Source: Candidatus Methanomethylicia archaeon
GTDB taxonomy: Archaea > Thermoproteota > Methanomethylicia > Nezhaarchaeales > B40-G2
Reading direction: 5' to 3'
Length of the DNA: 64,000 nt
Assembly (NCBI GenBank): GCA_029259155.1
Contig: JAPDJI010000014.1
Coordinates: 1 to 64,000 of the forward strand
Shown: piece by piece, positions 1 to 64,000 of the stretch
How the letters are laid out: each line of letters starts with the position of its first letter
Position numbering within the stretch: position 1 is the first letter of the stretch
The notes under the pieces: model-generated
Told to the model about the DNA's origin: nothing
Database searches by the model: none
The model's input: only the letters and a program-made list of their open reading frames with translations
Program-made: the position numbers and the translations under genes

Positions 1-1
1 C

Positions 2-574
2 GCTAACTATGGTATCGGGCTGAAATTTGTGAACCCATGCTCTTAGATCTCTCGCTATCTCGGGTGTTGGGGAGTATATGTCGAACCATATAACGGCTAT
101 TGGGCCGTAATTTGTGAGTAGTTCCCGAAGCTGAGGTTTAACGTACTCCTCCAAGTATCTGGTGAAGTTCTTCTTGTTTGGATCATAATCCCAATCGTTG
201 CCAGCGCCGTCGGGATGATGCCAATCAAGCAGCTGTGAATAGTAGAATCCAAATTTCAATCCTTCTTTTCTGCAGGCTTCAGCTAGCTCCTTCATTGGAT
301 CGCGCTTGAAGGGTGTCGCATCGACAATATTGTAATCAGTTAGCTCTGTATGGAACATGCAGAAGCCGTCATGATGCTTCGCCGTTATAACGATATATTT
401 CATCCCAGCGTCCTTAGCAACTTTAACCCATTCTTCAGCATTAAACTTCACAGGATTGAAGTGTTTAGCGAGTTTTTCATATTCCTTAACGGGTATCCTT
501 GCGCGAAACTGGATCCACTCGCCTATTCCAGGAATCAGCTTTCCCTTCCACATTCCAGCGGGTATCGCATATAG
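2..574 (-). CDS. GH29 alpha-L-fucosidase catalytic-domain fragment; runs off the window edge and lacks its own N-terminus
   Basis: Manual translation, absent from the ORF track: LYAIPAGMWKG..GEWIQ..FNPVKFNAEEWVKVAKDAGMKYIVITAKHHDGFCMF..FGFYYS..DWHHP..QLRELLTNYG..IWFD, typical GH29 motifs. Confidence 0.85.
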
Positions 575-1156
575 AGGGTGGTAAGGCTCTCCGCTTACCA
601 GTTCTAGGTCGTCCAGCACCCATATTCCAGGATGTTCTGAGAGCTTCCTAATGAAACGCTTGATGAACCTTCTTTTCACATCATTCTCGGTGTAGGGGGG
701 CACTATGAGCTTCCTCTGGAACCTTGTAAGCCTATTAGGCCATTCTCGGAGCGAAGGGGTCATTAACACTACTAGGCCTCCTCCTCTTACGAGCTCCACA
801 AGCCTACCTAGGTCGTTGGGACGTAGCTGCTCCGTTAAATCCATAAATAGAAGGCTCCAAGTAGTTCCCAACACGCTATCGGTACTTTCATAGAGTATTG
901 GCTTGACTTCCACCTTATCTTTAACCCATGCCTTAAACAAGGCGTACGGTGTTTCTTCGCTTTCAAGCCTATCGGCGGTGAAGAGAACTCTTACTTTATC
1001 TCTCACCTCCTCGGCATAACTCGTAGCTACAAATGGTGCTAGCTTAACAGCGTTTCCTGCAAGCACTATCATTCTACGCTGCTCGCTGCTTGCAGCTTCC
1101 TTAACCACCTTCACTAAATCTTCTCTAGCCTCCTCGATGGTGCTGTAACGCTTCAC
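575..1156 (-). CDS. tmcA: N-terminal part of tRNA/rRNA cytidine acetyltransferase TmcA/Nat10, joined in frame to the GH29 fragment
   Basis: GTG start with GGAGGAG upstream; QRRMIVLAG..VLGTTWSLLFMDLTEQLRPNDLGRLVELVRGGGLVVLMTP..RFIKRF matches the TmcA N-terminal domain. Confidence 0.75.
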
Positions 1157-1183
1157 CCCCAACTCCTCCGGGGGAGTCGAAGC

Positions 1184-1468
1184 CTACTTGCTTTTGGTTA
1201 GCTTGTAGACGTTGACCTCATCCACGCTCCTTATGACAGCTCCATGGTCGTTTATTATCTTAGCGGCCTCGTCATAGTTTATGTCGGGCCCTCTAATGGT
1301 TATCTTTACCGTCTCGGTCCGAGCATCCACCTCTATGACAACCGTGTCTACCTCTTCTATTCCAGCTACTTCACATAGCGCCTTGGATAGCTCTATGAGC
1401 GGGGCTTCCCTAGGCTTTAAGGTATCCAGCACCAGTCTCCTAATGCTTATCTTAGACATACATACCAC
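1184..1468 (-). CDS. DUF211-family conserved archaeal protein
   Basis: IRRLVLDTLKP..IEVD..TETVKITIRG..GAVIRSVDEV pattern; usual neighbour of a VIT1-like gene. Confidence 0.8.
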   Translation of the reverse strand: MVCMSKISIRRLVLDTLKPREAPLIELSKALCEVAGIEEVDTVVIEVDARTETVKITIRGPDINYDEAAKIINDHGAVIRSVDEVNVYKLTKSK

Positions 1469-1472
1469 CTAC

Positions 1473-2078
1473 CTATAGCACCTGTATCAGTAGGAGGAGA
1501 CTTGCCGTAACTCCTCCTATAAGAAGAGCCTTAAACCCGCTTATAAGGACGCTCTCGCCTGACACCTTACCCATGTAGATCCCTAGAATGAAGAGCGTGG
1601 CTATCATTAAAGCTGCTGACCAAGCTACAGCCACGTTGAAGTTGAAGAAGCCCAGTGAAGCTAGCATGAAAGGAGCTGTGGCTACAGCTATCGCGGCTAT
1701 AGGTGATATTCCATTAACTATAGCTGCTAGCAGTGCAGCGAAGCTTGAAGCTCTCCCAAACGCTGTCTTCTCCAGGTCCGAGAATAGCGCTTTCTCCAAC
1801 ACCTTAAGTTCTCTGGTCCTCTCCGCTCTCTCCGCCATGTAGGCTCCAGAAAAACCTGAAACTGCCATGGCCACCCCTACGCCTAGCCCAACCTTAATCA
1901 CTACGCTTGGATCCCTTACTCCAGCTGCATAGGAACCTAGCACAACACCTAGCACGGCTAAGGAGCCGTCGAAGAGGTTCATCACGAAGTACCTTCTAGC
2001 TATCTCCTCGACCCCTGAAAGCTTAACGTAACGCTTGAACTCTCTCAGTACATGTATAATGCTGCTATGCCTACTCAA
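1473..2078 (-). CDS. VIT1/CCC1-family membrane transporter
   Basis: RRYFVMNLFDG..GAYMAERAE motif, about 5 TM segments. Confidence 0.8.
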   Translation of the reverse strand: MSRHSSIIHVLREFKRYVKLSGVEEIARRYFVMNLFDGSLAVLGVVLGSYAAGVRDPSVVIKVGLGVGVAMAVSGFSGAYMAERAERTRELKVLEKALFSDLEKTAFGRASSFAALLAAIVNGISPIAAIAVATAPFMLASLGFFNFNVAVAWSAALMIATLFILGIYMGKVSGESVLISGFKALLIGGVTASLLLLIQVL

Positions 2079-2143
2079 CCTCTCCTATATCCTCCGCGTG
2101 TTCTACGCCTAACAAATCTATAAAGGTTCAGCTGCTAGTTTTT

Positions 2144-2830
2144 TTGAGGCTTATGATATCGATCATCGCGGACTATAGAGAGGAGACCAGTGAGGTCGTG
2201 TATAGGTTAGCGGAATTAGGCGTAGAGGTGAAGCTCAGAAGACTTGAGGTAGGTGACTATGTAGTATCAGATAGGATGGGGGTGGAGAGGAAGACCGCGA
2301 TGGACTTTGCTAGCTCCATAGCTGATCGAAGGCTCTTCGAGCAGGCTAACGCCATGGTTAAAACCTTCTCCATACCAGTCTTCATCGTTGAAGGGGACTT
2401 AGGAGAGATATACCTTAAACGTAGGTTTACACCTTCTCAGGTGCAGGGAGCTATAGCCTACCTCATAGACCTCGGAGTTCATGTAGCACCCTCCACTAAT
2501 CCATCCGACACCGCTCAGCTAATCTACTCTTTAGCGAAGAGGGAGCAGCGTGCTTATGGTAGACCTGTTCAGGTCTCCCTTTCAAAGATGAGGAGAGCTA
2601 GAGGAGGAAAAAGCTTGAAGGAAGCTCAGCTCAACCTAATAGCTTCTATACCGGGGATAGGGTACGAGCTAGCCGAGCGTATCTTGAGGACCTTCGGCTC
2701 TCCTAGGCGCTTCTTTAAGGCAAGCCCTTTAGAGCTTAGAAGAGTGCCTGGCATGGGTGAAGGCAGGATAAATAAGGTAGCGGAGGTGCTCGACACTAAG
2801 TTCGAGGCCATGGAGTTTTTAGGTGATTGA
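2144..2830 (+). CDS. xpf: Short (helicase-less) XPF/ERCC4 structure-specific endonuclease
   Basis: ADYRE, VGDY, ERKT..DF nuclease motifs and C-terminal HhH2 (IPGIG, VPGMG). Confidence 0.9.
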   Translation: MRLMISIIADYREETSEVVYRLAELGVEVKLRRLEVGDYVVSDRMGVERKTAMDFASSIADRRLFEQANAMVKTFSIPVFIVEGDLGEIYLKRRFTPSQVQGAIAYLIDLGVHVAPSTNPSDTAQLIYSLAKREQRAYGRPVQVSLSKMRRARGGKSLKEAQLNLIASIPGIGYELAERILRTFGSPRRFFKASPLELRRVPGMGEGRINKVAEVLDTKFEAMEFLGD

Positions 2831-3298
2831 CGCGTTATCTATGATAGCTGCCGCCTGCTCTATGAGCCTCCTAATGGTTGGGATAAGATCCTCATCCCCC
2901 CTGACCCCATTAAGGTAACACTTATAGCATTTTAATCGCTCGCTTATCCCTTTAAGCGTGGCTGCAGGCTTTGAGGTGTAACCTTCACCCAGTTTTGACA
3001 GCTTCTCTACGTGTCCTAGCACATCCCTAAGCTCCTCTACTTCCCTTTCCTTGAGCTTCACCAAGTTCTTCAGGGATTCAACCTCTCTATCCTTTTCCAT
3101 GAGCTTAGTCCTAAGCTCGTTAAGGTTTTCCTCTAACTTCTCTAGGTTCACCCCCTCGTCTCTCCTTGTAAGGTATAAAGTGAGAGCTTCCCGTATTATC
3201 CAGGAAACCGAGGTACCTTTCTTTCTAGCTTCCTCTACTACAGTTCTATATAACTCAGGGGAAACGTGGCAACCTAGGAACTCTCCTTTATCCACCAA
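2819..3298 (-). CDS. Ribbon-helix-helix protein with coiled coil
   Basis: N-terminal VSPELY..EEARKKGTSVSWIIREAL RHH pattern followed by an E/K/L heptad region. Confidence 0.6.
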   Translation of the reverse strand: MVDKGEFLGCHVSPELYRTVVEEARKKGTSVSWIIREALTLYLTRRDEGVNLEKLEENLNELRTKLMEKDREVESLKNLVKLKEREVEELRDVLGHVEKLSKLGEGYTSKPAATLKGISERLKCYKCYLNGVRGDEDLIPTIRRLIEQAAAIIDNASIT

Positions 3299-3437
3299 CC
3301 CTTCTCCTCCTCAACGAATACCTAAGCCTAAGTATTTTCTAATCGGCACAGTAGAGCTCTACAGTTTTCAATATTTTAAAGCCTATCGGGTACTGGATGT
3401 TCAACAACCGTCTACAACCTTCCGCTAAGTTAATACG

Positions 3438-4091
3438 TTGCCTTGGGCCTTTAGGTTCCGTGGATTAGAGATGCCATACCCCTTCACGTTCGACCTTTCT
3501 AATCTCTCAAGGCCCTTCCTTGAGGAACTCAAACGATTGGCTAGGAAGCTTTCTCGTCCAGAGGTATTGATTAAGGCTGCCAAGAGTATGGTTAGAAAAT
3601 TCAGGATCGACCAGAAGCTAGGTATAAAACCTAGTGAAGCTGAGAGAGTGGTAAGCGATCTTCTCCATCTTTACTCGGTTAATGAACGTCTACGCGACTC
3701 CTTCCACCTCTCCAAACATAGGGTGCTTGTCCTCCCCCACTGCGCTAGGAAGTACATGGATAACCGTTGTAAGGCTCTCTTCGACCCATCCATACCAACC
3801 TACATCTGCGCAGGCTGCTCGGAGGATTGTTTAATAAACGCGGCTTGCTCCTTAGCTAAAGCTTTAGGGTACGATGTTTACGTTGTTCCAGGCGGCTCCT
3901 GCCTAAGGAAGCTTCTCTCGAGGGGGTACGATGGAGTAGTAGGGGTAGCTTGCCCTGAAGAAGTAGTCAGAGCTGAGAGCTTATTAGCTGAGCTGGGTAT
4001 TGCCGGCCAAGCTGTACCGCTTTTACGCAATGGTTGTGCTAACACTTGTTTTAGCTTAGATCTTTTAAAGGAGATCCTAGCTATTCCCTAA
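3438..4091 (+). CDS. DUF116-family Cys-rich protein
   Basis: LPHC..C..CAGC..C, VVPGGS, VGVAC, PLLRNGC motifs. Confidence 0.8.
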   Translation: MPWAFRFRGLEMPYPFTFDLSNLSRPFLEELKRLARKLSRPEVLIKAAKSMVRKFRIDQKLGIKPSEAERVVSDLLHLYSVNERLRDSFHLSKHRVLVLPHCARKYMDNRCKALFDPSIPTYICAGCSEDCLINAACSLAKALGYDVYVVPGGSCLRKLLSRGYDGVVGVACPEEVVRAESLLAELGIAGQAVPLLRNGCANTCFSLDLLKEILAIP

Positions 4092-4338
4092 ACTTTACGT
4101 TCACCTCGAGCAGAACACCCATAGCCTTAGCCATGTTTTGAAGCCTTATTACCTCCTCCTTAAACCTAGCGAGCTCGCTTAAACCTTCCTGAAGGCCTAA
4201 TAGGAAATCTTTATGTTCTTCGACTTGGTAAACCTTTAATGCCTCTCCAATAGCCTCAGCAGCCTCCTTGAGCCTAGCTAGGTCGAAACGTTCAGCCATC
4301 ATCTTAGCGGCTTCATATCCATCCTCAAAGGTTAACAT
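4081..4338 (-). CDS. Hypothetical helical protein
   Basis: 85-aa ORF with host-like codon use filling an intergenic gap. Confidence 0.55.
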   Translation of the reverse strand: MLTFEDGYEAAKMMAERFDLARLKEAAEAIGEALKVYQVEEHKDFLLGLQEGLSELARFKEEVIRLQNMAKAMGVLLEVNVKFRE

Positions 4339-4476
4339 CCTAAGCCCCCATCATCCAATTGGTGTTACCACTTAAAAGACATTATGCGCCGCTTACATAG
4401 CGGCCTCAAAAAACCTTTTAACTCGGTTAGCGCTAACCGCTCTAGGAAAACTTTCATGGTCTATGGGGGCTCTCCG

Positions 4477-6561
4477 ATGTATCCCCTAATAGCTCTGGTG
4501 GCTTCAATAATAGCTCTCCTAGGTGCGGCGGGAGCTGCGTTTATGGTGTTAGCTAAGCCTAAAGGGACCGAAAGGATGGTGGAGATCTACGAAGCCATCA
4601 AACAGGGAGCTAAGGCTTACATGGGTAGGCAGTACAAGACCCTGCTCACCTTCATGATAATACTTTCGGTCATCTTCGCCTTGGCCGTAGACTACGGCTA
4701 TTTCGTGTCGGGCCGTGAAGGCTATGAGATCTACTTCCCTCATACGGGGCTCTCCTTCCTCGTAGGTGCTATATTTTCTGCCCTAGCTGGCTACGTGGGC
4801 ATGAGGGTAGCCGTGGAGGGAAACGTGAGGACTGCTAACTCGGCCAAGAGTGGCTTAAAGGAAGCTTTAGGCACTTCATTTAAGGGCGGCTTGGTAATGG
4901 GCTTATGCATGGTAGGCTTGGCGCTCTTAGGCGTCACCGTCTTCTATCTAGCTTGGAGAAACCCATTCCTCTTTGCTGGCTTTGGCTTTGGAGGAAGTCT
5001 CGTAGCCCTCTTCGCTAGGATAGGTGGAGGTATTTACACGAAGTCGGCTGACGTAGGAGCCGACCTAGTAGGTAAGGTTGAAGCAGGGATACCTGAAGAT
5101 GATCCGCGTAACCCAGCAGTGATAGCAGACGCGGTGGGCGATAACGTAGGTGACGTGGCTGGTATGGCGGCCGATATCTTTGAGACCTACGCGGTCACGT
5201 TGATAGGAGCCATGCTTTTAGGATGGCCATTATTCAAGCAGACAGGGTCAACGGTATTTCTTGAATATCCGCTACTGCTAGGTGCTATAGCGATTTTCTC
5301 CACGCTGGTGGGTGCCCTCGTGGTTAGGGTGCGTGAAGGAGGAGACCCTACTAGCGCTATTTTAAGGGGGATAGCGGTCACAGCTATTTTAGCTATTGCC
5401 GGCTTCTACTATGCGACCTGGCAGCTTTTCAATTCGCTTAACTTGTTTTACGCCGCTATGATAGGCGTAGTGCTCGTCGTCATACTAGCCATCTTCACCA
5501 ACTACTACACTTCATACAAGTACTCTCCTACTAAGGCCATAGCTGAGGCTTCCCAGGCAGGTCCAGCCATCAACTTGATAAGAGGATTAGCTAATGGTTT
5601 GGAGAGTGCGATCTTTCCGATAATTGCCATAGCTTTGAGCGTTGTAGGTGCCTACATGCTGGCTGGAGGCATGTATGGAGACGTGGGAATGGGTATGTAT
5701 GGTGTAGCCATAGCAGCCATGGCCATGCTCTCCATAGCTGGAATAATAGTGTCGGTGGATGCCTATGGCCCCATCGTCGACAACGCTGGCGGAATAGCTG
5801 AGATGGCTGAATTAGACCCTAAAGTTAGGGACATAACCGATACGTTGGATGCAGTAGGTAACACAACTAAAGCTCTCACTAAGGTTTTCGCTATAGGCTC
5901 TGCTGGCTTGGCAGCCTTGGCCTTGCTACTAGCCTACATGGAGGAAGTAGCTACCTACCGAGGTGTTATGCTCTCAGAGCTAGCTTCAAGGCTTGCACTA
6001 ACCAGGCCTGATGTAATCTTAGGGTTAATCCTAGGAGGCGGCCTCACATTTGTGTTTGCCGCTTTATGTATGAAGGCGGTGGGGAGAGGAGCGTTTGGCA
6101 TGGTAACAGAGGTTAGAAGACAGTTTAAAGAAATACCTGGCATCATGGAGGGAAAGAGTAAACCTGACTATGCGAGGTGTGTGGACATAGCTACTAGGAC
6201 TGCCCTACGCGGAATGGCCTTGCCCGGCGCCATAGTCATCCTAAGCCCCATCGTAGTGGGCTTCCTCTTCGGCCCATACGCTTTAGCGGGCCTCCTCATA
6301 GGCAGTATCGTGTCTGGCTTAGCGTTAGCCTTAATGATGGCGAACGGAGGAGCTGCTTGGGATAATGCTAAGAAGTACATCGAGACAGGCACGTTTGGAG
6401 GTAAACGTTCACCTGCACATGCAGCAGCTGTAGTAGGCGACACAGTGGGTGATCCCTGTAAGGACACGGCGGGGCCGGCTATCAACCCTATGATAAAGGC
6501 CATAAACATGATATCTATAATCCTCGCTGGCCTCATAGTAGCCACTGTCTTCTTTGCCTAG
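4477..6561 (+). CDS. hppA: Membrane-bound proton-translocating pyrophosphatase, K+-independent type
   Basis: GGGIYTKSADVGADLVGKVEAGIPEDDPRN, DNVGD, GNTTKA, GDTVGDPCKD; start moved from 4384 to ATG 4477. Confidence 0.95.
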   Translation: MYPLIALVASIIALLGAAGAAFMVLAKPKGTERMVEIYEAIKQGAKAYMGRQYKTLLTFMIILSVIFALAVDYGYFVSGREGYEIYFPHTGLSFLVGAIFSALAGYVGMRVAVEGNVRTANSAKSGLKEALGTSFKGGLVMGLCMVGLALLGVTVFYLAWRNPFLFAGFGFGGSLVALFARIGGGIYTKSADVGADLVGKVEAGIPEDDPRNPAVIADAVGDNVGDVAGMAADIFETYAVTLIGAMLLGWPLFKQTGSTVFLEYPLLLGAIAIFSTLVGALVVRVREGGDPTSAILRGIAVTAILAIAGFYYATWQLFNSLNLFYAAMIGVVLVVILAIFTNYYTSYKYSPTKAIAEASQAGPAINLIRGLANGLESAIFPIIAIALSVVGAYMLAGGMYGDVGMGMYGVAIAAMAMLSIAGIIVSVDAYGPIVDNAGGIAEMAELDPKVRDITDTLDAVGNTTKALTKVFAIGSAGLAALALLLAYMEEVATYRGVMLSELASRLALTRPDVILGLILGGGLTFVFAALCMKAVGRGAFGMVTEVRRQFKEIPGIMEGKSKPDYARCVDIATRTALRGMALPGAIVILSPIVVGFLFGPYALAGLLIGSIVSGLALALMMANGGAAWDNAKKYIETGTFGGKRSPAHAAAVVGDTVGDPCKDTAGPAINPMIKAINMISIILAGLIVATVFFA

Positions 6562-6605
6562 CCTTTTTCTACCAGTTACCAAAGCTTTAGCTAGGTAGGC
6601 CGAAT

Positions 6606-8219
6606 ATGCCTGAGCCTCGACATAGGCATTGGATGGACGAGTTCGTCGATCAGATACTAGCTAGAAGCTATGAACATGTAGTCGAGAGTGGTACCTCCAT
6701 ATCTGGCCCTGCTCATATAGGTAATGCCTGTGATGTTATCTATGCTGAGGCCGTCAAACGCCTCGTCGAGGAGAGAGGAGGCAAGGCGACGTCGATATGG
6801 GTGGCCGACGATCTAGATCCTCTCGACTCGGTCCCCTACCCTTTGGATCTTGAAGAGTTTAAACGGTACTTAGGTATGCCCTACACGGAGATCCCAGATC
6901 CATATCGCTGTTGTAGTAATTGGGCTGAACACTTCACTAAGGATTTTGTGGATGTCCTAGAGAAGCTGGGCCTAACTCCTCAAGTGAAATCTGGCGCTAA
7001 AATGTATAGAGATGGGACATACCTTCCGTTTATTAGAAAAGCTCTAAGTCGAGCTGAGAAGGTTAGAAAAATCTTCGAGGAGGTTAGCGGTGCTAAGAAA
7101 CCTCCTACCTGGCTTCCTTACATGCCTATTTGCGATAACTGTGGCCGCATAGCGACGACGCTCGCTTACAGCTACGAAGGGGATAAGGTCCTTTATCGAT
7201 GCGTTCTTGATGTAAAGTATGTCAAGGGATGCGGCTATGAAGGCGAAGTGGACATTAAGGCCGGGAGGGGGAAGCTTCAATGGCGAGTAGAGTGGGCAGC
7301 TAGATGGGCTGCTTTCAACGTCACGGTGGAGCCGTTTGGTAAGGAACATGCAGCTGCCGGGGGATCTTACGATACCAGCAAAGTGATAATTAAGGAGGTT
7401 TTTGAAAGCCCTCCTCCTACACCGTTGGTGTACGAGCACGTGATGATAGCGGGGAGGAAGATGTCGAAATCTAAAGGACTGGTCTTCACCCCTCGCGACT
7501 GGCTTGAAGTAGCCCCCCCTGAAACTTTAAAGTTCTTCTTCTTCAGGGTCCATCCAACTAAACATAAGGACTTCAGGGTGGAAAACCTACCTAGGCTTGT
7601 CGAGGAGTATGATAGGGCTGAGCGTATCTACTTTGATCTAGAACATCCTCCTGATGAGAAGAGCGAAGTACTATTGAAGCGAAGCTACGTGTTGTCTCAA
7701 CGTGGGAAGCCTCCGTCCACTATGCCTCTTCAGTTACCATACGACTTCGCTGCAGCTCTACTACAAATATACCCGTCTCTCACGGTGGATAAGGTCTTAG
7801 AGATCATGGAGAGGACAGGCCACTTATCCAGGAAACCGACGATGGAGGACATTAAACGCTTAGAGGAAAGGCTGGCTCAAGTTAGGACCTGGCTCTCTAA
7901 ATACGCACCTCCTTCGGCTAAGTTTATGTTGGTGGAGGATGCCTCCAAGATTCAGACTGAACTTACACCTCTCCAGAGAGAAGCTCTGAAGAGGGCGGCT
8001 GAGGAACTTGTGAGTAGAGAGTTTTGGGGTCCTAGAGAACTCAATGAACGTTTCTTTTCGATAGCTAGAGAGCTTGGACTTAAGCCTCCTGAATTCTTCG
8101 AGGCTGCTTACCTAGCTTTAACGGGTAGAAGAGCTGGTCCTTGGCTAGCTAACTTTGCTTTAGCTATAGGACTAGAGGTGGTAGCTAGGAGGTTTAAGGA
8201 AGCAGCAGGCATGGAATAA
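6606..8219 (+). CDS. lysS: Class I lysyl-tRNA synthetase
   Basis: HIGN and KMSKS motifs, GKLQWRVEWAARW, EPFGKEH. Confidence 0.95.
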   Translation: MPEPRHRHWMDEFVDQILARSYEHVVESGTSISGPAHIGNACDVIYAEAVKRLVEERGGKATSIWVADDLDPLDSVPYPLDLEEFKRYLGMPYTEIPDPYRCCSNWAEHFTKDFVDVLEKLGLTPQVKSGAKMYRDGTYLPFIRKALSRAEKVRKIFEEVSGAKKPPTWLPYMPICDNCGRIATTLAYSYEGDKVLYRCVLDVKYVKGCGYEGEVDIKAGRGKLQWRVEWAARWAAFNVTVEPFGKEHAAAGGSYDTSKVIIKEVFESPPPTPLVYEHVMIAGRKMSKSKGLVFTPRDWLEVAPPETLKFFFFRVHPTKHKDFRVENLPRLVEEYDRAERIYFDLEHPPDEKSEVLLKRSYVLSQRGKPPSTMPLQLPYDFAAALLQIYPSLTVDKVLEIMERTGHLSRKPTMEDIKRLEERLAQVRTWLSKYAPPSAKFMLVEDASKIQTELTPLQREALKRAAEELVSREFWGPRELNERFFSIARELGLKPPEFFEAAYLALTGRRAGPWLANFALAIGLEVVARRFKEAAGME

Positions 8220-8231
8220 AAAGGGCTATCT

Positions 8232-8639
8232 TTACATCTTGAGCCCTAACGCAAGATAGCTATTAAGGGCTCTTAAGAGGTCCTTCTCCGTCACTATCCC
8301 TACCGCTTTACTGTCCTCGACTACTAAGAGCCTTCTAATGTTTTTTTCAGCCATTATCCTGCTAGCATCCACTATATATGTATCAGCCTTCACCGTTACG
8401 AGGGGGCTGCTCATAACCTCCTTTACCTTTGTCGTAGCGGGATCTAAGCCCTTAACCACCACCCTCTTTAATATGTCTCTTTCTGTCATTATTCCTACGG
8501 GTTTCTCCCCCTCCATCACTATAACGGATCCTATGCCTTTCTCGAGCATGAGGTTAGCGGCATCCTTCACTGAAGCAGAGGCATCAACGCTTACTATAGT
8601 CGGTGTCATGACCTCCCTAACCATTACAGGTAGTTTCAT
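8232..8639 (-). CDS. Tandem CBS-domain protein
   Basis: VREVMT..GIMTERD and VKEVMS..GIVTEKD repeats. Confidence 0.9.
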   Translation of the reverse strand: MKLPVMVREVMTPTIVSVDASASVKDAANLMLEKGIGSVIVMEGEKPVGIMTERDILKRVVVKGLDPATTKVKEVMSSPLVTVKADTYIVDASRIMAEKNIRRLLVVEDSKAVGIVTEKDLLRALNSYLALGLKM

Positions 8640-8878
8640 AGTCTCCCCTCCATTAACTTAGAGCTAAGCTCCAACCCCCCTATGCTTTACGATATTTTAA
8701 GCTTACTAGATAAATTGCCATTATGGGACTTCTAAGGTTAAGTAATTTTTTCTATGTACGAGCTAATCATGCCAACATAACAGCTATGATATATCATGAA
8801 GTCGATTTTATGGATAAGCCGCACAAGGGTTAAGATAGCTGGACTGGCTTGGCGCTTGGGGTATAGTTAGGCTTGGAC

Positions 8879-9157
8879 TCAGCTCTCAGAAGTTTCCTCA
8901 CCGCTCCATGGAGCAGACGTAGTTAGAAGTATTGACAACACGAGCATCACAAGGAAAGCTATGATTGCTGGACTACCTCCTCCTTGCATCGTCCAGTAAA
9001 ATGCTATCAAGGTTAACAGCCATGAGGTAAATAAAGAGGCTGCAGCAGCCAAGACACGTAGCAAGTCTAACCCCCCATCGAGGCATAGTGTTTTCAGCTT
9101 ATTAGCTCTACATGGCAGTTGGGTAAGCCTCCTCTGACTTAACCCTTGAATAACCAC
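8879..9157 (-). CDS. Small two-TM membrane protein (true start probably downstream)
   Basis: Two hydrophobic helices, directly downstream of rad50. Confidence 0.4.
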   Translation of the reverse strand: MVIQGLSQRRLTQLPCRANKLKTLCLDGGLDLLRVLAAAASLFTSWLLTLIAFYWTMQGGGSPAIIAFLVMLVLSILLTTSAPWSGEETSES

Positions 9158-11528
9158 GCTCCCTTGCCACTAGATAGACAGTATCGGCGGCTTCTTCCAC
9201 CTCTCTATCATGAGTAACGAGTATGAGTTGAGGCAGTATGCGAGGTCCCTCTCTAAAGAACTTCTTGAGCACCTCGACTAGCTCCCTTCGCCTCTCGTCG
9301 TCTAAGTGGACAGTGGGCTCATCGAGCATCATAAGCTCAAGCCTAGGTCCAGCCAGAGCTCTCGCAATGGCTAGCCTAAGCGCTATAGCTATGGCTACCC
9401 TTTCTCCGCCGCTTATAGTCTCAATAGGTTGTTCTCCTAGAGGACCTAGGACGGTAGGGTTGAAGTCCTCATCCAGTTTAAGGTCGCTATACTCTAGGTT
9501 AAACTTCTCAAGGTATTCCTTCGCGCATCTTTCTATAAGAGGTTTAGCCCTAGCCCTAATTACTCTTTGTAAACCATCTTTACTAAAGCATCTTCTAACC
9601 TTCTCCAATAACTCTACGAACCTTCTTCTCCTTTCAAGCTCAGCTCGCTTAGCTTCAAGCTCCTGCAGCTCCCCTTTAATCTCCTCGATGAGTTTTCTAA
9701 GGGTTTCAACCTCAGCTTTCCTCGAAGCTGCTTGGCTTTCGAGTAGAGTTAGTTTCCTTTCAGCCTCCTCAACCTCTCCCTTTAACCTATCATGTACAGC
9801 TGGGTTATAGCTAAGCCGATTTAGCTCTTCTTCGACCTGCCTTAACCTATCTTTTAAGGCATCTCGCTCAGCGCGCTTAACGCCTAATTTTCTCTCAAGC
9901 TCCCATTTATCGATGGAGGCTCGTATAACTCCTTGAGCTTCAAGGTAAGCTTCATAGAAAGGCTTGAGCTTCTCAACCTTTCTCTTAACCTCGTTAAGCT
10001 CCTCTAGGTCGCTCCTTAGACCCTTAACTTCATCCACGTACCTTTCCTTTTCCTGTCTAAGTCTCTCTAGTTCATTGTTCAATGACAAAGCTTCGTCGCT
10101 AAGCTCCTCTACCTCGGATAGGTCTATAGCCTCTACCTCTATGATCAGCCTTTCTACCTTTTTAACCTCCGCCTCTAACCTTTCTGCTTCGTGTTGGGCA
10201 ACCTTTACCTTATCCTTTAACTCCTCAGCCTCCTTCCTTAAGTTCAAGGTAATCCTAGAGAAGTGCTCGATTGTTAACTGTCTTCCGCAGATAGGGCATT
10301 GTTCTGGTGAGAGTGTAAGTTCCTCTAAGAGCCTCTCTACCTCTCCAAGCCTTCCTCCCAGCTTCTCTACCTCTCTCCTAGCCCTAACCCTCTCTTCCTC
10401 CAGGTGAGTTTTTGTACGTCTAAGCCTATTTAGAACCTCCCACTTTAAGGAAGGTAGGTCCTCCGAAGTAGCCTCCACGCCGAGGAGCCCTGAGTACTGT
10501 CTTAATTTATCGGTCAGCCTCCTCTGGACTGTCTTTAACCTGTCTTCGACACCCCTGATGCGCTCCTCGATCAAGTTAACCTGTCTCTCTAGGCCTTCCA
10601 GCTTAGCCGCCTTTACTTGAAGTTCCTCCAACTTAGCAGAGTTTTTCTGGTAAGCTTCATAACCTTCTCTTACCTCCTCTAAGCGTCGATAGGCTTGTTC
10701 CAGCTTTTTAAGCTCCTTTTCTATTCTCTCCACATCGAGGGAAGCCAGTGCAATATCTCCTCTCACTTTGAGCTTCTCTCTTTCTAACTCCTCAAACTTA
10801 GCCTTCTCCTCATCAAGCTTCTTTAAGATGGCTTTGAGGCCTTCCGACTTAACTTTTGCTTCCACTACTTTTCCTTCAAGCATTTTATAGTCGTTTTCAG
10901 CCTCCCCTACCTTCCTCTCCAACTCCTTCAGCTTACTTTGTGTTTCGTCCATCTTCTTTACTTCAGCTTCAAGCCACGCTAAGCGCGTACGCTGTACCTC
11001 TATGACCTCCCTCATCCTATCCCAAGCTTCCTCGAGGTCTTCGATACCCAGCAGCCTAGCCATCATTCGTTTACGTTCCGCTGGCTTAGCCTCCACTAAG
11101 CTCTCTATCTCTCCTTGCCTCACGTATACTGCTTGGAGGAAAAGGTCTCTATCTATCTCGAGGATTTTTTCTACTTCGGGTACTATGGCCTTCTCTCCGT
11201 CGGCTATCAACAGCTTCTTCTCTTCCCCATACAGCTCATAGAGCCTTCCCCTTGTCCTTTTACCCTTCTCTATATTCCATTCAATGAGGAATCGTCTACC
11301 GCCAGACGTGAATGTAAGCCTTACTGAAGCCTCCTTCTCCCCTCTATTAACCACGTACTCCTCTCTTCCTCTAGAGTGTACCTTAAAGAGGGAGTAGCTT
11401 ATGGCATCTAAGATGCTGGTCTTGCCTGCCCCATTAGGGCCAACTATGGCTGTTACACCGAGGTCAAAACTGAGCGAAGTGTTCCTATGTGATATGAAGT
11501 TTCTAAGCTCCACCTGATTTACGATCAA
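9108..11528 (-). CDS. rad50: Rad50 ATPase
   Basis: Walker A GPNGAGKT, Q-loop, coiled coils with CPIC zinc hook, ISGGE signature, LDEPT; TTG start at 11528 chosen. Confidence 0.95.
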   Translation of the reverse strand: MIVNQVELRNFISHRNTSLSFDLGVTAIVGPNGAGKTSILDAISYSLFKVHSRGREEYVVNRGEKEASVRLTFTSGGRRFLIEWNIEKGKRTRGRLYELYGEEKKLLIADGEKAIVPEVEKILEIDRDLFLQAVYVRQGEIESLVEAKPAERKRMMARLLGIEDLEEAWDRMREVIEVQRTRLAWLEAEVKKMDETQSKLKELERKVGEAENDYKMLEGKVVEAKVKSEGLKAILKKLDEEKAKFEELEREKLKVRGDIALASLDVERIEKELKKLEQAYRRLEEVREGYEAYQKNSAKLEELQVKAAKLEGLERQVNLIEERIRGVEDRLKTVQRRLTDKLRQYSGLLGVEATSEDLPSLKWEVLNRLRRTKTHLEEERVRARREVEKLGGRLGEVERLLEELTLSPEQCPICGRQLTIEHFSRITLNLRKEAEELKDKVKVAQHEAERLEAEVKKVERLIIEVEAIDLSEVEELSDEALSLNNELERLRQEKERYVDEVKGLRSDLEELNEVKRKVEKLKPFYEAYLEAQGVIRASIDKWELERKLGVKRAERDALKDRLRQVEEELNRLSYNPAVHDRLKGEVEEAERKLTLLESQAASRKAEVETLRKLIEEIKGELQELEAKRAELERRRRFVELLEKVRRCFSKDGLQRVIRARAKPLIERCAKEYLEKFNLEYSDLKLDEDFNPTVLGPLGEQPIETISGGERVAIAIALRLAIARALAGPRLELMMLDEPTVHLDDERRRELVEVLKKFFREGPRILPQLILVTHDREVEEAADTVYLVARERGYSRVKSEEAYPTAM

Positions 11529-12678
11529 GCCACCCACCTTTCAGGTAGAACTCCTCCACTAGCTTCCTTGCCTCCTCCACTCCTTCACTACCGGTCTTCA
11601 AGAGCTTAAAGAGTTCATAAGCGAAGTAAGCCAGCTCCTCATCTCCGTTGAAGGCCTCCTTAAATAAGCTGATCCAGTCAAGCCCCTCCTTAGCCTTTAT
11701 TTTTTCAGGCTCGGCCTTTTCTACCACTTCAGGCCTCCAAGTCAGGAGGTAAGGAGCTAGCTTAGACTGAACGGTTTCGAAAAGCCTACGCCTATCTATC
11801 CTTAAGCCTTCAACGTAGAGGTGAAGTATCGGTTTTTTCGTTAAAGCCTTTACCTTCTCCTCTACTCTATTAAGCTCCTCCATAAGCTTGGAGACGTCTA
11901 CTTTTACTTCAAGCTGAGGTCTAATACGGGTTAGGCTCACGGGGTGCAAGTAGGGTTGATCGCCACTCAGATCCACAATGAAGAAACCTTTACCTGTCTT
12001 CTTCCACTCCTCCACTTCATCCCTCCTCGTAATCTCCAAGGAGCCAGCATAGGCTACCAGCGTGTTCCCTCTCCACGCTTTTTCGCGTCGATGTAAGTGC
12101 CCCAAGGCGATGTAACTAAAGGATGGAGGCAGCTCATCGAAAGACAGCTCGTACTCAAAAGGTAGAAATTTGTTGATGGATTGGTGAAGGGCTAAAACGC
12201 TTTTACCGTAGCCTTCAGCTGACTTGGCTAGTCGACGTAGCTTCTCCTTTAAGCCTTCCTTATACCTCTTAGGTATGTGGTGAACCCCTCCTATGAAGAC
12301 TTCTACACCTTCAGACCTCACTACATCGTGATCCTTAGTTAGGCCTAAAGCCGTAAGGTACTCGGTAAAGAGGCTATGAGGGGGCATTCCCCTCCTCTTG
12401 GGAAGATCGTGGTCCCCTAGGACTGCATATACCTTTACTCCACGGTCACGAAGCTTGGAAAGCTGTTCTTTAGCCACGTATAACGCTTTTACTGGTGGTC
12501 GAGGGGCCTCGAAGAAATCTCCTGTATGTATTAAGACATCTACGTGTTCTCGAAGAATTTCCCCTACGGCCTCCTCAAAGACCTCATAAAAATCCTGCTC
12601 CCTCTCGTCCATGTTGTACTGACGATAACCTAGATGCGTATCAGATAGGTGAGCGAGTAACACTTTAGGTTTCACCAC
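11503..12678 (-). CDS. mre11: Mre11 nuclease
   Basis: SDTHLG, HTGD, GDHD, ALGHLH phosphoesterase motifs; operon context. Confidence 0.95.
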   Translation of the reverse strand: MVKPKVLLAHLSDTHLGYRQYNMDEREQDFYEVFEEAVGEILREHVDVLIHTGDFFEAPRPPVKALYVAKEQLSKLRDRGVKVYAVLGDHDLPKRRGMPPHSLFTEYLTALGLTKDHDVVRSEGVEVFIGGVHHIPKRYKEGLKEKLRRLAKSAEGYGKSVLALHQSINKFLPFEYELSFDELPPSFSYIALGHLHRREKAWRGNTLVAYAGSLEITRRDEVEEWKKTGKGFFIVDLSGDQPYLHPVSLTRIRPQLEVKVDVSKLMEELNRVEEKVKALTKKPILHLYVEGLRIDRRRLFETVQSKLAPYLLTWRPEVVEKAEPEKIKAKEGLDWISLFKEAFNGDEELAYFAYELFKLLKTGSEGVEEARKLVEEFYLKGGWLDRKSGGA

Positions 12679-12679
12679 G

Positions 12680-14179
12680 TTAGGAAGGATACTCTATTAG
12701 ACCCTTAAACTCCTCTAGGTCTTCTTCTAATTTCCTAGACCACTCCTCGACCACGTTGATGTCTCCGCCTACAGGCTTGGATGGATAGAGGTCTATCTTA
12801 ACGAGGGCTGGAGCCTTAACCATCATTCCAAGCACCACGGCTTCCCCTACATTAAGGGATGGAAGCTGGGCTATGAGATCGTCGCTTAAAGCTTCGCTCG
12901 CTTGCTGTACGTGGCGTTGATCGGTGGGCTCTACGATTCTCAGCACTATCATATTATTGGCCTGGGACAGTGCATCAGGGTCTAAGGCTTTCGGTCTTTG
13001 ACTAACAAGGCATAGCCCCACCCCAAACTTTCGTCCTTCCCTGGCTATGCGGCTTACCCAGTACTTCGATAAGGTCTCACGATATGCTGGGGCAAGTATA
13101 TGTGCTTCCTCAAGCACCATGAATAAGGGCTGTTTAAGCCTCCCTTTACCTTCCAGGACCTGTTTCTTACGTTCACTTAATACCCTCCTCAAGGTGTGGC
13201 TAACTATCACGTCTGCGGCTTCCTCGTCTACATGTCCAAGGTCAACTACGTTGGCTGCTCTAGGCTTAAGCCTAGAGATTACATCTTCTGCTGTTGAGTC
13301 GATGACGCCCTCGTACCTATCCTTGAACGCCTCCATCTTATTTATGATGGAGGCGATAACGCTTCTTTCCCGTGAAGGTAGTTTGGCGTCTTCTAAGCTT
13401 TCTAGATATTTCTCCATGTGTTCCACGAAACTGCCAGGCTCCATGGACGCTCTCTTTAAAGCTTCCTTGTAAGCTTTCCTAAAGTACCTTTCCTGGACGT
13501 GGTAGTGTGCTTCAACCCTCATTAACTGCATGAGCTCCGAGGCTGTCATGAAGGATGGGTTGACTACAGCCTTTAATACGTTGATCGGCCCTCCCAGCCT
13601 AGACTTAACATATTCGGAATGCATATCAAAAATGACCACTGTACCCCCTAGCCTAACTACACGGTCAACTATCACTGCTACAGCGTTGGATTTCCCTGCC
13701 CCGGTCATGGCTAGTATGGCGAGGTGCCTAGTAACCATGCAGTTTACGTCTACGTGAACGGGAACCTCAGGGTGGGAGATGAGATTGCCAATCTTGACGG
13801 AGCTAGCGCCTTCATGGCTAAAAACCTTCACGAGGACTTCCGTGCTGGCTACCTTAACCTCAGCTCCCGGCTGAGGAGGAGACCTAGGCATGTTAAGATT
13901 TTCTATGTCGCCTAGCACCTTCACCTTACCCTTAACGTAGATGTCCCTCGCATCGCCTAGCTTCTTTACTCTCTCTACGACTCTAGGATCATGGATATCC
14001 ATGCTTAATGATACACTTCCGCTTATCAAAGCTTGTACCATTCCAAGCACGTCGCCTTCTTCATGCTCCACCAGTACGTACTGCCCTAGTTTAGGTGGCT
14101 TTATGGAGAGGAAGGTGGCTTCAAAGGGGGTGGCTTCACCTATGATGTAGCCTATGACCTCAGCCATAGGTCTCCACAC
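12680..14179 (-). CDS. herA: HerA DNA translocase
   Basis: N-terminal HAS barrel, RHLAILAMTGAGKS, EEAH, REGRKFG, SQRP. Confidence 0.95.
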   Translation of the reverse strand: MWRPMAEVIGYIIGEATPFEATFLSIKPPKLGQYVLVEHEEGDVLGMVQALISGSVSLSMDIHDPRVVERVKKLGDARDIYVKGKVKVLGDIENLNMPRSPPQPGAEVKVASTEVLVKVFSHEGASSVKIGNLISHPEVPVHVDVNCMVTRHLAILAMTGAGKSNAVAVIVDRVVRLGGTVVIFDMHSEYVKSRLGGPINVLKAVVNPSFMTASELMQLMRVEAHYHVQERYFRKAYKEALKRASMEPGSFVEHMEKYLESLEDAKLPSRERSVIASIINKMEAFKDRYEGVIDSTAEDVISRLKPRAANVVDLGHVDEEAADVIVSHTLRRVLSERKKQVLEGKGRLKQPLFMVLEEAHILAPAYRETLSKYWVSRIAREGRKFGVGLCLVSQRPKALDPDALSQANNMIVLRIVEPTDQRHVQQASEALSDDLIAQLPSLNVGEAVVLGMMVKAPALVKIDLYPSKPVGGDINVVEEWSRKLEEDLEEFKGLIEYPS

Positions 14180-15218
14180 CTTCTACTCTGTGAACCCCAA
14201 GCATCTTAACTACCTTCTCGATCTCGGCACCTTCCACCTCTACATCCACGTGCGCTTTCCCTAGTGGGTATGGATAGCCAGCTACGGAGTATATAGCTAG
14301 ATGGTTTAAGAGGTTCTCCACCTCTTCCTCTCCAAGCTTTCTAGGTACCTCAAACCTCAATACAGGTCCTCCATCCTCTAACCTAGCGTAGAAGAGGGTC
14401 AAACGTAGGGATTTGAAGAAGGCTCCATCAACAGGGAGCCGCCTCTTAACCTTCTCCCCCACCATCACCTCTAAAGGCTTAGAATACCCTGAAGTCTTAG
14501 AGGCGTGTTCAAAAATCGCTAAGTCTGGCTTAAACGAGCTGAAGTAATCTATGCCTCTACTTGTCTTCGATATGAAGATAAGCTTATCCCTATGTAAGCT
14601 CAGCAACCTCTTATAAAGGAGCAGCTTCTCCACCCCTTCAAGGTAACTTGAAGCCCTACCGGCCTCTCCTCCATAGGTCTCCTTCAGCTCTTCCCAAAGC
14701 CTCTTAGAAAGTATGTTGGCCTCCCATGGATTCATAGCCTCCAACCTCTTGACGAACTCGTCTATCCCTTGAAGCCCTCTTCTTCGTTCAGCATAGAGAG
14801 GTTTAATGAGGGAGCTTATGAGAGAGCCATCAAGCAAAGCTAGATTCACGTTCCGCCGCTCTAAGGCTTGAAGCGCCGCCTTAACCTCTAGGATCTCCCC
14901 GTAGGTCCTCACCCTCTCCTCTACGAACCGGTAAGGAGAAAGTATGTCTATCTCGCACAGCTTAACAGGCTCTTCAGCCTCAGCCCCTTTATAGATTACA
15001 GCCTCAGCATCCACCACGTATACCACGAACCCTCTATACTCCTCGAAGTTTCTTCCTCCATCGACTCCGCATACCTTAAGCTCTATGGAGTCCTCCGCCT
15101 TAGCCCTATAGCTCCTCCACTTCTTTAGGACATCCTCCTTCCTCACCCACTCCTTAAAGGCCTTAGCTCGAAGCTCCTCTGCCCTTGATAAGGCTTCATC
15201 GTAGACCTCGTAGAGCAA
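14160..15218 (-). CDS. nurA: NurA nuclease
   Basis: GVDGG, LLDGSL, ISKTS, GYPYPL..AH. Confidence 0.92.
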   Translation of the reverse strand: MLYEVYDEALSRAEELRAKAFKEWVRKEDVLKKWRSYRAKAEDSIELKVCGVDGGRNFEEYRGFVVYVVDAEAVIYKGAEAEEPVKLCEIDILSPYRFVEERVRTYGEILEVKAALQALERRNVNLALLDGSLISSLIKPLYAERRRGLQGIDEFVKRLEAMNPWEANILSKRLWEELKETYGGEAGRASSYLEGVEKLLLYKRLLSLHRDKLIFISKTSRGIDYFSSFKPDLAIFEHASKTSGYSKPLEVMVGEKVKRRLPVDGAFFKSLRLTLFYARLEDGGPVLRFEVPRKLGEEEVENLLNHLAIYSVAGYPYPLGKAHVDVEVEGAEIEKVVKMLGVHRVEGVETYG

Positions 15219-15378
15219 CCTACCTACACCTTAAAACCCTGCGTCTAATAATATAACCTCTCTTTTAAGCGCCATATATTTCCCTTAAGCCTGGACTTCA
15301 ACCTTCACTATCTGCATAAATAAGTTGACGTTTACTGCTATGTATTCCACGTAGCCTAGACGCCGAGGGATGAAGCTT

Positions 15379-16146
15379 TCATGTTAAGGTAAACGTGGAG
15401 TGGTCTAGCGCTATTTTCACCCAGCTTAGCTCCTCAACGGCTCTTTCCAGTTCTTTGAAGCGCCCAGCATAGTGAGCTATGTGAGTTAAGACAGCTATGG
15501 TAGGCTCTGTCTTACGTACAAGCTCTAAGGCTAGGCTTAGGTTATTGTGGTTGACGTAGTCCTCTCTAAGACCATAGGTCGCGTCCACCAGCATTACTTG
15601 AACCTTAGCCTCTCTAAGCCTCTTTAAACTATCTTCAGGTAGGTTCACTGTGTCCAGTAGGTAAGCCACAGCGTTCTCTATAATGAAACCTAAAGTGGGT
15701 ACGCTGTGGTTAAGCGGGATGGGAGTTATGGCTACAGGGACCTTAAAGGTTTTGAAGGCTTCCACCGTATTGAACTCCACTACGTCTCGATTCTTAGCTG
15801 CGAAAGGCCATACATAGTATGAGTTAAGGACATGGTTGGAGCAGTATACATTCACCTTGGTGGACGACCATTTCAGTAGGTTTAATCCAGCTAGGTGATC
15901 GACGTGTTCATGGCTAAGTAGCAGGGTCTTCACCTCCTTCTCTCCAGCCTCTACTACTGCTTCAGGAGACCCTACGTCTATTAGCAGCCTGCTTCCATCG
16001 AGCTCTACGAGGACGCAGGCGCAGCGCCTCCTCAACCTATGCTCCCTCCTGGCTTCTTCGCAAGCTTCACAGTGACAGTTAAACGCAGGAGTCATCTCAG
16101 CAGCTCCACTACCAAGGATTTCTACGCGTCCCGGCATGTTCTCCAC
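15379..16146 (-). CDS. PhnP-like metallo-beta-lactamase-fold phosphodiesterase
   Basis: LGSG..P...CHCEAC, SHEHVDH, THIAH. Confidence 0.8.
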   Translation of the reverse strand: MENMPGRVEILGSGAAEMTPAFNCHCEACEEARREHRLRRRCACVLVELDGSRLLIDVGSPEAVVEAGEKEVKTLLLSHEHVDHLAGLNLLKWSSTKVNVYCSNHVLNSYYVWPFAAKNRDVVEFNTVEAFKTFKVPVAITPIPLNHSVPTLGFIIENAVAYLLDTVNLPEDSLKRLREAKVQVMLVDATYGLREDYVNHNNLSLALELVRKTEPTIAVLTHIAHYAGRFKELERAVEELSWVKIALDHSTFTLT

Positions 16147-16218
16147 CTTTTAAATCAGGTCCTAGGGTTTAAAGCGGAGTGCGCAACGCATATTACCGGT
16201 GGCTCGCTTAAAGCCTTA

Positions 16219-16566
16219 ATGATGCCCCTTCCCTCAGACCTTCTCGAGAAAGCTCGTACACTTAGGTCTCAAGGTCTAAACTATGCCGAGATCTCCAGAA
16301 GGCTCGAAGTTCCTAAGACCACTATTTACTATGCTCTTAACCCTGACCGTAGAAGGGCTCATGCAGCTAGGTGGAGAGCTAGGATTAGGGGAGTAGAGAT
16401 AGGTGTGGAGGCTAGGAGGTATAGGAGGCTCACTGACGAAGATATAAGGTCTATACTTGAACTTAACTCTAAAGGAGAAAGCATATCATCCATCGCTAGG
16501 AAGGTGGGACGTTCAACTTCGCTGGTGTACTATGTGTTGAGGAAGTTTAAAGTCCCCTCCTCTTAG
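16219..16566 (+). CDS. Double helix-turn-helix DNA-binding protein
   Basis: GLNYAEISRRLEVPKTTIYY and GESISSIARKVGRSTSLVYY; start moved to ATG 16219. Confidence 0.75.
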   Translation: MMPLPSDLLEKARTLRSQGLNYAEISRRLEVPKTTIYYALNPDRRRAHAARWRARIRGVEIGVEARRYRRLTDEDIRSILELNSKGESISSIARKVGRSTSLVYYVLRKFKVPSS

Positions 16567-16582
16567 ATATTAGGGGCTTAGC

Positions 16583-17542
16583 TTGGCTAAGCTTCATGAA
16601 AATTTCAGCTTTACCTTTCTTTCTCCACAGCCGTTTAACTTTCACCTTACAGCATCTGCCTATAACTTCAACTGGTTTTACAATGGCCAAAGCCTCTACC
16701 TCCCCCTCTCCAGAAAACCTGATGTAGTAGCCAAGATAGAGCCGGTGGATAAAGAACTGGTGGTCAAGGTTTTCTCGAAGGTTTCTATGAGTAAAGATGA
16801 AGTTGAGGATAAGGTGGTCTTCGCTTTAGGCTTACAGGAAGAATTATCAAGCTTCTACGAGATTGCTTTCAATGACCCTCTTCTACGCTACGTCCCTCTT
16901 AAGCTTAAAGGGATGCATTTAAGATGTTGCTCTCCATGGCTTGCTCTCCTCATAGCGCTATGTCAGCAGAATGCTAGTTTTAGACAGGGATGGTCGATGG
17001 TATATCATGTATTGGAGCTGTTAGGTTTAAGAGTGGAAGTTGATGGGCGTATAGTCCCTTTACCCCCTACCCCTATGGAGGTGGTTGAGGCTGGACTTAA
17101 GCAACTTAAAGCAGCTAGGCTGGGGTATAGGGTTGAGACTTTGTTTATGGCGGCCAACTGGTTGATGGATTATCTTAGAGGAGAGGAACCTGATGAAGCC
17201 TCTATTCTTGCTTTAAAGGAACAAGTTAAGGGTATAGGTACCTATACATTGAGGGTTGCGTTGCTATTTGGAGCGAGGAGGTATGAGGAGCCACCTGTTG
17301 ATAGATGGCTAGTTAAGGTGGTCTCGGAGGCTTATGGTCAAAGCCTTAAAGGTCTAAGCGAAGCGGAAGCCTTCATAAAGCAACGGTGGCATGAATGGGG
17401 TGGGCTTTTCGCTTTCTTTACTACAATAGTAACTGACGCGGAGCCAGGGCTTAAAGCGATTAAAAGAGTGAGAGAAGGTTTTCTTGAGCCTAAGTTTGAC
17501 TTTAGCCAGCTTACCCCCATGACTATGTGGAGGCTCCTCTAA
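16583..17542 (+). CDS. HhH-GPD DNA glycosylase (AlkA/OGG-like)
   Basis: LCQQNAS, RLGYR, VKGIGTYT HhH, PPVDRW. Confidence 0.8.
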   Translation: MAKLHENFSFTFLSPQPFNFHLTASAYNFNWFYNGQSLYLPLSRKPDVVAKIEPVDKELVVKVFSKVSMSKDEVEDKVVFALGLQEELSSFYEIAFNDPLLRYVPLKLKGMHLRCCSPWLALLIALCQQNASFRQGWSMVYHVLELLGLRVEVDGRIVPLPPTPMEVVEAGLKQLKAARLGYRVETLFMAANWLMDYLRGEEPDEASILALKEQVKGIGTYTLRVALLFGARRYEEPPVDRWLVKVVSEAYGQSLKGLSEAEAFIKQRWHEWGGLFAFFTTIVTDAEPGLKAIKRVREGFLEPKFDFSQLTPMTMWRLL

Positions 17543-18147
17543 TGCGCCTTACCTACGAACCTCCCTTGATAAATCCTGGCGGCTATAGATAGTGCTAACG
17601 CCACTACCGCCATCATGAAGTACTCGGTAATGTTAGCCTTTAAAGGCACTGATATCACAACTGCTCCGCCACCCTGCGGCATCCTCATCCGGATTAGGCC
17701 TTCTCCCACCAAAAAGGGAGCTTTATGTTCCAGTATCTGTAACCCTTCAGGTAGGCCTCCGGTGAAGGTATTAACTAAGGTGTTAAACATGGGTCCTAGC
17801 GCGACATAAAGCAGTACTGCTACGACAACTAGGCCTATTAGCTCCCACGTTATCTTAGAGAGTCCGAAGGACACTAAGCTCTTAGACCATTTCTTATCGG
17901 TGAGAGAGCCTAGGATCATAAGCCCAGCACCGACGATCACTGCCAGCCAAGCTCCTAGGGTCAGGTAGTCGATTATGGGTGGTAGTATATTGATGTTCGT
18001 GATGTTAAAGGTGACTTTGAAGGGAGAGGCGTTGAGGATGGCTATGTCTCCTATGTTCACTGTCCACCAAGCAGCCTCCCTAAAGTATGCTAGGATGAAT
18101 AGAGAGGCTGCAGCGGCTAAGCCTAAAGGATTAACTCGGACCGTCAT
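17539..18147 (-). CDS. Hypothetical membrane protein
   Basis: About 4 hydrophobic segments; 4-nt overlap with the upstream gene. Confidence 0.65.
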   Translation of the reverse strand: MTVRVNPLGLAAAASLFILAYFREAAWWTVNIGDIAILNASPFKVTFNITNINILPPIIDYLTLGAWLAVIVGAGLMILGSLTDKKWSKSLVSFGLSKITWELIGLVVVAVLLYVALGPMFNTLVNTFTGGLPEGLQILEHKAPFLVGEGLIRMRMPQGGGAVVISVPLKANITEYFMMAVVALALSIAARIYQGRFVGKAH

Positions 18148-18731
18148 AGGCTAACCTCCTCCTCATAATAAATAGGTACCTCTCCCATCTCTCCTTCCAA
18201 CTCCATCGAGATGTTGGCAGCTCTAATTCTTATGACGGCGTCCTCCATTCTGGCCGTGCAGCTAACTGTTACTAGGGCGGTGTTCGGTCCAGTAGGGGTT
18301 ATCGTGAGATGATAGGCTTGGATGTGCGCCATGCCCTCCTGGCTAATGGAAAGATCTATATAAGCCTCTGCTGTGTCCCCTGGCTCTACGCTGACTGGTT
18401 GCCGTAGATGTCCCTCACCAAGAAGGTTTCCATGGCCTAGAGAGGCACATACGAGGTTAAAGCTTACGTCTTCAAGGGTTAAGGTGTATGGAAGAGGATT
18501 ATGGATGGACAGAGTTATAACAGCTTGAAATACTCCTTCCTGTATATCGACGTCAACCACTTCGTAAGCTACGAAGCTGAGCTGAGGCATTTGAGGTATG
18601 AATACTTCTTCAAGGTTTCGGAGGGATGGTGTCACGTAGGCTTGCACATTATTTTGATACAAATACAAGCCATAGGCTAGGGGCCCGAGCGCTAATATTA
18701 TTGATAGCAGTGCAAGACCTACTCTCATCAA
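18144..18731 (-). CDS. Membrane-anchored beta-sandwich (LEA2-like) protein
   Basis: N-terminal TM, LSIHNPLPYTLTL and VSVEPG patterns. Confidence 0.55.
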   Translation of the reverse strand: MMRVGLALLSIILALGPLAYGLYLYQNNVQAYVTPSLRNLEEVFIPQMPQLSFVAYEVVDVDIQEGVFQAVITLSIHNPLPYTLTLEDVSFNLVCASLGHGNLLGEGHLRQPVSVEPGDTAEAYIDLSISQEGMAHIQAYHLTITPTGPNTALVTVSCTARMEDAVIRIRAANISMELEGEMGEVPIYYEEEVSL

Positions 18732-18733
18732 GC

Positions 18734-19672
18734 TTAGCCACCTTTCAAGACCAGCTTCGTGCCCACGGAGCTTAATTTAAATACTTTAGGCATGGCTAAG
18801 GCTATCTTCAAGGTCGCCTGAAAACCTGTACAGTGCATGGGCATTATTAGCTCAGGGCTAAGTTTTCGCAGCTCCTCCAAGGTCTTGTCCAGTATGCTCG
18901 CCTCAGCTCCTGATAGATGGAAGCCTCCAACGACTGCGTAGAGTTTATTCTCACCTGTTATTTCCATAGCGTGGCGGATGGTGTTGATAATGCCTGCGTG
19001 TGCACAGCCAGCAATAACTACGAGTCCTTTACCCTCTAAGTTAACTATTAAAGCTTGATCGTCAAGTATGGGGTCATCTTCATACAACCCATCTTTTACC
19101 CTCTTAGATACCTCCATGGGCTTCTCGAAGTCCGTGACGCGCTTTACTTCTCCACTAGTGAAGAGTCCTGGTGCTAGTGGAATAGGGTTCTTGGAGGCTA
19201 CGACTACTCCGCCAGCCTCCTCTATGTCTTTGGGTTTAAGCTGCCAGGGACCTATGGTGTCTCCATCAGGGAAGGTGAAAAGCCTCTCGTTGAAGGCGTC
19301 AGGATGTACGTAAACGGGGATAGGCCTACCTATACTCTTCAATACGTTTATTAGTGCGGCGTAGTGATCTCGATGCCCATGACTTAAGAAGAGCATATCT
19401 ATTGATTTTAAATTCACGCCTAGAAGCTCCAAGTTGCGTAACACTCCCTCCTCCGTATAGCCGAAATCCATCAACACCTTGCGCTTAAGCTCTCCTTTAC
19501 TCACCTCTACGAGCAGGGAAAGTCCATGTTCAGCTATCAGCTGTCTAGGCGACGATAAAGCCGATTTAACCCCCCACCTCTTAACGGGATCTTCATCCTT
19601 AAGGATGACGTCTACATAGTTGTCCATCACGACGGTCAGTTCCAAGTTATCAGCTTTTGAACGGTAAGCCAA
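18734..19672 (-). CDS. Metallo-beta-lactamase-fold protein of the family annotated as pterin/RFA-P synthase-like
   Basis: AEHGLS, SHGHRDH, DDQAL, GCAHAG, GGFHL, PMHCTG. Confidence 0.85.
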   Translation of the reverse strand: MAYRSKADNLELTVVMDNYVDVILKDEDPVKRWGVKSALSSPRQLIAEHGLSLLVEVSKGELKRKVLMDFGYTEEGVLRNLELLGVNLKSIDMLFLSHGHRDHYAALINVLKSIGRPIPVYVHPDAFNERLFTFPDGDTIGPWQLKPKDIEEAGGVVVASKNPIPLAPGLFTSGEVKRVTDFEKPMEVSKRVKDGLYEDDPILDDQALIVNLEGKGLVVIAGCAHAGIINTIRHAMEITGENKLYAVVGGFHLSGAEASILDKTLEELRKLSPELIMPMHCTGFQATLKIALAMPKVFKLSSVGTKLVLKGG

Positions 19673-19772
19673 TCCTGACCAACGCCTCCTTTCTTAACTG
19701 AATTAATAAAGTTTTTCCTAGGAAGTTAAGGTTTAAGCTAAGCTTATATGTAGAGGGAGAGGGTGATGCGTC

Positions 19773-20378
19773 ATGGTTAAGGCGGTGGACTTAGAACGCC
19801 TGTTGACGTCTTATAGCGATTCGGAGGAGTTAGATAAGGCTGAAGCCGTCTATCTCTTGCTTAGAAGGGTCAATAGAGGGGTCGTAGCTGAAGCTCTTTA
19901 TTCGAGATATGGCAGCGTATCGGCGCTAGATGAGGCTTTAGGGGACCTGGCTTCTATAGGCCTTGAAGCCTCGCAGAGCCAACTTTACATTAGAACTGAG
20001 GATACAGGGGAGGATCTCTATGCAGCAGTGGCTAGGCCTTTCCTAGCTTTGTTCGTACCTCTAATCGTTCAACGTTTAAGCGAGAGACCCAAACCGTCTT
20101 TTCCAACCTCTAAACTCCTCTATCTTCTCGTGGAGAGGGGGTTGGCTAAGCCAAGCTTTTCACATGAGCTTTCAAGGCTCCGTGAGAATTACAAGCTACT
20201 ATATGGAGAGGAGGTTGTGGAGGAGCCATTCAAGGACATGGTTAAGGAACTACAGGCTTACTGGGTTGTAGAGTTCACCGATGGTTACAGGGTCTTTTAC
20301 CCCGTCTACCTCAACCGTTTACTGCCGGAGCTTCGAGCCTTTACAGCCAAGGTTTCTCTCATGGTGGAACCCCCTTAG
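19773..20378 (+). CDS. Hypothetical protein
   Basis: 201-aa ORF with GGTGA SD; no recognised family. Confidence 0.7.
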   Translation: MVKAVDLERLLTSYSDSEELDKAEAVYLLLRRVNRGVVAEALYSRYGSVSALDEALGDLASIGLEASQSQLYIRTEDTGEDLYAAVARPFLALFVPLIVQRLSERPKPSFPTSKLLYLLVERGLAKPSFSHELSRLRENYKLLYGEEVVEEPFKDMVKELQAYWVVEFTDGYRVFYPVYLNRLLPELRAFTAKVSLMVEPP

Positions 20379-20456
20379 GGAAAACCTTAATACCTCATGT
20401 GACCAAATAGAGGACGTTATAAGGCTTAAGCCTAAACACATAGGGGGCTAAAAGCC

Positions 20457-21593
20457 TTGGATCTTAGCGAGACCATCTTTAAACGGTTTAGGGAGCGTAT
20501 TCGTGCTGAAGTCAAACATCTCTTCACGATCCCTATAATCTTCAGTTTGGGCTCAGGTGGTGGTAGGATATTATCGAATATCAATGTTAGTAAGATAGGA
20601 GCTATCAAGGTTGCTATTAACTCCAGCATTCGTGACCTTAGACAGATAGAGGAACGTGTAGACCTTCCCGTTCCCTGCGGTAATGGTGGAGGTTCAGGGA
20701 TGAGGCCTGAGAAGGGAAGAGAGGATTACTTAGAGGTGGCTGAAAGCATACCATACATGATAGAGAAAGCTTGTGAAGTCTATGGCTGCGAAGAACCTGA
20801 TTTGATAGTGACCATTGCCAGCGTTGGGCATGGTTTTGGCAGCGGGTCTTTGCCTGAACACGTAAAGGTGGTTAAGGAAAACTTTCCCAACGCGGTTCAG
20901 CTAGTGTTCACGGTGACGCCTTTCTACTTTGAAGGGGATGCACCACTCGTTAGGGCTTACCGTAGCTTGAGAGAAGCTGTCAAACACACAACGGTATTTC
21001 CTCTCTCCAACCAAATAGCTAGTCTTAAGATGAGTATTGATCCTCAGAAGATAAGGCTGACCGATGTATACCATGTTGTTAACTCTAGGATAGCTGAGAT
21101 TCTTAACACCCTTTTTGAGGCCCTGACCGCATCTGAAGGAGTTAGGATGGGTATGGATAAGAGCGATTTGAGGAATATGATGCAAGGAGAAATAGGAGCT
21201 ATAGGCATGGCCAGATACTACTCCCTCGCTGGTATAACAGTTGATAAAGTGCTTCAGGATATGGCTTCATCTATCTATGCTAGGCTGACAGTTAGGACTG
21301 AAGGGGCTTATGGTACATATATCATAGACTCTAATGAACAAGTCCCTCTAGCACTATTGAATGAACTTAGCCGCCAGCTAATATTAAAATGGGCTTTTAG
21401 AACCCAGTACCTTAAACCCTTAGTGATTGAGCGGGAGAGGGAAGGTGTTTCCATTTTCACCATCATGACCAACATAGTATTGAGCAAGCAAGTAGAACGT
21501 GAGCTTCATAGTTTGATTTTCGGTTTACAGGCAGGGGAATACTGGACGAAGTCCTTTGCTAGCAAGATTAAGAAGCTGTTCTTCAGGAAGTGA
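20457..21593 (+). CDS. Divergent FtsZ/tubulin-superfamily GTPase
   Basis: T1 GSGGGRI, AINS, GGGSGMRPEKG, signature SVGHGFGSG, TPFYFEG, T7-like GMDKSDL. Confidence 0.85.
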   Translation: MDLSETIFKRFRERIRAEVKHLFTIPIIFSLGSGGGRILSNINVSKIGAIKVAINSSIRDLRQIEERVDLPVPCGNGGGSGMRPEKGREDYLEVAESIPYMIEKACEVYGCEEPDLIVTIASVGHGFGSGSLPEHVKVVKENFPNAVQLVFTVTPFYFEGDAPLVRAYRSLREAVKHTTVFPLSNQIASLKMSIDPQKIRLTDVYHVVNSRIAEILNTLFEALTASEGVRMGMDKSDLRNMMQGEIGAIGMARYYSLAGITVDKVLQDMASSIYARLTVRTEGAYGTYIIDSNEQVPLALLNELSRQLILKWAFRTQYLKPLVIEREREGVSIFTIMTNIVLSKQVERELHSLIFGLQAGEYWTKSFASKIKKLFFRK

Positions 21594-21698
21594 AGGAACT
21601 TCTTCTTTCCACTTTAATTCAACTACCTCGACCTCGTCGAGCACGCCTGCACTCTTCTACGTCGTCCATATATGACCCTCTTAGAGCCTTTGTACCCT

Positions 21699-22247
21699 CT
21701 ACTCGTCGTAAGCTCCTAGATCTTGCTGACATCTATGGTGGCAACCTTGCTCAAGCTCCAACCTTCTAAAAAGCTCTTTAAAATCCTCCTCAAGCCTACT
21801 TAAAGCAGCCCTAACGGGCTTAGAAAGGCTCGCCTTAAAGGTATACGTTAAGCGTTTAGGCTGAATACCTATAAGCAGAAACTCTGAGTTGATGGATTCT
21901 TTAATGTAGGTGGCCAATAGTCTGAGAGAAGGTTTATGGGTATCAAGCGTTAAACCTGCAAGCTCGTCCTCACTATAGAGCTCTATGCTTCCAGGGGGTT
22001 TTCCTGCCTCTACAGCATCTACCACAACTACATGGCTTGGCTTAAACCTCCTAATACTTCCTGTATAGTTCTCAGGGTTCGATCCACAATCTAGAACCAA
22101 TACCCAGCTTGGCTTAAACTTCCTAACTCTCCTAGCGAAGAGAGGACCTACGGCGTCGTCCCCCCTTAAAGGATTGCCAACTCCAAGCAACACTACCTTG
22201 CGTGCCCCTCGTAACCTTCCGACTAACCTATCTAAGAGTGAGGCCAC
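21699..22247 (-). CDS. hycI: Hydrogenase maturation endopeptidase
   Basis: GVGNPLRGDDAVG, PEN, VDA, DTH, GIQP. Confidence 0.9.
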   Translation of the reverse strand: MASLLDRLVGRLRGARKVVLLGVGNPLRGDDAVGPLFARRVRKFKPSWVLVLDCGSNPENYTGSIRRFKPSHVVVVDAVEAGKPPGSIELYSEDELAGLTLDTHKPSLRLLATYIKESINSEFLLIGIQPKRLTYTFKASLSKPVRAALSRLEEDFKELFRRLELEQGCHHRCQQDLGAYDE

Positions 22248-22360
22248 AGTGGCCTAGAACAAGAAACAAGCTTTAAGGGTTAACGCTTCAACAGTAGCTG
22301 AAGACGGGAAGGTAAGCTTAAAAATAGCTACTGATAGACATCTACCTGCGGTGGCTCAGC

Positions 22361-22726
22361 TTGCGTTTTCGGTTTGTGAGAGGTACGGTAGAGGAGGTCG
22401 ACCTAGTTAACAGAACTCTCACCATAATGGAGGACCTAAGGTGGGTCATGGAGACCTACATCCTACCAGAGAACTTGATCCACCTAATAGCGGAGAAAGG
22501 TAGGGACTGGATCGTAGATAATTTCATAGGTAAGAAGGTGAGAGCGCTAGCTGAGGGCATTGATACCGAGGAGAACGTGGGAGGTGTTCCTGTAAAGCGG
22601 GTGAAGTGGACCATTGTTAAGATGTTAGACCCTCCCATCTCCACAACCATACCTGTACCTGTTGCGCCTGAAACTACCCCCGTGAAACGGCGTAAGTCAC
22701 GTGAAGAAGAGAGCAGCGAAGGATAA
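22361..22726 (+). CDS. Hypothetical beta-rich protein with disordered tail
   Basis: 121-aa ORF with GGTGG SD. Confidence 0.6.
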   Translation: MRFRFVRGTVEEVDLVNRTLTIMEDLRWVMETYILPENLIHLIAEKGRDWIVDNFIGKKVRALAEGIDTEENVGGVPVKRVKWTIVKMLDPPISTTIPVPVAPETTPVKRRKSREEESSEG

Positions 22727-22741
22727 CCTGTAAAAATTTCT

Positions 22742-23158
22742 TTATCGTAGTTTTTCAATAGCTTTTACCACGGCGCTTAATATTGCTTCAGGTTTAGGTG
22801 GGCAGCCAGCTACATAGACGTCTACAGGTATTACTTTATCTACAGGGCCAGCCACGGCGTAGCTTCCATCAAACACGTCTCCTGACACTGCGCAGTTACC
22901 TACCGCTACCACTATTTTAGGGTCAGGTACCTGCTCATAGACGCGACGTAACCTATCTTTAATCTGTAACGTCACTACCCCTGTCACGAGTAGTATATCA
23001 GCATGTCTAGGCGTACCCTTAAGGAGTGCACCAAACCTCTCAGCGTCGTAGAGGGGCGTTAGCGCAGCTACAACCTCTATATCACAGCCGTTACATCCAC
23101 CACAGGGGAAGTGCATGATCCATGGAGACTTCTTCCTAGCCCATGTAGAAAGATTCAT
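22742..23158 (-). CDS. Group 4 [NiFe] hydrogenase small subunit (EchC/HycG/NuoB-like)
   Basis: GGCNGCDIE, PRHAD, AVGNC, GCPPKPE. Confidence 0.93.
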   Translation of the reverse strand: MNLSTWARKKSPWIMHFPCGGCNGCDIEVVAALTPLYDAERFGALLKGTPRHADILLVTGVVTLQIKDRLRRVYEQVPDPKIVVAVGNCAVSGDVFDGSYAVAGPVDKVIPVDVYVAGCPPKPEAILSAVVKAIEKLR

Positions 23159-23164
23159 TTACGC

Positions 23165-23719
23165 TCACCCCATTTTTAACATAAACTTAGAGGCTTCCTT
23201 CAACGCTTCAGGTCTGGATCGGCATGGAGGACAAAGGGAGATGAGCTTACGGTACTCTTCGAGCGAAGCCCCCCGCTTATTTATCGACTCTTCCACTAGC
23301 TCAACTATCTTAGATAGTTGCCTTGACGTAGTAAAGTAGCTGCCACAGGAAGCACAGGCAGCTAATTCAAGCTCTAATTTATCTTCAGCCTCTTCCTTGT
23401 TATAGGTCACTATCACATACTCTCTAGATAGCTTGATGGCCTCCCAAGGACAGGTGTCTTCGCATCTACCGCAGAAGGCACAGTGTCCATGCCACACCCT
23501 TAAGACCCGCGTGGAGCCTTGATCCACCACGGTTATGGCTTTAGCCGGGCAAACTTGGCTGCATGCACCGCAACCTATGCATTTATCGCGGTCGTAGAGA
23601 GGCTTTCCTCTATAACCTTCAGCCGGGGGTATTTCCTTATACGGGTAAGGCACTGTCGATGGCTTGAGGAAGCCTTTAAGGCTCTCCAACATGGTTCTTA
23701 GGTTTACCAAATTAACCAC
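23165..23719 (-). CDS. 2x[4Fe-4S] subunit (HycF/EchF/NuoI-like)
   Basis: CIGCGACSQVCP and CAFCGRCEDTCP plus HycF-type CASC..CPPC. Confidence 0.9.
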   Translation of the reverse strand: MVNLVNLRTMLESLKGFLKPSTVPYPYKEIPPAEGYRGKPLYDRDKCIGCGACSQVCPAKAITVVDQGSTRVLRVWHGHCAFCGRCEDTCPWEAIKLSREYVIVTYNKEEAEDKLELELAACASCGSYFTTSRQLSKIVELVEESINKRGASLEEYRKLISLCPPCRSRPEALKEASKFMLKMG

Positions 23720-24639
23720 CCCGTGGAGGCTCTAATTAAATCTATCAAGGCTAGGGCTAAGCCCCAGGCCAAGAGGAATTTAAATGCTTGATCAACTCTT
23801 AGCCTAGTGCTCTGTGAATCTACGTAGGAGACTATGAACACTATTACGACGCATAACGCTAAGAAGCAGGCTACGTCTACGAACGGTATCCCTGTGAAAC
23901 GCCCTCCCGCGAAGAATAGGTCTACGGCTATGGCTGGAAGAACTATCCACCTGAACACATTGCCGAGCTCAAAGAGCCCTAGTAGGCTTCCTGAGTAATC
24001 TGTCAACGGTCCCGCTACGATCTCTACTTCGGCATCGGGTATATCAAAGGGTTTACGCCCAAGCTTGAGGACAAGAGCTATGAAGAAAGCTACCGCAGCG
24101 AACGGATAGCTAAACAGGAAAGGTGTGCCGCTCTGAGCTGCTATGATGCTGGCCATACTTAACCCCCCGGCTGCCTTAACTAAAGCTATGGCAGAGACTA
24201 CGAAAGGTATCTCCGAGGCGACTAGTAGGGTGAGCTCTCTGCTAGAACCTATAGCTCCGTAGGGGTTGCCTGAACTGGAGCCTGCTATGATAATGGATAC
24301 GCCAGGGATGGCGAGCGCGATGAGCACTACCAGCACGTCTCCTGTTACGCTTAGAGGGGCAGCTACTCCTAGGGGAGTTAGTGCAAGTGCGGTTAGATAT
24401 CCTGCTAAAGCTAGTAGGGGTGCTATTGTAAACCATGGTCTACTAGCAGCACTAGGCATTATGGTTTTCTTTGAAAATAGCTTAACGATGTCGGCGAGAG
24501 GCTGAATGATAGGTGGCCCTATCCTACACTGGAAGCGTGCCCTCAGTTTTCTGAAGAGCCAGTAGAATATCCAGCCAAAGATGAAGGCCAGAGCGAACTG
24601 GCAGGCTACTAACCCTGCTTGAAGTAGATAGTTGCTCAT
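23704..24639 (-). CDS. Membrane subunit HycD/EchB/NuoH-like
   Basis: RKLRARFQCRIGPP..QPLADIVKL, RKPFD..AEVEIVAG. Confidence 0.93.
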   Translation of the reverse strand: MSNYLLQAGLVACQFALAFIFGWIFYWLFRKLRARFQCRIGPPIIQPLADIVKLFSKKTIMPSAASRPWFTIAPLLALAGYLTALALTPLGVAAPLSVTGDVLVVLIALAIPGVSIIIAGSSSGNPYGAIGSSRELTLLVASEIPFVVSAIALVKAAGGLSMASIIAAQSGTPFLFSYPFAAVAFFIALVLKLGRKPFDIPDAEVEIVAGPLTDYSGSLLGLFELGNVFRWIVLPAIAVDLFFAGGRFTGIPFVDVACFLALCVVIVFIVSYVDSQSTRLRVDQAFKFLLAWGLALALIDLIRASTGWLIW

Positions 24640-25799
24640 AACATCACCCTCCTCCTGGCTAAGTCCTCTAAGGTTACATGTTTCACGGACCCATTCTTCA
24701 CATTAACCACTTCTACCCTGTCGGTGCAGGCTATGCATGGATCGATGCTGGCGAAGATTATGGGGGCGTCGGCTATATTATAGCCTATTAACATGACTGG
24801 CACGCTATGGTTATTCGCTACGGAGGGCGTCCTTATCCTCACTCTTTCAGGTATGTTTGTGCCGTTGCTACGCATATAGTAGAAGAGCTCTCCTCTAGGT
24901 GCTTCAACCCGGCCGAAAACTTCCTTGCCCTTAACAGGCTCTTTAATCTCCTCCGCCATGATAGGGCCTTCAGGTATATCCTTAAGTATCTGCTTGATCA
25001 TCTTAATGGACTCGAAGATCTCCATAAGCCTCACCAAGGTCTTAGCTAGCACGTCTCCTTGATCAAACACGGGTACAGACCATTCTAGTTTATCGTAGTT
25101 AGCGTATGGGTCATCTTTGCGCACATCTATGTCTATACCTGAGCCCCTCGCCGTAGGCCCTACGACACATAGTTTCTTGGCATCCTCTCTGGTTAAGACG
25201 CCTACCTCTGCTACCCTAGCCCTTATCATGCGGTCATTGACCACGGTCTCCTTTAATCTCTCAGCTGCCCGCTCAATCTCGACTAGCTGGGCTTCTACAA
25301 ACTTAGCTAGCTTGGGGGTTAAGTCTCGCCTAACCCCTCCGATAGTGGGGTAGGCGTAGTTGACACGTTTCCCTGTCACGGCTTCGAGCACCCTCATCAC
25401 TACCTCGCGGTCTCTCCACGCATGCATGAAGGCAGTATCAAACCCTATCAGGTGGAGGGCTACGCCGAACCATAGAAAGTGGCTATGAAGCCTCTCCAAC
25501 TCTGCCACTAGGGCTCTAAGATACTTGGCTCTCTCAGGGGGCTCCACGTCTAGTAGGTCCTCGATGGTCTGAGTGCAGGCGGTAGCATGGGCGTCGCTGC
25601 AGATTCCACATACACGTTCACATAGGAAGATTACTTGGTGAAAAGTTCTCCTGGAAGCTAGCCACTCTATACCTCGATGGAAGTAGCCTGTCTTAAGGTC
25701 AGCGCCTACGACGCGTTCACCTTCGACCTCCAGCCTTATGAAGAGGCTCTCCTTTAAGGCTGGGTGGAAGGGTCCTATAGGTATGCTACACGTGCTCAT
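24636..25799 (-). CDS. Group 4 [NiFe] hydrogenase large subunit (EchE/HycE-like)
   Basis: GPFHP, HRGIE, L1 ERVCGIC, EAPRGE, L2 DPCIACTDR followed by a cleavable C-terminal extension. Confidence 0.95.
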   Translation of the reverse strand: MSTCSIPIGPFHPALKESLFIRLEVEGERVVGADLKTGYFHRGIEWLASRRTFHQVIFLCERVCGICSDAHATACTQTIEDLLDVEPPERAKYLRALVAELERLHSHFLWFGVALHLIGFDTAFMHAWRDREVVMRVLEAVTGKRVNYAYPTIGGVRRDLTPKLAKFVEAQLVEIERAAERLKETVVNDRMIRARVAEVGVLTREDAKKLCVVGPTARGSGIDIDVRKDDPYANYDKLEWSVPVFDQGDVLAKTLVRLMEIFESIKMIKQILKDIPEGPIMAEEIKEPVKGKEVFGRVEAPRGELFYYMRSNGTNIPERVRIRTPSVANNHSVPVMLIGYNIADAPIIFASIDPCIACTDRVEVVNVKNGSVKHVTLEDLARRRVML

Positions 25800-25803
25800 C
25801 TAG

Positions 25804-26685
25804 TCATCCCACCCTCTCAACGAGCTTGGTTAAAGGTATTCGGTGAAGGTCTAAGCCCACCTCCTCTGGCTTGTAGCCGAAGGAGAGGGCTAGGAGCTCA
25901 GATAGGTAAGCTACGGGTATGTTAAACTCGAGACTTGTCTTAGATTTAAGGTCGGCCTGCCCCACCTCGAACTGTAGATAGCAGGTGGGACACACCACAG
26001 CTATTAAGTCAGCACCAGCTTCACTCACAGATTCAAGCTTCATCCTTAACGTCTCAGTTAAGGATAGCTCTTCATCGAAGCTTCTCTGAGGGAAGCCGCA
26101 GCAAAGTCTTTCAAGCTTATAGTCCACGACTTCAGCACCTATAGCCTTAACCAGCTCTTTAAAGGCCTCAGCTTTGAAGTACCAGTCTTCAGTCTTCTTT
26201 GACCTATAGAGGTGGCATCCTGGATGGACAGCCACCTTGATGCCTGTCAGCGGCTTAACCACAGCCTGCTTAATGCGATCTAATCCTTGCTCGTAGAGAG
26301 CTTCGGTGAGGTGTTTGACTTCCACGGTACCCTGATACTTCTTGCCTATCTTCGATAACTCCTTATTTACCTTCTCCTTAGCCTCAGGGTTTTCCTTTAA
26401 AAACTCGTTTGCCTCGAAGAGGGTTTCATAGCAACCGTTACACAAGGTCAGCACGGGAAGACCTAGGGCTTCAGCTATGGTAATGTTTCTGGCCGCCATC
26501 GTCAACCATAGCTCACGGTCCAGCAGCCCTGTGTAGAAAGGCTCAGGACAACATGAAGTGCCCTCCATGTCTCGGTAGGGCACTCCAAGCTTTTCCAATA
26601 CCTTGCGCGTAGAGGCTTCTATGTTAGAGAATCGGGTTTGAATCCAGCAGCTCCAAAACATGGCGTAGCCGGTCAACACAACCAC
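25804..26685 (-). CDS. hdrB: Heterodisulfide reductase subunit B-like protein
   Basis: Two CCG domains: SC, SCCP, AARN, CNGC, HPGCH, CCG, CPTCYLQF. Confidence 0.9.
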   Translation of the reverse strand: MVVLTGYAMFWSCWIQTRFSNIEASTRKVLEKLGVPYRDMEGTSCCPEPFYTGLLDRELWLTMAARNITIAEALGLPVLTLCNGCYETLFEANEFLKENPEAKEKVNKELSKIGKKYQGTVEVKHLTEALYEQGLDRIKQAVVKPLTGIKVAVHPGCHLYRSKKTEDWYFKAEAFKELVKAIGAEVVDYKLERLCCGFPQRSFDEELSLTETLRMKLESVSEAGADLIAVVCPTCYLQFEVGQADLKSKTSLEFNIPVAYLSELLALSFGYKPEEVGLDLHRIPLTKLVERVG

Positions 26686-26686
26686 C

Positions 26687-27352
26687 TCAATACCTCAACT
26701 TCTTACGTCCCCAGTCGAACTTCACCTTCTCGTCGAACTTGAAGTCCTTCATCAACTTCTGCACTTCAGTTAACGACGCAGGGTCGACAGCAGTACATTT
26801 AACAGCTTCAGGAAGACCTAGCTTAACGCGCTGCCTCTTAGCCGCGAAGGTCAAGGGGAAGCGCAGCCCCGTCGTCAACACCCCCTCTATCCCTGGCTTC
26901 TGAGTATCCGTCACAGGACCTTTCATAGGTCCTCTAAGCGGCTTAAGCTCCTCAGGCGCCTCAAAGGGTAGGGATATGTGACGTGGATCTGGATGTCCCT
27001 CAAACCGGATCCCAAACATGTCTTGTACTTCCCTCTCTATCATCCCCGCCCCGGGTATGATGGGGGTGATGGAGTCTACCGTTGGCTTCTCCTTGGGCAC
27101 CTTGAACTTGAGGTTCACGTAACTCCTCCCTATGGTCATATGGTAAATGAGCTCGAAATCTACTCCTAGGTCTACAGCTGAGATTGTGCAAAGCCTAGCG
27201 TTCTTCTCGTTGAAAAGCCACTCTACCATTTCCCTTAAGCAGTAGGGCTCTATGTATACTACGTACCTAGTCTCCCTGGCTTCTTGCACTTCGTGGACAA
27301 CATCCTTAAACTTGTTCTTCAGCTCCTCAACAACCTCCTTCATCACCATCAC
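26687..27352 (-). CDS. NuoC/EchD-like subunit with C-terminal HdrC-tail domain
   Basis: ISAVD..ELIYH..VDSITP..EREVQDMFGIRFEGHP; last ~77 aa resemble the HdrC C-terminus. Confidence 0.85.
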   Translation of the reverse strand: MMVMKEVVEELKNKFKDVVHEVQEARETRYVVYIEPYCLREMVEWLFNEKNARLCTISAVDLGVDFELIYHMTIGRSYVNLKFKVPKEKPTVDSITPIIPGAGMIEREVQDMFGIRFEGHPDPRHISLPFEAPEELKPLRGPMKGPVTDTQKPGIEGVLTTGLRFPLTFAAKRQRVKLGLPEAVKCTAVDPASLTEVQKLMKDFKFDEKVKFDWGRKKLRY

Positions 27353-29895
27353 CCCGCTAATGAACTAGCCAACCTCCAAGCCCAGTTGAATAAGGGGTCA
27401 GGAATCATGCCCAAAACCACGCAGAGAGCAACTAAGACCAGGGCTATAGCGGCCAGACCTGTGGCTTCACGTATCTTCTCGGCTTCAGGTATGGGCTCAC
27501 CCAAGAATGCTCCGCTGAATCCCTTGACCATAGCGGCCAGCAAGGTTACCGTGGAGAAAGCTACGATCAAGACTAAGTCCCACCTACCTGCCTCTGCTAA
27601 GGCTACGTAAAGCTGGTATTCGCTCCACCAAGTGTTGAAGGGAGGTATGCAGGCGAGGGCTAGGCTGCTAGCTATGAAGGCTAACGCGATCATGGGCATA
27701 CGTCCAGCTAGCCCTTTGAAGCTATCCAGCCTTGTGGTTCCAGCTTTACTGGCCACCGCGGCTATGCAGTGCAGCATAGCTCATGAAGCTGGGATGATGT
27801 TAACCAAGTGGATCAACCCGCCAGCTAGGCAGTGTACATAGCCTTCTACTCCTTTAGCTAGGTCGGCTGCACCTAGCTCCATGACCACGTCGCCGAGCTG
27901 AACCACGACCGCGGCTACGAAGAGTCTCTTTAGATCTCGGTGGTGAGCTGCCACCAGCGCACCGATGAGCATCATAGCTGTGCCCACGTAGAGGATAGGG
28001 GTTAGGAGACCCGTGGCTAAGGCTCCAGTTAAGGAGAGGAAGGCTATGCCTGCTAGGACGATTGCCCTAGTCTCTATGAACCTAGCTAACCCGAAGTAAG
28101 CTAGGTCAAATCCACCACGCTTCATAAAGTTGTGGAGAGGTGCTATGAGTGAGGCAAAGTTAAGGTAGAAGGGGCCAGGCCCTACCTTGGCTTTCTCTAA
28201 GCTTAGGTAGGGCTCCTCGACCTCGCCCCCTGTGAAGGGCATGGCGGCGTAGGTGGTGACTACCATGGGTTTAAGGGAGGCATGGTATATAGCGTAGCCT
28301 ACGAGCATAGAGATTAAGATGATGAGGGTGAGGCCCAGGGCTTCATAGAACCCTATCGGGGTAGCGAAGCCTAAGAGGAAGTAGCTGGGGACCCCAGCTC
28401 CCACTATTAAGGCCACAGCCGGGTTGATTAGGGTATCGAGCAACAATCTTGGCGCCACGCCGAGGACCACGCAGAGAGCAGCTAGGATGACGATGGGTAT
28501 CTGCATGGTGAGAGGTACTTCTTTAATCCCCTCCAACCTACTAGGCCTAACCCCGAAGAAGGCTGAGTGAAGCATCTTTAGCACGGAAGCGAGGGTTATT
28601 GCGCTGCCGAGGAGGGCTATTGCACAGTATAGCGCATACATTGCGCCTACAAGGCCCCCTTCAGCTAAGGCCCTCTGGATAGCGCCCTCATAGATGAGTA
28701 GCTTGCTAGCAAAGCCGTTAAGCGGCGGGATTCCTGCCAAGGCTAGGCCGCCGATGATCATGCAGGCAGCGGTCACAGGCATGTTACGTGCTAAGCCACC
28801 CATCTCGCTCAGCTTCTTGGTGCCAGTTACGTAGATTAGGCAGCCAGCACCGAGGAAGAGGAGGCCTTTGAAGATGGCGTGGTTAAAGAAGTGGAAGAGG
28901 CCTCCAGCTATGCCCACTGCGGTACCTATTCCTAAGCCGAGGAACATGTAGCCTATCTGAGCGGCGGTGTGGTAGGCTAGGAGCCTTTTGACGTCGTCTT
29001 GTAGCCAAGCCCCTGCAGAACATATGATTAAGGTGAAGGCCCCCACCGTGGCCATGGCAATATCCATGGGAGTCTTAAGCGGTGTTAAAGCAGCTAGCTG
29101 AGCAGATCTAGCCATTAAGTAAACCCCGGCCTTAACCATGGCTGCTGCGTGGAGGAAGGCGGTCACGGCAGAGGGAGCTACCGTAGCGTCTGGGAGCCAG
29201 TTATGGACAGGGAATTGCACCGACTTAGCCATGGAGGCGACGAGGAAGAGAGGCATCGCTGCGGCTAAAGCCAGTAGGGGGGCAGCTCCGTTTAAGCTGG
29301 GTAGGTCTAGGCTAGTCTTCCCCTGCGCCAGTAGGACTAAGATGCCCAAGATGATGCCTGCGCCGCAAGCATGCGTCATTATCAAGGCCTTCATGGAAGC
29401 CCTGGAGCTCTCAACCTTACGTATGTAGAACCCTATGAGGCCATAGGAACATAGCCCCACAAGCTCCCAGAATACGAAGAGTAATAACAGGTTCCCCGCT
29501 GAGAAGAGACCTATCATGGATCCTTGAAAGAGCAGCATCAGTGCAAAGTACCTGGTGTGCCCCTCAGCTTCATGAGCCATGTCGGCTACCGAGTATAGGA
29601 TCGCCATGAAGCCGAAGAAGCCGGACATCACTACAAACAACATCGATAAGGCGTCGCCGTAGAGCAGAAGGCCTATGTTTATTCCCTGAGCTCTAAGAAA
29701 ACCAGCTTCTATGGCTATTGGTCCTAGCTGTAAGACTGAGGCTGTGGCCCATAGCGAGGCTAGGAAGGTTAGAAGCGTGAAGAGGGTTGCAAGGTAGGCC
29801 TTAACTTTATAGGAAGCTTTATGGAGTATCGCAACTAAGAAGCTTCCCGCTAAAGGTAGGGTGACCGAGAGTATGAATGCCAGCTGAGCATTCAT
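27349..29895 (-). CDS. Antiporter-like (NuoL/MrpA/HyfB) membrane subunit interrupted by one in-frame TGA at 27781-27783
   Basis: FWELVG, KSVQFPVHNWLPDA, HAAAMVKAG, DVKRLLAYHT, NHAIFKG, GIPPLNGFASK; ORFs 27781..29895 and 27349..27777 share a frame (IIPAS*AMLHC). Confidence 0.8.
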
Positions 29896-30356
29896 GGTCT
29901 TACCCCACTAATCTTAGATCTTAACTCTAAGGCTATCTCTCTTGGGTAAGCCCTTAAGGCTCCCGAGGAGCAGACCTTTACGCATTCAGGGTCGCCATCA
30001 CATAGATCACACTTAACCGACACTCTAAGCTCTTCATTGAAAGCGGGGACTGATAGTGGGCATGCATAGTTGCAGGTTTTACACCCTATACATTTCACTT
30101 GATTTATCCTAACTATGCCTGCCTCATCCTTCCAAATAGCTTCACTTAGACAGGCAGCCATGCAGAGAGGTTCTTCGCAGTGTAGGCAGTAAATAGCTTG
30201 GAACGTGCCTGTAGCTGGGTCGAAGACGTGTTTTATGTATGACTTAGCATACCCTGCTTCCCCATAGTGCTTATAGCTACAGGCAACCTCGCAAGCCCTA
30301 CATCCAGTGCATTTGGATGGGTCAAACACCAGCTTGAGCTCCACCACCTTCCTCAT
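29892..30356 (-). CDS. 4x[4Fe-4S] electron-transfer subunit (HycB/CooF-like)
   Basis: CTGCRACEVAC, CLHCEEPLCMAAC, CIGCKTCNYACP, KCDLCDGDPECVKVC. Confidence 0.9.
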   Translation of the reverse strand: MRKVVELKLVFDPSKCTGCRACEVACSYKHYGEAGYAKSYIKHVFDPATGTFQAIYCLHCEEPLCMAACLSEAIWKDEAGIVRINQVKCIGCKTCNYACPLSVPAFNEELRVSVKCDLCDGDPECVKVCSSGALRAYPREIALELRSKISGVRP

Positions 30357-30506
30357 CCTCCCCGGGAGCTGCCTTATCGTTCGAAATTCGCTTTAAAGCA
30401 GTTTCGCTCCTGTCCACATCGATTTTATCTAGAGCAATAGCTCTCAGGGTTACAGTTCTCATTAAACTTGAGAATAAAAAACGGTGGAGCAAAAAAGCGG
30501 AGTGGC

Positions 30507-31847
30507 TTAAGCTTTCTTTAAGGCAGCCTCCGCTGCTAGCGTTATGGCGCTCCAAGTATCGGCTAAAGGAGGCGTATAGCAGGTATCAGCTTTAGCTAGC
30601 TCATAAGCAGTCATACCCTTCTGGATAGCTAACGACAGTGCGTCTACGCGAGGCGCTACACCTTCACCGCCTAGGATTTGAGCGCCGATGAGCTTCATGG
30701 AAGCCTTCTCGAAGATCAGCTTCACCCTTATGTCCTTAGCTCCAGGATAGTACTCCGCCCTTGTCTTCCAAGGTATAGAGCCGACAACAACCTCCATGCC
30801 TGCTTGCCTGGCTTGCCACTCAGTCAGGCCTGTGAAGCCCACTTCAACGTCGAATAGCTTTGAAACCGCTGAACCTAATACCCCTGGGAAGGTAGCATAG
30901 CCGCCTGCAGCGTTTATGCCTGCCACCTTACCCTGCTTCACTGCCGTGGTTCCTAGCTGACAAAGTACGGGCTGCATGGTGACTAAGTGTACGCTCTCCA
31001 CGCAGTCACCTGCTGCATAGATGTCTTCTACCGTAGTCTTCATCCTGGCGTCTACCTTAATCCCTCCAGTTACACCTAGCTTACATCCAGCCTTGACCGC
31101 TAGGTCGGTGTTGGCTCTGACGCCTATCGCCATGACTACAAGGTCTGCGTCAACCTGTTCGCCTCCAGCAGCTACTGCCTTAACGTGGTCATCGCCGAGT
31201 ATCTCATCTGCCTTCGTGTTTAACATCAACTTGACGCCGTGAGCAGATATCTTGGTTTGAAGCAGCTTAGCCATGTCCTCATCTAGGATAGGTCTAAGAA
31301 CTTGGTGTAGAGCTTCAATGACAGTTACCTTTACTCCTCTCTTCACCAACCCTTCAGCGGCTTCCAGCCCTACTAAGCCGGCGCCTATGACCACGGCGCT
31401 TTTAGCCTTCAAGGCTTCTTCAAGAATAGCTGAGGCATCAGGTATTGTTCTAAGCGGGTACACACCTTTCTTATCGTAGCCCTTAATACGGGGGACCACT
31501 GCTCTGGCTCCTGTGGTTAAGATTAAGGAGTCGTACTCGAAGGTTTCCTCCTTTCCATCAGGCCCTACTGCTTTAACTACCTTAGCGCTATGGTCTATCT
31601 CTGTGACGGTGGTCTTGAGATGTAAGTCTATCTTCATCATTTTGTAGAACTCTGACTTATAGATGATGATATGGTCAAACCCTTCGATGTCGCCGCCTAT
31701 CACGAAAGGTAGGGCACAGCGTGAGTAGGCTGGTTTATCCTCAGCATCGATAACTTTTACCTCAACTTCTCTGCTGGTCCGTCTAGCATTGAGCGCAGCA
31801 TCTAATCCAGCAGCTCCACCTCCGATCACAACTACTCGTTTAGCCAT
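30507..31847 (-). CDS. FAD-dependent pyridine nucleotide-disulfide oxidoreductase (CoA-disulfide reductase/NADH oxidase family)
   Basis: GGGAAG, single redox Cys YSRCALP, GAGLVGLE, YAAGDC, DTCYTPP. Confidence 0.9.
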   Translation of the reverse strand: MAKRVVVIGGGAAGLDAALNARRTSREVEVKVIDAEDKPAYSRCALPFVIGGDIEGFDHIIIYKSEFYKMMKIDLHLKTTVTEIDHSAKVVKAVGPDGKEETFEYDSLILTTGARAVVPRIKGYDKKGVYPLRTIPDASAILEEALKAKSAVVIGAGLVGLEAAEGLVKRGVKVTVIEALHQVLRPILDEDMAKLLQTKISAHGVKLMLNTKADEILGDDHVKAVAAGGEQVDADLVVMAIGVRANTDLAVKAGCKLGVTGGIKVDARMKTTVEDIYAAGDCVESVHLVTMQPVLCQLGTTAVKQGKVAGINAAGGYATFPGVLGSAVSKLFDVEVGFTGLTEWQARQAGMEVVVGSIPWKTRAEYYPGAKDIRVKLIFEKASMKLIGAQILGGEGVAPRVDALSLAIQKGMTAYELAKADTCYTPPLADTWSAITLAAEAALKKA

Positions 31848-31871
31848 CTTCCTCAGCCTTTCTTAGAGAGA

Positions 31872-32279
31872 CTACATAATGGTCTTAAGCCACCCAGCCG
31901 CCTTATCGGCGGTCATTAAATTCTTTAGCTCTTCATCGAGGTTGCTAGCCTCTATTACCACCAGCCAGCCCTTACCGTAGGGGTCCTCGTTAAGTACTGA
32001 AGGGTTGCTTTGAACCTCAGCGTTAACCTCCTTAATGGTTCCGGATATCGGTGATATTAGGTCTACGGCTGCTTTTAACGACTCGGCGCTGCCGAAGGCG
32101 TCGCCAACGTTCACGGTAGAGCCGGGATCTAGCAGGCTTATGTTTATGACCTGTTTCAGGTTCTTCTGTGCATAGTCTGTTATGCCAACTCTAGCCTTGC
32201 CGTCCTCCACCTTAACCCACACGTGGTTCTCTGAGTAATACAGTCCTTCGGGAACCTCGTATTCTCCCACCGTAACCAA
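31872..32279 (-). CDS. gcvH: Lipoyl carrier protein (glycine cleavage H protein family)
   Basis: HVWV, VGITDYAQ, ESLKA lipoyl-Lys, PISG, NEDPYGKGW. Confidence 0.93.
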   Translation of the reverse strand: MVTVGEYEVPEGLYYSENHVWVKVEDGKARVGITDYAQKNLKQVINISLLDPGSTVNVGDAFGSAESLKAAVDLISPISGTIKEVNAEVQSNPSVLNEDPYGKGWLVVIEASNLDEELKNLMTADKAAGWLKTIM

Positions 32280-32539
32280 ACTTTACGCACCCCTTTGAGC
32301 TTCGGTTGTAAGGTGTATTTAGAGTTTCTGCGCTGATTCCATGAACTAATGTAAACGTGAAGTCTTTTCGGGAAGAACTGGTAGGGCTGAGGCCTTAATT
32401 CAGCTACGAGAAATGATGGATCGGGGATAAGGGTTAAGAGGGGGATCGCTAAATCACTTCAAGTGAGTTGCCTAAAAATACAAAGCCTGGGAGGATCTAA
32501 AGCTCTCAGGCTTCTGGATAGCTTTGCTATGAGGGGTCA

Positions 32540-33661
32540 TTGATGTCGGAGGAGCTAAGAAGAGAGCTATCCTCCTGTACAGATTGTAGGATGTGTGACA
32601 ATGTCTGTCCCTTCTACCTCGCTACGGGAGACGAGTCCATAGGTGCCTGGAACAAGGTTAAAGTTGCTCAAGCTGTGCTAGGGGGCGATAGGCAGGTCAG
32701 CGATGTATTGAGAGAACTGTACCTATGTACCTGCTGCGGAACCTGTGAGCTTGCCTGCCCCTTTAATATCCCGATATCTGAGGCAGTTAGAGCTTTAAGG
32801 AGCTTAGCTGTCAAGGAGCGTTGCGCTCCGGAACCTGTCGTTAAGCTGTGTGAAGGGATAATCAACCAGGGATCGATGACTGGTGAGGGGAAGGAGTTCT
32901 GGAGGAGCTGGATCCCCACTGAGGTGAATTTCCCTAGTGAAGCTGAGTACCTCTACCTTGTAGGTTGCATGATCCCCTTTAGGCTCCGTGATGTAGGCAG
33001 GGCTACGGTGGATATCTTGAAGGCAGCTGGCGTGGACTTCACAATTTTAGGTGAGGATGAGAGGTGTTGCGGCCTCCTCCTCGTGGATCACGGCTTCCTA
33101 GAAGAAGCTAAGACGGTCGCGGAGAGAAACCTATCGAGCGTAGAAGGGAGGAAGCCTAGCGTCGTTCTGATGGCGTGCGCCGCCTGCTACTATACGTACA
33201 AGCATGTTTACCAGAGGATCTATAGGAAACCTGAGTTTGAGGTGATACACGTAGCGGAGGCCTTAGCCGACCTCATCGATCATGGGAGGATAAGCTTCAA
33301 GAAGCGGATTGATGAGAAGGTGGCCTTCCTTGACCCCTGCCACTTCGTGAAGGTCTCTGGTAAATACGAGATTCCCAGGAAGGTGATCGAGAACATTCCC
33401 GGGCTGAAGTTAATTGAGTTCCCGAGAAGCAGGGCTGAAGCGCTTTGTTGCGGCGCACCCGGAGGTATTAGGCTGGTGTCTAGGGATGTAGCGTTCTCCG
33501 CGGCTGGAATGATAGTTAAGGAGGCCCTCAAGCTGGAGGTTTCAAGGATCGTAACCTCCTGTCCGCTCTGCATGTATCAGCTTTCATGGGCTGCTGAAAA
33601 GCTGGGGGCGGGGAGGTTAAAGGTAACTGACCTTCCCTTGTTAGTGAAGGAAGCTCTCTGA
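32540..33661 (+). CDS. HdrD-like Fe-S oxidoreductase (2x[4Fe-4S] plus two CCG domains)
   Basis: CTDCRMCDNVCP, CTCCGTCELACP, GC, ERCCG, CAAC, DPCH, CCGAPGG, SCPLC. Confidence 0.85.
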   Translation: MMSEELRRELSSCTDCRMCDNVCPFYLATGDESIGAWNKVKVAQAVLGGDRQVSDVLRELYLCTCCGTCELACPFNIPISEAVRALRSLAVKERCAPEPVVKLCEGIINQGSMTGEGKEFWRSWIPTEVNFPSEAEYLYLVGCMIPFRLRDVGRATVDILKAAGVDFTILGEDERCCGLLLVDHGFLEEAKTVAERNLSSVEGRKPSVVLMACAACYYTYKHVYQRIYRKPEFEVIHVAEALADLIDHGRISFKKRIDEKVAFLDPCHFVKVSGKYEIPRKVIENIPGLKLIEFPRSRAEALCCGAPGGIRLVSRDVAFSAAGMIVKEALKLEVSRIVTSCPLCMYQLSWAAEKLGAGRLKVTDLPLLVKEAL

Positions 33662-33730
33662 ACTTTGATCTCCACGCCCCGTTCTCATGGCTTATCACGC
33701 ATGTAAAGCTTTAATGAAGAATTAATTAGG

Positions 33731-34765
33731 ATGGTAGACGTGAGACTGGTCGACGAGATGAGGCACTTGAAGCCTAGGTTAGTCAGGGTTTCCTACGGCT
33801 CAGCGGTAGTCTTAGGCTTAGCTAGGGGATGGCTTAAGACTAAACCGACCACCAGCTATCTCTTAACTTACTTAGAAGAGCGCTGCCTAGCTAACTGCGG
33901 TTTCTGTCCTCAAGCTAAAGATAGTAATGCTAGCCTAGACCTCCTATCCAGGGTGGAGTGGCCTCCTTACCCTGCTCAAGAAGTAGTGGAGAGGGCCGTG
34001 AACGCTTTAAGGCGAGGCTTATTGAAGAGAGCCTGCGTCCAAGTTGTTAACAGGCCTGAGGGCTTAAATCAGGCTTTATGGCTCGTGGAACATGTAAGCC
34101 TAGGAGGAGAATTACCTGTATCAGTTTCTATACCTCCGTTAGGGCGTAGTGGGCTTGAAGCCTTTAAACGGACAGGGGCAGGCAGAGTCTCCATAGCGTT
34201 AGATGCTGCTAATCGCAGGGTCTTCGACGAGGTTAAAGGACTTAATGCTGGTGGGCCCTACACTTGGGATGGACACTGGAATGCGCTTAGAAAAGCCCTC
34301 GAGGTTTTTGGCCCTGGAAACGTGACGACCCACCTTATTGTGGGTCTTGGGGAAACTGAGAGAGACCTAGCACGCGTCATCGATAAGCTATTATCGATAA
34401 AGGTACTCCCAGCCCTCTTCGCCTTCACTCCTATACCTGGTACTAGGCTTGAAGCGTTACCTCAACCTGAAGTAGCAAGCTATCGCCGCATTCAGCTTGT
34501 GAGACACTTACTGGTAAAGGGTATAGTTTCTCTTAAGGACCTGGAGTTTAACCATGTAGGGAGGCTTGTTCGCATAAAAGCTTCCAGCGAGGAGGTAATG
34601 AGAGAGATCGAGAGCGGTGAACCTTTCGAGACTTCAGGGTGTCCTGGATGTAATAGACCTTTTTACAACGAGAAACCTGGAGGGCCTCTCTATAATTACC
34701 CAAGACCTTTAAGCAGAAAAGAGGTGGAGGAGGCCTTAAGCCTGCTGAGAGACGTGGTAGCCTGA
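33731..34765 (+). CDS. Radical SAM protein, archaeal-type lipoyl synthase subunit LipS2-like
   Basis: CLANCGFC radical SAM motif and C-terminal TSGCPGCNRP; lipoate ligase and gcvH neighbours. Confidence 0.75.
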   Translation: MVDVRLVDEMRHLKPRLVRVSYGSAVVLGLARGWLKTKPTTSYLLTYLEERCLANCGFCPQAKDSNASLDLLSRVEWPPYPAQEVVERAVNALRRGLLKRACVQVVNRPEGLNQALWLVEHVSLGGELPVSVSIPPLGRSGLEAFKRTGAGRVSIALDAANRRVFDEVKGLNAGGPYTWDGHWNALRKALEVFGPGNVTTHLIVGLGETERDLARVIDKLLSIKVLPALFAFTPIPGTRLEALPQPEVASYRRIQLVRHLLVKGIVSLKDLEFNHVGRLVRIKASSEEVMREIESGEPFETSGCPGCNRPFYNEKPGGPLYNYPRPLSRKEVEEALSLLRDVVA

Positions 34766-34874
34766 GAAGGAAATATTAAGGAAGTTGAAGGCTTATCAGC
34801 GACCTATATTGGGCGCTAAGGTCGTAGAGGAGTAAAAGATTATCTAATAGAGCTCTTTCTTTTGGGGGGCTGAA

Positions 34875-35324
34875 ATGAGGGTAGACAAGATGCAACCTGA
34901 ATTAACTTTCCATGTACAGGTAGAGTGGGATGGCTCTACTGGAGGTGAGGCTAAACTCTCAGTACAGCCTCCCTTAAGGTTTGATACCCCAAGGGACTTC
35001 GGAGGCTCTGAAGCTGGCTATTGCCCAGAAGAGCTTTTCTTAGCGTCGTTGGCTGCTTGCTTAACCACAACCTTTGCTTATCTAAGGCCTAAGCTAGGCT
35101 TAGAGGCTTCCTCGCTGAGGATAAATGCCACTGACCGCGTCGAGTTTAGAGACGGAGGCTACATGGTGACCGAGGCCTGGATGAAGGTGAAGCTGGAAGT
35201 TAGGAAAGGTCAGGCTGAGTTAGCGAGACAATGCGTGGAACTTGCTGCTGAGTACTGCCATGTAACTAGGTCAATAAGGAGATGTATACCTGTTCACTTA
35301 GAAGTAGAGGTGGTAGAGGTTTAA
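34875..35324 (+). CDS. OsmC/Ohr-family protein
   Basis: DTPRDFGG..PEELFLASLAAC..YCHV two-Cys pattern. Confidence 0.85.
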   Translation: MRVDKMQPELTFHVQVEWDGSTGGEAKLSVQPPLRFDTPRDFGGSEAGYCPEELFLASLAACLTTTFAYLRPKLGLEASSLRINATDRVEFRDGGYMVTEAWMKVKLEVRKGQAELARQCVELAAEYCHVTRSIRRCIPVHLEVEVVEV

Positions 35325-35448
35325 TGAATAGGTCCATCCCCAACATTTACGAATTTTCTTTCAAGTCCTCTGCGGCGCATTGATTAATCTAAAAGGCTTA
35401 ATTAGATCTATGAGAGGATGAAATAATCCACCTAAGAGGTGGTGAAGG

Positions 35449-36225
35449 CTGACTGAGGAGTGGAGGCTTCTGAAGACAGGTAGTGGTGATGCCTACTGGA
35501 ACATGGCTGTAGACGAAGCTATCTTAACAGCGAGAACTGAAGGCAAAGTGCCGAATACCTTGCGCCTATACACTTGGAAGCCCTCTGCAGTATCAATAGG
35601 CTTTTTCCAGAGCTTACACCACGAAGTGGACTTGGAGGAATGTCGTAATCTAGGAGTAGACGTAGTTAGACGCATAACTGGTGGAGGGGCAGTGTTTCAT
35701 GACAGTGACGGTGAAGTGACCTATAGCGTAGTGGTGGCGGAGGCTGACTTGAAACGTATAACTCCTCACTCCACTATACAGGAATCCTATGAAGCTCTAT
35801 GTAAAGGTTTGCTGGAAGGGTTGAAAGAGCTAGCTATAGCAGCTGAGTTTAAACCAATAAACGATATACTCGTTGCTGGACGTAAGATCTCAGGCAGTGC
35901 TCAGACTAGGCGTAGGGGCATTATTCTTCAGCATGGCACTTTACTGCTTAAAAGCGATATAAGAACCATGTTCAGGGTGTTGAAGGTCTCCAAGGAAAAA
36001 ATAAGCGACAAGCTGATCAAGGAGGTGGAGGAGAGAGTTACCAATATATATCGTGAAACTGGCCGTGAACTAGCTGTCGAGGAGGTTATAGGTGCTCTCG
36101 TCAAAGGTTTTCAACGCGCATTAGGGGTCAAATTAAAGGAGGGCGAGCTGTCCCCATATGAGCTTAGCTTAGCTGAAGAGTTTAAGCATAGATATGCCTC
36201 AAAGGAGTGGCTTGAGCTTAGGTGA
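35449..36225 (+). CDS. lplA: Lipoate-protein ligase catalytic subunit
   Basis: WRLL..NMAVDEAIL, RRITGGGAVFHD, RKISGSAQ, QHGTLL; homology extends upstream of ATG 35503 to a CTG at 35449. Confidence 0.9.
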   Translation: MTEEWRLLKTGSGDAYWNMAVDEAILTARTEGKVPNTLRLYTWKPSAVSIGFFQSLHHEVDLEECRNLGVDVVRRITGGGAVFHDSDGEVTYSVVVAEADLKRITPHSTIQESYEALCKGLLEGLKELAIAAEFKPINDILVAGRKISGSAQTRRRGIILQHGTLLLKSDIRTMFRVLKVSKEKISDKLIKEVEERVTNIYRETGRELAVEEVIGALVKGFQRALGVKLKEGELSPYELSLAEEFKHRYASKEWLELR

Positions 36226-36524
36226 ACGAGTTGAGGGTCGAGGCTGAACATAAGGTAGCTGGGGGTAAACTGGTTAGAGTAGAGCTTGAAGTAGAGGAAG
36301 GAGTGATTAAGAGGATCAAGATAACCGGTGACTTCTTTCTTTACCCAGAGGAAGCCGTTTTTAAGCTCGAGGAGGCTCTAAAAGGAGTTCGTGCTAGCAG
36401 TGAACTTGAAAAGCTCATAGAGCATGAACTATCTAAGCAGGGAGCTGAGCTCTTAGGGGCGTCTCCGGCAGACATAGCTACGGCTATTAATAAGGCTTTA
36501 ACCTCCATTAATCCTTGGCAATGA
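36222..36524 (+). CDS. Lipoate-protein ligase accessory (C-terminal domain) subunit, LplB-like
   Basis: KVAGGKLVRV..ITGDFFLYPEE; 4-nt overlap with lplA. Confidence 0.88.
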   Translation: MNELRVEAEHKVAGGKLVRVELEVEEGVIKRIKITGDFFLYPEEAVFKLEEALKGVRASSELEKLIEHELSKQGAELLGASPADIATAINKALTSINPWQ

Positions 36525-36635
36525 CAGGCCGTCTGCTAGTTGTAGAGAGCGAGGATGCAGTAGAAGGTCTTAAATAATTTTTTAAGCAAATCAGGATTAG
36601 TGGACTAAGCTTTATGATGCTTAAGGTGCTCTACA

Positions 36636-37850
36636 GTGAGGAGAGACCTCCTAGCTCTTATCGGTAACAGTATCTGTGTATGGTTTCCAGGAGCCGTAAC
36701 CTTCGGCCTCATAGGTCTCCTCACCCCTACTTGGGCAGAGATGTTTGGTGTAGGTCGTGGCCCTCTAGGTTTAGTCATGACGTTTCTTCTAGCATCGCTA
36801 GGGTTATTCATGTTTCTTGGAGGAAGATGGTCCGATAGGTATGGAGCCAGACTGATAGCTACTATAGGTTCAATAATCGCAGCGGTATCCTTGGCACTCT
36901 TCACTTTCTCTGAAAGCTTAGACATGTTATACCTACTAGCCTTTAGCTGGGGCGCTGGGATATGCCTAGTATACGTACCTACGGTCAGTAGCGCGCAGCG
37001 ATGGTTTCCTCGAAGGAGGGGGATGGCGTCAGGAATAGTTAGCATGCTTTTCGGTATATCAGCGGCCTTCATGATCCCCGTCTTTCGTTACTGGATGGAT
37101 AACCTAGGCTACTCTGCGACGCTTCTCATTACAGCTATACTTACTGTGGTGGTTGGAGTGCTTTCAGCCCAACTCATAGAGTTCCCGGAGAGATTAAGCC
37201 CTGTTTTGTTAGTTATATCTAAAAGGCTTGAAGAAAGTAAGGCTGAGAGAAAACAAGAGACTCTCTATACTTTGCGTGAAGCGCTGAAGACTAAGGCCTT
37301 TTGGCTTACATGGCTTACATGGGCTCTATGTGGAGGGGCAGGTATAGGCATGGTTGTATTTTCCACGTCGATCAGCTTAGAACTGGGGCTCACCACTGCG
37401 ATGGCGGCTACTGCCTTGGCTGCCTTTAACCTAACCAATGGGCTTGGGAGGATGATGAGCGGAATACTTTCTGACAGGATTGGGAGGGTCACGGTTATGT
37501 CTTCGCTTTACATAGCGGGTGCAGGAGGCTTCTTCCTTTTACTGGCTGGTAAAGGCCTTCCACACATTGTATTGCTATCCAACCTCCTTGCTGGACTAGC
37601 TTTCGGGACGTTGTTCGCGGTGTCAGCCCCCTTCATCATGGATTGCTTCGGCACTAAACACTATGGTGCCATCTTTGGCTTCACCTTCACTGCCTATGGT
37701 TTTGTTGGAAGCTGGATAGGACCCTTCATAGGAGGCCTTCTAAGAGATCTGACAGGTAGTTACCAAGTAACTTGCTTAGTGTTTGGCTTATACTGTTTAG
37801 CCTCAGCAGCCTCGATTTTTCTAGCTAAACCCCCTCACTCTAAACCCTAG
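36636..37850 (+). CDS. MFS transporter, oxalate/formate antiporter (OFA)-like
   Basis: GRWSDRYG, RWFPRRRGMASG, NGLGR..GILSDRIGR, FGTKHYG. Confidence 0.85.
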   Translation: MRRDLLALIGNSICVWFPGAVTFGLIGLLTPTWAEMFGVGRGPLGLVMTFLLASLGLFMFLGGRWSDRYGARLIATIGSIIAAVSLALFTFSESLDMLYLLAFSWGAGICLVYVPTVSSAQRWFPRRRGMASGIVSMLFGISAAFMIPVFRYWMDNLGYSATLLITAILTVVVGVLSAQLIEFPERLSPVLLVISKRLEESKAERKQETLYTLREALKTKAFWLTWLTWALCGGAGIGMVVFSTSISLELGLTTAMAATALAAFNLTNGLGRMMSGILSDRIGRVTVMSSLYIAGAGGFFLLLAGKGLPHIVLLSNLLAGLAFGTLFAVSAPFIMDCFGTKHYGAIFGFTFTAYGFVGSWIGPFIGGLLRDLTGSYQVTCLVFGLYCLASAASIFLAKPPHSKP

Positions 37851-37889
37851 AATCGAGTACGCTTCAGTTAATCTTAGATTTGTTTCTAC

Positions 37890-38921
37890 TCAACATACTC
37901 TAGGTATCGGTTCCCCTATAGGAGTCTCCACGATCCTTTTACCGCCTACCTCAGTCTCTAGGATAACGAAGCCAGACCTCTCAGCTGTAGCCTCACCGAT
38001 AATGGCTGCCCCTCTACCATGCTTTGTAGTCTTAATGGCGCTGAGGACTTCCTCGGCCTTATCACGCTTAACCCCTAGCACTGCTCTACCTTCACAGGTA
38101 ACCTCTAAAGGATCTAGGCCAAGCATCTCAGAGGCGGCCCTAACCTCAGGCTTAACGGGTATAGAGGCCTCCCAAAGACTTATGCCCACTCCTGACTTGC
38201 TAGCCATTTCATTTAACGCAGCTGCTAGTCCTCCGCGCGTCGGGTCTTTAGCAGCTGTCACTCCCCCTACTTTGAGAGCAGCCTCTATCACGTCCCATAT
38301 CGGTGCTACGTCAGATACGAGCTTTGTTTCAAAGCTTAAACCTTCCCTGACGGAGGCTAAGGCTATTCCATGGTCGCCAACCGTACCCGTCACTATTATT
38401 AAGTCTCCTGGCTTAAGCCCTGAGTCTCTAAGCGCGTTTCCCTGCTTTATGAACCCTACACCGCATGTAGTGATCACCATATTGTCTAGGCGGCCTTTAG
38501 GCATCACCTTGAAGTCCCCGCTTATAATGGCGACCCCTGCTTCCTTGGCTGCCTCGTCCATTGACTTAGCTATACGTCGAAGGTCCTCCACGGGGAGGCC
38601 TTCCTCCACCACTATGGCGTCGACTATAGCTACTGGCTTAGCACCCATAACAGCTAAGTCGTTGACTGTTCCTGCCACGGCAAGCCTACCTATATCACCT
38701 CCCGGGAAGAAGATAGGATCCACGGTGTGGGAGTCTATTGTGACCACCACCTCAATGTCTCCTACAGGTATGGTAGCTCCATCGTCCAGCTCGTCGAGAC
38801 CTATCCCCTCACCAACCTTCCTTAACGTAAAGTTAGGCATTAACACCTTAGCTAGCAGCTCTGACATCGCTGCGCCTCCACCGCCATGTATTAGTTGGAT
38901 GACATCCTTTGACAACTTCAA
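37890..38921 (-). CDS. hypE: Hydrogenase maturation protein HypE
   Basis: HGGGG, FFPGGDIGRLAVAGTVNDL, DPTRGG, C-terminal PRVC. Confidence 0.96.
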   Translation of the reverse strand: MKLSKDVIQLIHGGGGAAMSELLAKVLMPNFTLRKVGEGIGLDELDDGATIPVGDIEVVVTIDSHTVDPIFFPGGDIGRLAVAGTVNDLAVMGAKPVAIVDAIVVEEGLPVEDLRRIAKSMDEAAKEAGVAIISGDFKVMPKGRLDNMVITTCGVGFIKQGNALRDSGLKPGDLIIVTGTVGDHGIALASVREGLSFETKLVSDVAPIWDVIEAALKVGGVTAAKDPTRGGLAAALNEMASKSGVGISLWEASIPVKPEVRAASEMLGLDPLEVTCEGRAVLGVKRDKAEEVLSAIKTTKHGRGAAIIGEATAERSGFVILETEVGGKRIVETPIGEPIPRVC

Positions 38922-38965
38922 CGCCTCACCTCGACTACTCTCAACCCTCTTAAAAGTGCATTTAT

Positions 38966-41290
38966 CTAGCTAGCAAGCCTTGCTGCTGCTATTGCTACTT
39001 GGCCTAAGGATATCCCTCCGTCGCCGCTTGGAGCTTTAATATGTCTATAGAACCTTAACCCTCTAGCTTCAACCATCTCCCTTATCTTCCTAGTTATGCG
39101 GTCGTTATAGGCGACGCCGCCGCTGAAACCGATAGCCTTAATCCCTTCTTTTTCAGCAGCCTCAATGGCCATTAGCGCCAATCCTTTAGCTAATGCTTCC
39201 TGTACCGCAGCCGCTACATCAGCTCTTCCAGCCCCCCTCCTATAAGCATCTAGAGCCTCGACCAGGATAAGCGGGGTGTCTAACCACATGCAGTTATCTC
39301 CACCACTTTTAACCCTCACCGGCAGGTCAAGGTAGCTTGGATCACCGCTGGAGGCTAGTGCTTCAAGCTTTATGGCAGGCTCACCTTCATAAGTCCTCTC
39401 CAGACAGGCCTTAAGCATAACCGAGGCTGCATCCAAAACCCTACCGGTGCTAGTCGTGTAGGGGTGGCTTTGCTTCTCGAGCTGTTTAGCTACGACCTCG
39501 ACTTCAGCCTCACCGTGTCTAAAGCCTTCCAGGTACTCTGACATGACCACTTGGATGGCTTCGCCAATACCGAGTACCTGGCTCAACGCCGACATGAGCA
39601 TCCTGGCCGGGTAACGAGCGCAAAGATCTCCTCCAGGCATTGGTAGCCTAGCTAGCCTTCCAACCCTCTTGAAGCCAAGGTAGCTGGCGACGAGTACTTC
39701 TCCTCCCCAAGCCTCTCCGTCAAGGCCATAGCCTATCCCGTCAGCCGCTATACATATGAAGGTTTCATCCAGCCCTAGGCCGTGTTCAGCCATGAGGCTG
39801 GCGGCGTGAGCATGGTGGTGCTGCACTTCCAACAGCTCGGCATCAAAGCGCTCTGCCAGCTCCTTAGCTAACCTCCTCGTCAAGAAGCGTGGGTGAAGGT
39901 CGCAGGCTACCACTTCGACCTTATCGATGCTCAGCAGCCTCTTTAAGGACTCTAGGCTTGAAGCTAGGTAATCGTAGGTTTCAAGCCTATCTACATCGCC
40001 TATATACTGAGTTGGATAGCAGTGGTCTCTCTTTAGTATCGCTCCGGTGACGTTTTCTTCAGCTCCTACAGCTATTGCTGAGCCTTTAGACGTAAAGCTT
40101 AGCTTAAAGGGCTCCATTACGTAGCCCCTGGACCTCCTAATGGGGTTAGGTTTACCGTCGACCAGCTTTACCACGGAGTCGTCGCAGCGGTTTACGATGC
40201 GGCGGTTATGTAGTAAGAGGTAGTCAACTATGCCTTGTAGCTGTTTAAAGGCAGCCTCGTTATCTATGGCCATGGGCTCACCAGGCTCGTTGCCGCTCGT
40301 CATGATGACTGCAGGCTCGTTGAGGTGGCTTAGTAAGACATGATGTATGCCTGAGTAAGCTAACATCGCACCTACGCTATCAAGCCCTGGAGCTATCAGC
40401 TCAGAGAGCCTAAATGGCTCAAGCTTCTTCAATAGTAGGATAGGCCTCCTAAATGAGGTTAGGAGTTCCTCCTCAAGCTTCGATACGTTAGCGTACGTCT
40501 TGACCTGCTCCAGCGTCCTAGACATGACAGCTAAGGGTCGCTGAGGTCTACGTTTACGTCTACGCAACTTAGCTACTACCTCATCGTCCGTAGCTAGAGC
40601 AGCGACATGTACTCCACCTATTCCTTTAACGCCTACCACGTAGCCTTCCTTTATGAGGCGCGCAGCTTCCCTTAATGGATCGTCGACCGCAATTTCCTCC
40701 TTATCAATGGAGTAGAGCTTCATCTGTGGGCCGCAGCGCCAGCAACATACAGGCTCAGCGTGATGTCTCCTATCTAGAGGATCATGGTACTCTCGAGCGC
40801 AGTCTTCACACATAGGAAAATCTACCATGGAGGTCCTGACGCGGTCGTATGGCAGGTCTAGTATAATGGTGAACCTCGGCCCGCAGTAACTGCAAACTAT
40901 GAAGGGGTAGAGGTATCTTCTACCTCCAGGCGTGAAAAGTTCTTTCAAACATTCTTCACAAGTAGCTATGTCAGGCGGAGGGTTAGAGAAGCCTCCTGCA
41001 GCGGCTTCCTTATCGCTCTCCTCTATTTTAAACTCGGTTAGGCCTTTAGTTTCTTCCCACTTTACGTCTAGTCTCTCATATAGGGCTAAAGGAGGCTTCT
41101 CTTCCACGAGCTTCTTCAAGAAGTTCTCCAGCCTTCCCTCCTCGCCTTCTACTACTATCTCTACGCCTGCATCGCCAAGGTTCTTAACATAGCCTTTTAA
41201 CCCATTTCTAACAGCTATGCGGTAGACGAATGGCCTAAATCCTACCCCCTGTACTACACCGCTGCAACGTATCACAGCTCTCCTCAACAA
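38966..41290 (-). CDS. hypF: Carbamoyltransferase HypF
   Basis: GVVQGVGFRPF, zinc fingers, KGIGG, QHHHAH, DGGISLGQ. Confidence 0.96.
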   Translation of the reverse strand: MLRRAVIRCSGVVQGVGFRPFVYRIAVRNGLKGYVKNLGDAGVEIVVEGEEGRLENFLKKLVEEKPPLALYERLDVKWEETKGLTEFKIEESDKEAAAGGFSNPPPDIATCEECLKELFTPGGRRYLYPFIVCSYCGPRFTIILDLPYDRVRTSMVDFPMCEDCAREYHDPLDRRHHAEPVCCWRCGPQMKLYSIDKEEIAVDDPLREAARLIKEGYVVGVKGIGGVHVAALATDDEVVAKLRRRKRRPQRPLAVMSRTLEQVKTYANVSKLEEELLTSFRRPILLLKKLEPFRLSELIAPGLDSVGAMLAYSGIHHVLLSHLNEPAVIMTSGNEPGEPMAIDNEAAFKQLQGIVDYLLLHNRRIVNRCDDSVVKLVDGKPNPIRRSRGYVMEPFKLSFTSKGSAIAVGAEENVTGAILKRDHCYPTQYIGDVDRLETYDYLASSLESLKRLLSIDKVEVVACDLHPRFLTRRLAKELAERFDAELLEVQHHHAHAASLMAEHGLGLDETFICIAADGIGYGLDGEAWGGEVLVASYLGFKRVGRLARLPMPGGDLCARYPARMLMSALSQVLGIGEAIQVVMSEYLEGFRHGEAEVEVVAKQLEKQSHPYTTSTGRVLDAASVMLKACLERTYEGEPAIKLEALASSGDPSYLDLPVRVKSGGDNCMWLDTPLILVEALDAYRRGAGRADVAAAVQEALAKGLALMAIEAAEKEGIKAIGFSGGVAYNDRITRKIREMVEARGLRFYRHIKAPSGDGGISLGQVAIAAARLAS

Positions 41291-41403
41291 GTTTTACCAT
41301 GCTCCTAATGTTTTAAGCCGGTTTAACATCAATCCTCCTGCATTATAGCTTTGCGTTGCTTTTCAAGGATCTTTGCCGTTGAAGCCTTTATTAAGCAGTA
41401 ATC

Positions 41404-42075
41404 GTGCTTGCACCTAAAAACCTGGCGGATGAAAAAATGAGCCTAGGGTTTCTCTTAAAGATCTCATTGATCAGTTGCTCGGGAGCTTTAGCTCCAGGAC
41501 CCTTGACAGCAGCGACGGCGGCGCTAGGCGTTAAGAGAGGCTGGAGAGGTGGTTTTTGGGTTGGCATGGGTCACATGTTAGTGGAAGCTCCACTGGTATT
41601 GTTGGTTGGGCTAGGTTTAGTAGTAGCTCTTACATCAAGGATGGCAGTGGTTGGGCTTAGTCTAGCTGGCGGGTTTTTCATGTTGGGATTTGCGGCTTTA
41701 ACCTTTAGGGATGCCTTCAAGTTCAAGGGGCTGGAGGGTGGAGGTGAAGGTGGACGGTTTTCCTCGCCTATACTGGTGGGAGTAGGCTTGACAGCTTTGA
41801 ACCCCTTCTTCATTATCTGGTGGGGCACCGTGGGGGCGCCCTTAATCCTCGAAGGACTTGGTTATTGGGGTCTGCCTGGTTTAATACCGCTTTACGCGGC
41901 TCACGTATGGTTGGACTATGCTTGGCTTAGCTTAGTGGCCCACTTAACCTCGCTGGGTGGCAGTAGGGCTAAGATATATAGGGCTATGCTGATTGGCTTC
42001 TCCATCTTCTTGGTAGTGTTCGGCGTCGACTTCGTATACTACGCTTTGACGGAGACCTACCTTCTTCCGCTTTAA
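41404..42075 (+). CDS. LysE-family translocator
   Basis: SGALAPGP, GHMLVE, LNPFFIIWW; start may be ATG 41437. Confidence 0.85.
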   Translation: MLAPKNLADEKMSLGFLLKISLISCSGALAPGPLTAATAALGVKRGWRGGFWVGMGHMLVEAPLVLLVGLGLVVALTSRMAVVGLSLAGGFFMLGFAALTFRDAFKFKGLEGGGEGGRFSSPILVGVGLTALNPFFIIWWGTVGAPLILEGLGYWGLPGLIPLYAAHVWLDYAWLSLVAHLTSLGGSRAKIYRAMLIGFSIFLVVFGVDFVYYALTETYLLPL

Positions 42076-42132
42076 AGCACGGTTGCAACGTTGTAGAGAA
42101 TAAGTTTAAGGCAAGCCTCCAAGTCGAGGTTA

Positions 42133-43242
42133 TTGAAGGAAACGGTGTTTGATGTGAAGTTCAGTAAAGCCATCGAGATTGGAGAGATCAAGGTCTGGCT
42201 GGTCTGGTTTGATAGCTTAGGTGCGAAGTCAAGCTGCATTTTAGTTGAGACCCCTGACGTGAAAGTTCTCGTGGACCCTGGCGTAGCTGAGATGCAGCCT
42301 AGTTACCCATTAAGCTGGGACGAGAAGCTACGTCTACGCGACGAAGCGTTCAACGCTATCTTAGAGGCTTCAAAGCAGGCAGACGTGATTACAGTGAGCC
42401 ACTACCACTACGATCACCATACGTTGCCGTCGGAGGCGCCCGCGCTTTATGCTGGCAAGAAACTATTAATCAAGGACCCTAACACCTGGATTAACGGGTC
42501 ACAGTGGGATAGAGCCAGGCTTTTCCTAGATGAACTACACCGCGTACTGGGTGGAGGAGGACTTGAGGAACTGCTCATAGAGCCCAGCAGCTTAGAAGTA
42601 AAGGATCCACTCAGCGAGCTACCGTTGGCTTCATCCAAGGATTATGGAGATTATGGTACTAGGAAACGGGAGCTTCTGCTGAAGGGTAAGAAGTGGTTTG
42701 AAGGTTTAGTGGAGGATTGGCGTAGTAAACCTTGGGTCAGGGAGTTTAAGCTGAGCGGTGTGGAGGTTTACTTCGCTGATGGTAAAAGCTTTCATTATGG
42801 CTCTACAGAGCTTAAGTTCTCAAAACCGTTGTTCCACGGATTGGAGTATGATAAGCTTGGCTGGGTGCTTATGTTAACTGTGAAGCACCAAGGCGTTAAA
42901 GTGGTGCATTCTTCTGATCTTCAAGGCCCAGTAATAGAGGACTACGCCGAGATGATCATAGCTGAACGCCCGGACCTCGTGGTGCTTGATGGTCCACCTA
43001 CCTACCTCTTTGGTTACACTTTAAACCGCATTAATTTGAAGAGGGCGGAGGAAAACGCTAAACGTATAGCTGAGGAGTCGGGGGCCAAGCTGATAATTTA
43101 TGATCACCACCTCCTCCGGGACCGCCTTTATAAGCATAGGCTTGAAGGTCTTTACAGCTCGGTTTCGAGCAGTAAATTAATGACCGCAGCTGAGTGGCTA
43201 GGGGAGCGGCCTCTAATATTGAAGGTGGCAGGCGAAGTCTAA
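42133..43242 (+). CDS. UPF0282-like metallo-beta-lactamase-fold protein
   Basis: FDSLGAKS, VDPG, SHYHYDH, SDLQGP, GPPTYL, DHHLLRD. Confidence 0.8.
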   Translation: MKETVFDVKFSKAIEIGEIKVWLVWFDSLGAKSSCILVETPDVKVLVDPGVAEMQPSYPLSWDEKLRLRDEAFNAILEASKQADVITVSHYHYDHHTLPSEAPALYAGKKLLIKDPNTWINGSQWDRARLFLDELHRVLGGGGLEELLIEPSSLEVKDPLSELPLASSKDYGDYGTRKRELLLKGKKWFEGLVEDWRSKPWVREFKLSGVEVYFADGKSFHYGSTELKFSKPLFHGLEYDKLGWVLMLTVKHQGVKVVHSSDLQGPVIEDYAEMIIAERPDLVVLDGPPTYLFGYTLNRINLKRAEENAKRIAEESGAKLIIYDHHLLRDRLYKHRLEGLYSSVSSSKLMTAAEWLGERPLILKVAGEV

Positions 43243-43303
43243 AACCTAATCTCTCTACACCAAGTTTTATTTAAGAGCGTGGAGCGTTAGGCTTGGTGGG
43301 ACG

Positions 43304-45385
43304 ATACCTGTCGTAGAAAAGGTCAGGAAAAGAGATGGTAGATTAGAGGGCTTTAATATAGATAAGATAGCCTCTGCCATAGCTAAGGCGTTCGCAGCTG
43401 TAGGTGAACCCGATGGAGAACGTGCGCGTCAATTAGCGCTGAAAGTAGTGAGCGTGGTAGAGGAGAGGTTTAAGGAGGCGGTGCCTAGCGTCGAGGACAT
43501 CCAGGACATAGTTGAGGAGGAGCTAATTAAGGCTGGTTACGCGAAGGTGGCAAAGGCCTACATCCTTTATAGGCAGAAAAGAGCTGAGGTAAGAGGACTT
43601 AAGAGCATCTACGGCGTCAAGGATGACCTTAAGCTCTCCGTAAACGCGATAAGGGTGTTAGAACGCCGCTACCTCCTTAAGGACCGTGAAGGCAGAGTGA
43701 TAGAGACCACGAGCCAGCTATTTTGGAGGGTGGCTAGGGCAATAGCAGCGGTCGATGAGTTTTACGGGGCTTCACGAGACGAAGCGGCTAGGTCGGAGGT
43801 AGAGTTTTATCGAATGATGGCTGGACTAGAGTTTCTACCTAACTCTCCCACCTTAATGAACGCAGGGACAGATATAGGTCAACTCTCAGCTTGTTTTGTA
43901 TTGCCTGTAGATGACTCGATTGAAGGTATCTTCGACGCCTTAAAGCTCATGGCTATAATCCATAAAAGTGGTGGTGGAACTGGCTTCAGTTTCTCTAGGC
44001 TTAGGCCTAGGGGCGACGCAGTAGCCTCCACTATGGGTGTAGCCTCCGGCCCACTCTCTTTCATGAAGATTTTCGATGTAGCTACAGAAGTAATCAAGCA
44101 GGGAGGTAAACGTAGAGGAGCCAATATGGGTGTGCTCCGCGTAGACCACCCTGACATACTTGAGTTCGTAGATGCAAAATCTACGCCGGAAGCCTTCAGC
44201 AACTTCAACCTCTCCGTGGCGGTTACCGACGAGTTTATGGAGGCAGTTAAGGAGAACAGGGACTATGCACTCGTCAACCCTAGGACGAGGGAGACCGTTA
44301 AGAGGCTTCCTGCTCGCGATGTCTTCGACTTAATCGTAGCTAATGCTTGGCGGACAGGCGACCCAGGCCTACTTTTCATAGATGAGATCAATAGGCATAA
44401 TCCTACCCCTAAACTAGGGACGATCGAGGCCACTAATCCCTGTGGAGAGGTACCTTTGCTGCCTTATGAATCCTGTAATTTAGGGTCTATCAACCTCTCC
44501 AAGATGGTTAAGAGAGGCGAGGTAGATTGGGAAAAGCTTGAAAGGACCGTGGAGAAGGCGGTCCACTTCCTGGATAACGTAATAGACGCTAATCGTTACC
44601 CTGTCCCTGAGATCGAGCATATGACAAAGCTGAACCGTAAGATAGGCTTGGGTATAATGGGCTTCGCAGAGATGTTAATCCAGATGGAGATACCTTATGA
44701 CTCCGAGGAGGCTTTGAAGATAGCAGAGAAGGTGATGAGTTTTATCTCGGAAAGAGCAAGGGAAGAATCAGTGGAATTAGGGAGGCTTAGAGGCTCTTTC
44801 CCTAGCTTTGAAGAAAGTATCTGGTCTTCTAAATTTGATGCGCTGCGCAACGCCACAGTAACCTCCATAGCTCCAACCGGCACGATAAGCATCATCGCGA
44901 ATACCACGAGCAGCATCGAGCCCATCTTCGCTCTAGCTTACGTTAGACAGGTTCTAGAGGGGGTTAGGCTCCTTGAAGTAAACCCGCTATTTGAAAAAGT
45001 GGCTAAAGAGAGGGGTTTCTATAGCCAAGAATTAATGTTGAAGGTGGCGAAGGCCGGGTCTGTCAGGGAGCTTTCCGAAGTACCCAGTGACGTTAGGGAA
45101 CTCTTCGTGACGGCTTTAGAGGTAGAACCGGAGTGGCACGTCAAGGTACAAGCAACTTTTCAGAGGTACGTGGATAACGCGGTGGCTAAGACCATAAACC
45201 TTCGGCCTGAAGCCTCCATGGAGGAGGTTAGGAAAGCCTTCATGTTAGCTTATGAGCTCAAGTGTAAGGGTATAACCATATATAGATATGGTAGTAAACC
45301 CACTCAGGTCCTATACATCGGGCTAGGCCTAGAAGCTGAGGCGGAACCAACTTCAGGTTGTCCTTCCAGTGTATGTGCGCCGTGA
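43304..45385 (+). CDS. nrdJ: Class II (adenosylcobalamin-dependent) ribonucleotide reductase with N-terminal ATP cone
   Basis: FLPNSPTLMNAG, LSACFV, GGGTG, TNPCGE, CNLGSINL, IAPTGT; ATP cone VRKRDGR lies upstream of the ORF-track start 43448, so the start is uncertain. Confidence 0.9.
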   Translation: MPVVEKVRKRDGRLEGFNIDKIASAIAKAFAAVGEPDGERARQLALKVVSVVEERFKEAVPSVEDIQDIVEEELIKAGYAKVAKAYILYRQKRAEVRGLKSIYGVKDDLKLSVNAIRVLERRYLLKDREGRVIETTSQLFWRVARAIAAVDEFYGASRDEAARSEVEFYRMMAGLEFLPNSPTLMNAGTDIGQLSACFVLPVDDSIEGIFDALKLMAIIHKSGGGTGFSFSRLRPRGDAVASTMGVASGPLSFMKIFDVATEVIKQGGKRRGANMGVLRVDHPDILEFVDAKSTPEAFSNFNLSVAVTDEFMEAVKENRDYALVNPRTRETVKRLPARDVFDLIVANAWRTGDPGLLFIDEINRHNPTPKLGTIEATNPCGEVPLLPYESCNLGSINLSKMVKRGEVDWEKLERTVEKAVHFLDNVIDANRYPVPEIEHMTKLNRKIGLGIMGFAEMLIQMEIPYDSEEALKIAEKVMSFISERAREESVELGRLRGSFPSFEESIWSSKFDALRNATVTSIAPTGTISIIANTTSSIEPIFALAYVRQVLEGVRLLEVNPLFEKVAKERGFYSQELMLKVAKAGSVRELSEVPSDVRELFVTALEVEPEWHVKVQATFQRYVDNAVAKTINLRPEASMEEVRKAFMLAYELKCKGITIYRYGSKPTQVLYIGLGLEAEAEPTSGCPSSVCAP

Positions 45386-45579
45386 ATCGCCTTTAAACCA
45401 TGTTCATGTATATTTGCCCTATATGGGTGGTCGTTGGCTGGTGCCTATCTTAGCTCGAGAAGGTGATGTGGAGTGGAAAATATAAATAACACATTTCTAA
45501 AAAAACTCACACTGAGGTGCCTGTGGATGCAGACCGCTAACCCCCTCCTTTCACCTCCTTTTCTGGGTTAAGTTTCGTT

Positions 45580-45990
45580 ATGGAGGAATGGAGCTTGAGA
45601 CGTTTGTCGTTGGATGAGGCGGCTGTCTTTCATGGCCACCTAGGGCCATTCTTAGCGTTAGGGTATCGAGCAGGAGAGATTGTTGTTGAGATCCTGAAGC
45701 CTAGCTCCTTCAACGAATTGAAGGCGGTGGTACGTTGTCCCCTCAAGACGCCTTATTCCTGCTTCATCGACGGCGTCCAATGCTCCACCTGTTGTACTGT
45801 GGGAAAGAGGACTCTGGAGATTGTTGAAGGAGATGGTATAACCTTAGAAGTAGAGGGACCTAGAGGAGGTAGGTTGAGGTTGAAGGTACGGGAAGAGGCC
45901 TTCTCCAAGATAAGGTCTACCAATAAGCTTGAAGAAGCTGCGAGATGGGTCTTAGACGCACCGTTAGAGGCTCTCTTCGAAATATTGTGA
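45580..45990 (+). CDS. FmdE-family protein
   Basis: FHGHLGPFLALGYR, SCFIDGVQ..CTVGK. Confidence 0.85.
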   Translation: MEEWSLRRLSLDEAAVFHGHLGPFLALGYRAGEIVVEILKPSSFNELKAVVRCPLKTPYSCFIDGVQCSTCCTVGKRTLEIVEGDGITLEVEGPRGGRLRLKVREEAFSKIRSTNKLEEAARWVLDAPLEALFEIL

Positions 45991-46247
45991 GGGGGATACG
46001 CCAACTTTATTGACACGTACGGTAAGGTGAGGCCATATATTGGGCCAACCTTGGTTAAGATGCATTAAAACCACCTTAGTTAAGGATCAGACCACGCATG
46101 GTTGAACCGTAATGTTGAAGCAAGTTGCTGGGATAAGAAGTAATAAGAGGGAGGTATACGAGATTAAAGGTAGGGGAGCATAACAATCGGTCAATTTTGG
46201 CCATGTTTTCTCATGAAAATAGAGCTCATGTCGAGCATCTTCCCTAG

Positions 46248-46850
46248 GTGGTTAAGTTGACGCTGAAGGATGAAGTGGAAGATAGGTTTAGGAAGCTTTC
46301 AGCTATAGCCTTAGGGTTAGACCTCCGTGAACTTGAAGAGGCCTCTGCCATGTTTATTGGAGGGAAAAGGAGGCTGCCCGTGAAGCCGAACCTTGTAGTG
46401 GACTACCTTGACCTTTTTGAAGCTTCGCTTATAGCTTCTTCACTGAAGAAGAAGGGGTTAAAGCTGGATGAAGCCTTTACACTTATCCCTGAAGGGGAAG
46501 GAAGTAGGTTCATCTTGGTGGCGAAGGCTTGTAGGGAGGTGGAGGAGGCGGTAAGTAAGTTAGATAAGGTAAGGGAGCTTGGCTATGCAAAGCCTATTGC
46601 CTTGAGGATCTTGAAGGAGTGGAGGGCACGATCAGGTAGACGTGAAGGGGATGTGGATGAGGCGCTACACTTAGCCATGGAGGTAATGAAGGCTAAGGAG
46701 GAAGCGTTGTCAAAGAGGTGTCCTAGGTGTGGCGGTGCTGTAGCAAGGGTAGTGGAGAGAGCGAGAGGTGAGGTGTTCGTGGTTACTATTGAGAGGACTT
46801 GCTGTGGTTATGTAGAGCGCCTTAAGGTACCCATTAAGCAGCCGCGGTAG
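46248..46850 (+). CDS. Hypothetical protein with C-terminal zinc ribbon
   Basis: CPRCGG..CCGY. Confidence 0.65.
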   Translation: MVKLTLKDEVEDRFRKLSAIALGLDLRELEEASAMFIGGKRRLPVKPNLVVDYLDLFEASLIASSLKKKGLKLDEAFTLIPEGEGSRFILVAKACREVEEAVSKLDKVRELGYAKPIALRILKEWRARSGRREGDVDEALHLAMEVMKAKEEALSKRCPRCGGAVARVVERARGEVFVVTIERTCCGYVERLKVPIKQPR

Positions 46851-46915
46851 TCAGGATTAAGGCGAGGTAGATTTATTTAAGAGGCTACGCTTCACCTCGT
46901 CACGAAGGTGGCTCT

Positions 46916-47683
46916 ATGACCCGCATGGTGATCTCAGTATCGGGTAAAGGTGGAGCAGGTAAGAGTACGGTGGCAGCGCTCTTATTGAAGCTTCTCGACG
47001 AGAAAGGTGGTAGGACTGTGTTGGCGGTGGATGCGGATCCAGCTTCTAACTTGGCTGACATGCTGGGCTTTCAGGTGGAGAAGACTGTAGCTAAAGTGGC
47101 TGAGGAGTTACGTAGAGACATAGAAAGAGGAGCTATTCCTCCTGGAGTTAGCAAAAAGGATATATTGGAGTTTAAGGTGTACTCTGCCCTCAAAGAGGCG
47201 AAGAACTTCGACTTACTGGTCATGGGTAGAGGCGAGGGTGAAGGCTGTTACTGTTACGTTAACTCGGTGCTCACAGGGATCTTGGATACCCTTACCAAAA
47301 ATTACGACGTTACCTTGATGGATATGGAGGCTGGGCTAGAACATGTCAGCAGGAGGACGGATAGAGATGTGGATTACATGTTAATAGTAGTAGACCCGAG
47401 CAAGATGAGCTTTGAGACGGCGAAGAGGATTAAGGAGGTAGCCGAGGAAGTTCATGTAGAGTTTAAACATATGGGGCTCGTAGGTAACAGGTTCAGCTTG
47501 GAGGATGAAGATTACCTCAGGAAAAGAGCTGAGAGCCTAGGGATGGAGTATGGAGGGCTAATACCTGAGGACATAAATGTTCATAGATTTAACCTCGAGG
47601 GAAGGCCTCTGCTAGAACTACCTGACGATAGCCCAGCGGTTATAGCGGCCAAGAAGCTCTTGGAGTACATGGGTCTTCTATGA
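46916..47683 (+). CDS. cooC: CooC/AcsF-type nickel-insertion ATPase
   Basis: GKGGAGKS, DADP, EGCYC, DMEAGLEH. Confidence 0.9.
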   Translation: MTRMVISVSGKGGAGKSTVAALLLKLLDEKGGRTVLAVDADPASNLADMLGFQVEKTVAKVAEELRRDIERGAIPPGVSKKDILEFKVYSALKEAKNFDLLVMGRGEGEGCYCYVNSVLTGILDTLTKNYDVTLMDMEAGLEHVSRRTDRDVDYMLIVVDPSKMSFETAKRIKEVAEEVHVEFKHMGLVGNRFSLEDEDYLRKRAESLGMEYGGLIPEDINVHRFNLEGRPLLELPDDSPAVIAAKKLLEYMGLL

Positions 47684-47692
47684 GCCCCTCCT

Positions 47693-48046
47693 TCACTCTT
47701 CAACCTCTTCGAGAAGCTTAAGTACCGCTTCGTAAGCCTCTCTTGCCCTCTTAAGCTCTTGCTCTGCAGCTTCTGCGTTGACTTCGCCTTCAAAGAAGGC
47801 TTCTTTAGCCTGCCTCCTAATCCAGTCCTCGAGAAGCTTAGCTCTCTCAGCTAGACCAAGGCTGAACCAAGAAGTGCCTATGAGTTTGGAAGAAGCTTTA
47901 AAGCATAGTTCAAGGCAGGCCTCAGAGGAGTTAATGGACAAAGCATATAGCCCCTTACGGTGGGCCTCTTCAGCCTCCTTAAGTATAGCCTCAGCCTGTT
48001 TAAGCTCTTTTTTGACGGCCTCCACTATGTCCATGGAAAAAGACAC
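47693..48046 (-). CDS. HEPN-like helical protein
   Basis: AEAILKEAEE..GLYALS....ACLELCFKA..AEQELKRARE pattern. Confidence 0.5.
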   Translation of the reverse strand: MSFSMDIVEAVKKELKQAEAILKEAEEAHRKGLYALSINSSEACLELCFKASSKLIGTSWFSLGLAERAKLLEDWIRRQAKEAFFEGEVNAEAAEQELKRAREAYEAVLKLLEEVEE

Positions 48047-48080
48047 CTAAAACTTAAACGGAGTTGCCTGCACCTATAAA

Positions 48081-49547
48081 TTGACTAGTGAATTGAGGGT
48101 CCTTTTGTTTAACCCTCCTCCTCCCAAGGGAGGTTACTCCGAAGAGCTTCAAGCTCCTCACGTGGGTTTAGCTTACCTAGCTGCGGTATTGGAGGAGCAC
48201 GGACACAAGGTATGGGTGGTAGATAGCCACCCGCTAGGCTTAGAAGGCTTGAACATACTTCCGTTGCTAGTCAGGAAGCTTAAGCCTAACTTGGTGGGAA
48301 TTACTTCTACGACGCTGACCATAAATCAAGCCTTAAAGGCTGCTAGCTTGGTCAAGGGAGTGGATCCTGATATATTAGTGGTTATGGGCGGGCCTCACGT
48401 TACCTTCCTTGACCTTGAAACCTTAGCATCCTCCAATGCAGTGGACGCAGTAGTTAGAGGAGAAGGGGAAGAGACGTTAATCGACCTCGTGGAGAAGGTG
48501 GAGGCTGAAGGGAATTTTGAGGGGGTTGAAGGTCTCACCTACAGAGACGAAGAGGGTAAAATCAAGAGGGAGGGTGATAGGCCACTTATTGAAGACCTCG
48601 ACAGCTTACCTTTTCCCTCATATAGACATTTACCGCTTAGTGCTTACAGGTCCTTTGGGCTTAAGCCGCCTTCCCTGCCCATAGTCACCAGCCGAGGCTG
48701 TCCTTTCAGGTGCAGTTTCTGTGTTTCTTGGAAGATATATAGAGGTAGGTGGAGGCAGCGGAGTGCTAAAAACGTGGTTGATGAGCTAGAGCACCACGTT
48801 GAGGAGTATAGGGTAACCGATTTCTCCTTTGTCGATGACATATTTACCTTGAACCGTAAGAGGGTGAAGGAGATCTGTAAGGAGATCCGTGAGCGAGGAT
48901 TAGAGATCACATGGGGGTGTAGTGCAAGAGTGGACACTGTGGATGAAGAGCTGTTAAAGACCATGAAGAGGGCAGGCTGCCACACTGTCTACTTCGGCGT
49001 GGAGGCCAGATCTCAACGCACCTTAAATGCCATGAGGAAGGGCTTTGTTCCTGAAAAGGTTGAAGAAGTGTTTAAGTTATGTAGGAAGTTGGGGATAAAC
49101 ACCGTAGCCTCGGCCATCCTTTTCTGGCCTACAGAAACTAGAAAGGAGGTGAAAGAAACCATTAGGTTCGTTAAGAGCCTAGAAGCTGACATAGCTCAGT
49201 TCTGCATAGCTACACCTTTCCCAGGAACGGACCTATACCAAGAGATGGAACAGGTTGGTTTAATAAAAGAGAAGGACTGGTCTAAGTATGATATCGTAAC
49301 ACCCGTCTTTGAAACTTCTCAGTTTAATAGTAAATACATGGTTAGGCTTTGGAAAAAGGCTTACTTGACTTTTTATCTTAGACCTAGCTATGTGGCTAAG
49401 CAACTAGCAAAGCGTAGCTTACCTTTATTTAAAGCCATGCTTCACATGGTTAAAAGAGCCTTATATTATAGGCTTAAGCTACCTTGTCCTGAAGCTAGTT
49501 TAAGGATGATGGTAGCTGAACTCTCTCTCAAGGAAGTATTGCCATAG
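48081..49547 (+). CDS. Cobalamin-binding radical SAM protein
   Basis: GLAYLAAVL, GGPH, RGEGE, TSRGCPFRCSFC, TPFPGT. Confidence 0.9.
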   Translation: MTSELRVLLFNPPPPKGGYSEELQAPHVGLAYLAAVLEEHGHKVWVVDSHPLGLEGLNILPLLVRKLKPNLVGITSTTLTINQALKAASLVKGVDPDILVVMGGPHVTFLDLETLASSNAVDAVVRGEGEETLIDLVEKVEAEGNFEGVEGLTYRDEEGKIKREGDRPLIEDLDSLPFPSYRHLPLSAYRSFGLKPPSLPIVTSRGCPFRCSFCVSWKIYRGRWRQRSAKNVVDELEHHVEEYRVTDFSFVDDIFTLNRKRVKEICKEIRERGLEITWGCSARVDTVDEELLKTMKRAGCHTVYFGVEARSQRTLNAMRKGFVPEKVEEVFKLCRKLGINTVASAILFWPTETRKEVKETIRFVKSLEADIAQFCIATPFPGTDLYQEMEQVGLIKEKDWSKYDIVTPVFETSQFNSKYMVRLWKKAYLTFYLRPSYVAKQLAKRSLPLFKAMLHMVKRALYYRLKLPCPEASLRMMVAELSLKEVLP

Positions 49548-49589
49548 CCTCAACCACTCGAGAGTTTTACCCATGACTGAAGGAGCTTC
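49445..49589 (+). repeat. 145-bp direct repeat, left copy
   Basis: CATGGTTAAAAGAGCC...GAAGGAGCTTC identical by eye to 56614-56758. Confidence 0.95.
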
Positions 49590-49731
49590 TTGGTCACGGA
49601 TGGGAGGATGTTATTACGAACTTAAAAAAGGTAACACTTAAATAGTCCAACACAAACGCGTACTATGCCATGGGATGTTTCGTAACAGCGGGTAGGCAGC
49701 ATTGCTGTTGGGCTTATGGAAGTGACAGTTA

Positions 49732-52104
49732 ATGAAGCCTAGAGTGGCCTTCATAATAGGCTATGGAGCATCCCCCCTCCCCACGCTAAGGAAGGTCCTT
49801 GAAGAGGAAGCTAAGGCCTTGAGCTTCGAAGGAATAGCAGTAAGCAATGCTACCTGCGAGGCTGAGCTTGACTTTATAAGGAGCGCTGACGTCGTCTTCG
49901 TTTATTCCCATGAATTGCCCCCGAGCGTTGTCGAAGCATTGGAGAACCATGGGGGGAAGATCGTAGCCTTATCCGGGCCATATGCCCATCTATCATCCAT
50001 CCCTGGCGAGGTGCTTGCGAAGGCTAGCGCTTTCTACACGACCGGAGGGGAAGGTAATCTAAGAAAACTAGTCAGGCTTATGGTAAAGCTGGCTGGCGTA
50101 GATATCGAGGTGGGAGAAGTCGAAGACGTCCCCTGGCACGGGATATACCATCCACAGCTCGGAGTTTTCACCAAGTTGCAAGATTACCTAAACCTTTATC
50201 CTTACGCTAACCGTCCGCTCGTCGGGATTCTATTCCCCAAGAGCTACTGGCTTTACGGGCAGACTGAGCCCGTTTCAAAACTCATTGAGGTTCTCGAGCA
50301 GGAAGGTCTTGGAACCATCCCAGTATTCACATATGGATATAGGTCTTCCTTCAACTGCTTGGGCTACACAAAGGAGGATTCGATACATGAGTTCTTCTTC
50401 ATGGATGACAAACCAGTTATTGAGGCGCTCGTCAATCTCTACTTTTTCTTCCTACTCGACCATGGGCCTAACTCTGAGCAGCAGTTTAAGGAGGCGAGGG
50501 GTATTGAGCTACTGAAGCGCCTCGGCGTACCCATAATCCAAGTTGTTACTTCGTTTTACCGCTCAGTTGAGGAGTGGCTAAGGGATAAGCAAGGAGTCGA
50601 CTACCTTACGCAGGTTTACTGTGTAATAATGCCTGAGGTCGACGGCCTCATCGAGCCGATCTATGCCGTGGGGTCTGTTGTGAACTCGCTCGGCGTCAAG
50701 GAACATCATTCCTATAAAGAACACCTTCAATACATAGCGCGTCGCGTAAAGCATTGGGTGAAGCTTAAGCTCAAGAAGCCGGAGGAGCGTAAGATAGCAA
50801 TAGTGCTAATAAACCCACCGTGCAAGGGCCTTGAGGCGAACGTAGCGGTTGGCCTTGGCCTTGACGTGCCGGAGAGCGTTGTCAAGCTTCTATGGGAGCT
50901 AAAGAGGCAAGGTTACGACGTCGGCGACGAGCTACCAAAGTCCGGCGAGGAGCTGGTGAGGATGATCATGGAGAGAAAGGCTATCAGTGAGTTCAGGTGG
51001 ACGAGCGTCGATGAAATCGTGAAACTCGGTGGCGCAGTTGCTTTCGTCGATGCTGAGACCTACAGCGATTGGTTCAAGGAGTTATCACCGAAGGTTAAAG
51101 AAGAGATGGTCAAGGAGTGGGGGGATCCGCACGACGTACTTGCAGGCAGGGTTTCGAAGGAGCTTGTAGGGATGGTGTACGATGGCAAATTTGTCGTCCC
51201 AGGCCTCTTGTTCGGCAATGTGTTCATTACAACCCAGCCGAAGTTCGGCTGTGCAGGCCCAGTGTGCGACGGCAGGGTCTGTAGGATACTGCACAACCCC
51301 ACGATACCTCCTCCGCACCAGTGGCTCGCCGTCTACCGGTGGATTACGAGGGTGTTCAGGGCTGACGTCGTGCTACACTTCGGGACTCACGGCTACTTAG
51401 AATTTAGACCTGGCAAAGGAGTGGGCCTATCACCTGAGTGTTGGCCTGAAATAACGATCGATGAAGTCCCACACCTGTATGTCTACGTCGTCTCTAACCC
51501 TATGGAAGGCGTAATAGCGAAGCGCAGGAGCTACGCAGCGCTCGTAGACCACCTCTACCCGCCGATGACGATGGCCAACGTCCTAGACGAGCTCGACGAT
51601 CTGCTCAACCAGTACGCTAGGGCTAAGCAGCTAGGTGAGCATGCGCGGGCCAAGGTTCTCTACGAGAAGCTCCTCGAGGCCGCGAGGAAGCATAACATTT
51701 CAGTGGAGCGTCCTGAGGATGCTGAGAAGACCATTGAGGGGATACATAGATACGTCGACTTAATTAAGGGGAGCCAAGTTAACCTGGGCCTACACGTGTT
51801 TGGCAATCCTCCTAGGGATCCCCGTAGGCTCAGCGAGTATGTAGTGACGGCAATGAGCTACGACTCGCATTACTCTCCGTCAATCAAGCGTGTTCTTGCT
51901 GAGTACCTTGGCCTCGATTATGATGAGCTCAGGAAGGAGCCGATGAAGATCAATAGAAGATATGGTGCACCAAACCGTGAGGTGCTGGATAAGCTCCACT
52001 CCGTTGCAGTTAACGTTCTCGAGAAGCTCATTTCACTTGGCTCAAGCGAGCCTGATCTAGTAGTTAAGCTTGTTGAGGAGGAGGTGACGAAAACCCTTGG
52101 CTAA
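49732..52104 (+). CDS. cobN: CobN/BchH chelatase, N-terminal part
   Basis: MPEVDG.IEP, GLDVPES, PPPHQWLAVYRW, HFGTHGYLEFRPGKGVGLS, EGVIAKRR. Confidence 0.88.
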   Translation: MKPRVAFIIGYGASPLPTLRKVLEEEAKALSFEGIAVSNATCEAELDFIRSADVVFVYSHELPPSVVEALENHGGKIVALSGPYAHLSSIPGEVLAKASAFYTTGGEGNLRKLVRLMVKLAGVDIEVGEVEDVPWHGIYHPQLGVFTKLQDYLNLYPYANRPLVGILFPKSYWLYGQTEPVSKLIEVLEQEGLGTIPVFTYGYRSSFNCLGYTKEDSIHEFFFMDDKPVIEALVNLYFFFLLDHGPNSEQQFKEARGIELLKRLGVPIIQVVTSFYRSVEEWLRDKQGVDYLTQVYCVIMPEVDGLIEPIYAVGSVVNSLGVKEHHSYKEHLQYIARRVKHWVKLKLKKPEERKIAIVLINPPCKGLEANVAVGLGLDVPESVVKLLWELKRQGYDVGDELPKSGEELVRMIMERKAISEFRWTSVDEIVKLGGAVAFVDAETYSDWFKELSPKVKEEMVKEWGDPHDVLAGRVSKELVGMVYDGKFVVPGLLFGNVFITTQPKFGCAGPVCDGRVCRILHNPTIPPPHQWLAVYRWITRVFRADVVLHFGTHGYLEFRPGKGVGLSPECWPEITIDEVPHLYVYVVSNPMEGVIAKRRSYAALVDHLYPPMTMANVLDELDDLLNQYARAKQLGEHARAKVLYEKLLEAARKHNISVERPEDAEKTIEGIHRYVDLIKGSQVNLGLHVFGNPPRDPRRLSEYVVTAMSYDSHYSPSIKRVLAEYLGLDYDELRKEPMKINRRYGAPNREVLDKLHSVAVNVLEKLISLGSSEPDLVVKLVEEEVTKTLG

Positions 52105-53617
52105 GCTGGAGTTAAAGAGACGTGAAGTGGATGGGCTTGTCGCCGTCTTCGCTAAAGCCCTTGACGTAGCTCAGAGGATTGCGAGGTGCGAAGAGATACC
52201 AGCTCTCCTCGAAGGCTTCTCTGCCTCTTTCATAGAGCCTGGCGCCTCTGGCGCAATTACCCGAGGTAAGTTTGAGATCCTTCCGACTGGGAGGAACTTT
52301 TACGCCGTAGACCCGCGTATGCTTCCAACGCGGGCAGCATGGGAGGTCGGTGTTAAGACCGCCCATAAAATGCTTAATTACTATTTGGAAAAACATGGCA
52401 GGTACCCCGAGAGCGTGGGCCACGTCCTATGGAGCATTGACGCTTACAAGGCTGATGGAGAGCAGCTTGCCCAGATACTTTACCTCTTGGGCGTGAGGCC
52501 GGTGTGGGGACCTGATGGGGCTGTGCAGGGCTTAGAGGTCATTCCTCTCGACGAGCTTAAGCGCCCTAGGATAGACTGCGTGACGCGTATCAGCGGCATA
52601 GTTCGCGATACGCTCCCAAACTATCCCTACCTGATAGATGACGCAGTTGAGAAGGTCGTTGTGCTTGACGAGCCGCTGGATCTGAACTTCGTCAGGAAGC
52701 ACTACATCGAGTACGTGAGGGAGCTGCTCCGGCTGGGAAGAAGCGTCGAGGACGCTAGGGTAGCAGCTAGATACCGTGTCTTCTGCTCGCCTCCAGGGAG
52801 CTACGGCGCTGGTGTGAACTACGCAGTTGAGGCGTCAGCTTGGGAGGAAGATGAGGACTTAGCGAAGACTTGGGTTCAGTGGGCTGGCTACGCTTATGGC
52901 AAGTCCTCTCACGGCGCCAAGGCTCACGACGTACTCGTACTCACGCTCAAAGATGTTGACGCTGTGTCAAGGAGCCACCCGAGCGATGAACACGACCTCT
53001 TAGCCTGCTGCTGCTACTTCGCCTACCATGGCGGCTTCTTCAACTCGGCCAAGGCGATTTCGGGGAAGGACATCGATGCCATACACGTTGATACCCGCGA
53101 CCTCTCGAACTTAGACGTTAGAGACGTGAAGGTTGAGATCGAGAGGGTGGTGCGCGCCAAACTCCTCAATCCCGCGTGGATCGAGGAAATGAAGAAGCAC
53201 GGCTATAGAGGTGCCAACGAGTTCTCGAAGAAGATACTACACTTATACGGCTGGTCAGCGACCACTAAGCTAGTTGAGGATTGGGTCTTTGACGAAATAG
53301 CGAAAACCTATGCCCTTAATGAGGAGATGCGGAAGTGGTTCGAGGAACACAATGTCTGGTCTCTCGAGGAAATAGTTAGACGCTTGGTGGAGGCTGCGGA
53401 GCGCAATCTCTGGAGGCCACCCAACGAGCTACTTGAACAGCTGAGGGAGGTTTACGCTGAGCTAGAAGGAATACTCGAGGAGACTGCAGTCGGCGAAGGA
53501 GATAGGCAAGGAGGGTCAATCAACATCATCACGGCTGAAGCGGTCGACCACTGGAAGAATTCCATCTTGGAGGTGGAAGCTATATGGAGGAGAGTGAAGC
53601 AAGAAGCAGGAAGCTGA
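52097..53617 (+). CDS. cobN: CobN/BchH chelatase, C-terminal part
   Basis: LPTGRNFYAVDP, LKRPRID, ISGIVRD, YGAGV, LLNPAWIEEMKKHGYRGA. Confidence 0.88.
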   Translation: MAKLELKRREVDGLVAVFAKALDVAQRIARCEEIPALLEGFSASFIEPGASGAITRGKFEILPTGRNFYAVDPRMLPTRAAWEVGVKTAHKMLNYYLEKHGRYPESVGHVLWSIDAYKADGEQLAQILYLLGVRPVWGPDGAVQGLEVIPLDELKRPRIDCVTRISGIVRDTLPNYPYLIDDAVEKVVVLDEPLDLNFVRKHYIEYVRELLRLGRSVEDARVAARYRVFCSPPGSYGAGVNYAVEASAWEEDEDLAKTWVQWAGYAYGKSSHGAKAHDVLVLTLKDVDAVSRSHPSDEHDLLACCCYFAYHGGFFNSAKAISGKDIDAIHVDTRDLSNLDVRDVKVEIERVVRAKLLNPAWIEEMKKHGYRGANEFSKKILHLYGWSATTKLVEDWVFDEIAKTYALNEEMRKWFEEHNVWSLEEIVRRLVEAAERNLWRPPNELLEQLREVYAELEGILEETAVGEGDRQGGSINIITAEAVDHWKNSILEVEAIWRRVKQEAGS

Positions 53618-55524
53618 TCTTTCCTTTCACAGCAATCATAGGCTTGGATAAAGCCAAGCTGGCTCTCCTATGCGCAGCCGTCAACCCCCTGATCGGTGGA
53701 GTACTGCTAAGGGGGGACAAGGGCACGGGTAAGTCGACGCTCGTTAGGGCTTTAGCCAACGTCCTCCCTGACATAGAGATTGTCGTGGGTTGCCCCTTCA
53801 ACTGCAATCCACACGACCCGCTGGAGATGTGCGATGTATGTCATGAAAAGTGGACCCACGGCGAAGAGCTCCCTATAGTTAGGCGACGCATGCGTGTCGT
53901 TGACCTCCCACTCAGCATAACGGTTGATAGGCTCGTCGGCACACTGAATATTGAGAGAGCCCTAAAGGAGGGTATAAGAGCTCTCCACCCAGGCCTCCTA
54001 GCTGAGGCTAATCAAAACATTCTATACATTGACGAGGTGAACCTCCTCGACGACTACGTTGCTGATGTGCTGCTTGACTGCGCAGCGATGGGCTGGAATA
54101 TAGTGGAGCGTGAGGGGGTCTCCGTTAAACATCCATCGCGCTTCATCCTCGTCGGTAGCATGAACCCAGAGGAGGGAGAGCTGAGGCCTCAGATCCTTGA
54201 CCGCTTCGGCCTCTCCGTCACTATAGAGGCTCCGATGGAGCCTGAGGCACGCTGCGAAATAGTAAGGCGCGTCGAAGAATTCCACGCAGACCCGCTAGAG
54301 TTTTACAGAAAGTTCGAGCAAGCGGAGGCAGAGCTACGTGAGAAGGTGGTAAAGGCTAGGAAACTGCTAAAGAAGGTCTCGATTAGCGATGACCTACTCA
54401 GCCTCTTGGCCAAGACCATCGTCGAGCTCGGCATCAGGACGAGTCGAGCAGAGATCATTACGGTGAAGGCGGCGAAGGCGATAGCTGCGCTCGAGGGGCG
54501 GACGAGGGTAACTTTAGAGGACCTCGAGCGGGCCATGGGCTTGGCTCTTCCACATAGACTGAGGGCGAAGCCCTTCGAGACCCAGCCCCCTGAACTGCCA
54601 CGGCTGGCACAGCAAAACAGCAGGGCTGAGGAGCAGAATTGTGAGCAGCACGGTGACCCTCATGACGTCCACAGCCAGTCTCTCAAATCACACAACTCTC
54701 CTCCCAATGACCGCAAGGTCGGTGAACAGGAACGGACCTACGAACCAGACCGCGAGGTTAAGGCTAAGAGCCTACCATGTGACCGTAAGTCTGAAGCTGG
54801 TCGACCCAAGCCAAGAGGAGCAAGAGATGTACGCCTGACAGTGATTGGCTATCCTCACGGCTATCCCGTCTCCTACGCCCCGCCGCGAGGCGAACCAACC
54901 GACGTGGACATAGTGGCAACTCTTGTCCTCGCGTCGCTGAGGGGTCTAAACATGCCCCTCGCTATAAAATCTGATGACTTGCGTGTGAAGGTTAGAAAGG
55001 TAAGAGCACCAACTCTCACAGTGTTCTTGTTAGACTCGAGCGGAAGCATGGCTGCTCTAAGGAGGATAAGCCTGGCGAAGGGGATAGCTTCCAGCCTCGT
55101 GGAGGAGGCTTACATTAAGAGGAGCCCTGTATCCCTTGTCGTATTCCGAAACAAGGCGGCGGACGTCGTTGTGCCGCCGACGAGAAATTATCTCGAGCTG
55201 ACTTCGGCGTTGGAGAACGTACCGACCGGAGGTCGTACACCTCTTTCGTCGGCTCTTCAAGCATTGCTCGACCTCTCTAGGCACGCGAGGGCTAAGTGTA
55301 AGAACCTTAAGGTCAAGGCAGTCCTGATCTCCGATGGAAAGGCCAATGTTTCGCTAGGCGGAGGCAGCGTGAAAGAGGAGCTGGTAAAGCTTGCGGCAGA
55401 GGTCAAGCGGAGTGGCATCGAATTAACCGTGTATGACACAAGGCCTTCAGGTGTAATCGATCCAGCCCCTTCATACATCGACTTACTGAAGGAAGCGGCT
55501 GGCGCCCATGTATTCGGAGTCTGA
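53584..55524 (+). CDS. ChlI/ChlD-type chelatase AAA+ subunit with vWA domain
   Basis: GDKGTGKS, YIDEVNLL, MNPEEGELRPQILDRFG, MIDAS DSSGSM, GGRTPL, ISDG. Confidence 0.9.
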   Translation: MEESEARSRKLIFPFTAIIGLDKAKLALLCAAVNPLIGGVLLRGDKGTGKSTLVRALANVLPDIEIVVGCPFNCNPHDPLEMCDVCHEKWTHGEELPIVRRRMRVVDLPLSITVDRLVGTLNIERALKEGIRALHPGLLAEANQNILYIDEVNLLDDYVADVLLDCAAMGWNIVEREGVSVKHPSRFILVGSMNPEEGELRPQILDRFGLSVTIEAPMEPEARCEIVRRVEEFHADPLEFYRKFEQAEAELREKVVKARKLLKKVSISDDLLSLLAKTIVELGIRTSRAEIITVKAAKAIAALEGRTRVTLEDLERAMGLALPHRLRAKPFETQPPELPRLAQQNSRAEEQNCEQHGDPHDVHSQSLKSHNSPPNDRKVGEQERTYEPDREVKAKSLPCDRKSEAGRPKPRGARDVRLTVIGYPHGYPVSYAPPRGEPTDVDIVATLVLASLRGLNMPLAIKSDDLRVKVRKVRAPTLTVFLLDSSGSMAALRRISLAKGIASSLVEEAYIKRSPVSLVVFRNKAADVVVPPTRNYLELTSALENVPTGGRTPLSSALQALLDLSRHARAKCKNLKVKAVLISDGKANVSLGGGSVKEELVKLAAEVKRSGIELTVYDTRPSGVIDPAPSYIDLLKEAAGAHVFGV

Positions 55525-56485
55525 GCTACTCCTGCAGCTTGTCCTGTTCGCTGTTAGGTTGATCCCGCTGGTTTTCGTCGGTGCAGTATTTGCGAATCTC
55601 TGCGTAGAGCTGGGTGTAGCTGACCGTATTGCGCGATTTATTAACCCTCTACTTAGGGCAGCCGCCCTCCCTAAGGGGCTATCCATCCCTCTCATCATGG
55701 TGCCGCTGGAGCCGAGGGTAGGACACGCTATGATTTCATCTATGTTGGAGCGAGGCGAGATTGGGGAACGCGAAGTTATAGCTTCAAGTTTCTTGGTAAC
55801 TCCTCTGGTCATTGCGATCTTTCTTGTGCCCAGGTATTACCTTCCAGTGGCTTTCCCAGCTCTCGGCGTGACAGTTGCGACCATCTATATCCTCTGCACC
55901 CTCCTCTGCTCTCTCGCCAAGATGGGAATAGCCATAGTCTATGGCCAACTAACTGCTCACGGTGGCAAAACACCTACAGCCATCGAGAAGCTGCACAGCA
56001 GCTCAGCCGAGGCATCTAAGAGGAGCTCTCGACGTGACGTTTTTATCGTAGCCCTCAAGGAGGCAGCAGTGTTAACAAAAAAGGTGGCAGTGAGAACTCT
56101 TGCTGTAGTATTGTTCCTTGCCGTTGCAGGCTACGTAGGCCTGTTCCTGTGGCTTGAGAATGGCCTTAGTAGCGCCATTGGTTTTATCGGACTACCTGCC
56201 CACACGATAACTATTGCAGCGACTTACGCAGTCTCTCCTCTCGCTGGGATAGCCCTCGCCGGAGCGGTGCTTTCTCAAACTGAAGTTTCGTGTAGGGGGG
56301 CATTAGCGGGCCTCCTGCTTTGGAGCGCTCTCTTCAGACTTTCCTCCGAGTATCCACGACATTCCTTCCCGTTCTATGCGTCGGTTTACCCTGTGAAGGT
56401 AGCCTTCAAGTTAGTCGCGCTTTCGATTGCTATCGACCTACCGGTTCTATTGGCACTGACTGCTGCGGTTCTAATTTTCATGTAA
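55508..56485 (+). CDS. Polytopic membrane protein, gate (nucleoside-recognition) domain-like
   Basis: Many TM segments; PLLRAAALP..GEIGEREV pattern. Confidence 0.6.
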   Translation: MYSESELLLQLVLFAVRLIPLVFVGAVFANLCVELGVADRIARFINPLLRAAALPKGLSIPLIMVPLEPRVGHAMISSMLERGEIGEREVIASSFLVTPLVIAIFLVPRYYLPVAFPALGVTVATIYILCTLLCSLAKMGIAIVYGQLTAHGGKTPTAIEKLHSSSAEASKRSSRRDVFIVALKEAAVLTKKVAVRTLAVVLFLAVAGYVGLFLWLENGLSSAIGFIGLPAHTITIAATYAVSPLAGIALAGAVLSQTEVSCRGALAGLLLWSALFRLSSEYPRHSFPFYASVYPVKVAFKLVALSIAIDLPVLLALTAAVLIFM

Positions 56486-56613
56486 TGCAAGTTTTTTCGT
56501 ACTGCTGCCTCATTCAAGACTTGTTGCTTTATCATGTCACATCGGCACCGCCGATATGTTAGTTGCCGGCATCGCTATGAAGGCTTTCAGTGACTTGAGT
56601 TTCCTGCTAATCG

Positions 56614-56758
56614 CATGGTTAAAAGAGCCTTATATTATAGGCTTAAGCTACCTTGTCCTGAAGCTAGTTTAAGGATGATGGTAGCTGAACTCTCTCTCAA
56701 GGAAGTATTGCCATAGCCTCAACCACTCGAGAGTTTTACCCATGACTGAAGGAGCTTC
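56614..56758 (+). repeat. 145-bp direct repeat, right copy
   Basis: Identical by eye to 49445-49589. Confidence 0.95.
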
Positions 56759-57685
56759 CACGAAATCATCCTTAAACCTTAAGATAAGGCCTTCACGCAG
56801 TTTATCGATTACCTCGAAGAGCTTCTCTTCAAGCTGAGCTTCTACGTAGCGTTTCACTTCCTCTACATTTTTCCCTTGAACCTTCTCGATATGGTTTAGC
56901 AGCCTCTCAACCCTCCACCAAGCTGAAGGTCCTCGTGGACAAAGCCCATGCTTATTCATAAGCTTCCTTAAAATCTCGTCTCTTGCTGCTTGGAGCCTAA
57001 GCCTTCGTTCTACCCGGTCGTTTAACCCCAAGGTTGAAGCTACTTTTTGCTCTGCCCAGAGCGCTGGTGTCTCCATTAATATGTCTACTTCAAGGCTCAT
57101 GGATCTAAGCGCTTCTATGTCATTGTCGTCTAGGAAGGGAAGCTGCATGGCCAACCTTAGGTCAAGGCATGCCCTCCTAACAAACTCTAAGTCAAGCTTT
57201 CCTGAGAGGAGGAAAGCCACATGTGCAAACTCATGTATTAAAGCCGGAAGCATCACCGGCGAAGTCCATTTTGAAGCCATGCCTTCAAAGTAGTATACGT
57301 ACGGATTCACTGCTACAACTGGTCTATGGAACTCGGCTATGTATTGGCCGCTGTAGTACCTGAGAAACATGGGAAGGGAGGAGAAGGCTCCGCCAGCGAT
57401 GAAGTTCTGGTGTACCATAAATAGGGGACCTTTAACCACCTTAAATACAGGTGGGCTATGCTTAACCTTAAAGAGTGTTGATATTAATCTCCAAGCCTTA
57501 GCCCTAACGGCCACTGTGTTCTCGACCTCCTCCATCATAGGTCCCTCGTACATTTCCTCTAAACGTTGACAAGGCAGCAGCAGCTGGATCTTCTCGCCGT
57601 CTACTTCAAGGCTTAAGCTTGGTAGAGGCATAGCTGAGAGCCATAGTATACAGAGAGCCTTAAGTCTCTTCTCTATGAGCCTCAT
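56669..57685 (-). CDS. Hypothetical zincin-like metallopeptidase
   Basis: LIHEFAH (HEXXH) with a downstream METPA Glu; start moved to ATG 57685. Confidence 0.55.
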   Translation of the reverse strand: MRLIEKRLKALCILWLSAMPLPSLSLEVDGEKIQLLLPCQRLEEMYEGPMMEEVENTVAVRAKAWRLISTLFKVKHSPPVFKVVKGPLFMVHQNFIAGGAFSSLPMFLRYYSGQYIAEFHRPVVAVNPYVYYFEGMASKWTSPVMLPALIHEFAHVAFLLSGKLDLEFVRRACLDLRLAMQLPFLDDNDIEALRSMSLEVDILMETPALWAEQKVASTLGLNDRVERRLRLQAARDEILRKLMNKHGLCPRGPSAWWRVERLLNHIEKVQGKNVEEVKRYVEAQLEEKLFEVIDKLREGLILRFKDDFVEAPSVMGKTLEWLRLWQYFLEREFSYHHP

Positions 57686-57781
57686 TGGTAGCCTGCCGAC
57701 CCGCCGCGTATTGCTTGATGAAGTTCCATGGGAAAAGTCCATGAGCGAGAATATTATATTCTGCCTCGCTTAGTTTACCGA

Positions 57782-57843
57782 GGGAGCGATGAGGAAGGCA
57801 GGTATTGATGAGGGGTGATGAGTGACACCAGAGCCGAGCTCCC
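57782..57843 (+). ncRNA. C/D box sRNA (2'-O-methylation guide)
   Basis: Terminal stem GGGAGC/GCTCCC; C GCGATGA, 12-nt guide, D' TTGA, C' GTGATGA, 12-nt guide, D CCGA; TTATAT about 25 nt upstream. Confidence 0.85.
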
Positions 57844-57852
57844 ACTTTTAAG

Positions 57853-58593
57853 ATGAAGGTGAGTTTTGTGGAGGAAGCAGTGAGCGTGGAGAGGTTGGTG
57901 AAGGCGTATGGAAGGGTCGTAGCTGTAGACAAGCTGACCTTTAAGGTAAATAGAGGCGAGGTCTTCGGCCTTATAGGCCCTAATGGCGCGGGGAAAACTA
58001 CGACGCTTCGAGTCCTTGCGACCCTGATAAAACCTACGGCTGGCCAGGTAGAGATCTACGGTTTAGACGTGGTCCAAGAAGCGGGGAAGGTTAGGAAGCT
58101 TATAAGTTACTTGCCTGAAGAGGCAGGAGCCTACAATAATCTAACGGGGTTGGAGTTCCTTAGGTACATGGCTTCACTAAGCTTAATAGGAGACGTAGAA
58201 GAGGCGGTGTCTAGGGCAGCCGAGCTCTCAGGGCTGGAAAATAGGCTTAAAGATAAGATTAAGACGTACAGCAAGGGGATGAAGCGTAGGCTCCTTGTTG
58301 CCAGGGCGTTAATGGTTAGGCCTAAGCTGGCTATCCTTGACGAACCGACTAGCGGCTTAGATGTGGTGAGTGCGTCGCAGGTTAGGGATATGATCAAGCG
58401 CTACGTAGCGGAGACGAAGACGGCAGCGGTGATATCCAGCCACAATATGTTGGAGGTGGAATACCTCTGCGACCGCGTCCTTATCATCAATGAAGGCAGA
58501 TCTCTAGTGGAAGGTCCTCCTCAAGAACTTAAGGAGAGGTTCCAGGCTTCAAACCTTGAAGAAGTGTTCATGGCAGCGGTGAGAAAAGCTTGA
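57853..58593 (+). CDS. ABC exporter ATP-binding subunit (NatA-like)
   Basis: GPNGAGKT, YSKGM, LDEPTSGLD, SSH. Confidence 0.92.
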   Translation: MKVSFVEEAVSVERLVKAYGRVVAVDKLTFKVNRGEVFGLIGPNGAGKTTTLRVLATLIKPTAGQVEIYGLDVVQEAGKVRKLISYLPEEAGAYNNLTGLEFLRYMASLSLIGDVEEAVSRAAELSGLENRLKDKIKTYSKGMKRRLLVARALMVRPKLAILDEPTSGLDVVSASQVRDMIKRYVAETKTAAVISSHNMLEVEYLCDRVLIINEGRSLVEGPPQELKERFQASNLEEVFMAAVRKA

Positions 58594-59903
58594 CGAGAAT
58601 GTTTCTACAGATGGTCAAGAAAGAAATCATGGAAATTGTGAGGGATCCTAGGCTGCTTTTAGGCATGATCCTTGTGCCCATCATCCTGCTACCGGTGATG
58701 GGCTTAGCTATTAGAGGTGCCATCGAATCTACGGCAGAGCAGCGACAGACGATGGTAGCCTTGTTAAACCTCGATCAAGGACACCTCGCTGAAGAAGTGT
58801 TAGGCACCGAGGTTTTCAGTACTAAGCTGGCTGAGGCAGGGGTTACTTTAAGGGAAGTTGAGGCTTCTAACCTAGAGGAAGCATTAACAGTAGTGCTAAG
58901 CAACAGCAGCTATAGCTCTCTCCTCATCATACCTGAGGACTTTACCCAAAGTTTACTTAACCATAACAAGGCAGAGGTTAAAGCATACGTTACCATCAGG
59001 TCCATGAGCCCGACGAAGATAGCTCAAAGCTTAGCTGTCGAGATCGTTATGGAAGCCTTTGAGCAGAGCTTAACCGAACTACTACTTCATGAAGCAGGTG
59101 AGGTTGAGCCTGAATTTTTAATGAACCCCTTAACCTCCAATCTATCCACGGTGTATAGGGGGAAGATACTGGAAGGCGTTAGACCTAGCGTCTTTATAGG
59201 AATGGTCACCTCTCAGCTATTTGCCCTAGTTTTTGCCATGGTGATCCTCCTAGTGTTGGCTTCTCAGCTAGTCGCCACTTCGGTAGCCTCGGAGAAGGAG
59301 CAGAAGACCTTAGAGACGCTGCTTACACTACCTGTGTCCAGAACCACTATTATTGTGGGAAAGCTGGCTGGCGCTCTCCTAGTCTCCATTGTGGGCGCGA
59401 TCGGATTTATGGTAGGCTTAAGCTTTTACATGTCCTCCGTCATGTATATGAGCTCGCCTCGAGGACTTGAAGCAGCCTACATAGCAGCTGCGTTAAGCAT
59501 ACCCATGGAAGGGTACTTGCTCCTAGGAGGCTCATTAAGCTTATCGCTTATTGCATCCCTCTCCGTTGTAGTGGTGTTAGCAGCCTTCGCTGAGGATGTC
59601 AGGTCGGCTCAAAGCTTGTTAAGCTTCGTGTTTATACCTGTATTCATAGTCGCCTTCATAGCCTCCTTCGCGGCGATGGAGAGTGGAGCAAACCTCTTAA
59701 CCTGGGGCATGCTTGCCATACCGTTTACTAATCCCGTGATCTCTATCATCTTCATCCTCAACGGGGAGTACCTACCAGTGACCATTAGCCTAGCTGTGCT
59801 ATTGGTTGAGACCCTCGCGCTCATCTACTTGGCTACAAAGTTTTATTCCTCGGAGAAAGTGTTACTGGTCAGGTTAAGGTTAAAGCGGAGGAAGGAAGGT
59901 TGA
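58590..59903 (+). CDS. ABC-2 permease (NatB-like)
   Basis: KKEIMEIVRD, ASEKEQKTLETLLTLPV..GK. Confidence 0.9.
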   Translation: MTRMFLQMVKKEIMEIVRDPRLLLGMILVPIILLPVMGLAIRGAIESTAEQRQTMVALLNLDQGHLAEEVLGTEVFSTKLAEAGVTLREVEASNLEEALTVVLSNSSYSSLLIIPEDFTQSLLNHNKAEVKAYVTIRSMSPTKIAQSLAVEIVMEAFEQSLTELLLHEAGEVEPEFLMNPLTSNLSTVYRGKILEGVRPSVFIGMVTSQLFALVFAMVILLVLASQLVATSVASEKEQKTLETLLTLPVSRTTIIVGKLAGALLVSIVGAIGFMVGLSFYMSSVMYMSSPRGLEAAYIAAALSIPMEGYLLLGGSLSLSLIASLSVVVVLAAFAEDVRSAQSLLSFVFIPVFIVAFIASFAAMESGANLLTWGMLAIPFTNPVISIIFILNGEYLPVTISLAVLLVETLALIYLATKFYSSEKVLLVRLRLKRRKEG

Positions 59904-60097
59904 AGGAGGAGATTCTAGAGGAAGGGGAGGTTAAGTTAGCTATGGAGAAGTGTGGGCCTATAGTGTCGAAGGAGATGTTAGATTACTTTAAGGAGAAGTA
60001 TGGAGATGATGTGGAGCTTCGAGTTGAATTTATTAGGGCTGAAGGAGGACCTAAGTTAAGGTTTAGGGTCGTAAAATTAGCTGAGAGAACGAGTTGA
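59900..60097 (+). CDS. Small hypothetical protein
   Basis: 65 aa, 4-nt overlap with the permease, sits inside the operon. Confidence 0.5.
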   Translation: MKEEILEEGEVKLAMEKCGPIVSKEMLDYFKEKYGDDVELRVEFIRAEGGPKLRFRVVKLAERTS

Positions 60098-60103
60098 GGC
60101 TGG

Positions 60104-61099
60104 ATGGAGCTTGAAGGAATTAAAGCCCTCATTACAGGTGGGGCAGGCTTCGTGGGGAGCCACCTAGCTGATGAGCTGCTCAAGACAGCGTCTCTCGTCA
60201 TAGTTTATGACAACTTCGACCCTTTCTATGGAGGTAAAGAAGAGAACGTTGCTCACAACCTGAGCAACCCTAAGTATAAGCTGGTTAGAGCTGACATCTT
60301 AGACTTCAGCTTATTGCTAAGCTTAGCTAAAAAGGTGGACGTGATCTTCCACCTAGCTGCCCAACCAGGAGTAAGGTTTTCGGTGGAGAATCCCCAAAGG
60401 ACTGTGAAGGTCAACGTGGATGGAACCCTCAACGTATTAATGGCAGCTAAGCAGGCAGGTGTAAGGAAAGTTGTATTCGCCTCTTCATCTTCAGTATACG
60501 GGAACCCTTCCTACGTACCCATGGATGAAGAGCACCCCAGACGACCTACCTCGCCTTATGGAGCTAGTAAGGTTGCTGCTGAAGAGTACTGTAGGGTCTT
60601 TAATCAAGTCTACGGGGTAAACGTGGTTTCCCTAAGGTACTTCTCGGTTTACGGTCCGAGGCAAAGGCCTGACCAGGTGATACGAGTCTTTGCTGAAAGA
60701 GTGGCTAGAGGGGAGAGCCCTGTTATCTATGGTAGTGGTGAACAGACTAGGGACTTCACCTACGTTATGGACGTGGTGGACGCTACCATTAGGGCTGCTC
60801 AAAGTGACGATGTCGAGGGCGAGGTATTCAATATCGGTTTCGGCGCGGAAGTGAAGATAGTTGACTTAGCTGAGAAGATCATTGAATTAATGGGAGCGAA
60901 GGGAAAGGTTCAGATGATCTTTAAGCCAGCCTATAAAGGAGATTTCCCTAGGACCTTAGCCGATAACCGTAAGGCTGGTGAAATGCTAGGATGGCGCCCT
61001 AAGGTAAGCTTAGATCAAGGGTTGAAGCTCTTCTTGGCTTGGTTTAACGCTAGGAAAAGCGAGAAAGGAGGAAGTCGAAGTGTTTCTTCTGCTCTTTGA
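60104..61099 (+). CDS. NDP-sugar epimerase/dehydratase
   Basis: TGGAGFVG, SSSSVYG, YGASK, LRYFSVYGPRQ, TRDFTY. Confidence 0.92.
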   Translation: MELEGIKALITGGAGFVGSHLADELLKTASLVIVYDNFDPFYGGKEENVAHNLSNPKYKLVRADILDFSLLLSLAKKVDVIFHLAAQPGVRFSVENPQRTVKVNVDGTLNVLMAAKQAGVRKVVFASSSSVYGNPSYVPMDEEHPRRPTSPYGASKVAAEEYCRVFNQVYGVNVVSLRYFSVYGPRQRPDQVIRVFAERVARGESPVIYGSGEQTRDFTYVMDVVDATIRAAQSDDVEGEVFNIGFGAEVKIVDLAEKIIELMGAKGKVQMIFKPAYKGDFPRTLADNRKAGEMLGWRPKVSLDQGLKLFLAWFNARKSEKGGSRSVSSAL

Positions 61100-62363
61100 A
61101 GATGAGTGCTACGTAAACTTCCTGCCGCTAACCTACACTAAACCTGTATATGAACTTAAGTGTGGGGCTTACACGCTTTGCGATCGGTTATGGAGAGCTC
61201 TCCCTGAGGCTAAGGTCGCTTTAGCTTGTAGAAGTTACTTAGCTAAGGTGATAAGTAAGCTAAGGCCTCAAGCCTACGTTAACCGCCCTGACGAGCTTAG
61301 CGAGGAGATCCTGTTAGTTAATGGGAGGGCTTTACCTCTTCAGTCAGGTCTAGCCGAGTTGGCTGTGAAGGGGACAGTGTGGGTGAAGGATAACGAACTG
61401 GTAGCTTGCCTACTTAGCGGTGAGGAGGTTAGGGAGTTATGGGAGCTAATAGAACAAGGTAGGAGCAACGAGTTATTGACAAAGTTGAAGGAGGAGCGCG
61501 AGGTCAGGGAAGCTACAGGGTTGAGGTTAATCGACCACCTATGGGAACTGGTGGAGCTAAACCCTCAACTTTTAGGCCTCGACCTTTCACGAAACCCTGG
61601 AAGAATTGATGGTGTGGTCGAGGACTTAGCTGTAATTAAAGGTGATAGGTCTAGGCTAACCGTTGAGGAAGGAGCTGAGGTTGAAGCTTTATCACTCATA
61701 GACTTGAGGGAAGGCCCTGTCTTTATAGGTAAAGGTAGCAGGATAGAAGCGGGATCTAGAGTAGTGGGCCCAGTATATATTGGGAGAAACGTAGTTGTCC
61801 AGGGAGCTTTCATTAGGAAAGGTTGTCATATAGGTGATGGCTGCAGGCTCGGTGGAGGAGGGGAGGTGGAGGAAACAGTTCTTCACGGTTACACCAATAA
61901 ATACCACTTCGGCTTCCTAGGCCACTCCTACATAGGGGAATGGGTTAACTTAGCGGCAGGGACCACTAACTCTGACCTTAAGAATACCTACGGGACGGTG
62001 AAGGTGAAAGAGGGAGGAAGGCCTGTAGATACAGGGCTGCTCAAGCTAGGCTGCTTCATAGCTGACCATGTAAAGACTAGTATAGGCACTTATATCTACA
62101 CGGGGGTCAAAGTAGGGGTGGGCTCCCATATACATGGCTTCATAACTCAAGATGTCCCCAGCTTCACCATCTGGGCTCTGAGCTTAGGTAAACGTCCAGT
62201 AGAGCTTAGGTTGCAAAGCGCGGTGGAGACTGCTAGACGAATGTGTTCCCGTAGAGGAGTAGTGTTCGGTGAAGAGGAGGCAAAGGTACTGGAAGAGGTC
62301 TTTAAAGCTACGGAGAGGGAAAGGGAGGAGGTTGGAGTAGTTAAAGGAGAGTTTAAGCCCTAA
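61080..62363 (+). CDS. GlmU-like sugar nucleotidyltransferase/hexapeptide-repeat protein
   Basis: LPLTYTKPVYELKCG, hexapeptide repeats, GFLGHSYIGEWVNL..GTTNSDLKN. Confidence 0.8.
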   Translation: MFLLLFEDECYVNFLPLTYTKPVYELKCGAYTLCDRLWRALPEAKVALACRSYLAKVISKLRPQAYVNRPDELSEEILLVNGRALPLQSGLAELAVKGTVWVKDNELVACLLSGEEVRELWELIEQGRSNELLTKLKEEREVREATGLRLIDHLWELVELNPQLLGLDLSRNPGRIDGVVEDLAVIKGDRSRLTVEEGAEVEALSLIDLREGPVFIGKGSRIEAGSRVVGPVYIGRNVVVQGAFIRKGCHIGDGCRLGGGGEVEETVLHGYTNKYHFGFLGHSYIGEWVNLAAGTTNSDLKNTYGTVKVKEGGRPVDTGLLKLGCFIADHVKTSIGTYIYTGVKVGVGSHIHGFITQDVPSFTIWALSLGKRPVELRLQSAVETARRMCSRRGVVFGEEEAKVLEEVFKATEREREEVGVVKGEFKP

Positions 62364-62374
62364 ATGCTTCATGG

Positions 62375-62797
62375 TTAGAGGTAGCCATGTTTTGTTAATA
62401 GTTCTCTTAGAGTACTCGTTATAGGCATGGTTTGTAGATCGCTTAGCTTAACCCAAGCTGCGTCTAGCACTTCAGGGGAAGGTTTTACCTGAAGGTTTAA
62501 AGGTTCTCCCAGAAAGTCGACGATGACGAAATGATACTTAACTCTCCCATCTTCATCTAGGACTATCTTGTTGACCACGTCTAGAAGCCTCTTTAGCTTA
62601 ACCTTAATCCCTGTCTCCTCCTCCACTTCCCTTACAGCGGCGTCTTCAACTTTTTCACCCAGCTCTACTAGGCCTCCTGGAATGGTCCAGAGCCCCACGT
62701 CGGGCTCTCCTCTCCTCCTAATCATCAAGATCCTATCTCCATCTAAAACTAAAACACCTACTCCTACGAGAGGAGCGGTAGGGTAAACCCTTTTCAT
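62375..62797 (-). CDS. Nudix hydrolase
   Basis: PGGLVELGEKVEDAAVREVEEETG Nudix box. Confidence 0.93.
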   Translation of the reverse strand: MKRVYPTAPLVGVGVLVLDGDRILMIRRRGEPDVGLWTIPGGLVELGEKVEDAAVREVEEETGIKVKLKRLLDVVNKIVLDEDGRVKYHFVIVDFLGEPLNLQVKPSPEVLDAAWVKLSDLQTMPITSTLRELLTKHGYL

Positions 62798-62903
62798 ATC
62801 TGTGCCCCTGCGTTAGCCAGATGAGAACTTTATTTAAGGTTACTTTCATAGATACCAAAAAACAGTAAATATTATAATTCAGGTTATTAAGAATAGAACT
62901 TTA

Positions 62904-63233
62904 ATGGCCAAAGAGAAAGAGGATCTTCGCGAAGCCGTGCTTAAGGCCATAGACTATGCCCTACAGCTCTTCGGGGAGAGCGTGTATCGGGTAGTGTATT
63001 ATTATTGTGAGGCGAAGTTTAACGTTAAGCGTGATGAATTAACTGACCCGGAGAAAATTGTGTGTTTAGCTGATTGTATTACTGAGATTTTTAAGGGGGC
63101 CTCAAGTTTCTTGGAGGAGCAGATTATATCTTCTATTTGTAGAAGTCTGAATGTTGACCGCAAAACCTTGCCCAAGGGGTTTAAGGAAGCCTTAAAGAAG
63201 CTCACCGCCTACGCGAGTGGAGCTAAGCCTTGA
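62904..63233 (+). CDS. NitrOD5/DUF3227-like small helical protein
   Basis: AIDYALQLFGESV..VVYY..IF.GA..LE..I pattern. Confidence 0.55.
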   Translation: MAKEKEDLREAVLKAIDYALQLFGESVYRVVYYYCEAKFNVKRDELTDPEKIVCLADCITEIFKGASSFLEEQIISSICRSLNVDRKTLPKGFKEALKKLTAYASGAKP

Positions 63234-63984
63234 AGTACCATCCTCCACTAACGCATATGGTCTCTCCTGTTATGTAGTTAGCATCGTCACTAGCTAAGAA
63301 GGCTATAACGCTAGCTACTTCCTCAGGTCTTCCACCTCTTCCTAAGGGGATCTGCGATTCAAGTTCTCTAAGCACTTCCTCCGGGTATACTTTAACCATG
63401 TATGGATGTGGTATTAAGCCAGGAGCCACTGCGTTTACCGTTACTCCTGTGCCGGCTACCTCGAGAGCTAAGCAGCGAGTAAAGGCGAGTATGCCTGCCT
63501 TAGTGGCTGCGTAGCAAGCATCGCCGTGCCTAGTAGGCATCCATGCATACACCGAGGATACGTTTATGATCCTGCCATAGCGCTGCTTAAGCATGAAGGG
63601 TAACACGGCTTTACAGCAAAGGAATACGCCTTTCAGGTTCACGTTAACTATATAATCCCAAGACTCTTCGTCCATCTCCAAGACGGGCTTAGGCTTATTC
63701 ACCCCGGCGTTATTAACTAGGATATCTACCCTACCATATTCCTTCACTGTGCCCTTTACCAACTCCTCAACTTGGTCGCGGCGTGATACGTCACAGGGTA
63801 TGGCTATTGCCCTATACCCCTTAGACTTTAAGTCCTCAGCCACCTTCATGGCCCTACCTTCATGGATGTCGGACACTACCAAGTATGCTCCTTCACTAGC
63901 CAGCCTTCTAACGGTAGCTTGACCTATACCTGCACCTGCTGAGGCTGTAACTATTGCCACCTTACCTTCAAGCCTTCCGGCCAA
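63223..63984 (-). CDS. Short-chain dehydrogenase/reductase (FabG-like)
   Basis: VAIVT..GIG, LVNNAG, YAATK, VNAVAPG, YITG. Confidence 0.92.
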   Translation of the reverse strand: MAGRLEGKVAIVTASAGAGIGQATVRRLASEGAYLVVSDIHEGRAMKVAEDLKSKGYRAIAIPCDVSRRDQVEELVKGTVKEYGRVDILVNNAGVNKPKPVLEMDEESWDYIVNVNLKGVFLCCKAVLPFMLKQRYGRIINVSSVYAWMPTRHGDACYAATKAGILAFTRCLALEVAGTGVTVNAVAPGLIPHPYMVKVYPEEVLRELESQIPLGRGGRPEEVASVIAFLASDDANYITGETICVSGGWYFKA

Positions 63985-64000
63985 GGCAGTTCACCAGTGA

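Follow-up and report, generated by a model that had tools for sequence, protein, structure and literature searches.

We report that a 221-residue protein encoded in a hydrogenase operon of a Candidatus Methanomethylicia archaeon is probably the NuoC subunit of an Ehd-like, HdrB-coupled group-4 [NiFe] hydrogenase, with a cluster-free arm of HdrC as its C-terminus. Judging from homology, gene order and complex prediction, this NuoC-arm protein most likely ties HdrB onto the membrane-bound hydrogenase. Its gene lies in the window, by which we mean the whole stretch of 64,000 nucleotides that was analysed (assembly GCA_029259155.1, contig JAPDJI010000014.1, positions 1 to 64,000 of the forward strand; Nezhaarchaeales). 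It belongs to one tightly packed minus-strand operon that runs from 32279 to 22742 in the order gcvH-like gene, flavoprotein gene, HycB-like gene, NuoL-like gene, NuoC-arm gene, hdrB, [NiFe] large subunit gene, and nuoH-, hycF- and nuoB-like genes (Table 1). The gene set of a group-4 HdrB-coupled enzyme is complete in this single operon: a large subunit with its motifs, NuoB-, NuoH- and HycF-like subunits, an antiporter-like subunit and hdrB.

Table 1. Genes and domains of the operon and its surroundings; positions are those of the window.
Feature	Position	Strand	Basis and remarks
LplA large subunit, divergent	35503..36225	+	
OsmC-like gene, divergent	34875..35324	+	
LipS2 lipoyl synthase, divergent	33731..34765	+	NF053743, 327.7 bits, above the 270-bit cut-off
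HdrD-like gene, divergent	32540..33661	+	
GcvH-like lipoyl carrier protein	31872..32279	-	Pfam GCV_H, 126.9 bits; first operon gene
CoA-disulfide-reductase/NADH-oxidase-like flavoprotein (PNDR)	30507..31847	-	Pfam Pyr_redox_2; TIGR03385, 389.7 bits, below the 578.8-bit cut-off
HycB-like ferredoxin	29892..30356	-	Pfam Fer4_11 and related families; 16 Cys in four cluster motifs
NuoL/Mrp-type antiporter-like subunit	27349..29895	-	Pfam Proton_antipo_M
NuoC-arm fusion ORF	26687..27352	-	221 aa
NuoC (30-kDa subunit) domain	26930..27352	-	Residues 1-141; Pfam PF00329; closes with KPLRGP (residues 137-142)
Fe-S-free HdrC arm	26690..26929	-	Residues 142-221; PDB HdrC chains and TIGR03290
HdrB	25804..26685	-	Two Pfam CCG domains; TIGR03288, 292 bits, below the 345-bit cut-off
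[NiFe] hydrogenase large subunit (NuoD-like), without NuoC domain	24636..25799	-	Pfam Complex1_49kDa, NiFeSe_Hases
NuoH/HycD-like membrane subunit	23704..24639	-	Pfam NADHdh, 229.7 bits
HycF/NuoI-like subunit, 2x[4Fe-4S]	23165..23719	-	Pfam Fer4 families; NCBIfam NF009053 (formate hydrogenlyase Fe-S subunit), E 1.3e-40
NuoB/HycG-like small subunit	22742..23158	-	Pfam Oxidored_q6, 114.9 bits
HycI-type hydrogenase maturation protease	21699..22247	-	Pfam HycI

The only Pfam match of the 221-residue protein is Complex1_30kDa (PF00329) at residues 32-141, with 89.3 bits against a cut-off of 22.5, and the KPLRGP sequence inside this match is the last motif of the NuoC family. In an AF2 model of the protein alone, the NuoC domain is predicted with a pLDDT above 83 over residues 1-120, the linker of approximately 20 residues between NuoC and arm (residues ~125-144) falls below 50, and the arm forms four short helices of middling confidence (152-161, 169-177, 191-203 and 206-209). 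A linker of low confidence followed by such helices would fit a flexible tether whose end folds on its partner. The best Foldseek match of the model is HycE of the E. coli FHL (7z0s_E, E 2e-10), followed by NuoC chains of complex I; the matches to HycE and the NuoC chains have a probability of 1.00, indicating that the NuoC fold is present. The top 50 matches of the full-length model are NuoC-type chains only, with HdrC not among them, which we attribute to the dominance of the NuoC domain and the low confidence with which the arm is modelled.

The origin of the arm becomes apparent from sequence comparison. Searched as a single sequence against the PDB, the tail aligned without gaps to four HdrC chains (8rvu_c, E 4.6e-4; 8rvv_C, E 5.7e-4; 9sfi_E, E 2e-3; 5odc_C, E 6e-3), its residues 6-78 corresponding to HdrC 110-182, and a gapless alignment to HdrC C-termini is what the first-pass annotation of this DNA had proposed. 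A tail-only profile built from 17 homologues recovered HdrC chains of the PDB at E-values of 1.6e-11, 1.9e-11, 3.2e-9 and 4.2e-8, with a fifth HdrC (7bkb_C) at E 0.36 and the best non-HdrC chain at E 1.1, while a full-length profile matched PDB HdrC at E 5.6e-10 to 2.5e-7 and aligned positions 142/144-219 to HdrC 105-183. The HdrC model of NCBIfam, TIGR03290, matches residues 148-209 with its positions 82-143 of 144, at E 3.6e-5 (23.8 bits) for the whole protein and E 5.6e-6 (26.4 bits) for the tail alone, both scores lying below the curated cut-off of 160 bits. No match at E <= 10 was obtained between the tail HMM and the canonical HdrCs of the same genome, encoded on contigs C10 and C5. These comparisons confirm at the sequence level that the ~80 residues after the NuoC domain are homologous to HdrC residues ~105-183, far beyond chance, and the profile match by which the annotation had asked to be judged proved significant and specific with both profiles and with TIGR03290. 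In solved structures, HdrC residues 105-183 are reportedly in contact with HdrB.

The fusion also differs from HdrC. The hallmark of HdrC, an N-terminal ferredoxin domain with two [4Fe-4S] Cys motifs, is absent from the protein, in which Pfam detects no Fer4 family; the arm is assigned to no Pfam family and lacks any Cys cluster motif, and its single Cys is not conserved. The earlier observation that both [4Fe-4S] motifs of HdrC are missing is therefore correct. With the HdrC of HdrABC (TIGR03290; 5ODC chain C, 8RVU chain c, 8RVV chain C, 9SFI chain E) the fusion shares the C-terminal ~75 residues, without gaps, and the position of its gene directly before hdrB, but the NuoC domain stands where HdrC has its ferredoxin domain and two [4Fe-4S] clusters. 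Moreover, the C-terminus of methanogen HdrC is acidic, whereas that of the fusion is basic and ends in Tyr (KKLRY). The motif GFDWxKKKLRY (arm residues 73-83) is the most conserved part of the arm, and its KKLRY end is specific to hydrogenase-linked arms. Full-length homologues (n=17, 218-226 aa, covering 98-100% of the query) have source names of Nezhaarchaeales, Bathyarchaeia/Bathyarchaeota and '[Eubacterium] cellulosolvens', and are publicly named 'NADH-quinone oxidoreductase subunit C' or 'Ni,Fe-hydrogenase III component G', much as had been expected of automated annotation, which was thought likely to call the protein only NuoC.

The GTG start of hdrB follows one base after the TGA stop of the 221-residue gene, the spacing that was read at first sight. 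By sequence, its product is closely homologous to methanogen HdrB over the full length (E 1.3e-75 to 2.2e-67 against PDB HdrB chains). Both CCG motifs are present, from which two noncubane [4Fe-4S] sites are expected. None of the ten motif Cys varies among 27 sequences, and E91 and H158 are likewise invariant. By our reading of the alignment to PDB HdrB chains, the latter two correspond to E87 and H154, which are proposed proton-path residues in the accessible text of a 2026 structure paper (PMC13518236). The same text places HdrC residues Y81, T79, Y84, E94 and K98 at the HdrB active site, and all five lie upstream of the portion that is retained in the fusion.

A complex of arm and HdrB was predicted by folding the HdrB alignment (27 rows) with the arm alignment (27 rows), alongside three controls. 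The pair scored 0.82 (0.83, 0.82 and 0.82 in individual runs) versus 0.24 for the best control, with 110-124 contacts, a partner pLDDT of 81-82 and runs that had at least 81% of their contacts in common. For calibration, 116 of 157 solved complexes reached the mark, against 2 of 215 mismatched pairs. Since HdrBC complexes have already been solved, this pass may be a memory of them, and it shows likeness rather than binding. With that reading of the score, the tail-HdrB interface that the annotation had posited is reproduced in prediction. The arm is predicted to wrap the N-terminal CCG domain of HdrB, with contacts at HdrB residues 11-66 (that domain), 109-115, 201-205 and 275-280, including the cluster ligands C13 and C45. 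The conserved C-terminal motif of the arm lies outside the confident predicted HdrB contacts.

From its sequence, the hydrogenase looks intact: the translated large subunit carries the metal-site motifs RVCGICSDAH and DPCIACTDR, and hycI, hypE and hypF are found near the operon. The four Cys groups of the HycB-like protein lead us to expect four [4Fe-4S] clusters. No hdrC was detected in the operon by Pfam and NCBIfam searches of the window ORFs, in agreement with the earlier claim, and the one further gene of Fer4_8/CCG type in the vicinity is the divergent HdrD-like gene; two hdrC-hdrB pairs occur elsewhere in the genome, on contigs C10 and C5. Neither McrA nor GcvT has a match in the genome, which is 94% complete, and its three GcvH genes all adjoin Hdr-like CCG genes. 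In this assembly an in-frame TGA at 27781-27783 interrupts the antiporter gene, which is thus represented by two ORFs (27781-29895 and 27349-27777). Relatives have Leu at this position. The contigs of all four public runs read TTA (Leu), and we therefore reject the idea that the stop marks a broken complex. The fusion ORF is present without indel in the contigs of the same four runs, save for one low-depth TCA insertion in run X5.

To follow the fused form, one genome per species was scanned with the tail profile, yielding 27 loci. Most are from Bathyarchaeia, with one from Nezhaarchaeales, one from an 88%-identical 'Nitrososphaerota' MAG and four from bacterial MAGs (three NC10/Methylomirabilota and one Baltobacteraceae). 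The order NuoC(+arm), HdrB, NiFe large subunit is kept in 27/27, and the same fused ORF is found in 26 of these independently assembled loci, the arm being out of frame with NuoC in L043; the survey that had been suggested thus finds both the fusion and its adjacency to hdrB conserved. In 25 of the 27 loci the fusion is immediately preceded by a HycB-like gene; in L019 the antiporter gene separates the two, as it does in the window, and L017 is cut by a contig end. Eight loci carry NuoH like the window (L017-L020, L022, L023, L025 and L043), and the same HdrB-coupled operon is present in L019 (Nezhaarchaeales) and L017. Another 14 have a NuoB-HycF fusion, and since their operons show neither a NuoH nor a NuoL homologue in the 14-kb loci, their complexes look soluble; the remaining five are cut by contig ends. 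A PNDR gene is near the module in 8/27, and L019 mirrors the whole neighbourhood of the window, including lplA, lipS2, gcvH and the flavoprotein gene.

The arm also occurs on its own. Among 1.84 billion representatives, the tail profile matched 58 proteins at E <= 1e-3, of which 51 were scanned with Pfam and seven fragments of 34-64 aa were left out: 15 have PF00329 (NuoC), 11 have an HdrC-type Fer4_8, 23 have no family and 2 have unrelated weak matches. Eleven of the 23 family-less proteins, 90-100 aa long, open with M..YPLRK and resemble the arm at their C-terminal end. The model built from them can be aligned with window residues 134-221 and has a match in 63 of 401 genomes of the window's phylum. 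We counted split-form features in 20 Thermoproteota loci of the same class or phylum; several are close kin, and the counts are therefore not independent. Here, unlike in the window, 'HdrC' is a free-standing, cluster-free ORF of ~92-160 aa, directly before hdrB (20/20), and the large subunit carries the NuoC domain at its N-terminus (20/20). A HycB-like gene comes directly before the arm ORF in 18 of the 20, gcvH is adjacent in seven and PNDR is present in one (L070).

According to the alignment, NuoC-large-subunit fusions end after '..EWP..' and are without the PLR(K/G)P motif, which occupies residues 138-142 in the fused proteins and the N-terminus of the free-standing ORFs (YPLRK). PF00329 has no match at a Pfam E <= 10 in the YPLRK N-termini of the eleven arm-only proteins, the motif being too short. 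The free-standing 'mini-HdrC' consequently consists of the last motif of NuoC and the HdrC arm, which is what fission of a window-like protein would leave. This sequence pattern suggests that the fused form is the intact connector, and the mini-HdrC ORFs that Ehd/Ehe-type operons carry would seem to have arisen from it by fission.

An HdrB tree of 55 sequences (28 fused-type rows, 17 of the 20 split loci and 10 other paralogues; L068, L073 and L076 were left out as near-duplicates) places all 45 hydrogenase-linked HdrBs in one clade (SH-aLRT 96). Its sister is the genome's own HdrB on contig C9 (support 96), which is preceded by a probable arm-like ORF of 99 aa (hhalign probability 89.7%, E 1.8e-6) and has no adjacent hydrogenase; together they are set apart from the HdrBs that lie beside full HdrC or HdrA genes. 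The split type forms one clade (support 97). The tree does not separate fusion from fission, the fused state needing two changes or possibly one, and because of long outgroup branches the direction of change is not settled by it.

Hydrogenases coupled to HdrB are already in print. The accessible text of Kohtz et al. 2022 (PMC9723716) lists as 'HdrB-interacting hydrogenases' Ehd in Methanomethylicia, Ehe in Culexarchaeia with GcvH, Drh in Methanocellales, Ehg in Nezhaarchaeia and an Ehd-like cluster with Bathyarchaeia sequences, and gives hydrogenase, HdrBC and antiporter as the core of Ehd and Ehe; a bioRxiv preprint, in its accessible part, also gives 'hydrogenase and HdrBC'. In excerpts of the citing literature, Ehd is credited to Borrel et al. 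2019 and Drh to Lyu & Lu 2015. Drh is described in the available portion of PMC6046458, and according to that of PMC12700198, a Nezhaarchaeia family that is non-methanogenic has a group-4 hydrogenase of Ehd-like type associated with HdrB. Within these portions, all four sources (PMC9723716, PMC12700198, PMC6046458 and the preprint) describe HdrB-coupled hydrogenases only as genome-based proposals. As far as those descriptions go, the window operon can be likened by gene content to Ehd, Ehe, the Ehd-like cluster, Ehg and Drh, with which it shares a membrane-bound [NiFe] hydrogenase, hdrB and an antiporter, and to Ehe also in its adjacent GcvH gene (PMC9723716). The available passages on Ehd and Ehe speak of 'HdrBC', however, whereas in the window the arm is fused to a separate NuoC. 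With the class itself already published, the novelty here lies in what kind of connector this is, and HdrB-hydrogenase coupling as such is not new. The words HdrC, fused and fusion are absent from the main text of PMC9723716 (figures and supplements aside), and a literature search, with ~1.7 million PMC articles and most subscription-journal papers beyond its reach, returned no description of a cluster-free HdrC or a NuoC fusion. The NuoC-HdrC connector thus appears to be undescribed in the searchable literature.

A useful comparison is the E. coli formate hydrogenlyase (FHL; HycB-G; 7Z0S), which shares with the window a HycF-like subunit, a four-cluster HycB-like protein, NuoH/NuoL-type subunits and the NuoC fold. 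In FHL, the redox partner wired through HycB is formate dehydrogenase, and HdrB would occupy its place in the complex of the window. The NuoC domain of FHL is fused to the large subunit, an arrangement that resembles the split-type loci and not the window.

In the architecture that we propose, the NuoC domain would take the seat on the NuoD-like large subunit that it has in FHL, MBH and complex I, and the NuoC-arm protein would be the covalent tether of HdrB to the hydrogenase module. Electrons from H2 would pass from the [NiFe] site to the NuoB-like cluster and the two HycF clusters, and from there through the four clusters of the HycB-like protein to the two noncubane clusters of HdrB and on to a disulfide, an exergonic transfer that could drive ion translocation via the NuoH and NuoL-like subunits. 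The HycB-like protein would stand in for the lost ferredoxin domain of HdrC, a role suggested by gene order. The first-pass annotation had arrived at much the same scheme. Its view that an HdrB-binding tail on a complex I-like subunit tethers HdrB is upheld as regards homology, fusion and adjacency, the binding itself being a prediction; its view that HycF- or HycB-like clusters replace the wire of HdrC holds in so far as a HycB-like gene accompanies the fusion, from which the replacement may be read.

The arm could instead be simply the one piece of this protein that HdrB cannot do without, shielding or stabilising its N-terminal noncubane domain, in which case the NuoC fusion would be neutral and the HycB-like protein would hold HdrB. 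This would account for the separate small ORF in all 20 split loci, where HdrB is still in the hydrogenase operon, for the probable third arm-like ORF before an HdrB-like gene without hydrogenase, and for predicted contacts that cover the ligands C13 and C45. It sits less well with the YPLRK that free-standing arms keep and that NuoC-large-subunit fusions lack, which suggests a retained contact with NuoC, with the persistence of the fusion in Bathyarchaeia, Nezhaarchaeales and four bacterial MAGs, or with KKLRY, specific to hydrogenase-linked arms and yet outside the HdrB interface, and we regard it as unlikely. That the HdrC likeness is due to chance or low complexity, the tail being a lineage-specific extension of NuoC unrelated to HdrB, or that the fusion is an artefact of assembly or gene calling, is already contradicted and seems to us scarcely credible: the single-sequence E-values are modest (4.6e-4 to 6e-3) and the tail has no Pfam family, but profile E-values reach 1e-11 with only HdrC chains below E 0.36, an independent curated model (TIGR03290) matches the same region, and the ORF recurs in 26 of 27 independently assembled loci as well as in the contigs of four public runs.

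Another possibility concerns direction and partner. The flavoprotein and the HycB-like protein could form a PadH/PadI-like NAD(P)H input, with H2 as the product and something other than free heterodisulfide as the substrate of HdrB. The best NCBIfam match of the HycB-like protein is indeed PadI (E 1.1e-25) and the flavoprotein matches PadH (E 3.7e-58), but both matches are far below the NCBIfam cut-offs; a PNDR gene accompanies the module in eight of the fused loci but is missing from the other 19, and is found in a single split locus. The direction of Ehe is left open in the accessible text of Kohtz et al. (PMC9723716). We consider this arrangement quite unlikely, and since it concerns the function of the complex, it would be compatible with the arm as a tether.

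As to what HdrB acts upon in the tethered complex that we favour, CoM-S-S-CoB is an unlikely substrate given that no McrA was found in the genome. The sHdr-LbpA system is reportedly a lipoate-dependent Hdr-like system of sulfur oxidisers, to which, to our knowledge, no hydrogenase belongs. It has a GcvH-like carrier, an LplA-type ligase and LipS2 beside Hdr-like CCG proteins, as does the window, in a genome where GcvT was not detected. Among the window ORFs scanned, none came up as HdrA, as HdrC1B1 or HdrC2B2, or as a DsrE/TusA sulfur carrier. The presence of gcvH, lipS2 and lplA at the flanks of the operon makes lipoyl-GcvH a candidate substrate and, speculatively, the leading one; the accessible text of Kohtz et al. 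(PMC9723716) suggests the same for the Ehe cluster of Culexarchaeia. One could go further and picture an ion-translocating H2:lipoyl-protein oxidoreductase, in which HdrB, bolted on by the NuoC-HdrC connector, would reduce the dithiolane of lipoyl-GcvH, NAD(P)+ or a sulfur acceptor would receive these electrons from the CoADR-like flavoprotein, and the 'HdrC' of all Ehd/Ehe-type enzymes would derive from the connector. We offer this as a tentative and, on balance, doubtful extension of the tether. If it were true, relatives of methanogens that do not make methane themselves would use protein-bound lipoate as an electron carrier in respiration.

Energy conservation in several archaeal metabolisms, newly cultured or predicted, has been ascribed to Ehd, Ehe and the Ehd-like cluster. 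If the 'HdrC' of this class is cluster-free, the electron path drawn via HdrC cannot be right, and the wire would have to be the four-cluster HycB-like protein. The fused form defines an architecture for such a complex, with two tied subunits, 80 residues and a linker, and suggests the state from which the free-standing mini-HdrC ORFs are likely to have arisen. The lipoate genes beside the operon, in a genome without detected Mcr or glycine cleavage T protein, point to a substrate that can be tested.

The C-terminal segment GFDWxKKKLRY is the best-conserved stretch of the HdrC-like arm, the extension carried on the NuoC domain of the 221-aa protein, and is absent from the confident HdrB contacts of the predicted structure. 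The end of the arm is basic with a terminal Tyr, a feature common to the fused form and to the free-standing form found in sister loci, whereas methanogen HdrC has an acidic end. Within the NuoC domain itself, residue D111 (window 27020) is invariant across a 17-sequence alignment, yet all four public sequencing runs with matching contigs encode E at this position, a discrepancy due either to variation between strains or to a mistake in the assembly.

Features in the window and on other contigs of the same genome
Feature	Location	Strand	Remark
GFDWxKKKLRY, arm residues 73-83	window 26690-26722	-	
In-frame TGA within NuoL-like antiporter gene	window 27781-27783	-	leaves two ORFs, 704 aa and 142 aa long
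HdrB-like gene and neighbours	contig C9 56133-59975		locus L011 spans part of the region
HdrB-like gene	contig C9 56133-57005	-	
99-aa ORF resembling the HdrC arm, ahead of the HdrB-like gene	contig C9 57002-57301	-	hhalign probability 89.7%, E 1.8e-6
Two further GcvH-like genes, either side of an Hdr-like CCG/ferredoxin gene pair	contig C21 6640-9654		

The stop codon interrupting the antiporter gene probably reflects either an error in the assembly or a rare variant. Leu occupies the matching position in the relatives L019 and L017, and the contigs of the public runs read TTA (Leu) at this site (4/4 runs), the base in one of them, X1, lying only 4 letters from the contig end. Elsewhere in the window, the coding sequence for CobN/Mg-chelatase (49732-53617, +) is divided between two overlapping ORFs, which match profile positions 2-661 and 677-1088; the gene is either naturally split or interrupted by a frameshift. 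A 378-aa ORF (20457-21593, +) matches the Tubulin/FtsZ GTPase domain weakly, its 35.8 bits barely exceeding the cut-off of 33.

On contig C9, the HdrB-like gene and the 99-aa ORF are faced by a gene for a HycB-like ferredoxin and by an ORF of 671 aa, which we took by eye for a putative aldehyde:ferredoxin oxidoreductase; this cluster may employ the HdrB and arm module without a hydrogenase. Because no GcvT was found in this genome, its three GcvH copies all look dedicated to Hdr-like systems.

A further variant of the module carries a NuoB-HycF fusion (loci L024, L026, L027, L029-L036, L039, L041 and L042), and no NuoH or NuoL homologue was found on the operon within any of these loci; the module therefore looks soluble, resembling a soluble H2:disulfide oxidoreductase. 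Its hosts are Bathyarchaeia and four bacterial MAGs (NC10/Methylomirabilota and Baltobacteraceae), and the HdrBs of the latter are nested within those of Bathyarchaeia, a pattern suggestive of inter-domain transfer.

Follow-up and report, generated by a model that had tools for sequence, protein, structure and literature searches.

HdrB-hydrogenases of the Ehd, Ehe and Ehg types were named by Kohtz et al. 2022 (ISME Commun, PMC9723716) from genome predictions only. That article suggests that in the Ehe of Culexarchaeia HdrB may receive a lipoyl disulfide from GcvH; it makes no mention of lipoate-assembly genes, OsmC or the flavoprotein considered below ("lipo" occurs twice in the text). For the sHdr–LbpA system, an Hdr-like enzyme has been proposed to reduce a lipoyl group, with a flavoprotein passing the electrons to NAD+ (Cao et al. 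2018, eLife, PMC6067878; Tanabe et al. 2023, PMC10332631). Lipoyl groups are also the accepted reductants of Ohr/OsmC peroxidases (PMC5384416), and in Hyphomicrobium a protein resembling GcvH is a putative donor to OsmC (bioRxiv 10.64898/2026.10.01.755906). The CoA-disulfide reductase (CoADR) flavoprotein family is known for the reduction of CoA-disulfide, persulfide and polysulfide (PMC6026696, PMC7969121), not of lipoamide.

The window analyzed here, a stretch of 64,000 nucleotides, comes from a 94%-complete genome of a non-methanogenic, Nezhaarchaeales-like lineage; the host is a thermophilic archaeon. Open reading frames together with Pfam and NCBIfam models confirmed every gene named in a preliminary description of this locus, at the coordinates given below. 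That description had also remarked that the window holds no gcvP, gcvT or 2-oxoacid dehydrogenase. The same is true of the whole 94%-complete genome, in which we found no GcvP, GcvT or E2 that would explain gcvH and no match to canonical Lpd above cut-off, the sole PF00364 match being a GcvH paralog; McrA and ComA were likewise not found in it. The genome nevertheless encodes three GcvH proteins, LipS1, two LipS2-like genes and three ligases, and such lipoate genes without canonical lipoate users are common to all four genomes of the family. GcvP and GcvT were found in none of these four (92–98% complete) and in effect in none of the ten genomes of the sister family. The CCG proteins of the genome comprise at least four HdrB and several HdrD-like proteins.

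The hydrogenase operon, on the reverse strand, opens with fd4 (29892..30356; Fer4_11, Fer4_6), a HydN-like ferredoxin with several [4Fe-4S] motifs that in relatives always adjoins hdrB or gcvH. It is followed by a NuoL/MrpD-like antiporter subunit of 704 aa with an MrpD-like piece of 142 aa (27349..29895; PF00361, PF00662) and a NuoC-like subunit (26687..27352; PF00329), whose C-terminal 75 residues weakly resemble the C-terminal arm of HdrC (residues 142–219 against the PDB HdrC chains 9sfi_E, 8rvu_c and 5odc_C, E 0.004–0.011). HdrB (25804..26685; 293 aa, PF02754 twice) lies between nuoC and the large subunit of a group 4 [NiFe]-hydrogenase (24636..25799; PF00346, PF00374), which has a C-terminal tail and all four Ni–Fe cysteines, paired in RVCGICSDAH and DPCIACTDR. 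The NuoH-like, NuoI-like and small (NuoB-like) subunits (22742..24639; PF00146, Fer4 families, PF01058) and a HycI-type maturation protease (21699..22247; PF01750), kept downstream in three relatives, complete the operon. In its membrane-bound group 4 hydrogenase with embedded HdrB, ferredoxin and antiporter subunit, the locus resembles the Ehe, Ehd and Ehd-like systems, and it further shares with them a neighboring gcvH and a non-methanogenic host. It differs from Ehe in gene order (fd4-nuoL-mrpD-nuoC-hdrB-large-nuoH-nuoI-nuoB here, gcvH-fd4-x-hdrB-nuoB-x-nuoL-nuoCD-nuoH-nuoI in Ehe), and in a large subunit closer to its nearest relatives, three Bathyarchaeia-titled loci (L051–L053; 56–59% identity), than to Ehe (45–49%). 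Further differences are a CoADR-like flavoprotein between gcvH and the hydrogenase, a neighborhood in which no SdhA, CdhA or HdrA2B2C2 was seen, and the genome-wide lack of any canonical glycine cleavage system.

HdrB matches 5odc_B (E 3e-73) and TIGR03288 (292 bits, below the cut-off of 345), with two complete CCG motifs and ten conserved motif cysteines. Since it shares 42–45% identity with true subunits of CoM-S-S-CoB reductase (E 1e-75) and keeps the equivalents of the proton-path residues E87 and H154 of 5ODC, a small-molecule disulfide may be its substrate. The motif flanks, on the other hand, differ from those of 58 methanogen HdrBs (e.g., CCGFPQRSF versus CCGAGGGVR), and only 82 of 149 methanogen-conserved columns are retained. 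For the preliminary proposal that HdrB may turn over protein-bound lipoamide, the unusual motif surroundings speak in favor, and the resemblance to CoM-S-S-CoB reductase subunits with the retained proton-path equivalents speaks against.

Upstream of this operon, also on the reverse strand, lie gcvH (31872..32279) and the flavoprotein gene (30507..31847). The former codes for a GcvH-like lipoyl carrier of 135 aa (PF01597, 126.9 bits; TIGR00527, 124.9 bits, above the cut-off of 115.85) with an ESLKA motif whose lipoyl-lysine, K69, is present in all 34 relatives aligned. It falls in a flavoprotein/hydrogenase-linked group, the hydrogenase-linked GcvHs of both lineages clustering together and separately from the gcvT-linked versions (support 93/80). 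The flavoprotein (446 aa; Pyr_redox_2 and Pyr_redox_dim) is an FAD/NAD(P)H disulfide reductase with a single redox cysteine and belongs to the CoADR/Nox/Npsr class. Its best models are the CoA-disulfide reductase TIGR03385 (389.7 bits, below the cut-off of 578.8) and PRK09564, and its best PDB matches are 6pfz, 4fx9, 3kd9, 3nta and 8a56. Like the archaeal CoADRs, NADH oxidases and persulfide reductases (4fx9, 3kd9, 6pfz, 6ruz, 3nta; full-length similarity with E 1e-84 to 1e-98), it has one redox cysteine in an SxxC-x-LP motif (Cys44 in YSRCALPF, unchanged in all 29 homologs); unlike them, it scores under both curated CoADR cut-offs, has no rhodanese domain and belongs to a clade nearly always encoded beside gcvH. 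Membership in the dihydrolipoamide dehydrogenase family was considered and rejected, given its CoADR/Nox/persulfide-reductase type and single cysteine. It is the top Lpd-like match in this genome without canonical Lpd.

A search of 401 genomes of the phylum found gcvH directly upstream at 27 of the 30 best flavoprotein loci, and a hand tally placed it at most 0.5 kb away at 46 of 59 places with E ≤ 1e-119. Further, the flavoprotein and Lpd (E ≤ 1e-60) have complementary distributions: Lpd is present in 28 of 32 Methanomethylicales-type, none of the four family and one of 13 Culexarchaeia-type genomes, and the flavoprotein in one of 32, four of four and nine of 11 (families f4, f7, f8 and f9 as sampled), respectively. 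This phylum-wide tie to gcvH and replacement of Lpd fit a link to NAD(P)H, and we regard the flavoprotein as a candidate lipoyl-GcvH:NAD(P)+ oxidoreductase. The connection to the NAD(H) pool drawn in the preliminary description gains from both observations.

The 150-bp spacer between the flavoprotein gene and fd4 (30357..30506, reverse strand) contains a T-run after the flavoprotein stop, a putative terminator, and a BRE/TATA-like motif, a putative promoter (CGAAAC..CTTTAAAGCG), which is conserved in three aligned genomes and stops 35 nt short of the fd4 ATG. A fourth genome, from a relative, has an 875-bp insert at this spacer. These features make co-transcription with the hydrogenase genes unlikely in the family, and gcvH and the flavoprotein gene probably form their own transcription unit.

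On the forward strand, divergent from gcvH, lie genes for an HdrD-like protein with 2x[4Fe-4S] and two CCG domains (32540..33661; Pfam, NCBIfam), the lipoyl synthase LipS2 (33731..34765; NF053743, 327.7 bits, above the cut-off of 270), an OsmC-family thiol peroxidase (34875..35324; PF02566, 56 bits) and a split lipoate-protein ligase (35503..36524; PF21948, PF10437). The latter consists of the large subunit LplA (35503..36225; NF053750, 259 bits, below the cut-off of 480) and the small subunit LplB (36222..36524; NF053749, 95.8 bits, above the cut-off of 65). The LipS1 gene lies elsewhere in the genome. The HdrD-like gene, counted in the preliminary description as part of the module, occupies this position in this genome only, being absent between gcvH and lipS2 in the other three family genomes (G001, G002 and G003). 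An MFS transporter (36636..37850, forward; PF07690), at a guess a lipoate or octanoate importer, follows lplB here and in G001 and G003, and an MFS gene follows lipS1 in L047. Next come the hydrogenase maturation genes hypE and hypF (37890..41290, reverse; Pfam), so that the lipoyl module is positioned between the maturation and structural genes of the hydrogenase; the arrangement is the same in G001 (hypF, hypE) and G003 (hypE).

The proximity of gcvH to the hydrogenase is not unique to this genome. In all four family genomes, no more than 6 kb separates gcvH from the HdrB-hydrogenase; synteny inside one family is by itself weak evidence, as kin are not independent. A gcvH-fd4-hdrB-hydrogenase linkage with a different gene order recurs in nine of 12 Culexarchaeia-type genomes of three other families (f4, f7, f8), and the two recurrences together exceed chance; in the nine, gcvH is upstream of fd4, overlapping it by 4 nt or abutting within 12 nt. 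One such co-directional string (G031) closes with LplB, LipS2 (364 bits), LplA and LipS1 (243 bits). Another genome (G339) has the order lipS1-gcvH-flavoprotein-[NiFe] small-large-HdrA/MvhD, with hdrB 5 kb further. No gcvH was seen at L051–L053, of which L053 alone extends over the whole 10 kb to either side.

Together with the missing glycine cleavage system, this linkage bears out part of the preliminary interpretation; the claim of an undescribed system does not stand, as PMC9723716 already suggests the GcvH–HdrB link for Culexarchaeia. The redox-shuttle idea is therefore partly in print, and links to lipoate assembly, the flavoprotein and OsmC were not found in the literature searched. The preliminary description also missed an ordinary role that has precedents, lipoyl-dependent peroxide reduction by the H protein together with the flavoprotein and OsmC.

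We tentatively favor, at a strength somewhat short of probable, a reading in which lipoyl-GcvH is a protein-bound dithiol/disulfide redox hub rather than a part of glycine cleavage, with the flavoprotein charging it from NAD(P)H, OsmC draining it and HdrB as a probable further partner. The enzymatic steps, direction of electron flow and ion coupling given for it are predictions from the locus and its relatives. In the best-supported part, the flavoprotein would be the working partner of GcvH, interconverting its lipoyl and dihydrolipoyl forms with NAD(P)+/NAD(P)H and substituting for the missing dihydrolipoamide dehydrogenase; the known substrates of its family weigh against a lipoamide role. 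The cofactor would be built by the dedicated LplA/LplB and LipS2, with LipS1 encoded elsewhere. The carrier is probably a redox shuttle because the classical lipoate enzymes are gone, yet the carriers, assembly genes and flavoenzyme are kept beside a hydrogenase. OsmC is predicted to reduce hydroperoxides using dihydrolipoyl-GcvH, for which the placement of osmC beside the lipoate genes, in three of the four family genomes and in one Culexarchaeia-type Ehe cluster where it adjoins lplB-lipS2, and the role of lipoyl groups as Ohr/OsmC reductants both count. Lipoyl-GcvH is probably also a disulfide substrate of HdrB, as the latter has intact CCG motifs and needs some disulfide in a genome where McrA and ComA were not found. 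The prevalence of hydrogenase-free contexts for the pair, the separate transcription signals and the lack of a visible gcvH at L051–L053 weigh against this HdrB link.

As in sHdr–LbpA, the genes of GcvH-like lipoyl proteins here keep company with those of Hdr-like CCG proteins and with a dedicated assembly set, Lpl(AB) and LipS1/LipS2. The differences are that the window has neither an sHdr operon (hdrC1B1A-hyp-hdrC2B2) nor TusA/DsrE, the Hdr partner is a membrane-hydrogenase subunit, a CoADR-class enzyme instead of Lpd makes the NAD link, and the window GcvH passes the curated gcvH cut-off and groups apart from the DsrE-linked paralogs.

A purely antioxidant role, with GcvH, the flavoprotein (as L-protein surrogate) and OsmC forming an NAD(P)H-driven lipoyl peroxidase, the hydrogenase using another disulfide and their adjacency being inherited synteny, strikes us as rather unlikely, though it has precedents. 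Nyvltova and colleagues reportedly described in 2016 a glycine decarboxylase reduced to its H and L proteins and acting with OsmC in peroxide detoxification in Trichomonas hydrogenosomes. As there and in Hyphomicrobium (GcvH_1–OsmC), an H protein that lacks its P and T partners is encoded here together with an NAD-linked flavoprotein and an OsmC-family peroxidase; the present module differs in its non-Lpd flavoprotein, its archaeal host and own LipS/Lpl genes, and its position between hydrogenase structural and maturation genes. Also consistent with this role are the lipS2-osmC-lplA-lplB operon, divergent from gcvH-flavoprotein with osmC at the same place in three of the four family genomes (here, G001 and G003), the separate promoter-like and terminator-like signals of the hydrogenase operon, and the mostly unrelated contexts of gcvH-flavoprotein pairs elsewhere in the phylum (e.g., GAPDH–PGK), with no hydrogenase nearby. 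However, it leaves unexplained the translational coupling of gcvH to fd4-hdrB-hydrogenase, the lipoate genes being part of that string, in the nine Culexarchaeia-type genomes, as well as the lipS1-gcvH-flavoprotein-MvhGA-HdrA string of G339. Nor does it account for the two additional GcvH paralogs that neighbor CCG proteins, or for G002 retaining the module without osmC, and it deprives the HdrB and HdrD-like proteins of a substrate. In this genome, such a neighborhood consists of GlcD-HdrC and a CCG protein; paralogs elsewhere adjoin HdrA/HdrD/Etf (G004) or HdrA/HdrB with TusA-DsrEFH (G007 and G014).

A sulfur carrier is an improbable alternative, in which the lipoyl arm bears sulfane sulfur as proposed for LbpA, the flavoprotein is an Npsr/NSR-like persulfide/polysulfide reductase, and HdrB handles a lipoyl persulfide or mixed disulfide in H2-dependent sulfur reduction. 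It draws on the closest solved flavoprotein relatives, which include A. fulgidus 6pfz, Shewanella-type 3nta and the CoA-persulfide reductase 8a56, and on sister-family GcvH paralogs in the strings tusA-dsrE-hdrA-gcvH-dsrE-dsrF-dsrH and mvhD-hdrB-gcvH-dsrEFH. Against it, these DsrE/TusA-linked GcvHs form a different group (B1) from that of the window GcvH, no tusA, dsrE or rhodanese occurs among the genes scanned in the cluster, and the complementary distribution of flavoprotein and Lpd better suits plain lipoamide dehydrogenase activity. Finally, a decaying glycine cleavage remnant, or P and T proteins hidden in the unassembled 6%, is very improbable: although glycine cleavage is probably the task of the pair in G073, where its GcvH is the only one and GcvT is present, GcvP and GcvT were not found in the family nor, in effect, in the sister family. 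Moreover, the genes show no damage, both the lipoyl lysine and the redox cysteine being invariant, and the genome keeps its three GcvH paralogs and a duplicated set of lipoylation genes.

On the favored reading of lipoyl-GcvH as a redox hub and disulfide substrate of HdrB, H2 could reduce the carrier. The E0' of H2 is about −414 mV. With an E0' of −290 mV for lipoyl-GcvH (Cao et al. 2018, PMC6067878), its reduction by H2 would release about 24 kJ/mol (~−24 kJ/mol), sufficient for roughly one translocated ion. In the reverse direction, where H2 pressure is low, the electrons of NAD(P)H could leave as H2, with the ion gradient assisting.

We recovered in the window every gene named in the preliminary description, which had attached gcvH, a flavoprotein and lipoate genes to an HdrB-hydrogenase (ORF listing, Pfam and NCBIfam). 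On the minus strand, gcvH (31872-32279) is followed by the gene (30507-31847) for a FAD/NAD(P)H disulfide reductase of 446 aa, hereafter the flavoprotein, and a 150-bp spacer (30357-30506) lies between the latter and a group 4 [NiFe]-hydrogenase operon on the same strand. This operon codes for a HydN-like ferredoxin (fd4), a NuoL-like antiporter subunit, a short MrpD-like piece, NuoC, HdrB, the large subunit, NuoH, NuoI and the small subunit, and is followed by hycI. The plus strand carries an HdrD-like gene, lipS2, osmC (34875-35324), lplA, lplB and an MFS transporter gene, beyond which hypE and hypF are again on the minus strand. The subunits that define an HdrB-associated group 4 [NiFe]-hydrogenase of the Ehd/Ehe type are present (Pfam matches for homologs of the group 4 large and small subunits, NuoH, NuoI and NuoC, with hycI, hypE and hypF nearby), the large subunit features both Ni-Fe cysteine pairs (four cysteines, in motifs read from the sequence), and the antiporter-like component is the NuoL-like subunit of 704 aa (ORF listing, Pfam). 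By pairwise identity, the large subunit is 45–49% identical to the Culexarchaeia type and 56–59% identical to that of Bathyarchaeia-titled loci. The hdrB gene sits inside the operon between nuoC and the large-subunit gene, an arrangement shared with three relatives. In the window, a gap of about 500 bp (22247-22742) with two overlapping ORFs of 121 and 100 aa, neither with a Pfam match, separates the small-subunit gene from hycI, whereas in relatives hycI follows within about 60 bp.

The most informative result of the analysis is the pairing of gcvH with the flavoprotein gene. The flavoprotein shows full-length homology to the CoADR/Nox/Npsr class (single-Cys PNDOR), with the redox cysteine, Cys44, kept in 29 of 29 homologs; its conserved cysteine near residue 43 is presumably the catalytic one of this class. 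The best models are CoA-disulfide reductases, both scoring below the curated equivalog cut-offs (389.7 vs 578.8 and 361.9 vs 458), and among solved structures it comes nearest to the CoADR, NADH oxidase and persulfide reductases of archaea. An assignment to dihydrolipoamide dehydrogenase (Lpd) was rejected: the protein scores 143.6 bits against TIGR01350 (cut-off 408.8) in a match limited to residues 78-420, and it has a single Cys44 with no CxxxxC redox disulfide. In a phylum sample of 401 genomes, 88 code for a homolog (E<=1e-90), and 27 of the 30 best flavoprotein loci have a co-oriented gcvH directly upstream; a comparison of coordinates by hand puts gcvH within 0.5 kb at 46 of 59 places where E<=1e-119.

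Within the class, canonical Lpd and the flavoprotein complement each other almost fully in distribution, with both found together only in G017, a relative's genome. Lpd is present in 28 of 32 Methanomethylicales-type genomes, in none of the four genomes of the window's family and in one of 13 genomes from the Culexarchaeia-type families f4, f7, f8 and f9; the flavoprotein is present in 1/32, 4/4 and, for the sampled f4/f7/f8/f9 genomes, 9/11. Another relative (G073) codes for GcvT, and its sole GcvH is the copy paired with the flavoprotein, which we read as non-orthologous replacement. The flavoprotein would stand in for the L protein and most likely both oxidizes and reduces GcvH at its lipoyl arm, using NAD(P). 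A literature search for GcvH joined with CoADR or NADH oxidase returned no paper that mentions GcvH, and the specificity and function of archaeal CoADR/Npsr flavoproteins are described as hard to determine in PMC6026696.

We infer that the window's genome belongs with G001, G002 and G003 to a family of non-methanogenic Nezhaarchaeales-like archaea; closely related loci are labelled Candidatus Nezhaarchaeales, and the more distant ones with gcvH are labelled Culexarchaeum, Culexmicrobium or Methanomethylicia. The linkage of gcvH to the HdrB-hydrogenase, initially noted in this one genome, recurs both in the family and in f4, f7 and f8. G002 and G003 share the order gcvH-flavoprotein-fd4-hydrogenase with a divergent lipS2-(osmC)-lplA-lplB, and G001 follows the same order as far as a contig break inside nuoL. 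Wherever contigs extend that far, the lipoyl module of the family has the hydrogenase genes on one side and hypE/hypF on the other. The HdrD-like gene was ruled out as a core part of the module because it is missing at this position in the three other family genomes. The MFS gene (36636-37850) comes after the lipoate ligase genes in the family, and one flanks lipS1 in a Culexarchaeia-type cluster (L047, 19196-19996); its product could be an importer of lipoate or octanoate.

In f4, f7 and f8, gcvH is directly upstream of fd4-hdrB-hydrogenase in nine of 12 genomes, either overlapping fd4 by 4 nt or standing 12 nt from it; the three genomes without the linkage comprise two at 45% and 57% completeness and one without this hydrogenase. 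One of the linked strings, in G031, runs co-directionally through gcvH, fd4, hdrB, nuoB, nuoL, nuoCD, nuoH, nuoI, LplB, LipS2, LplA and LipS1, with LipS2 and LipS1 both above curated cut-offs. Genomes of these families also carry GcvP and, next to gcvT, another GcvH, so the hydrogenase-linked copy is an extra one. Elsewhere the linkage was not seen: no gcvH was found within 10 kb on the HdrB contig of any of the 11 Methanomethylicales-type genomes that have an HdrB match (HdrB is shown to be hydrogenase-linked in G016 only, and two of the 11 leave room for adjacency because the HdrB contig is shorter than 3 kb), and no gcvH was seen at the Bathyarchaeia-titled loci, whose hydrogenase is the most similar to that of the window. 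A search for related loci with a seven-sequence HdrB alignment returned 80, of which 66 are plain HdrB without a hydrogenase, most of them methanogen-titled.

Trees of 49 and 71 GcvH sequences set apart the copies linked to gcvT, a group (B1) whose neighbors are lipS1, GlcD/CCG or DsrEFH/HdrA genes, B2 with the flavoprotein-linked and hydrogenase-linked copies, and a separate set of orphan GcvHs from family f3. Independent recruitment of gcvH to the hydrogenases in the two lineages was weighed, and the results favor neither answer: the gene orders of their hydrogenase clusters differ, while the GcvHs of the two lineages are sister groups, with the window's clade and family f6 sister to the Culexarchaeia-type hydrogenase copies within B2 (support 93/80).

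Across lineages, GcvH genes stand repeatedly beside proteins with the cysteine-rich CCG domain of HdrB and HdrD, and this recurrence is the main argument for taking the lipoyl disulfide of GcvH as a candidate substrate of the CCG active site. The window's genome has a second lipoyl locus on contig 21 (L004, 5756-11136), kept in the three other family genomes, in which a GcvH paralog (6598-7035) and lipS1 (7032-8021) are coupled, and a divergent third GcvH (8078-8542) adjoins a CCG protein (8561-9289) and then a fusion of a GlcD-like FAD oxidase with an HdrC-like Fe-S domain (9289-11136). This arrangement suggests a candidate 2-hydroxyacid dehydrogenase giving electrons to lipoyl-GcvH. In G004 (L134, 1594-10508) the order is etfB-etfA-hdrA/mvhD-hdrD-gcvH-(GlcD-FeS-CCG), and in G017 (L163, 5446-11081) it is gcvH-flavoprotein-(FeS+CCG protein)-etfB-etfA; these etfB/etfA and HdrD-/HdrA-like neighbors hint at a link of lipoyl-GcvH to fatty-acid or lactate oxidation. 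G339 (L198, 5230-16127) features lipS2 and lipS1-gcvH-flavoprotein, and directly after them the small and large subunits of a soluble-type [NiFe] hydrogenase and an HdrA-MvhD fusion; hdrB comes 5 kb later. It is a third hydrogenase-Hdr architecture adjoining the same gcvH-flavoprotein pair.

Two known uses of lipoyl-GcvH were weighed against the window's locus. The first, sulfur relay of the sHdr type, has a similar gene set in the methanogenic sister family, where G007 (L140, 4172-8861) and G014 (L138, 10891-13758) have the orders tusA-dsrE-hdrA/mvhD-gcvH-dsrE-dsrF-dsrH and mvhD-hdrB-gcvH-dsrEFH, and where GcvT was not found and GcvP only as one weak match (E 6e-4). In contrast, none of the sHdr-LbpA components (an hdrC1B1A-hyp-hdrC2B2 operon, lbpA, TusA and DsrE) was found in the window by Pfam. 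The second is glycine cleavage, and the original reading turned on whether gcvP, gcvT or mcr lie elsewhere in the genome: in the assembly (1.55 Mb, 47 contigs, 94% complete), GcvP, GcvT and McrA were not found, nor were ComA and E2. PF02347 and PF01571, for the P and T proteins, have zero matches in this and the three other family genomes, each of which again has three GcvHs and no GcvP, GcvT or E2.

In the window's genome, we found neither a lipoyl/biotinyl domain besides a GcvH paralog nor an Lpd above the curated cut-off, the best Lpd-like match being the flavoprotein of the gcvH pair. The genome nevertheless has the whole LipS1/LipS2-sLpl(AB) pathway: LipS2 (327.7 bits) and LplB (95.8 bits) exceed the NCBIfam cut-offs, LplA (259 bits) falls below its cut-off of 480, and LipS1 on contig 21 scores 242.9 bits against 230. 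Beside LipS1 and three GcvH genes, it also codes for another LipS2-like protein and two additional ligases of the fused LplA-LplB form. The latter two kinds lie on contig 1 (L208, 5289-9085) and contig 10 (L210, 4233-5366), with the LipS2-like protein at 238 bits, below the cut-off; together with the split ligase of the window the fused ones give three ligases, matching the three GcvH paralogs and recalling the dedicated ligases of sHdr-LbpA systems. Searches with tblastn also recovered at least four HdrB-like and about eight HdrD-like/CCG genes (contigs 5, 7, 9, 10, 12, 14 and 34), and two more large-subunit homologs of the group 4/complex I type (contigs 19 and 7).

The HdrB of the window has two complete CCG motifs (C13/C45/C46/C82/C85 and C157/C195/C196/C232/C235), with nine of the ten cysteines invariant among 20 sequences and C13 conserved at >=90%. 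It is 42–45% identical to structurally characterized HdrB (E 1e-75 to 1e-73) and scores 292 bits against TIGR03288, below the cut-off of 345. Residues E87 and H154 of HdrB in 5ODC are assigned to proton delivery in a 2026 structure paper (PMC13518236); their equivalents, counted on the alignment, are kept in the window as E91 and H158, and Culexarchaeia-type HdrB has Lys at the second position. Compared with 58 methanogen HdrBs (a narrow set, mostly Methanobacteriales), the window's protein keeps 82 of the 149 columns conserved at >=90%, the flanks of all four cysteine motifs differ, and the glycine- and arginine-rich loop CCGAGGGVR is replaced by CCGFPQRSF. A methanogenic Nezhaarchaeales relative (G008) has a hydrogenase-linked HdrB with the methanogen version. 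The flank differences fit a changed substrate, although they are suggestive only. The segment that ends NuoC bears a weak similarity to the C-terminal arm of HdrC (E 0.004-0.011). Co-folding of HdrB (20-row alignment) with GcvH (34-row alignment) scored 0.00 in both runs, which were made without controls and weigh neither way.

Promoter and terminator signals were assessed by visual inspection and from their conservation. A T run directly follows the flavoprotein stop codon (read by eye), the motif CGAAAC..CTTTAAAGCG, identical in three genomes, stops 35 nt short of the fd4 start codon, and GGAGG precedes that codon. In G001, an 875-bp insert lies upstream of the promoter-like motif, between the flavoprotein gene and fd4 (L129, 10771-11644). 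From these signals we infer that in the family the hydrogenase operon has its own promoter and that gcvH-flavoprotein forms a separate two-gene unit.

Peroxide reduction by GcvH, the flavoprotein and OsmC is an ordinary, well-precedented reading of part of the locus, because of the placement of osmC and of precedents elsewhere. The osmC gene is inside the lipoate-assembly operon in three of the four family genomes and is flanked in a Culexarchaeia-type genome by the hydrogenase and lplB-lipS2; the OsmC match in the window scores 56 bits, and the protein has several cysteines. Genes for an H protein that lacks P and T, a candidate NAD-linked partner and an OsmC-family protein are present, and Trichomonas hydrogenosomes, in which P and T are likewise missing, reportedly use their H and L proteins together with OsmC (Nyvltova et al. 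2016). Protein-bound lipoyl groups are the recognized reductants of Ohr/OsmC peroxidases (PMC5384416), and in Hyphomicrobium a GcvH-like protein is thought to supply OsmC (bioRxiv 10.64898/2026.10.01.755906).

In the best-supported mechanism, lipoyl-GcvH would act as a redox hub. Its link to NAD(P)H through the flavoprotein is very probable from the gene associations, OsmC as an outlet is somewhat favored, and a link to the HdrB of the neighboring hydrogenase is put, for this family, at a little under even chances; for the Culexarchaeia we hold the HdrB link to be likelier than that. For H2 and NAD, we take the textbook redox potentials. The E0' of lipoamide is -0.29 V (Cao 2018, PMC6067878), and electron transfer from H2 to lipoamide would then span about 124 mV, or roughly -24 kJ/mol, a yield below that of CoM-S-S-CoB yet sufficient for about one ion, and the reaction could reverse at low H2.

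The preliminary description had presented the system as a candidate undescribed one, which cannot be upheld: the HdrB-hydrogenases Ehd, Ehe, Drh and Ehg and the idea of GcvH offering a disulfide to HdrB are already published for Culexarchaeia (PMC9723716), where the idea is treated in one genome-based paragraph. For sHdr, a published scheme (PMC6067878) likewise joins an Hdr-like enzyme to a lipoyl protein and a flavoprotein linked to NAD. Our literature searches, which covered main texts, turned up no report of the system in non-methanogenic Nezhaarchaeales, of a complete LipS1/LipS2-Lpl(AB) pathway and OsmC co-located with HdrB-hydrogenases, of a phylum-wide gcvH-CoADR-like pair or its complementarity with Lpd, or of genomes in which GcvH paralogs next to CCG enzymes are the only lipoyl proteins.

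What Hdr-like enzymes act on outside methanogens is a long-standing question, as is the physiological role of the archaeal CoADR/Npsr flavoproteins, and lipoyl-GcvH, from the window's locus and its relatives, is one concrete candidate answer to both. In a bolder and rather unlikely version, lipoyl-GcvH would replace the heterodisulfide as the protein-bound dithiol/disulfide carrier for all Hdr-type (CCG) enzymes in methanogen-descended archaea that have lost CoM/CoB chemistry; the complex of the window would be an ion-translocating H2:lipoyl-protein oxidoreductase, and the CoADR-like flavoprotein the long-sought physiological link of its class, between the carrier and NAD(P)H, together making up a new reversible energy-converting route between H2 and NAD(P)H. 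If peroxide detoxification alone holds, this would be the first archaeal version of H + L + OsmC, one in which the L protein is non-orthologous. If HdrB on the membrane hydrogenase does reduce a lipoyl protein, the locus would represent a sixth kind of lipoate-dependent system and a new mode of H2 energy conservation, and would show how methanogenic machinery was repurposed once methanogenesis was lost.
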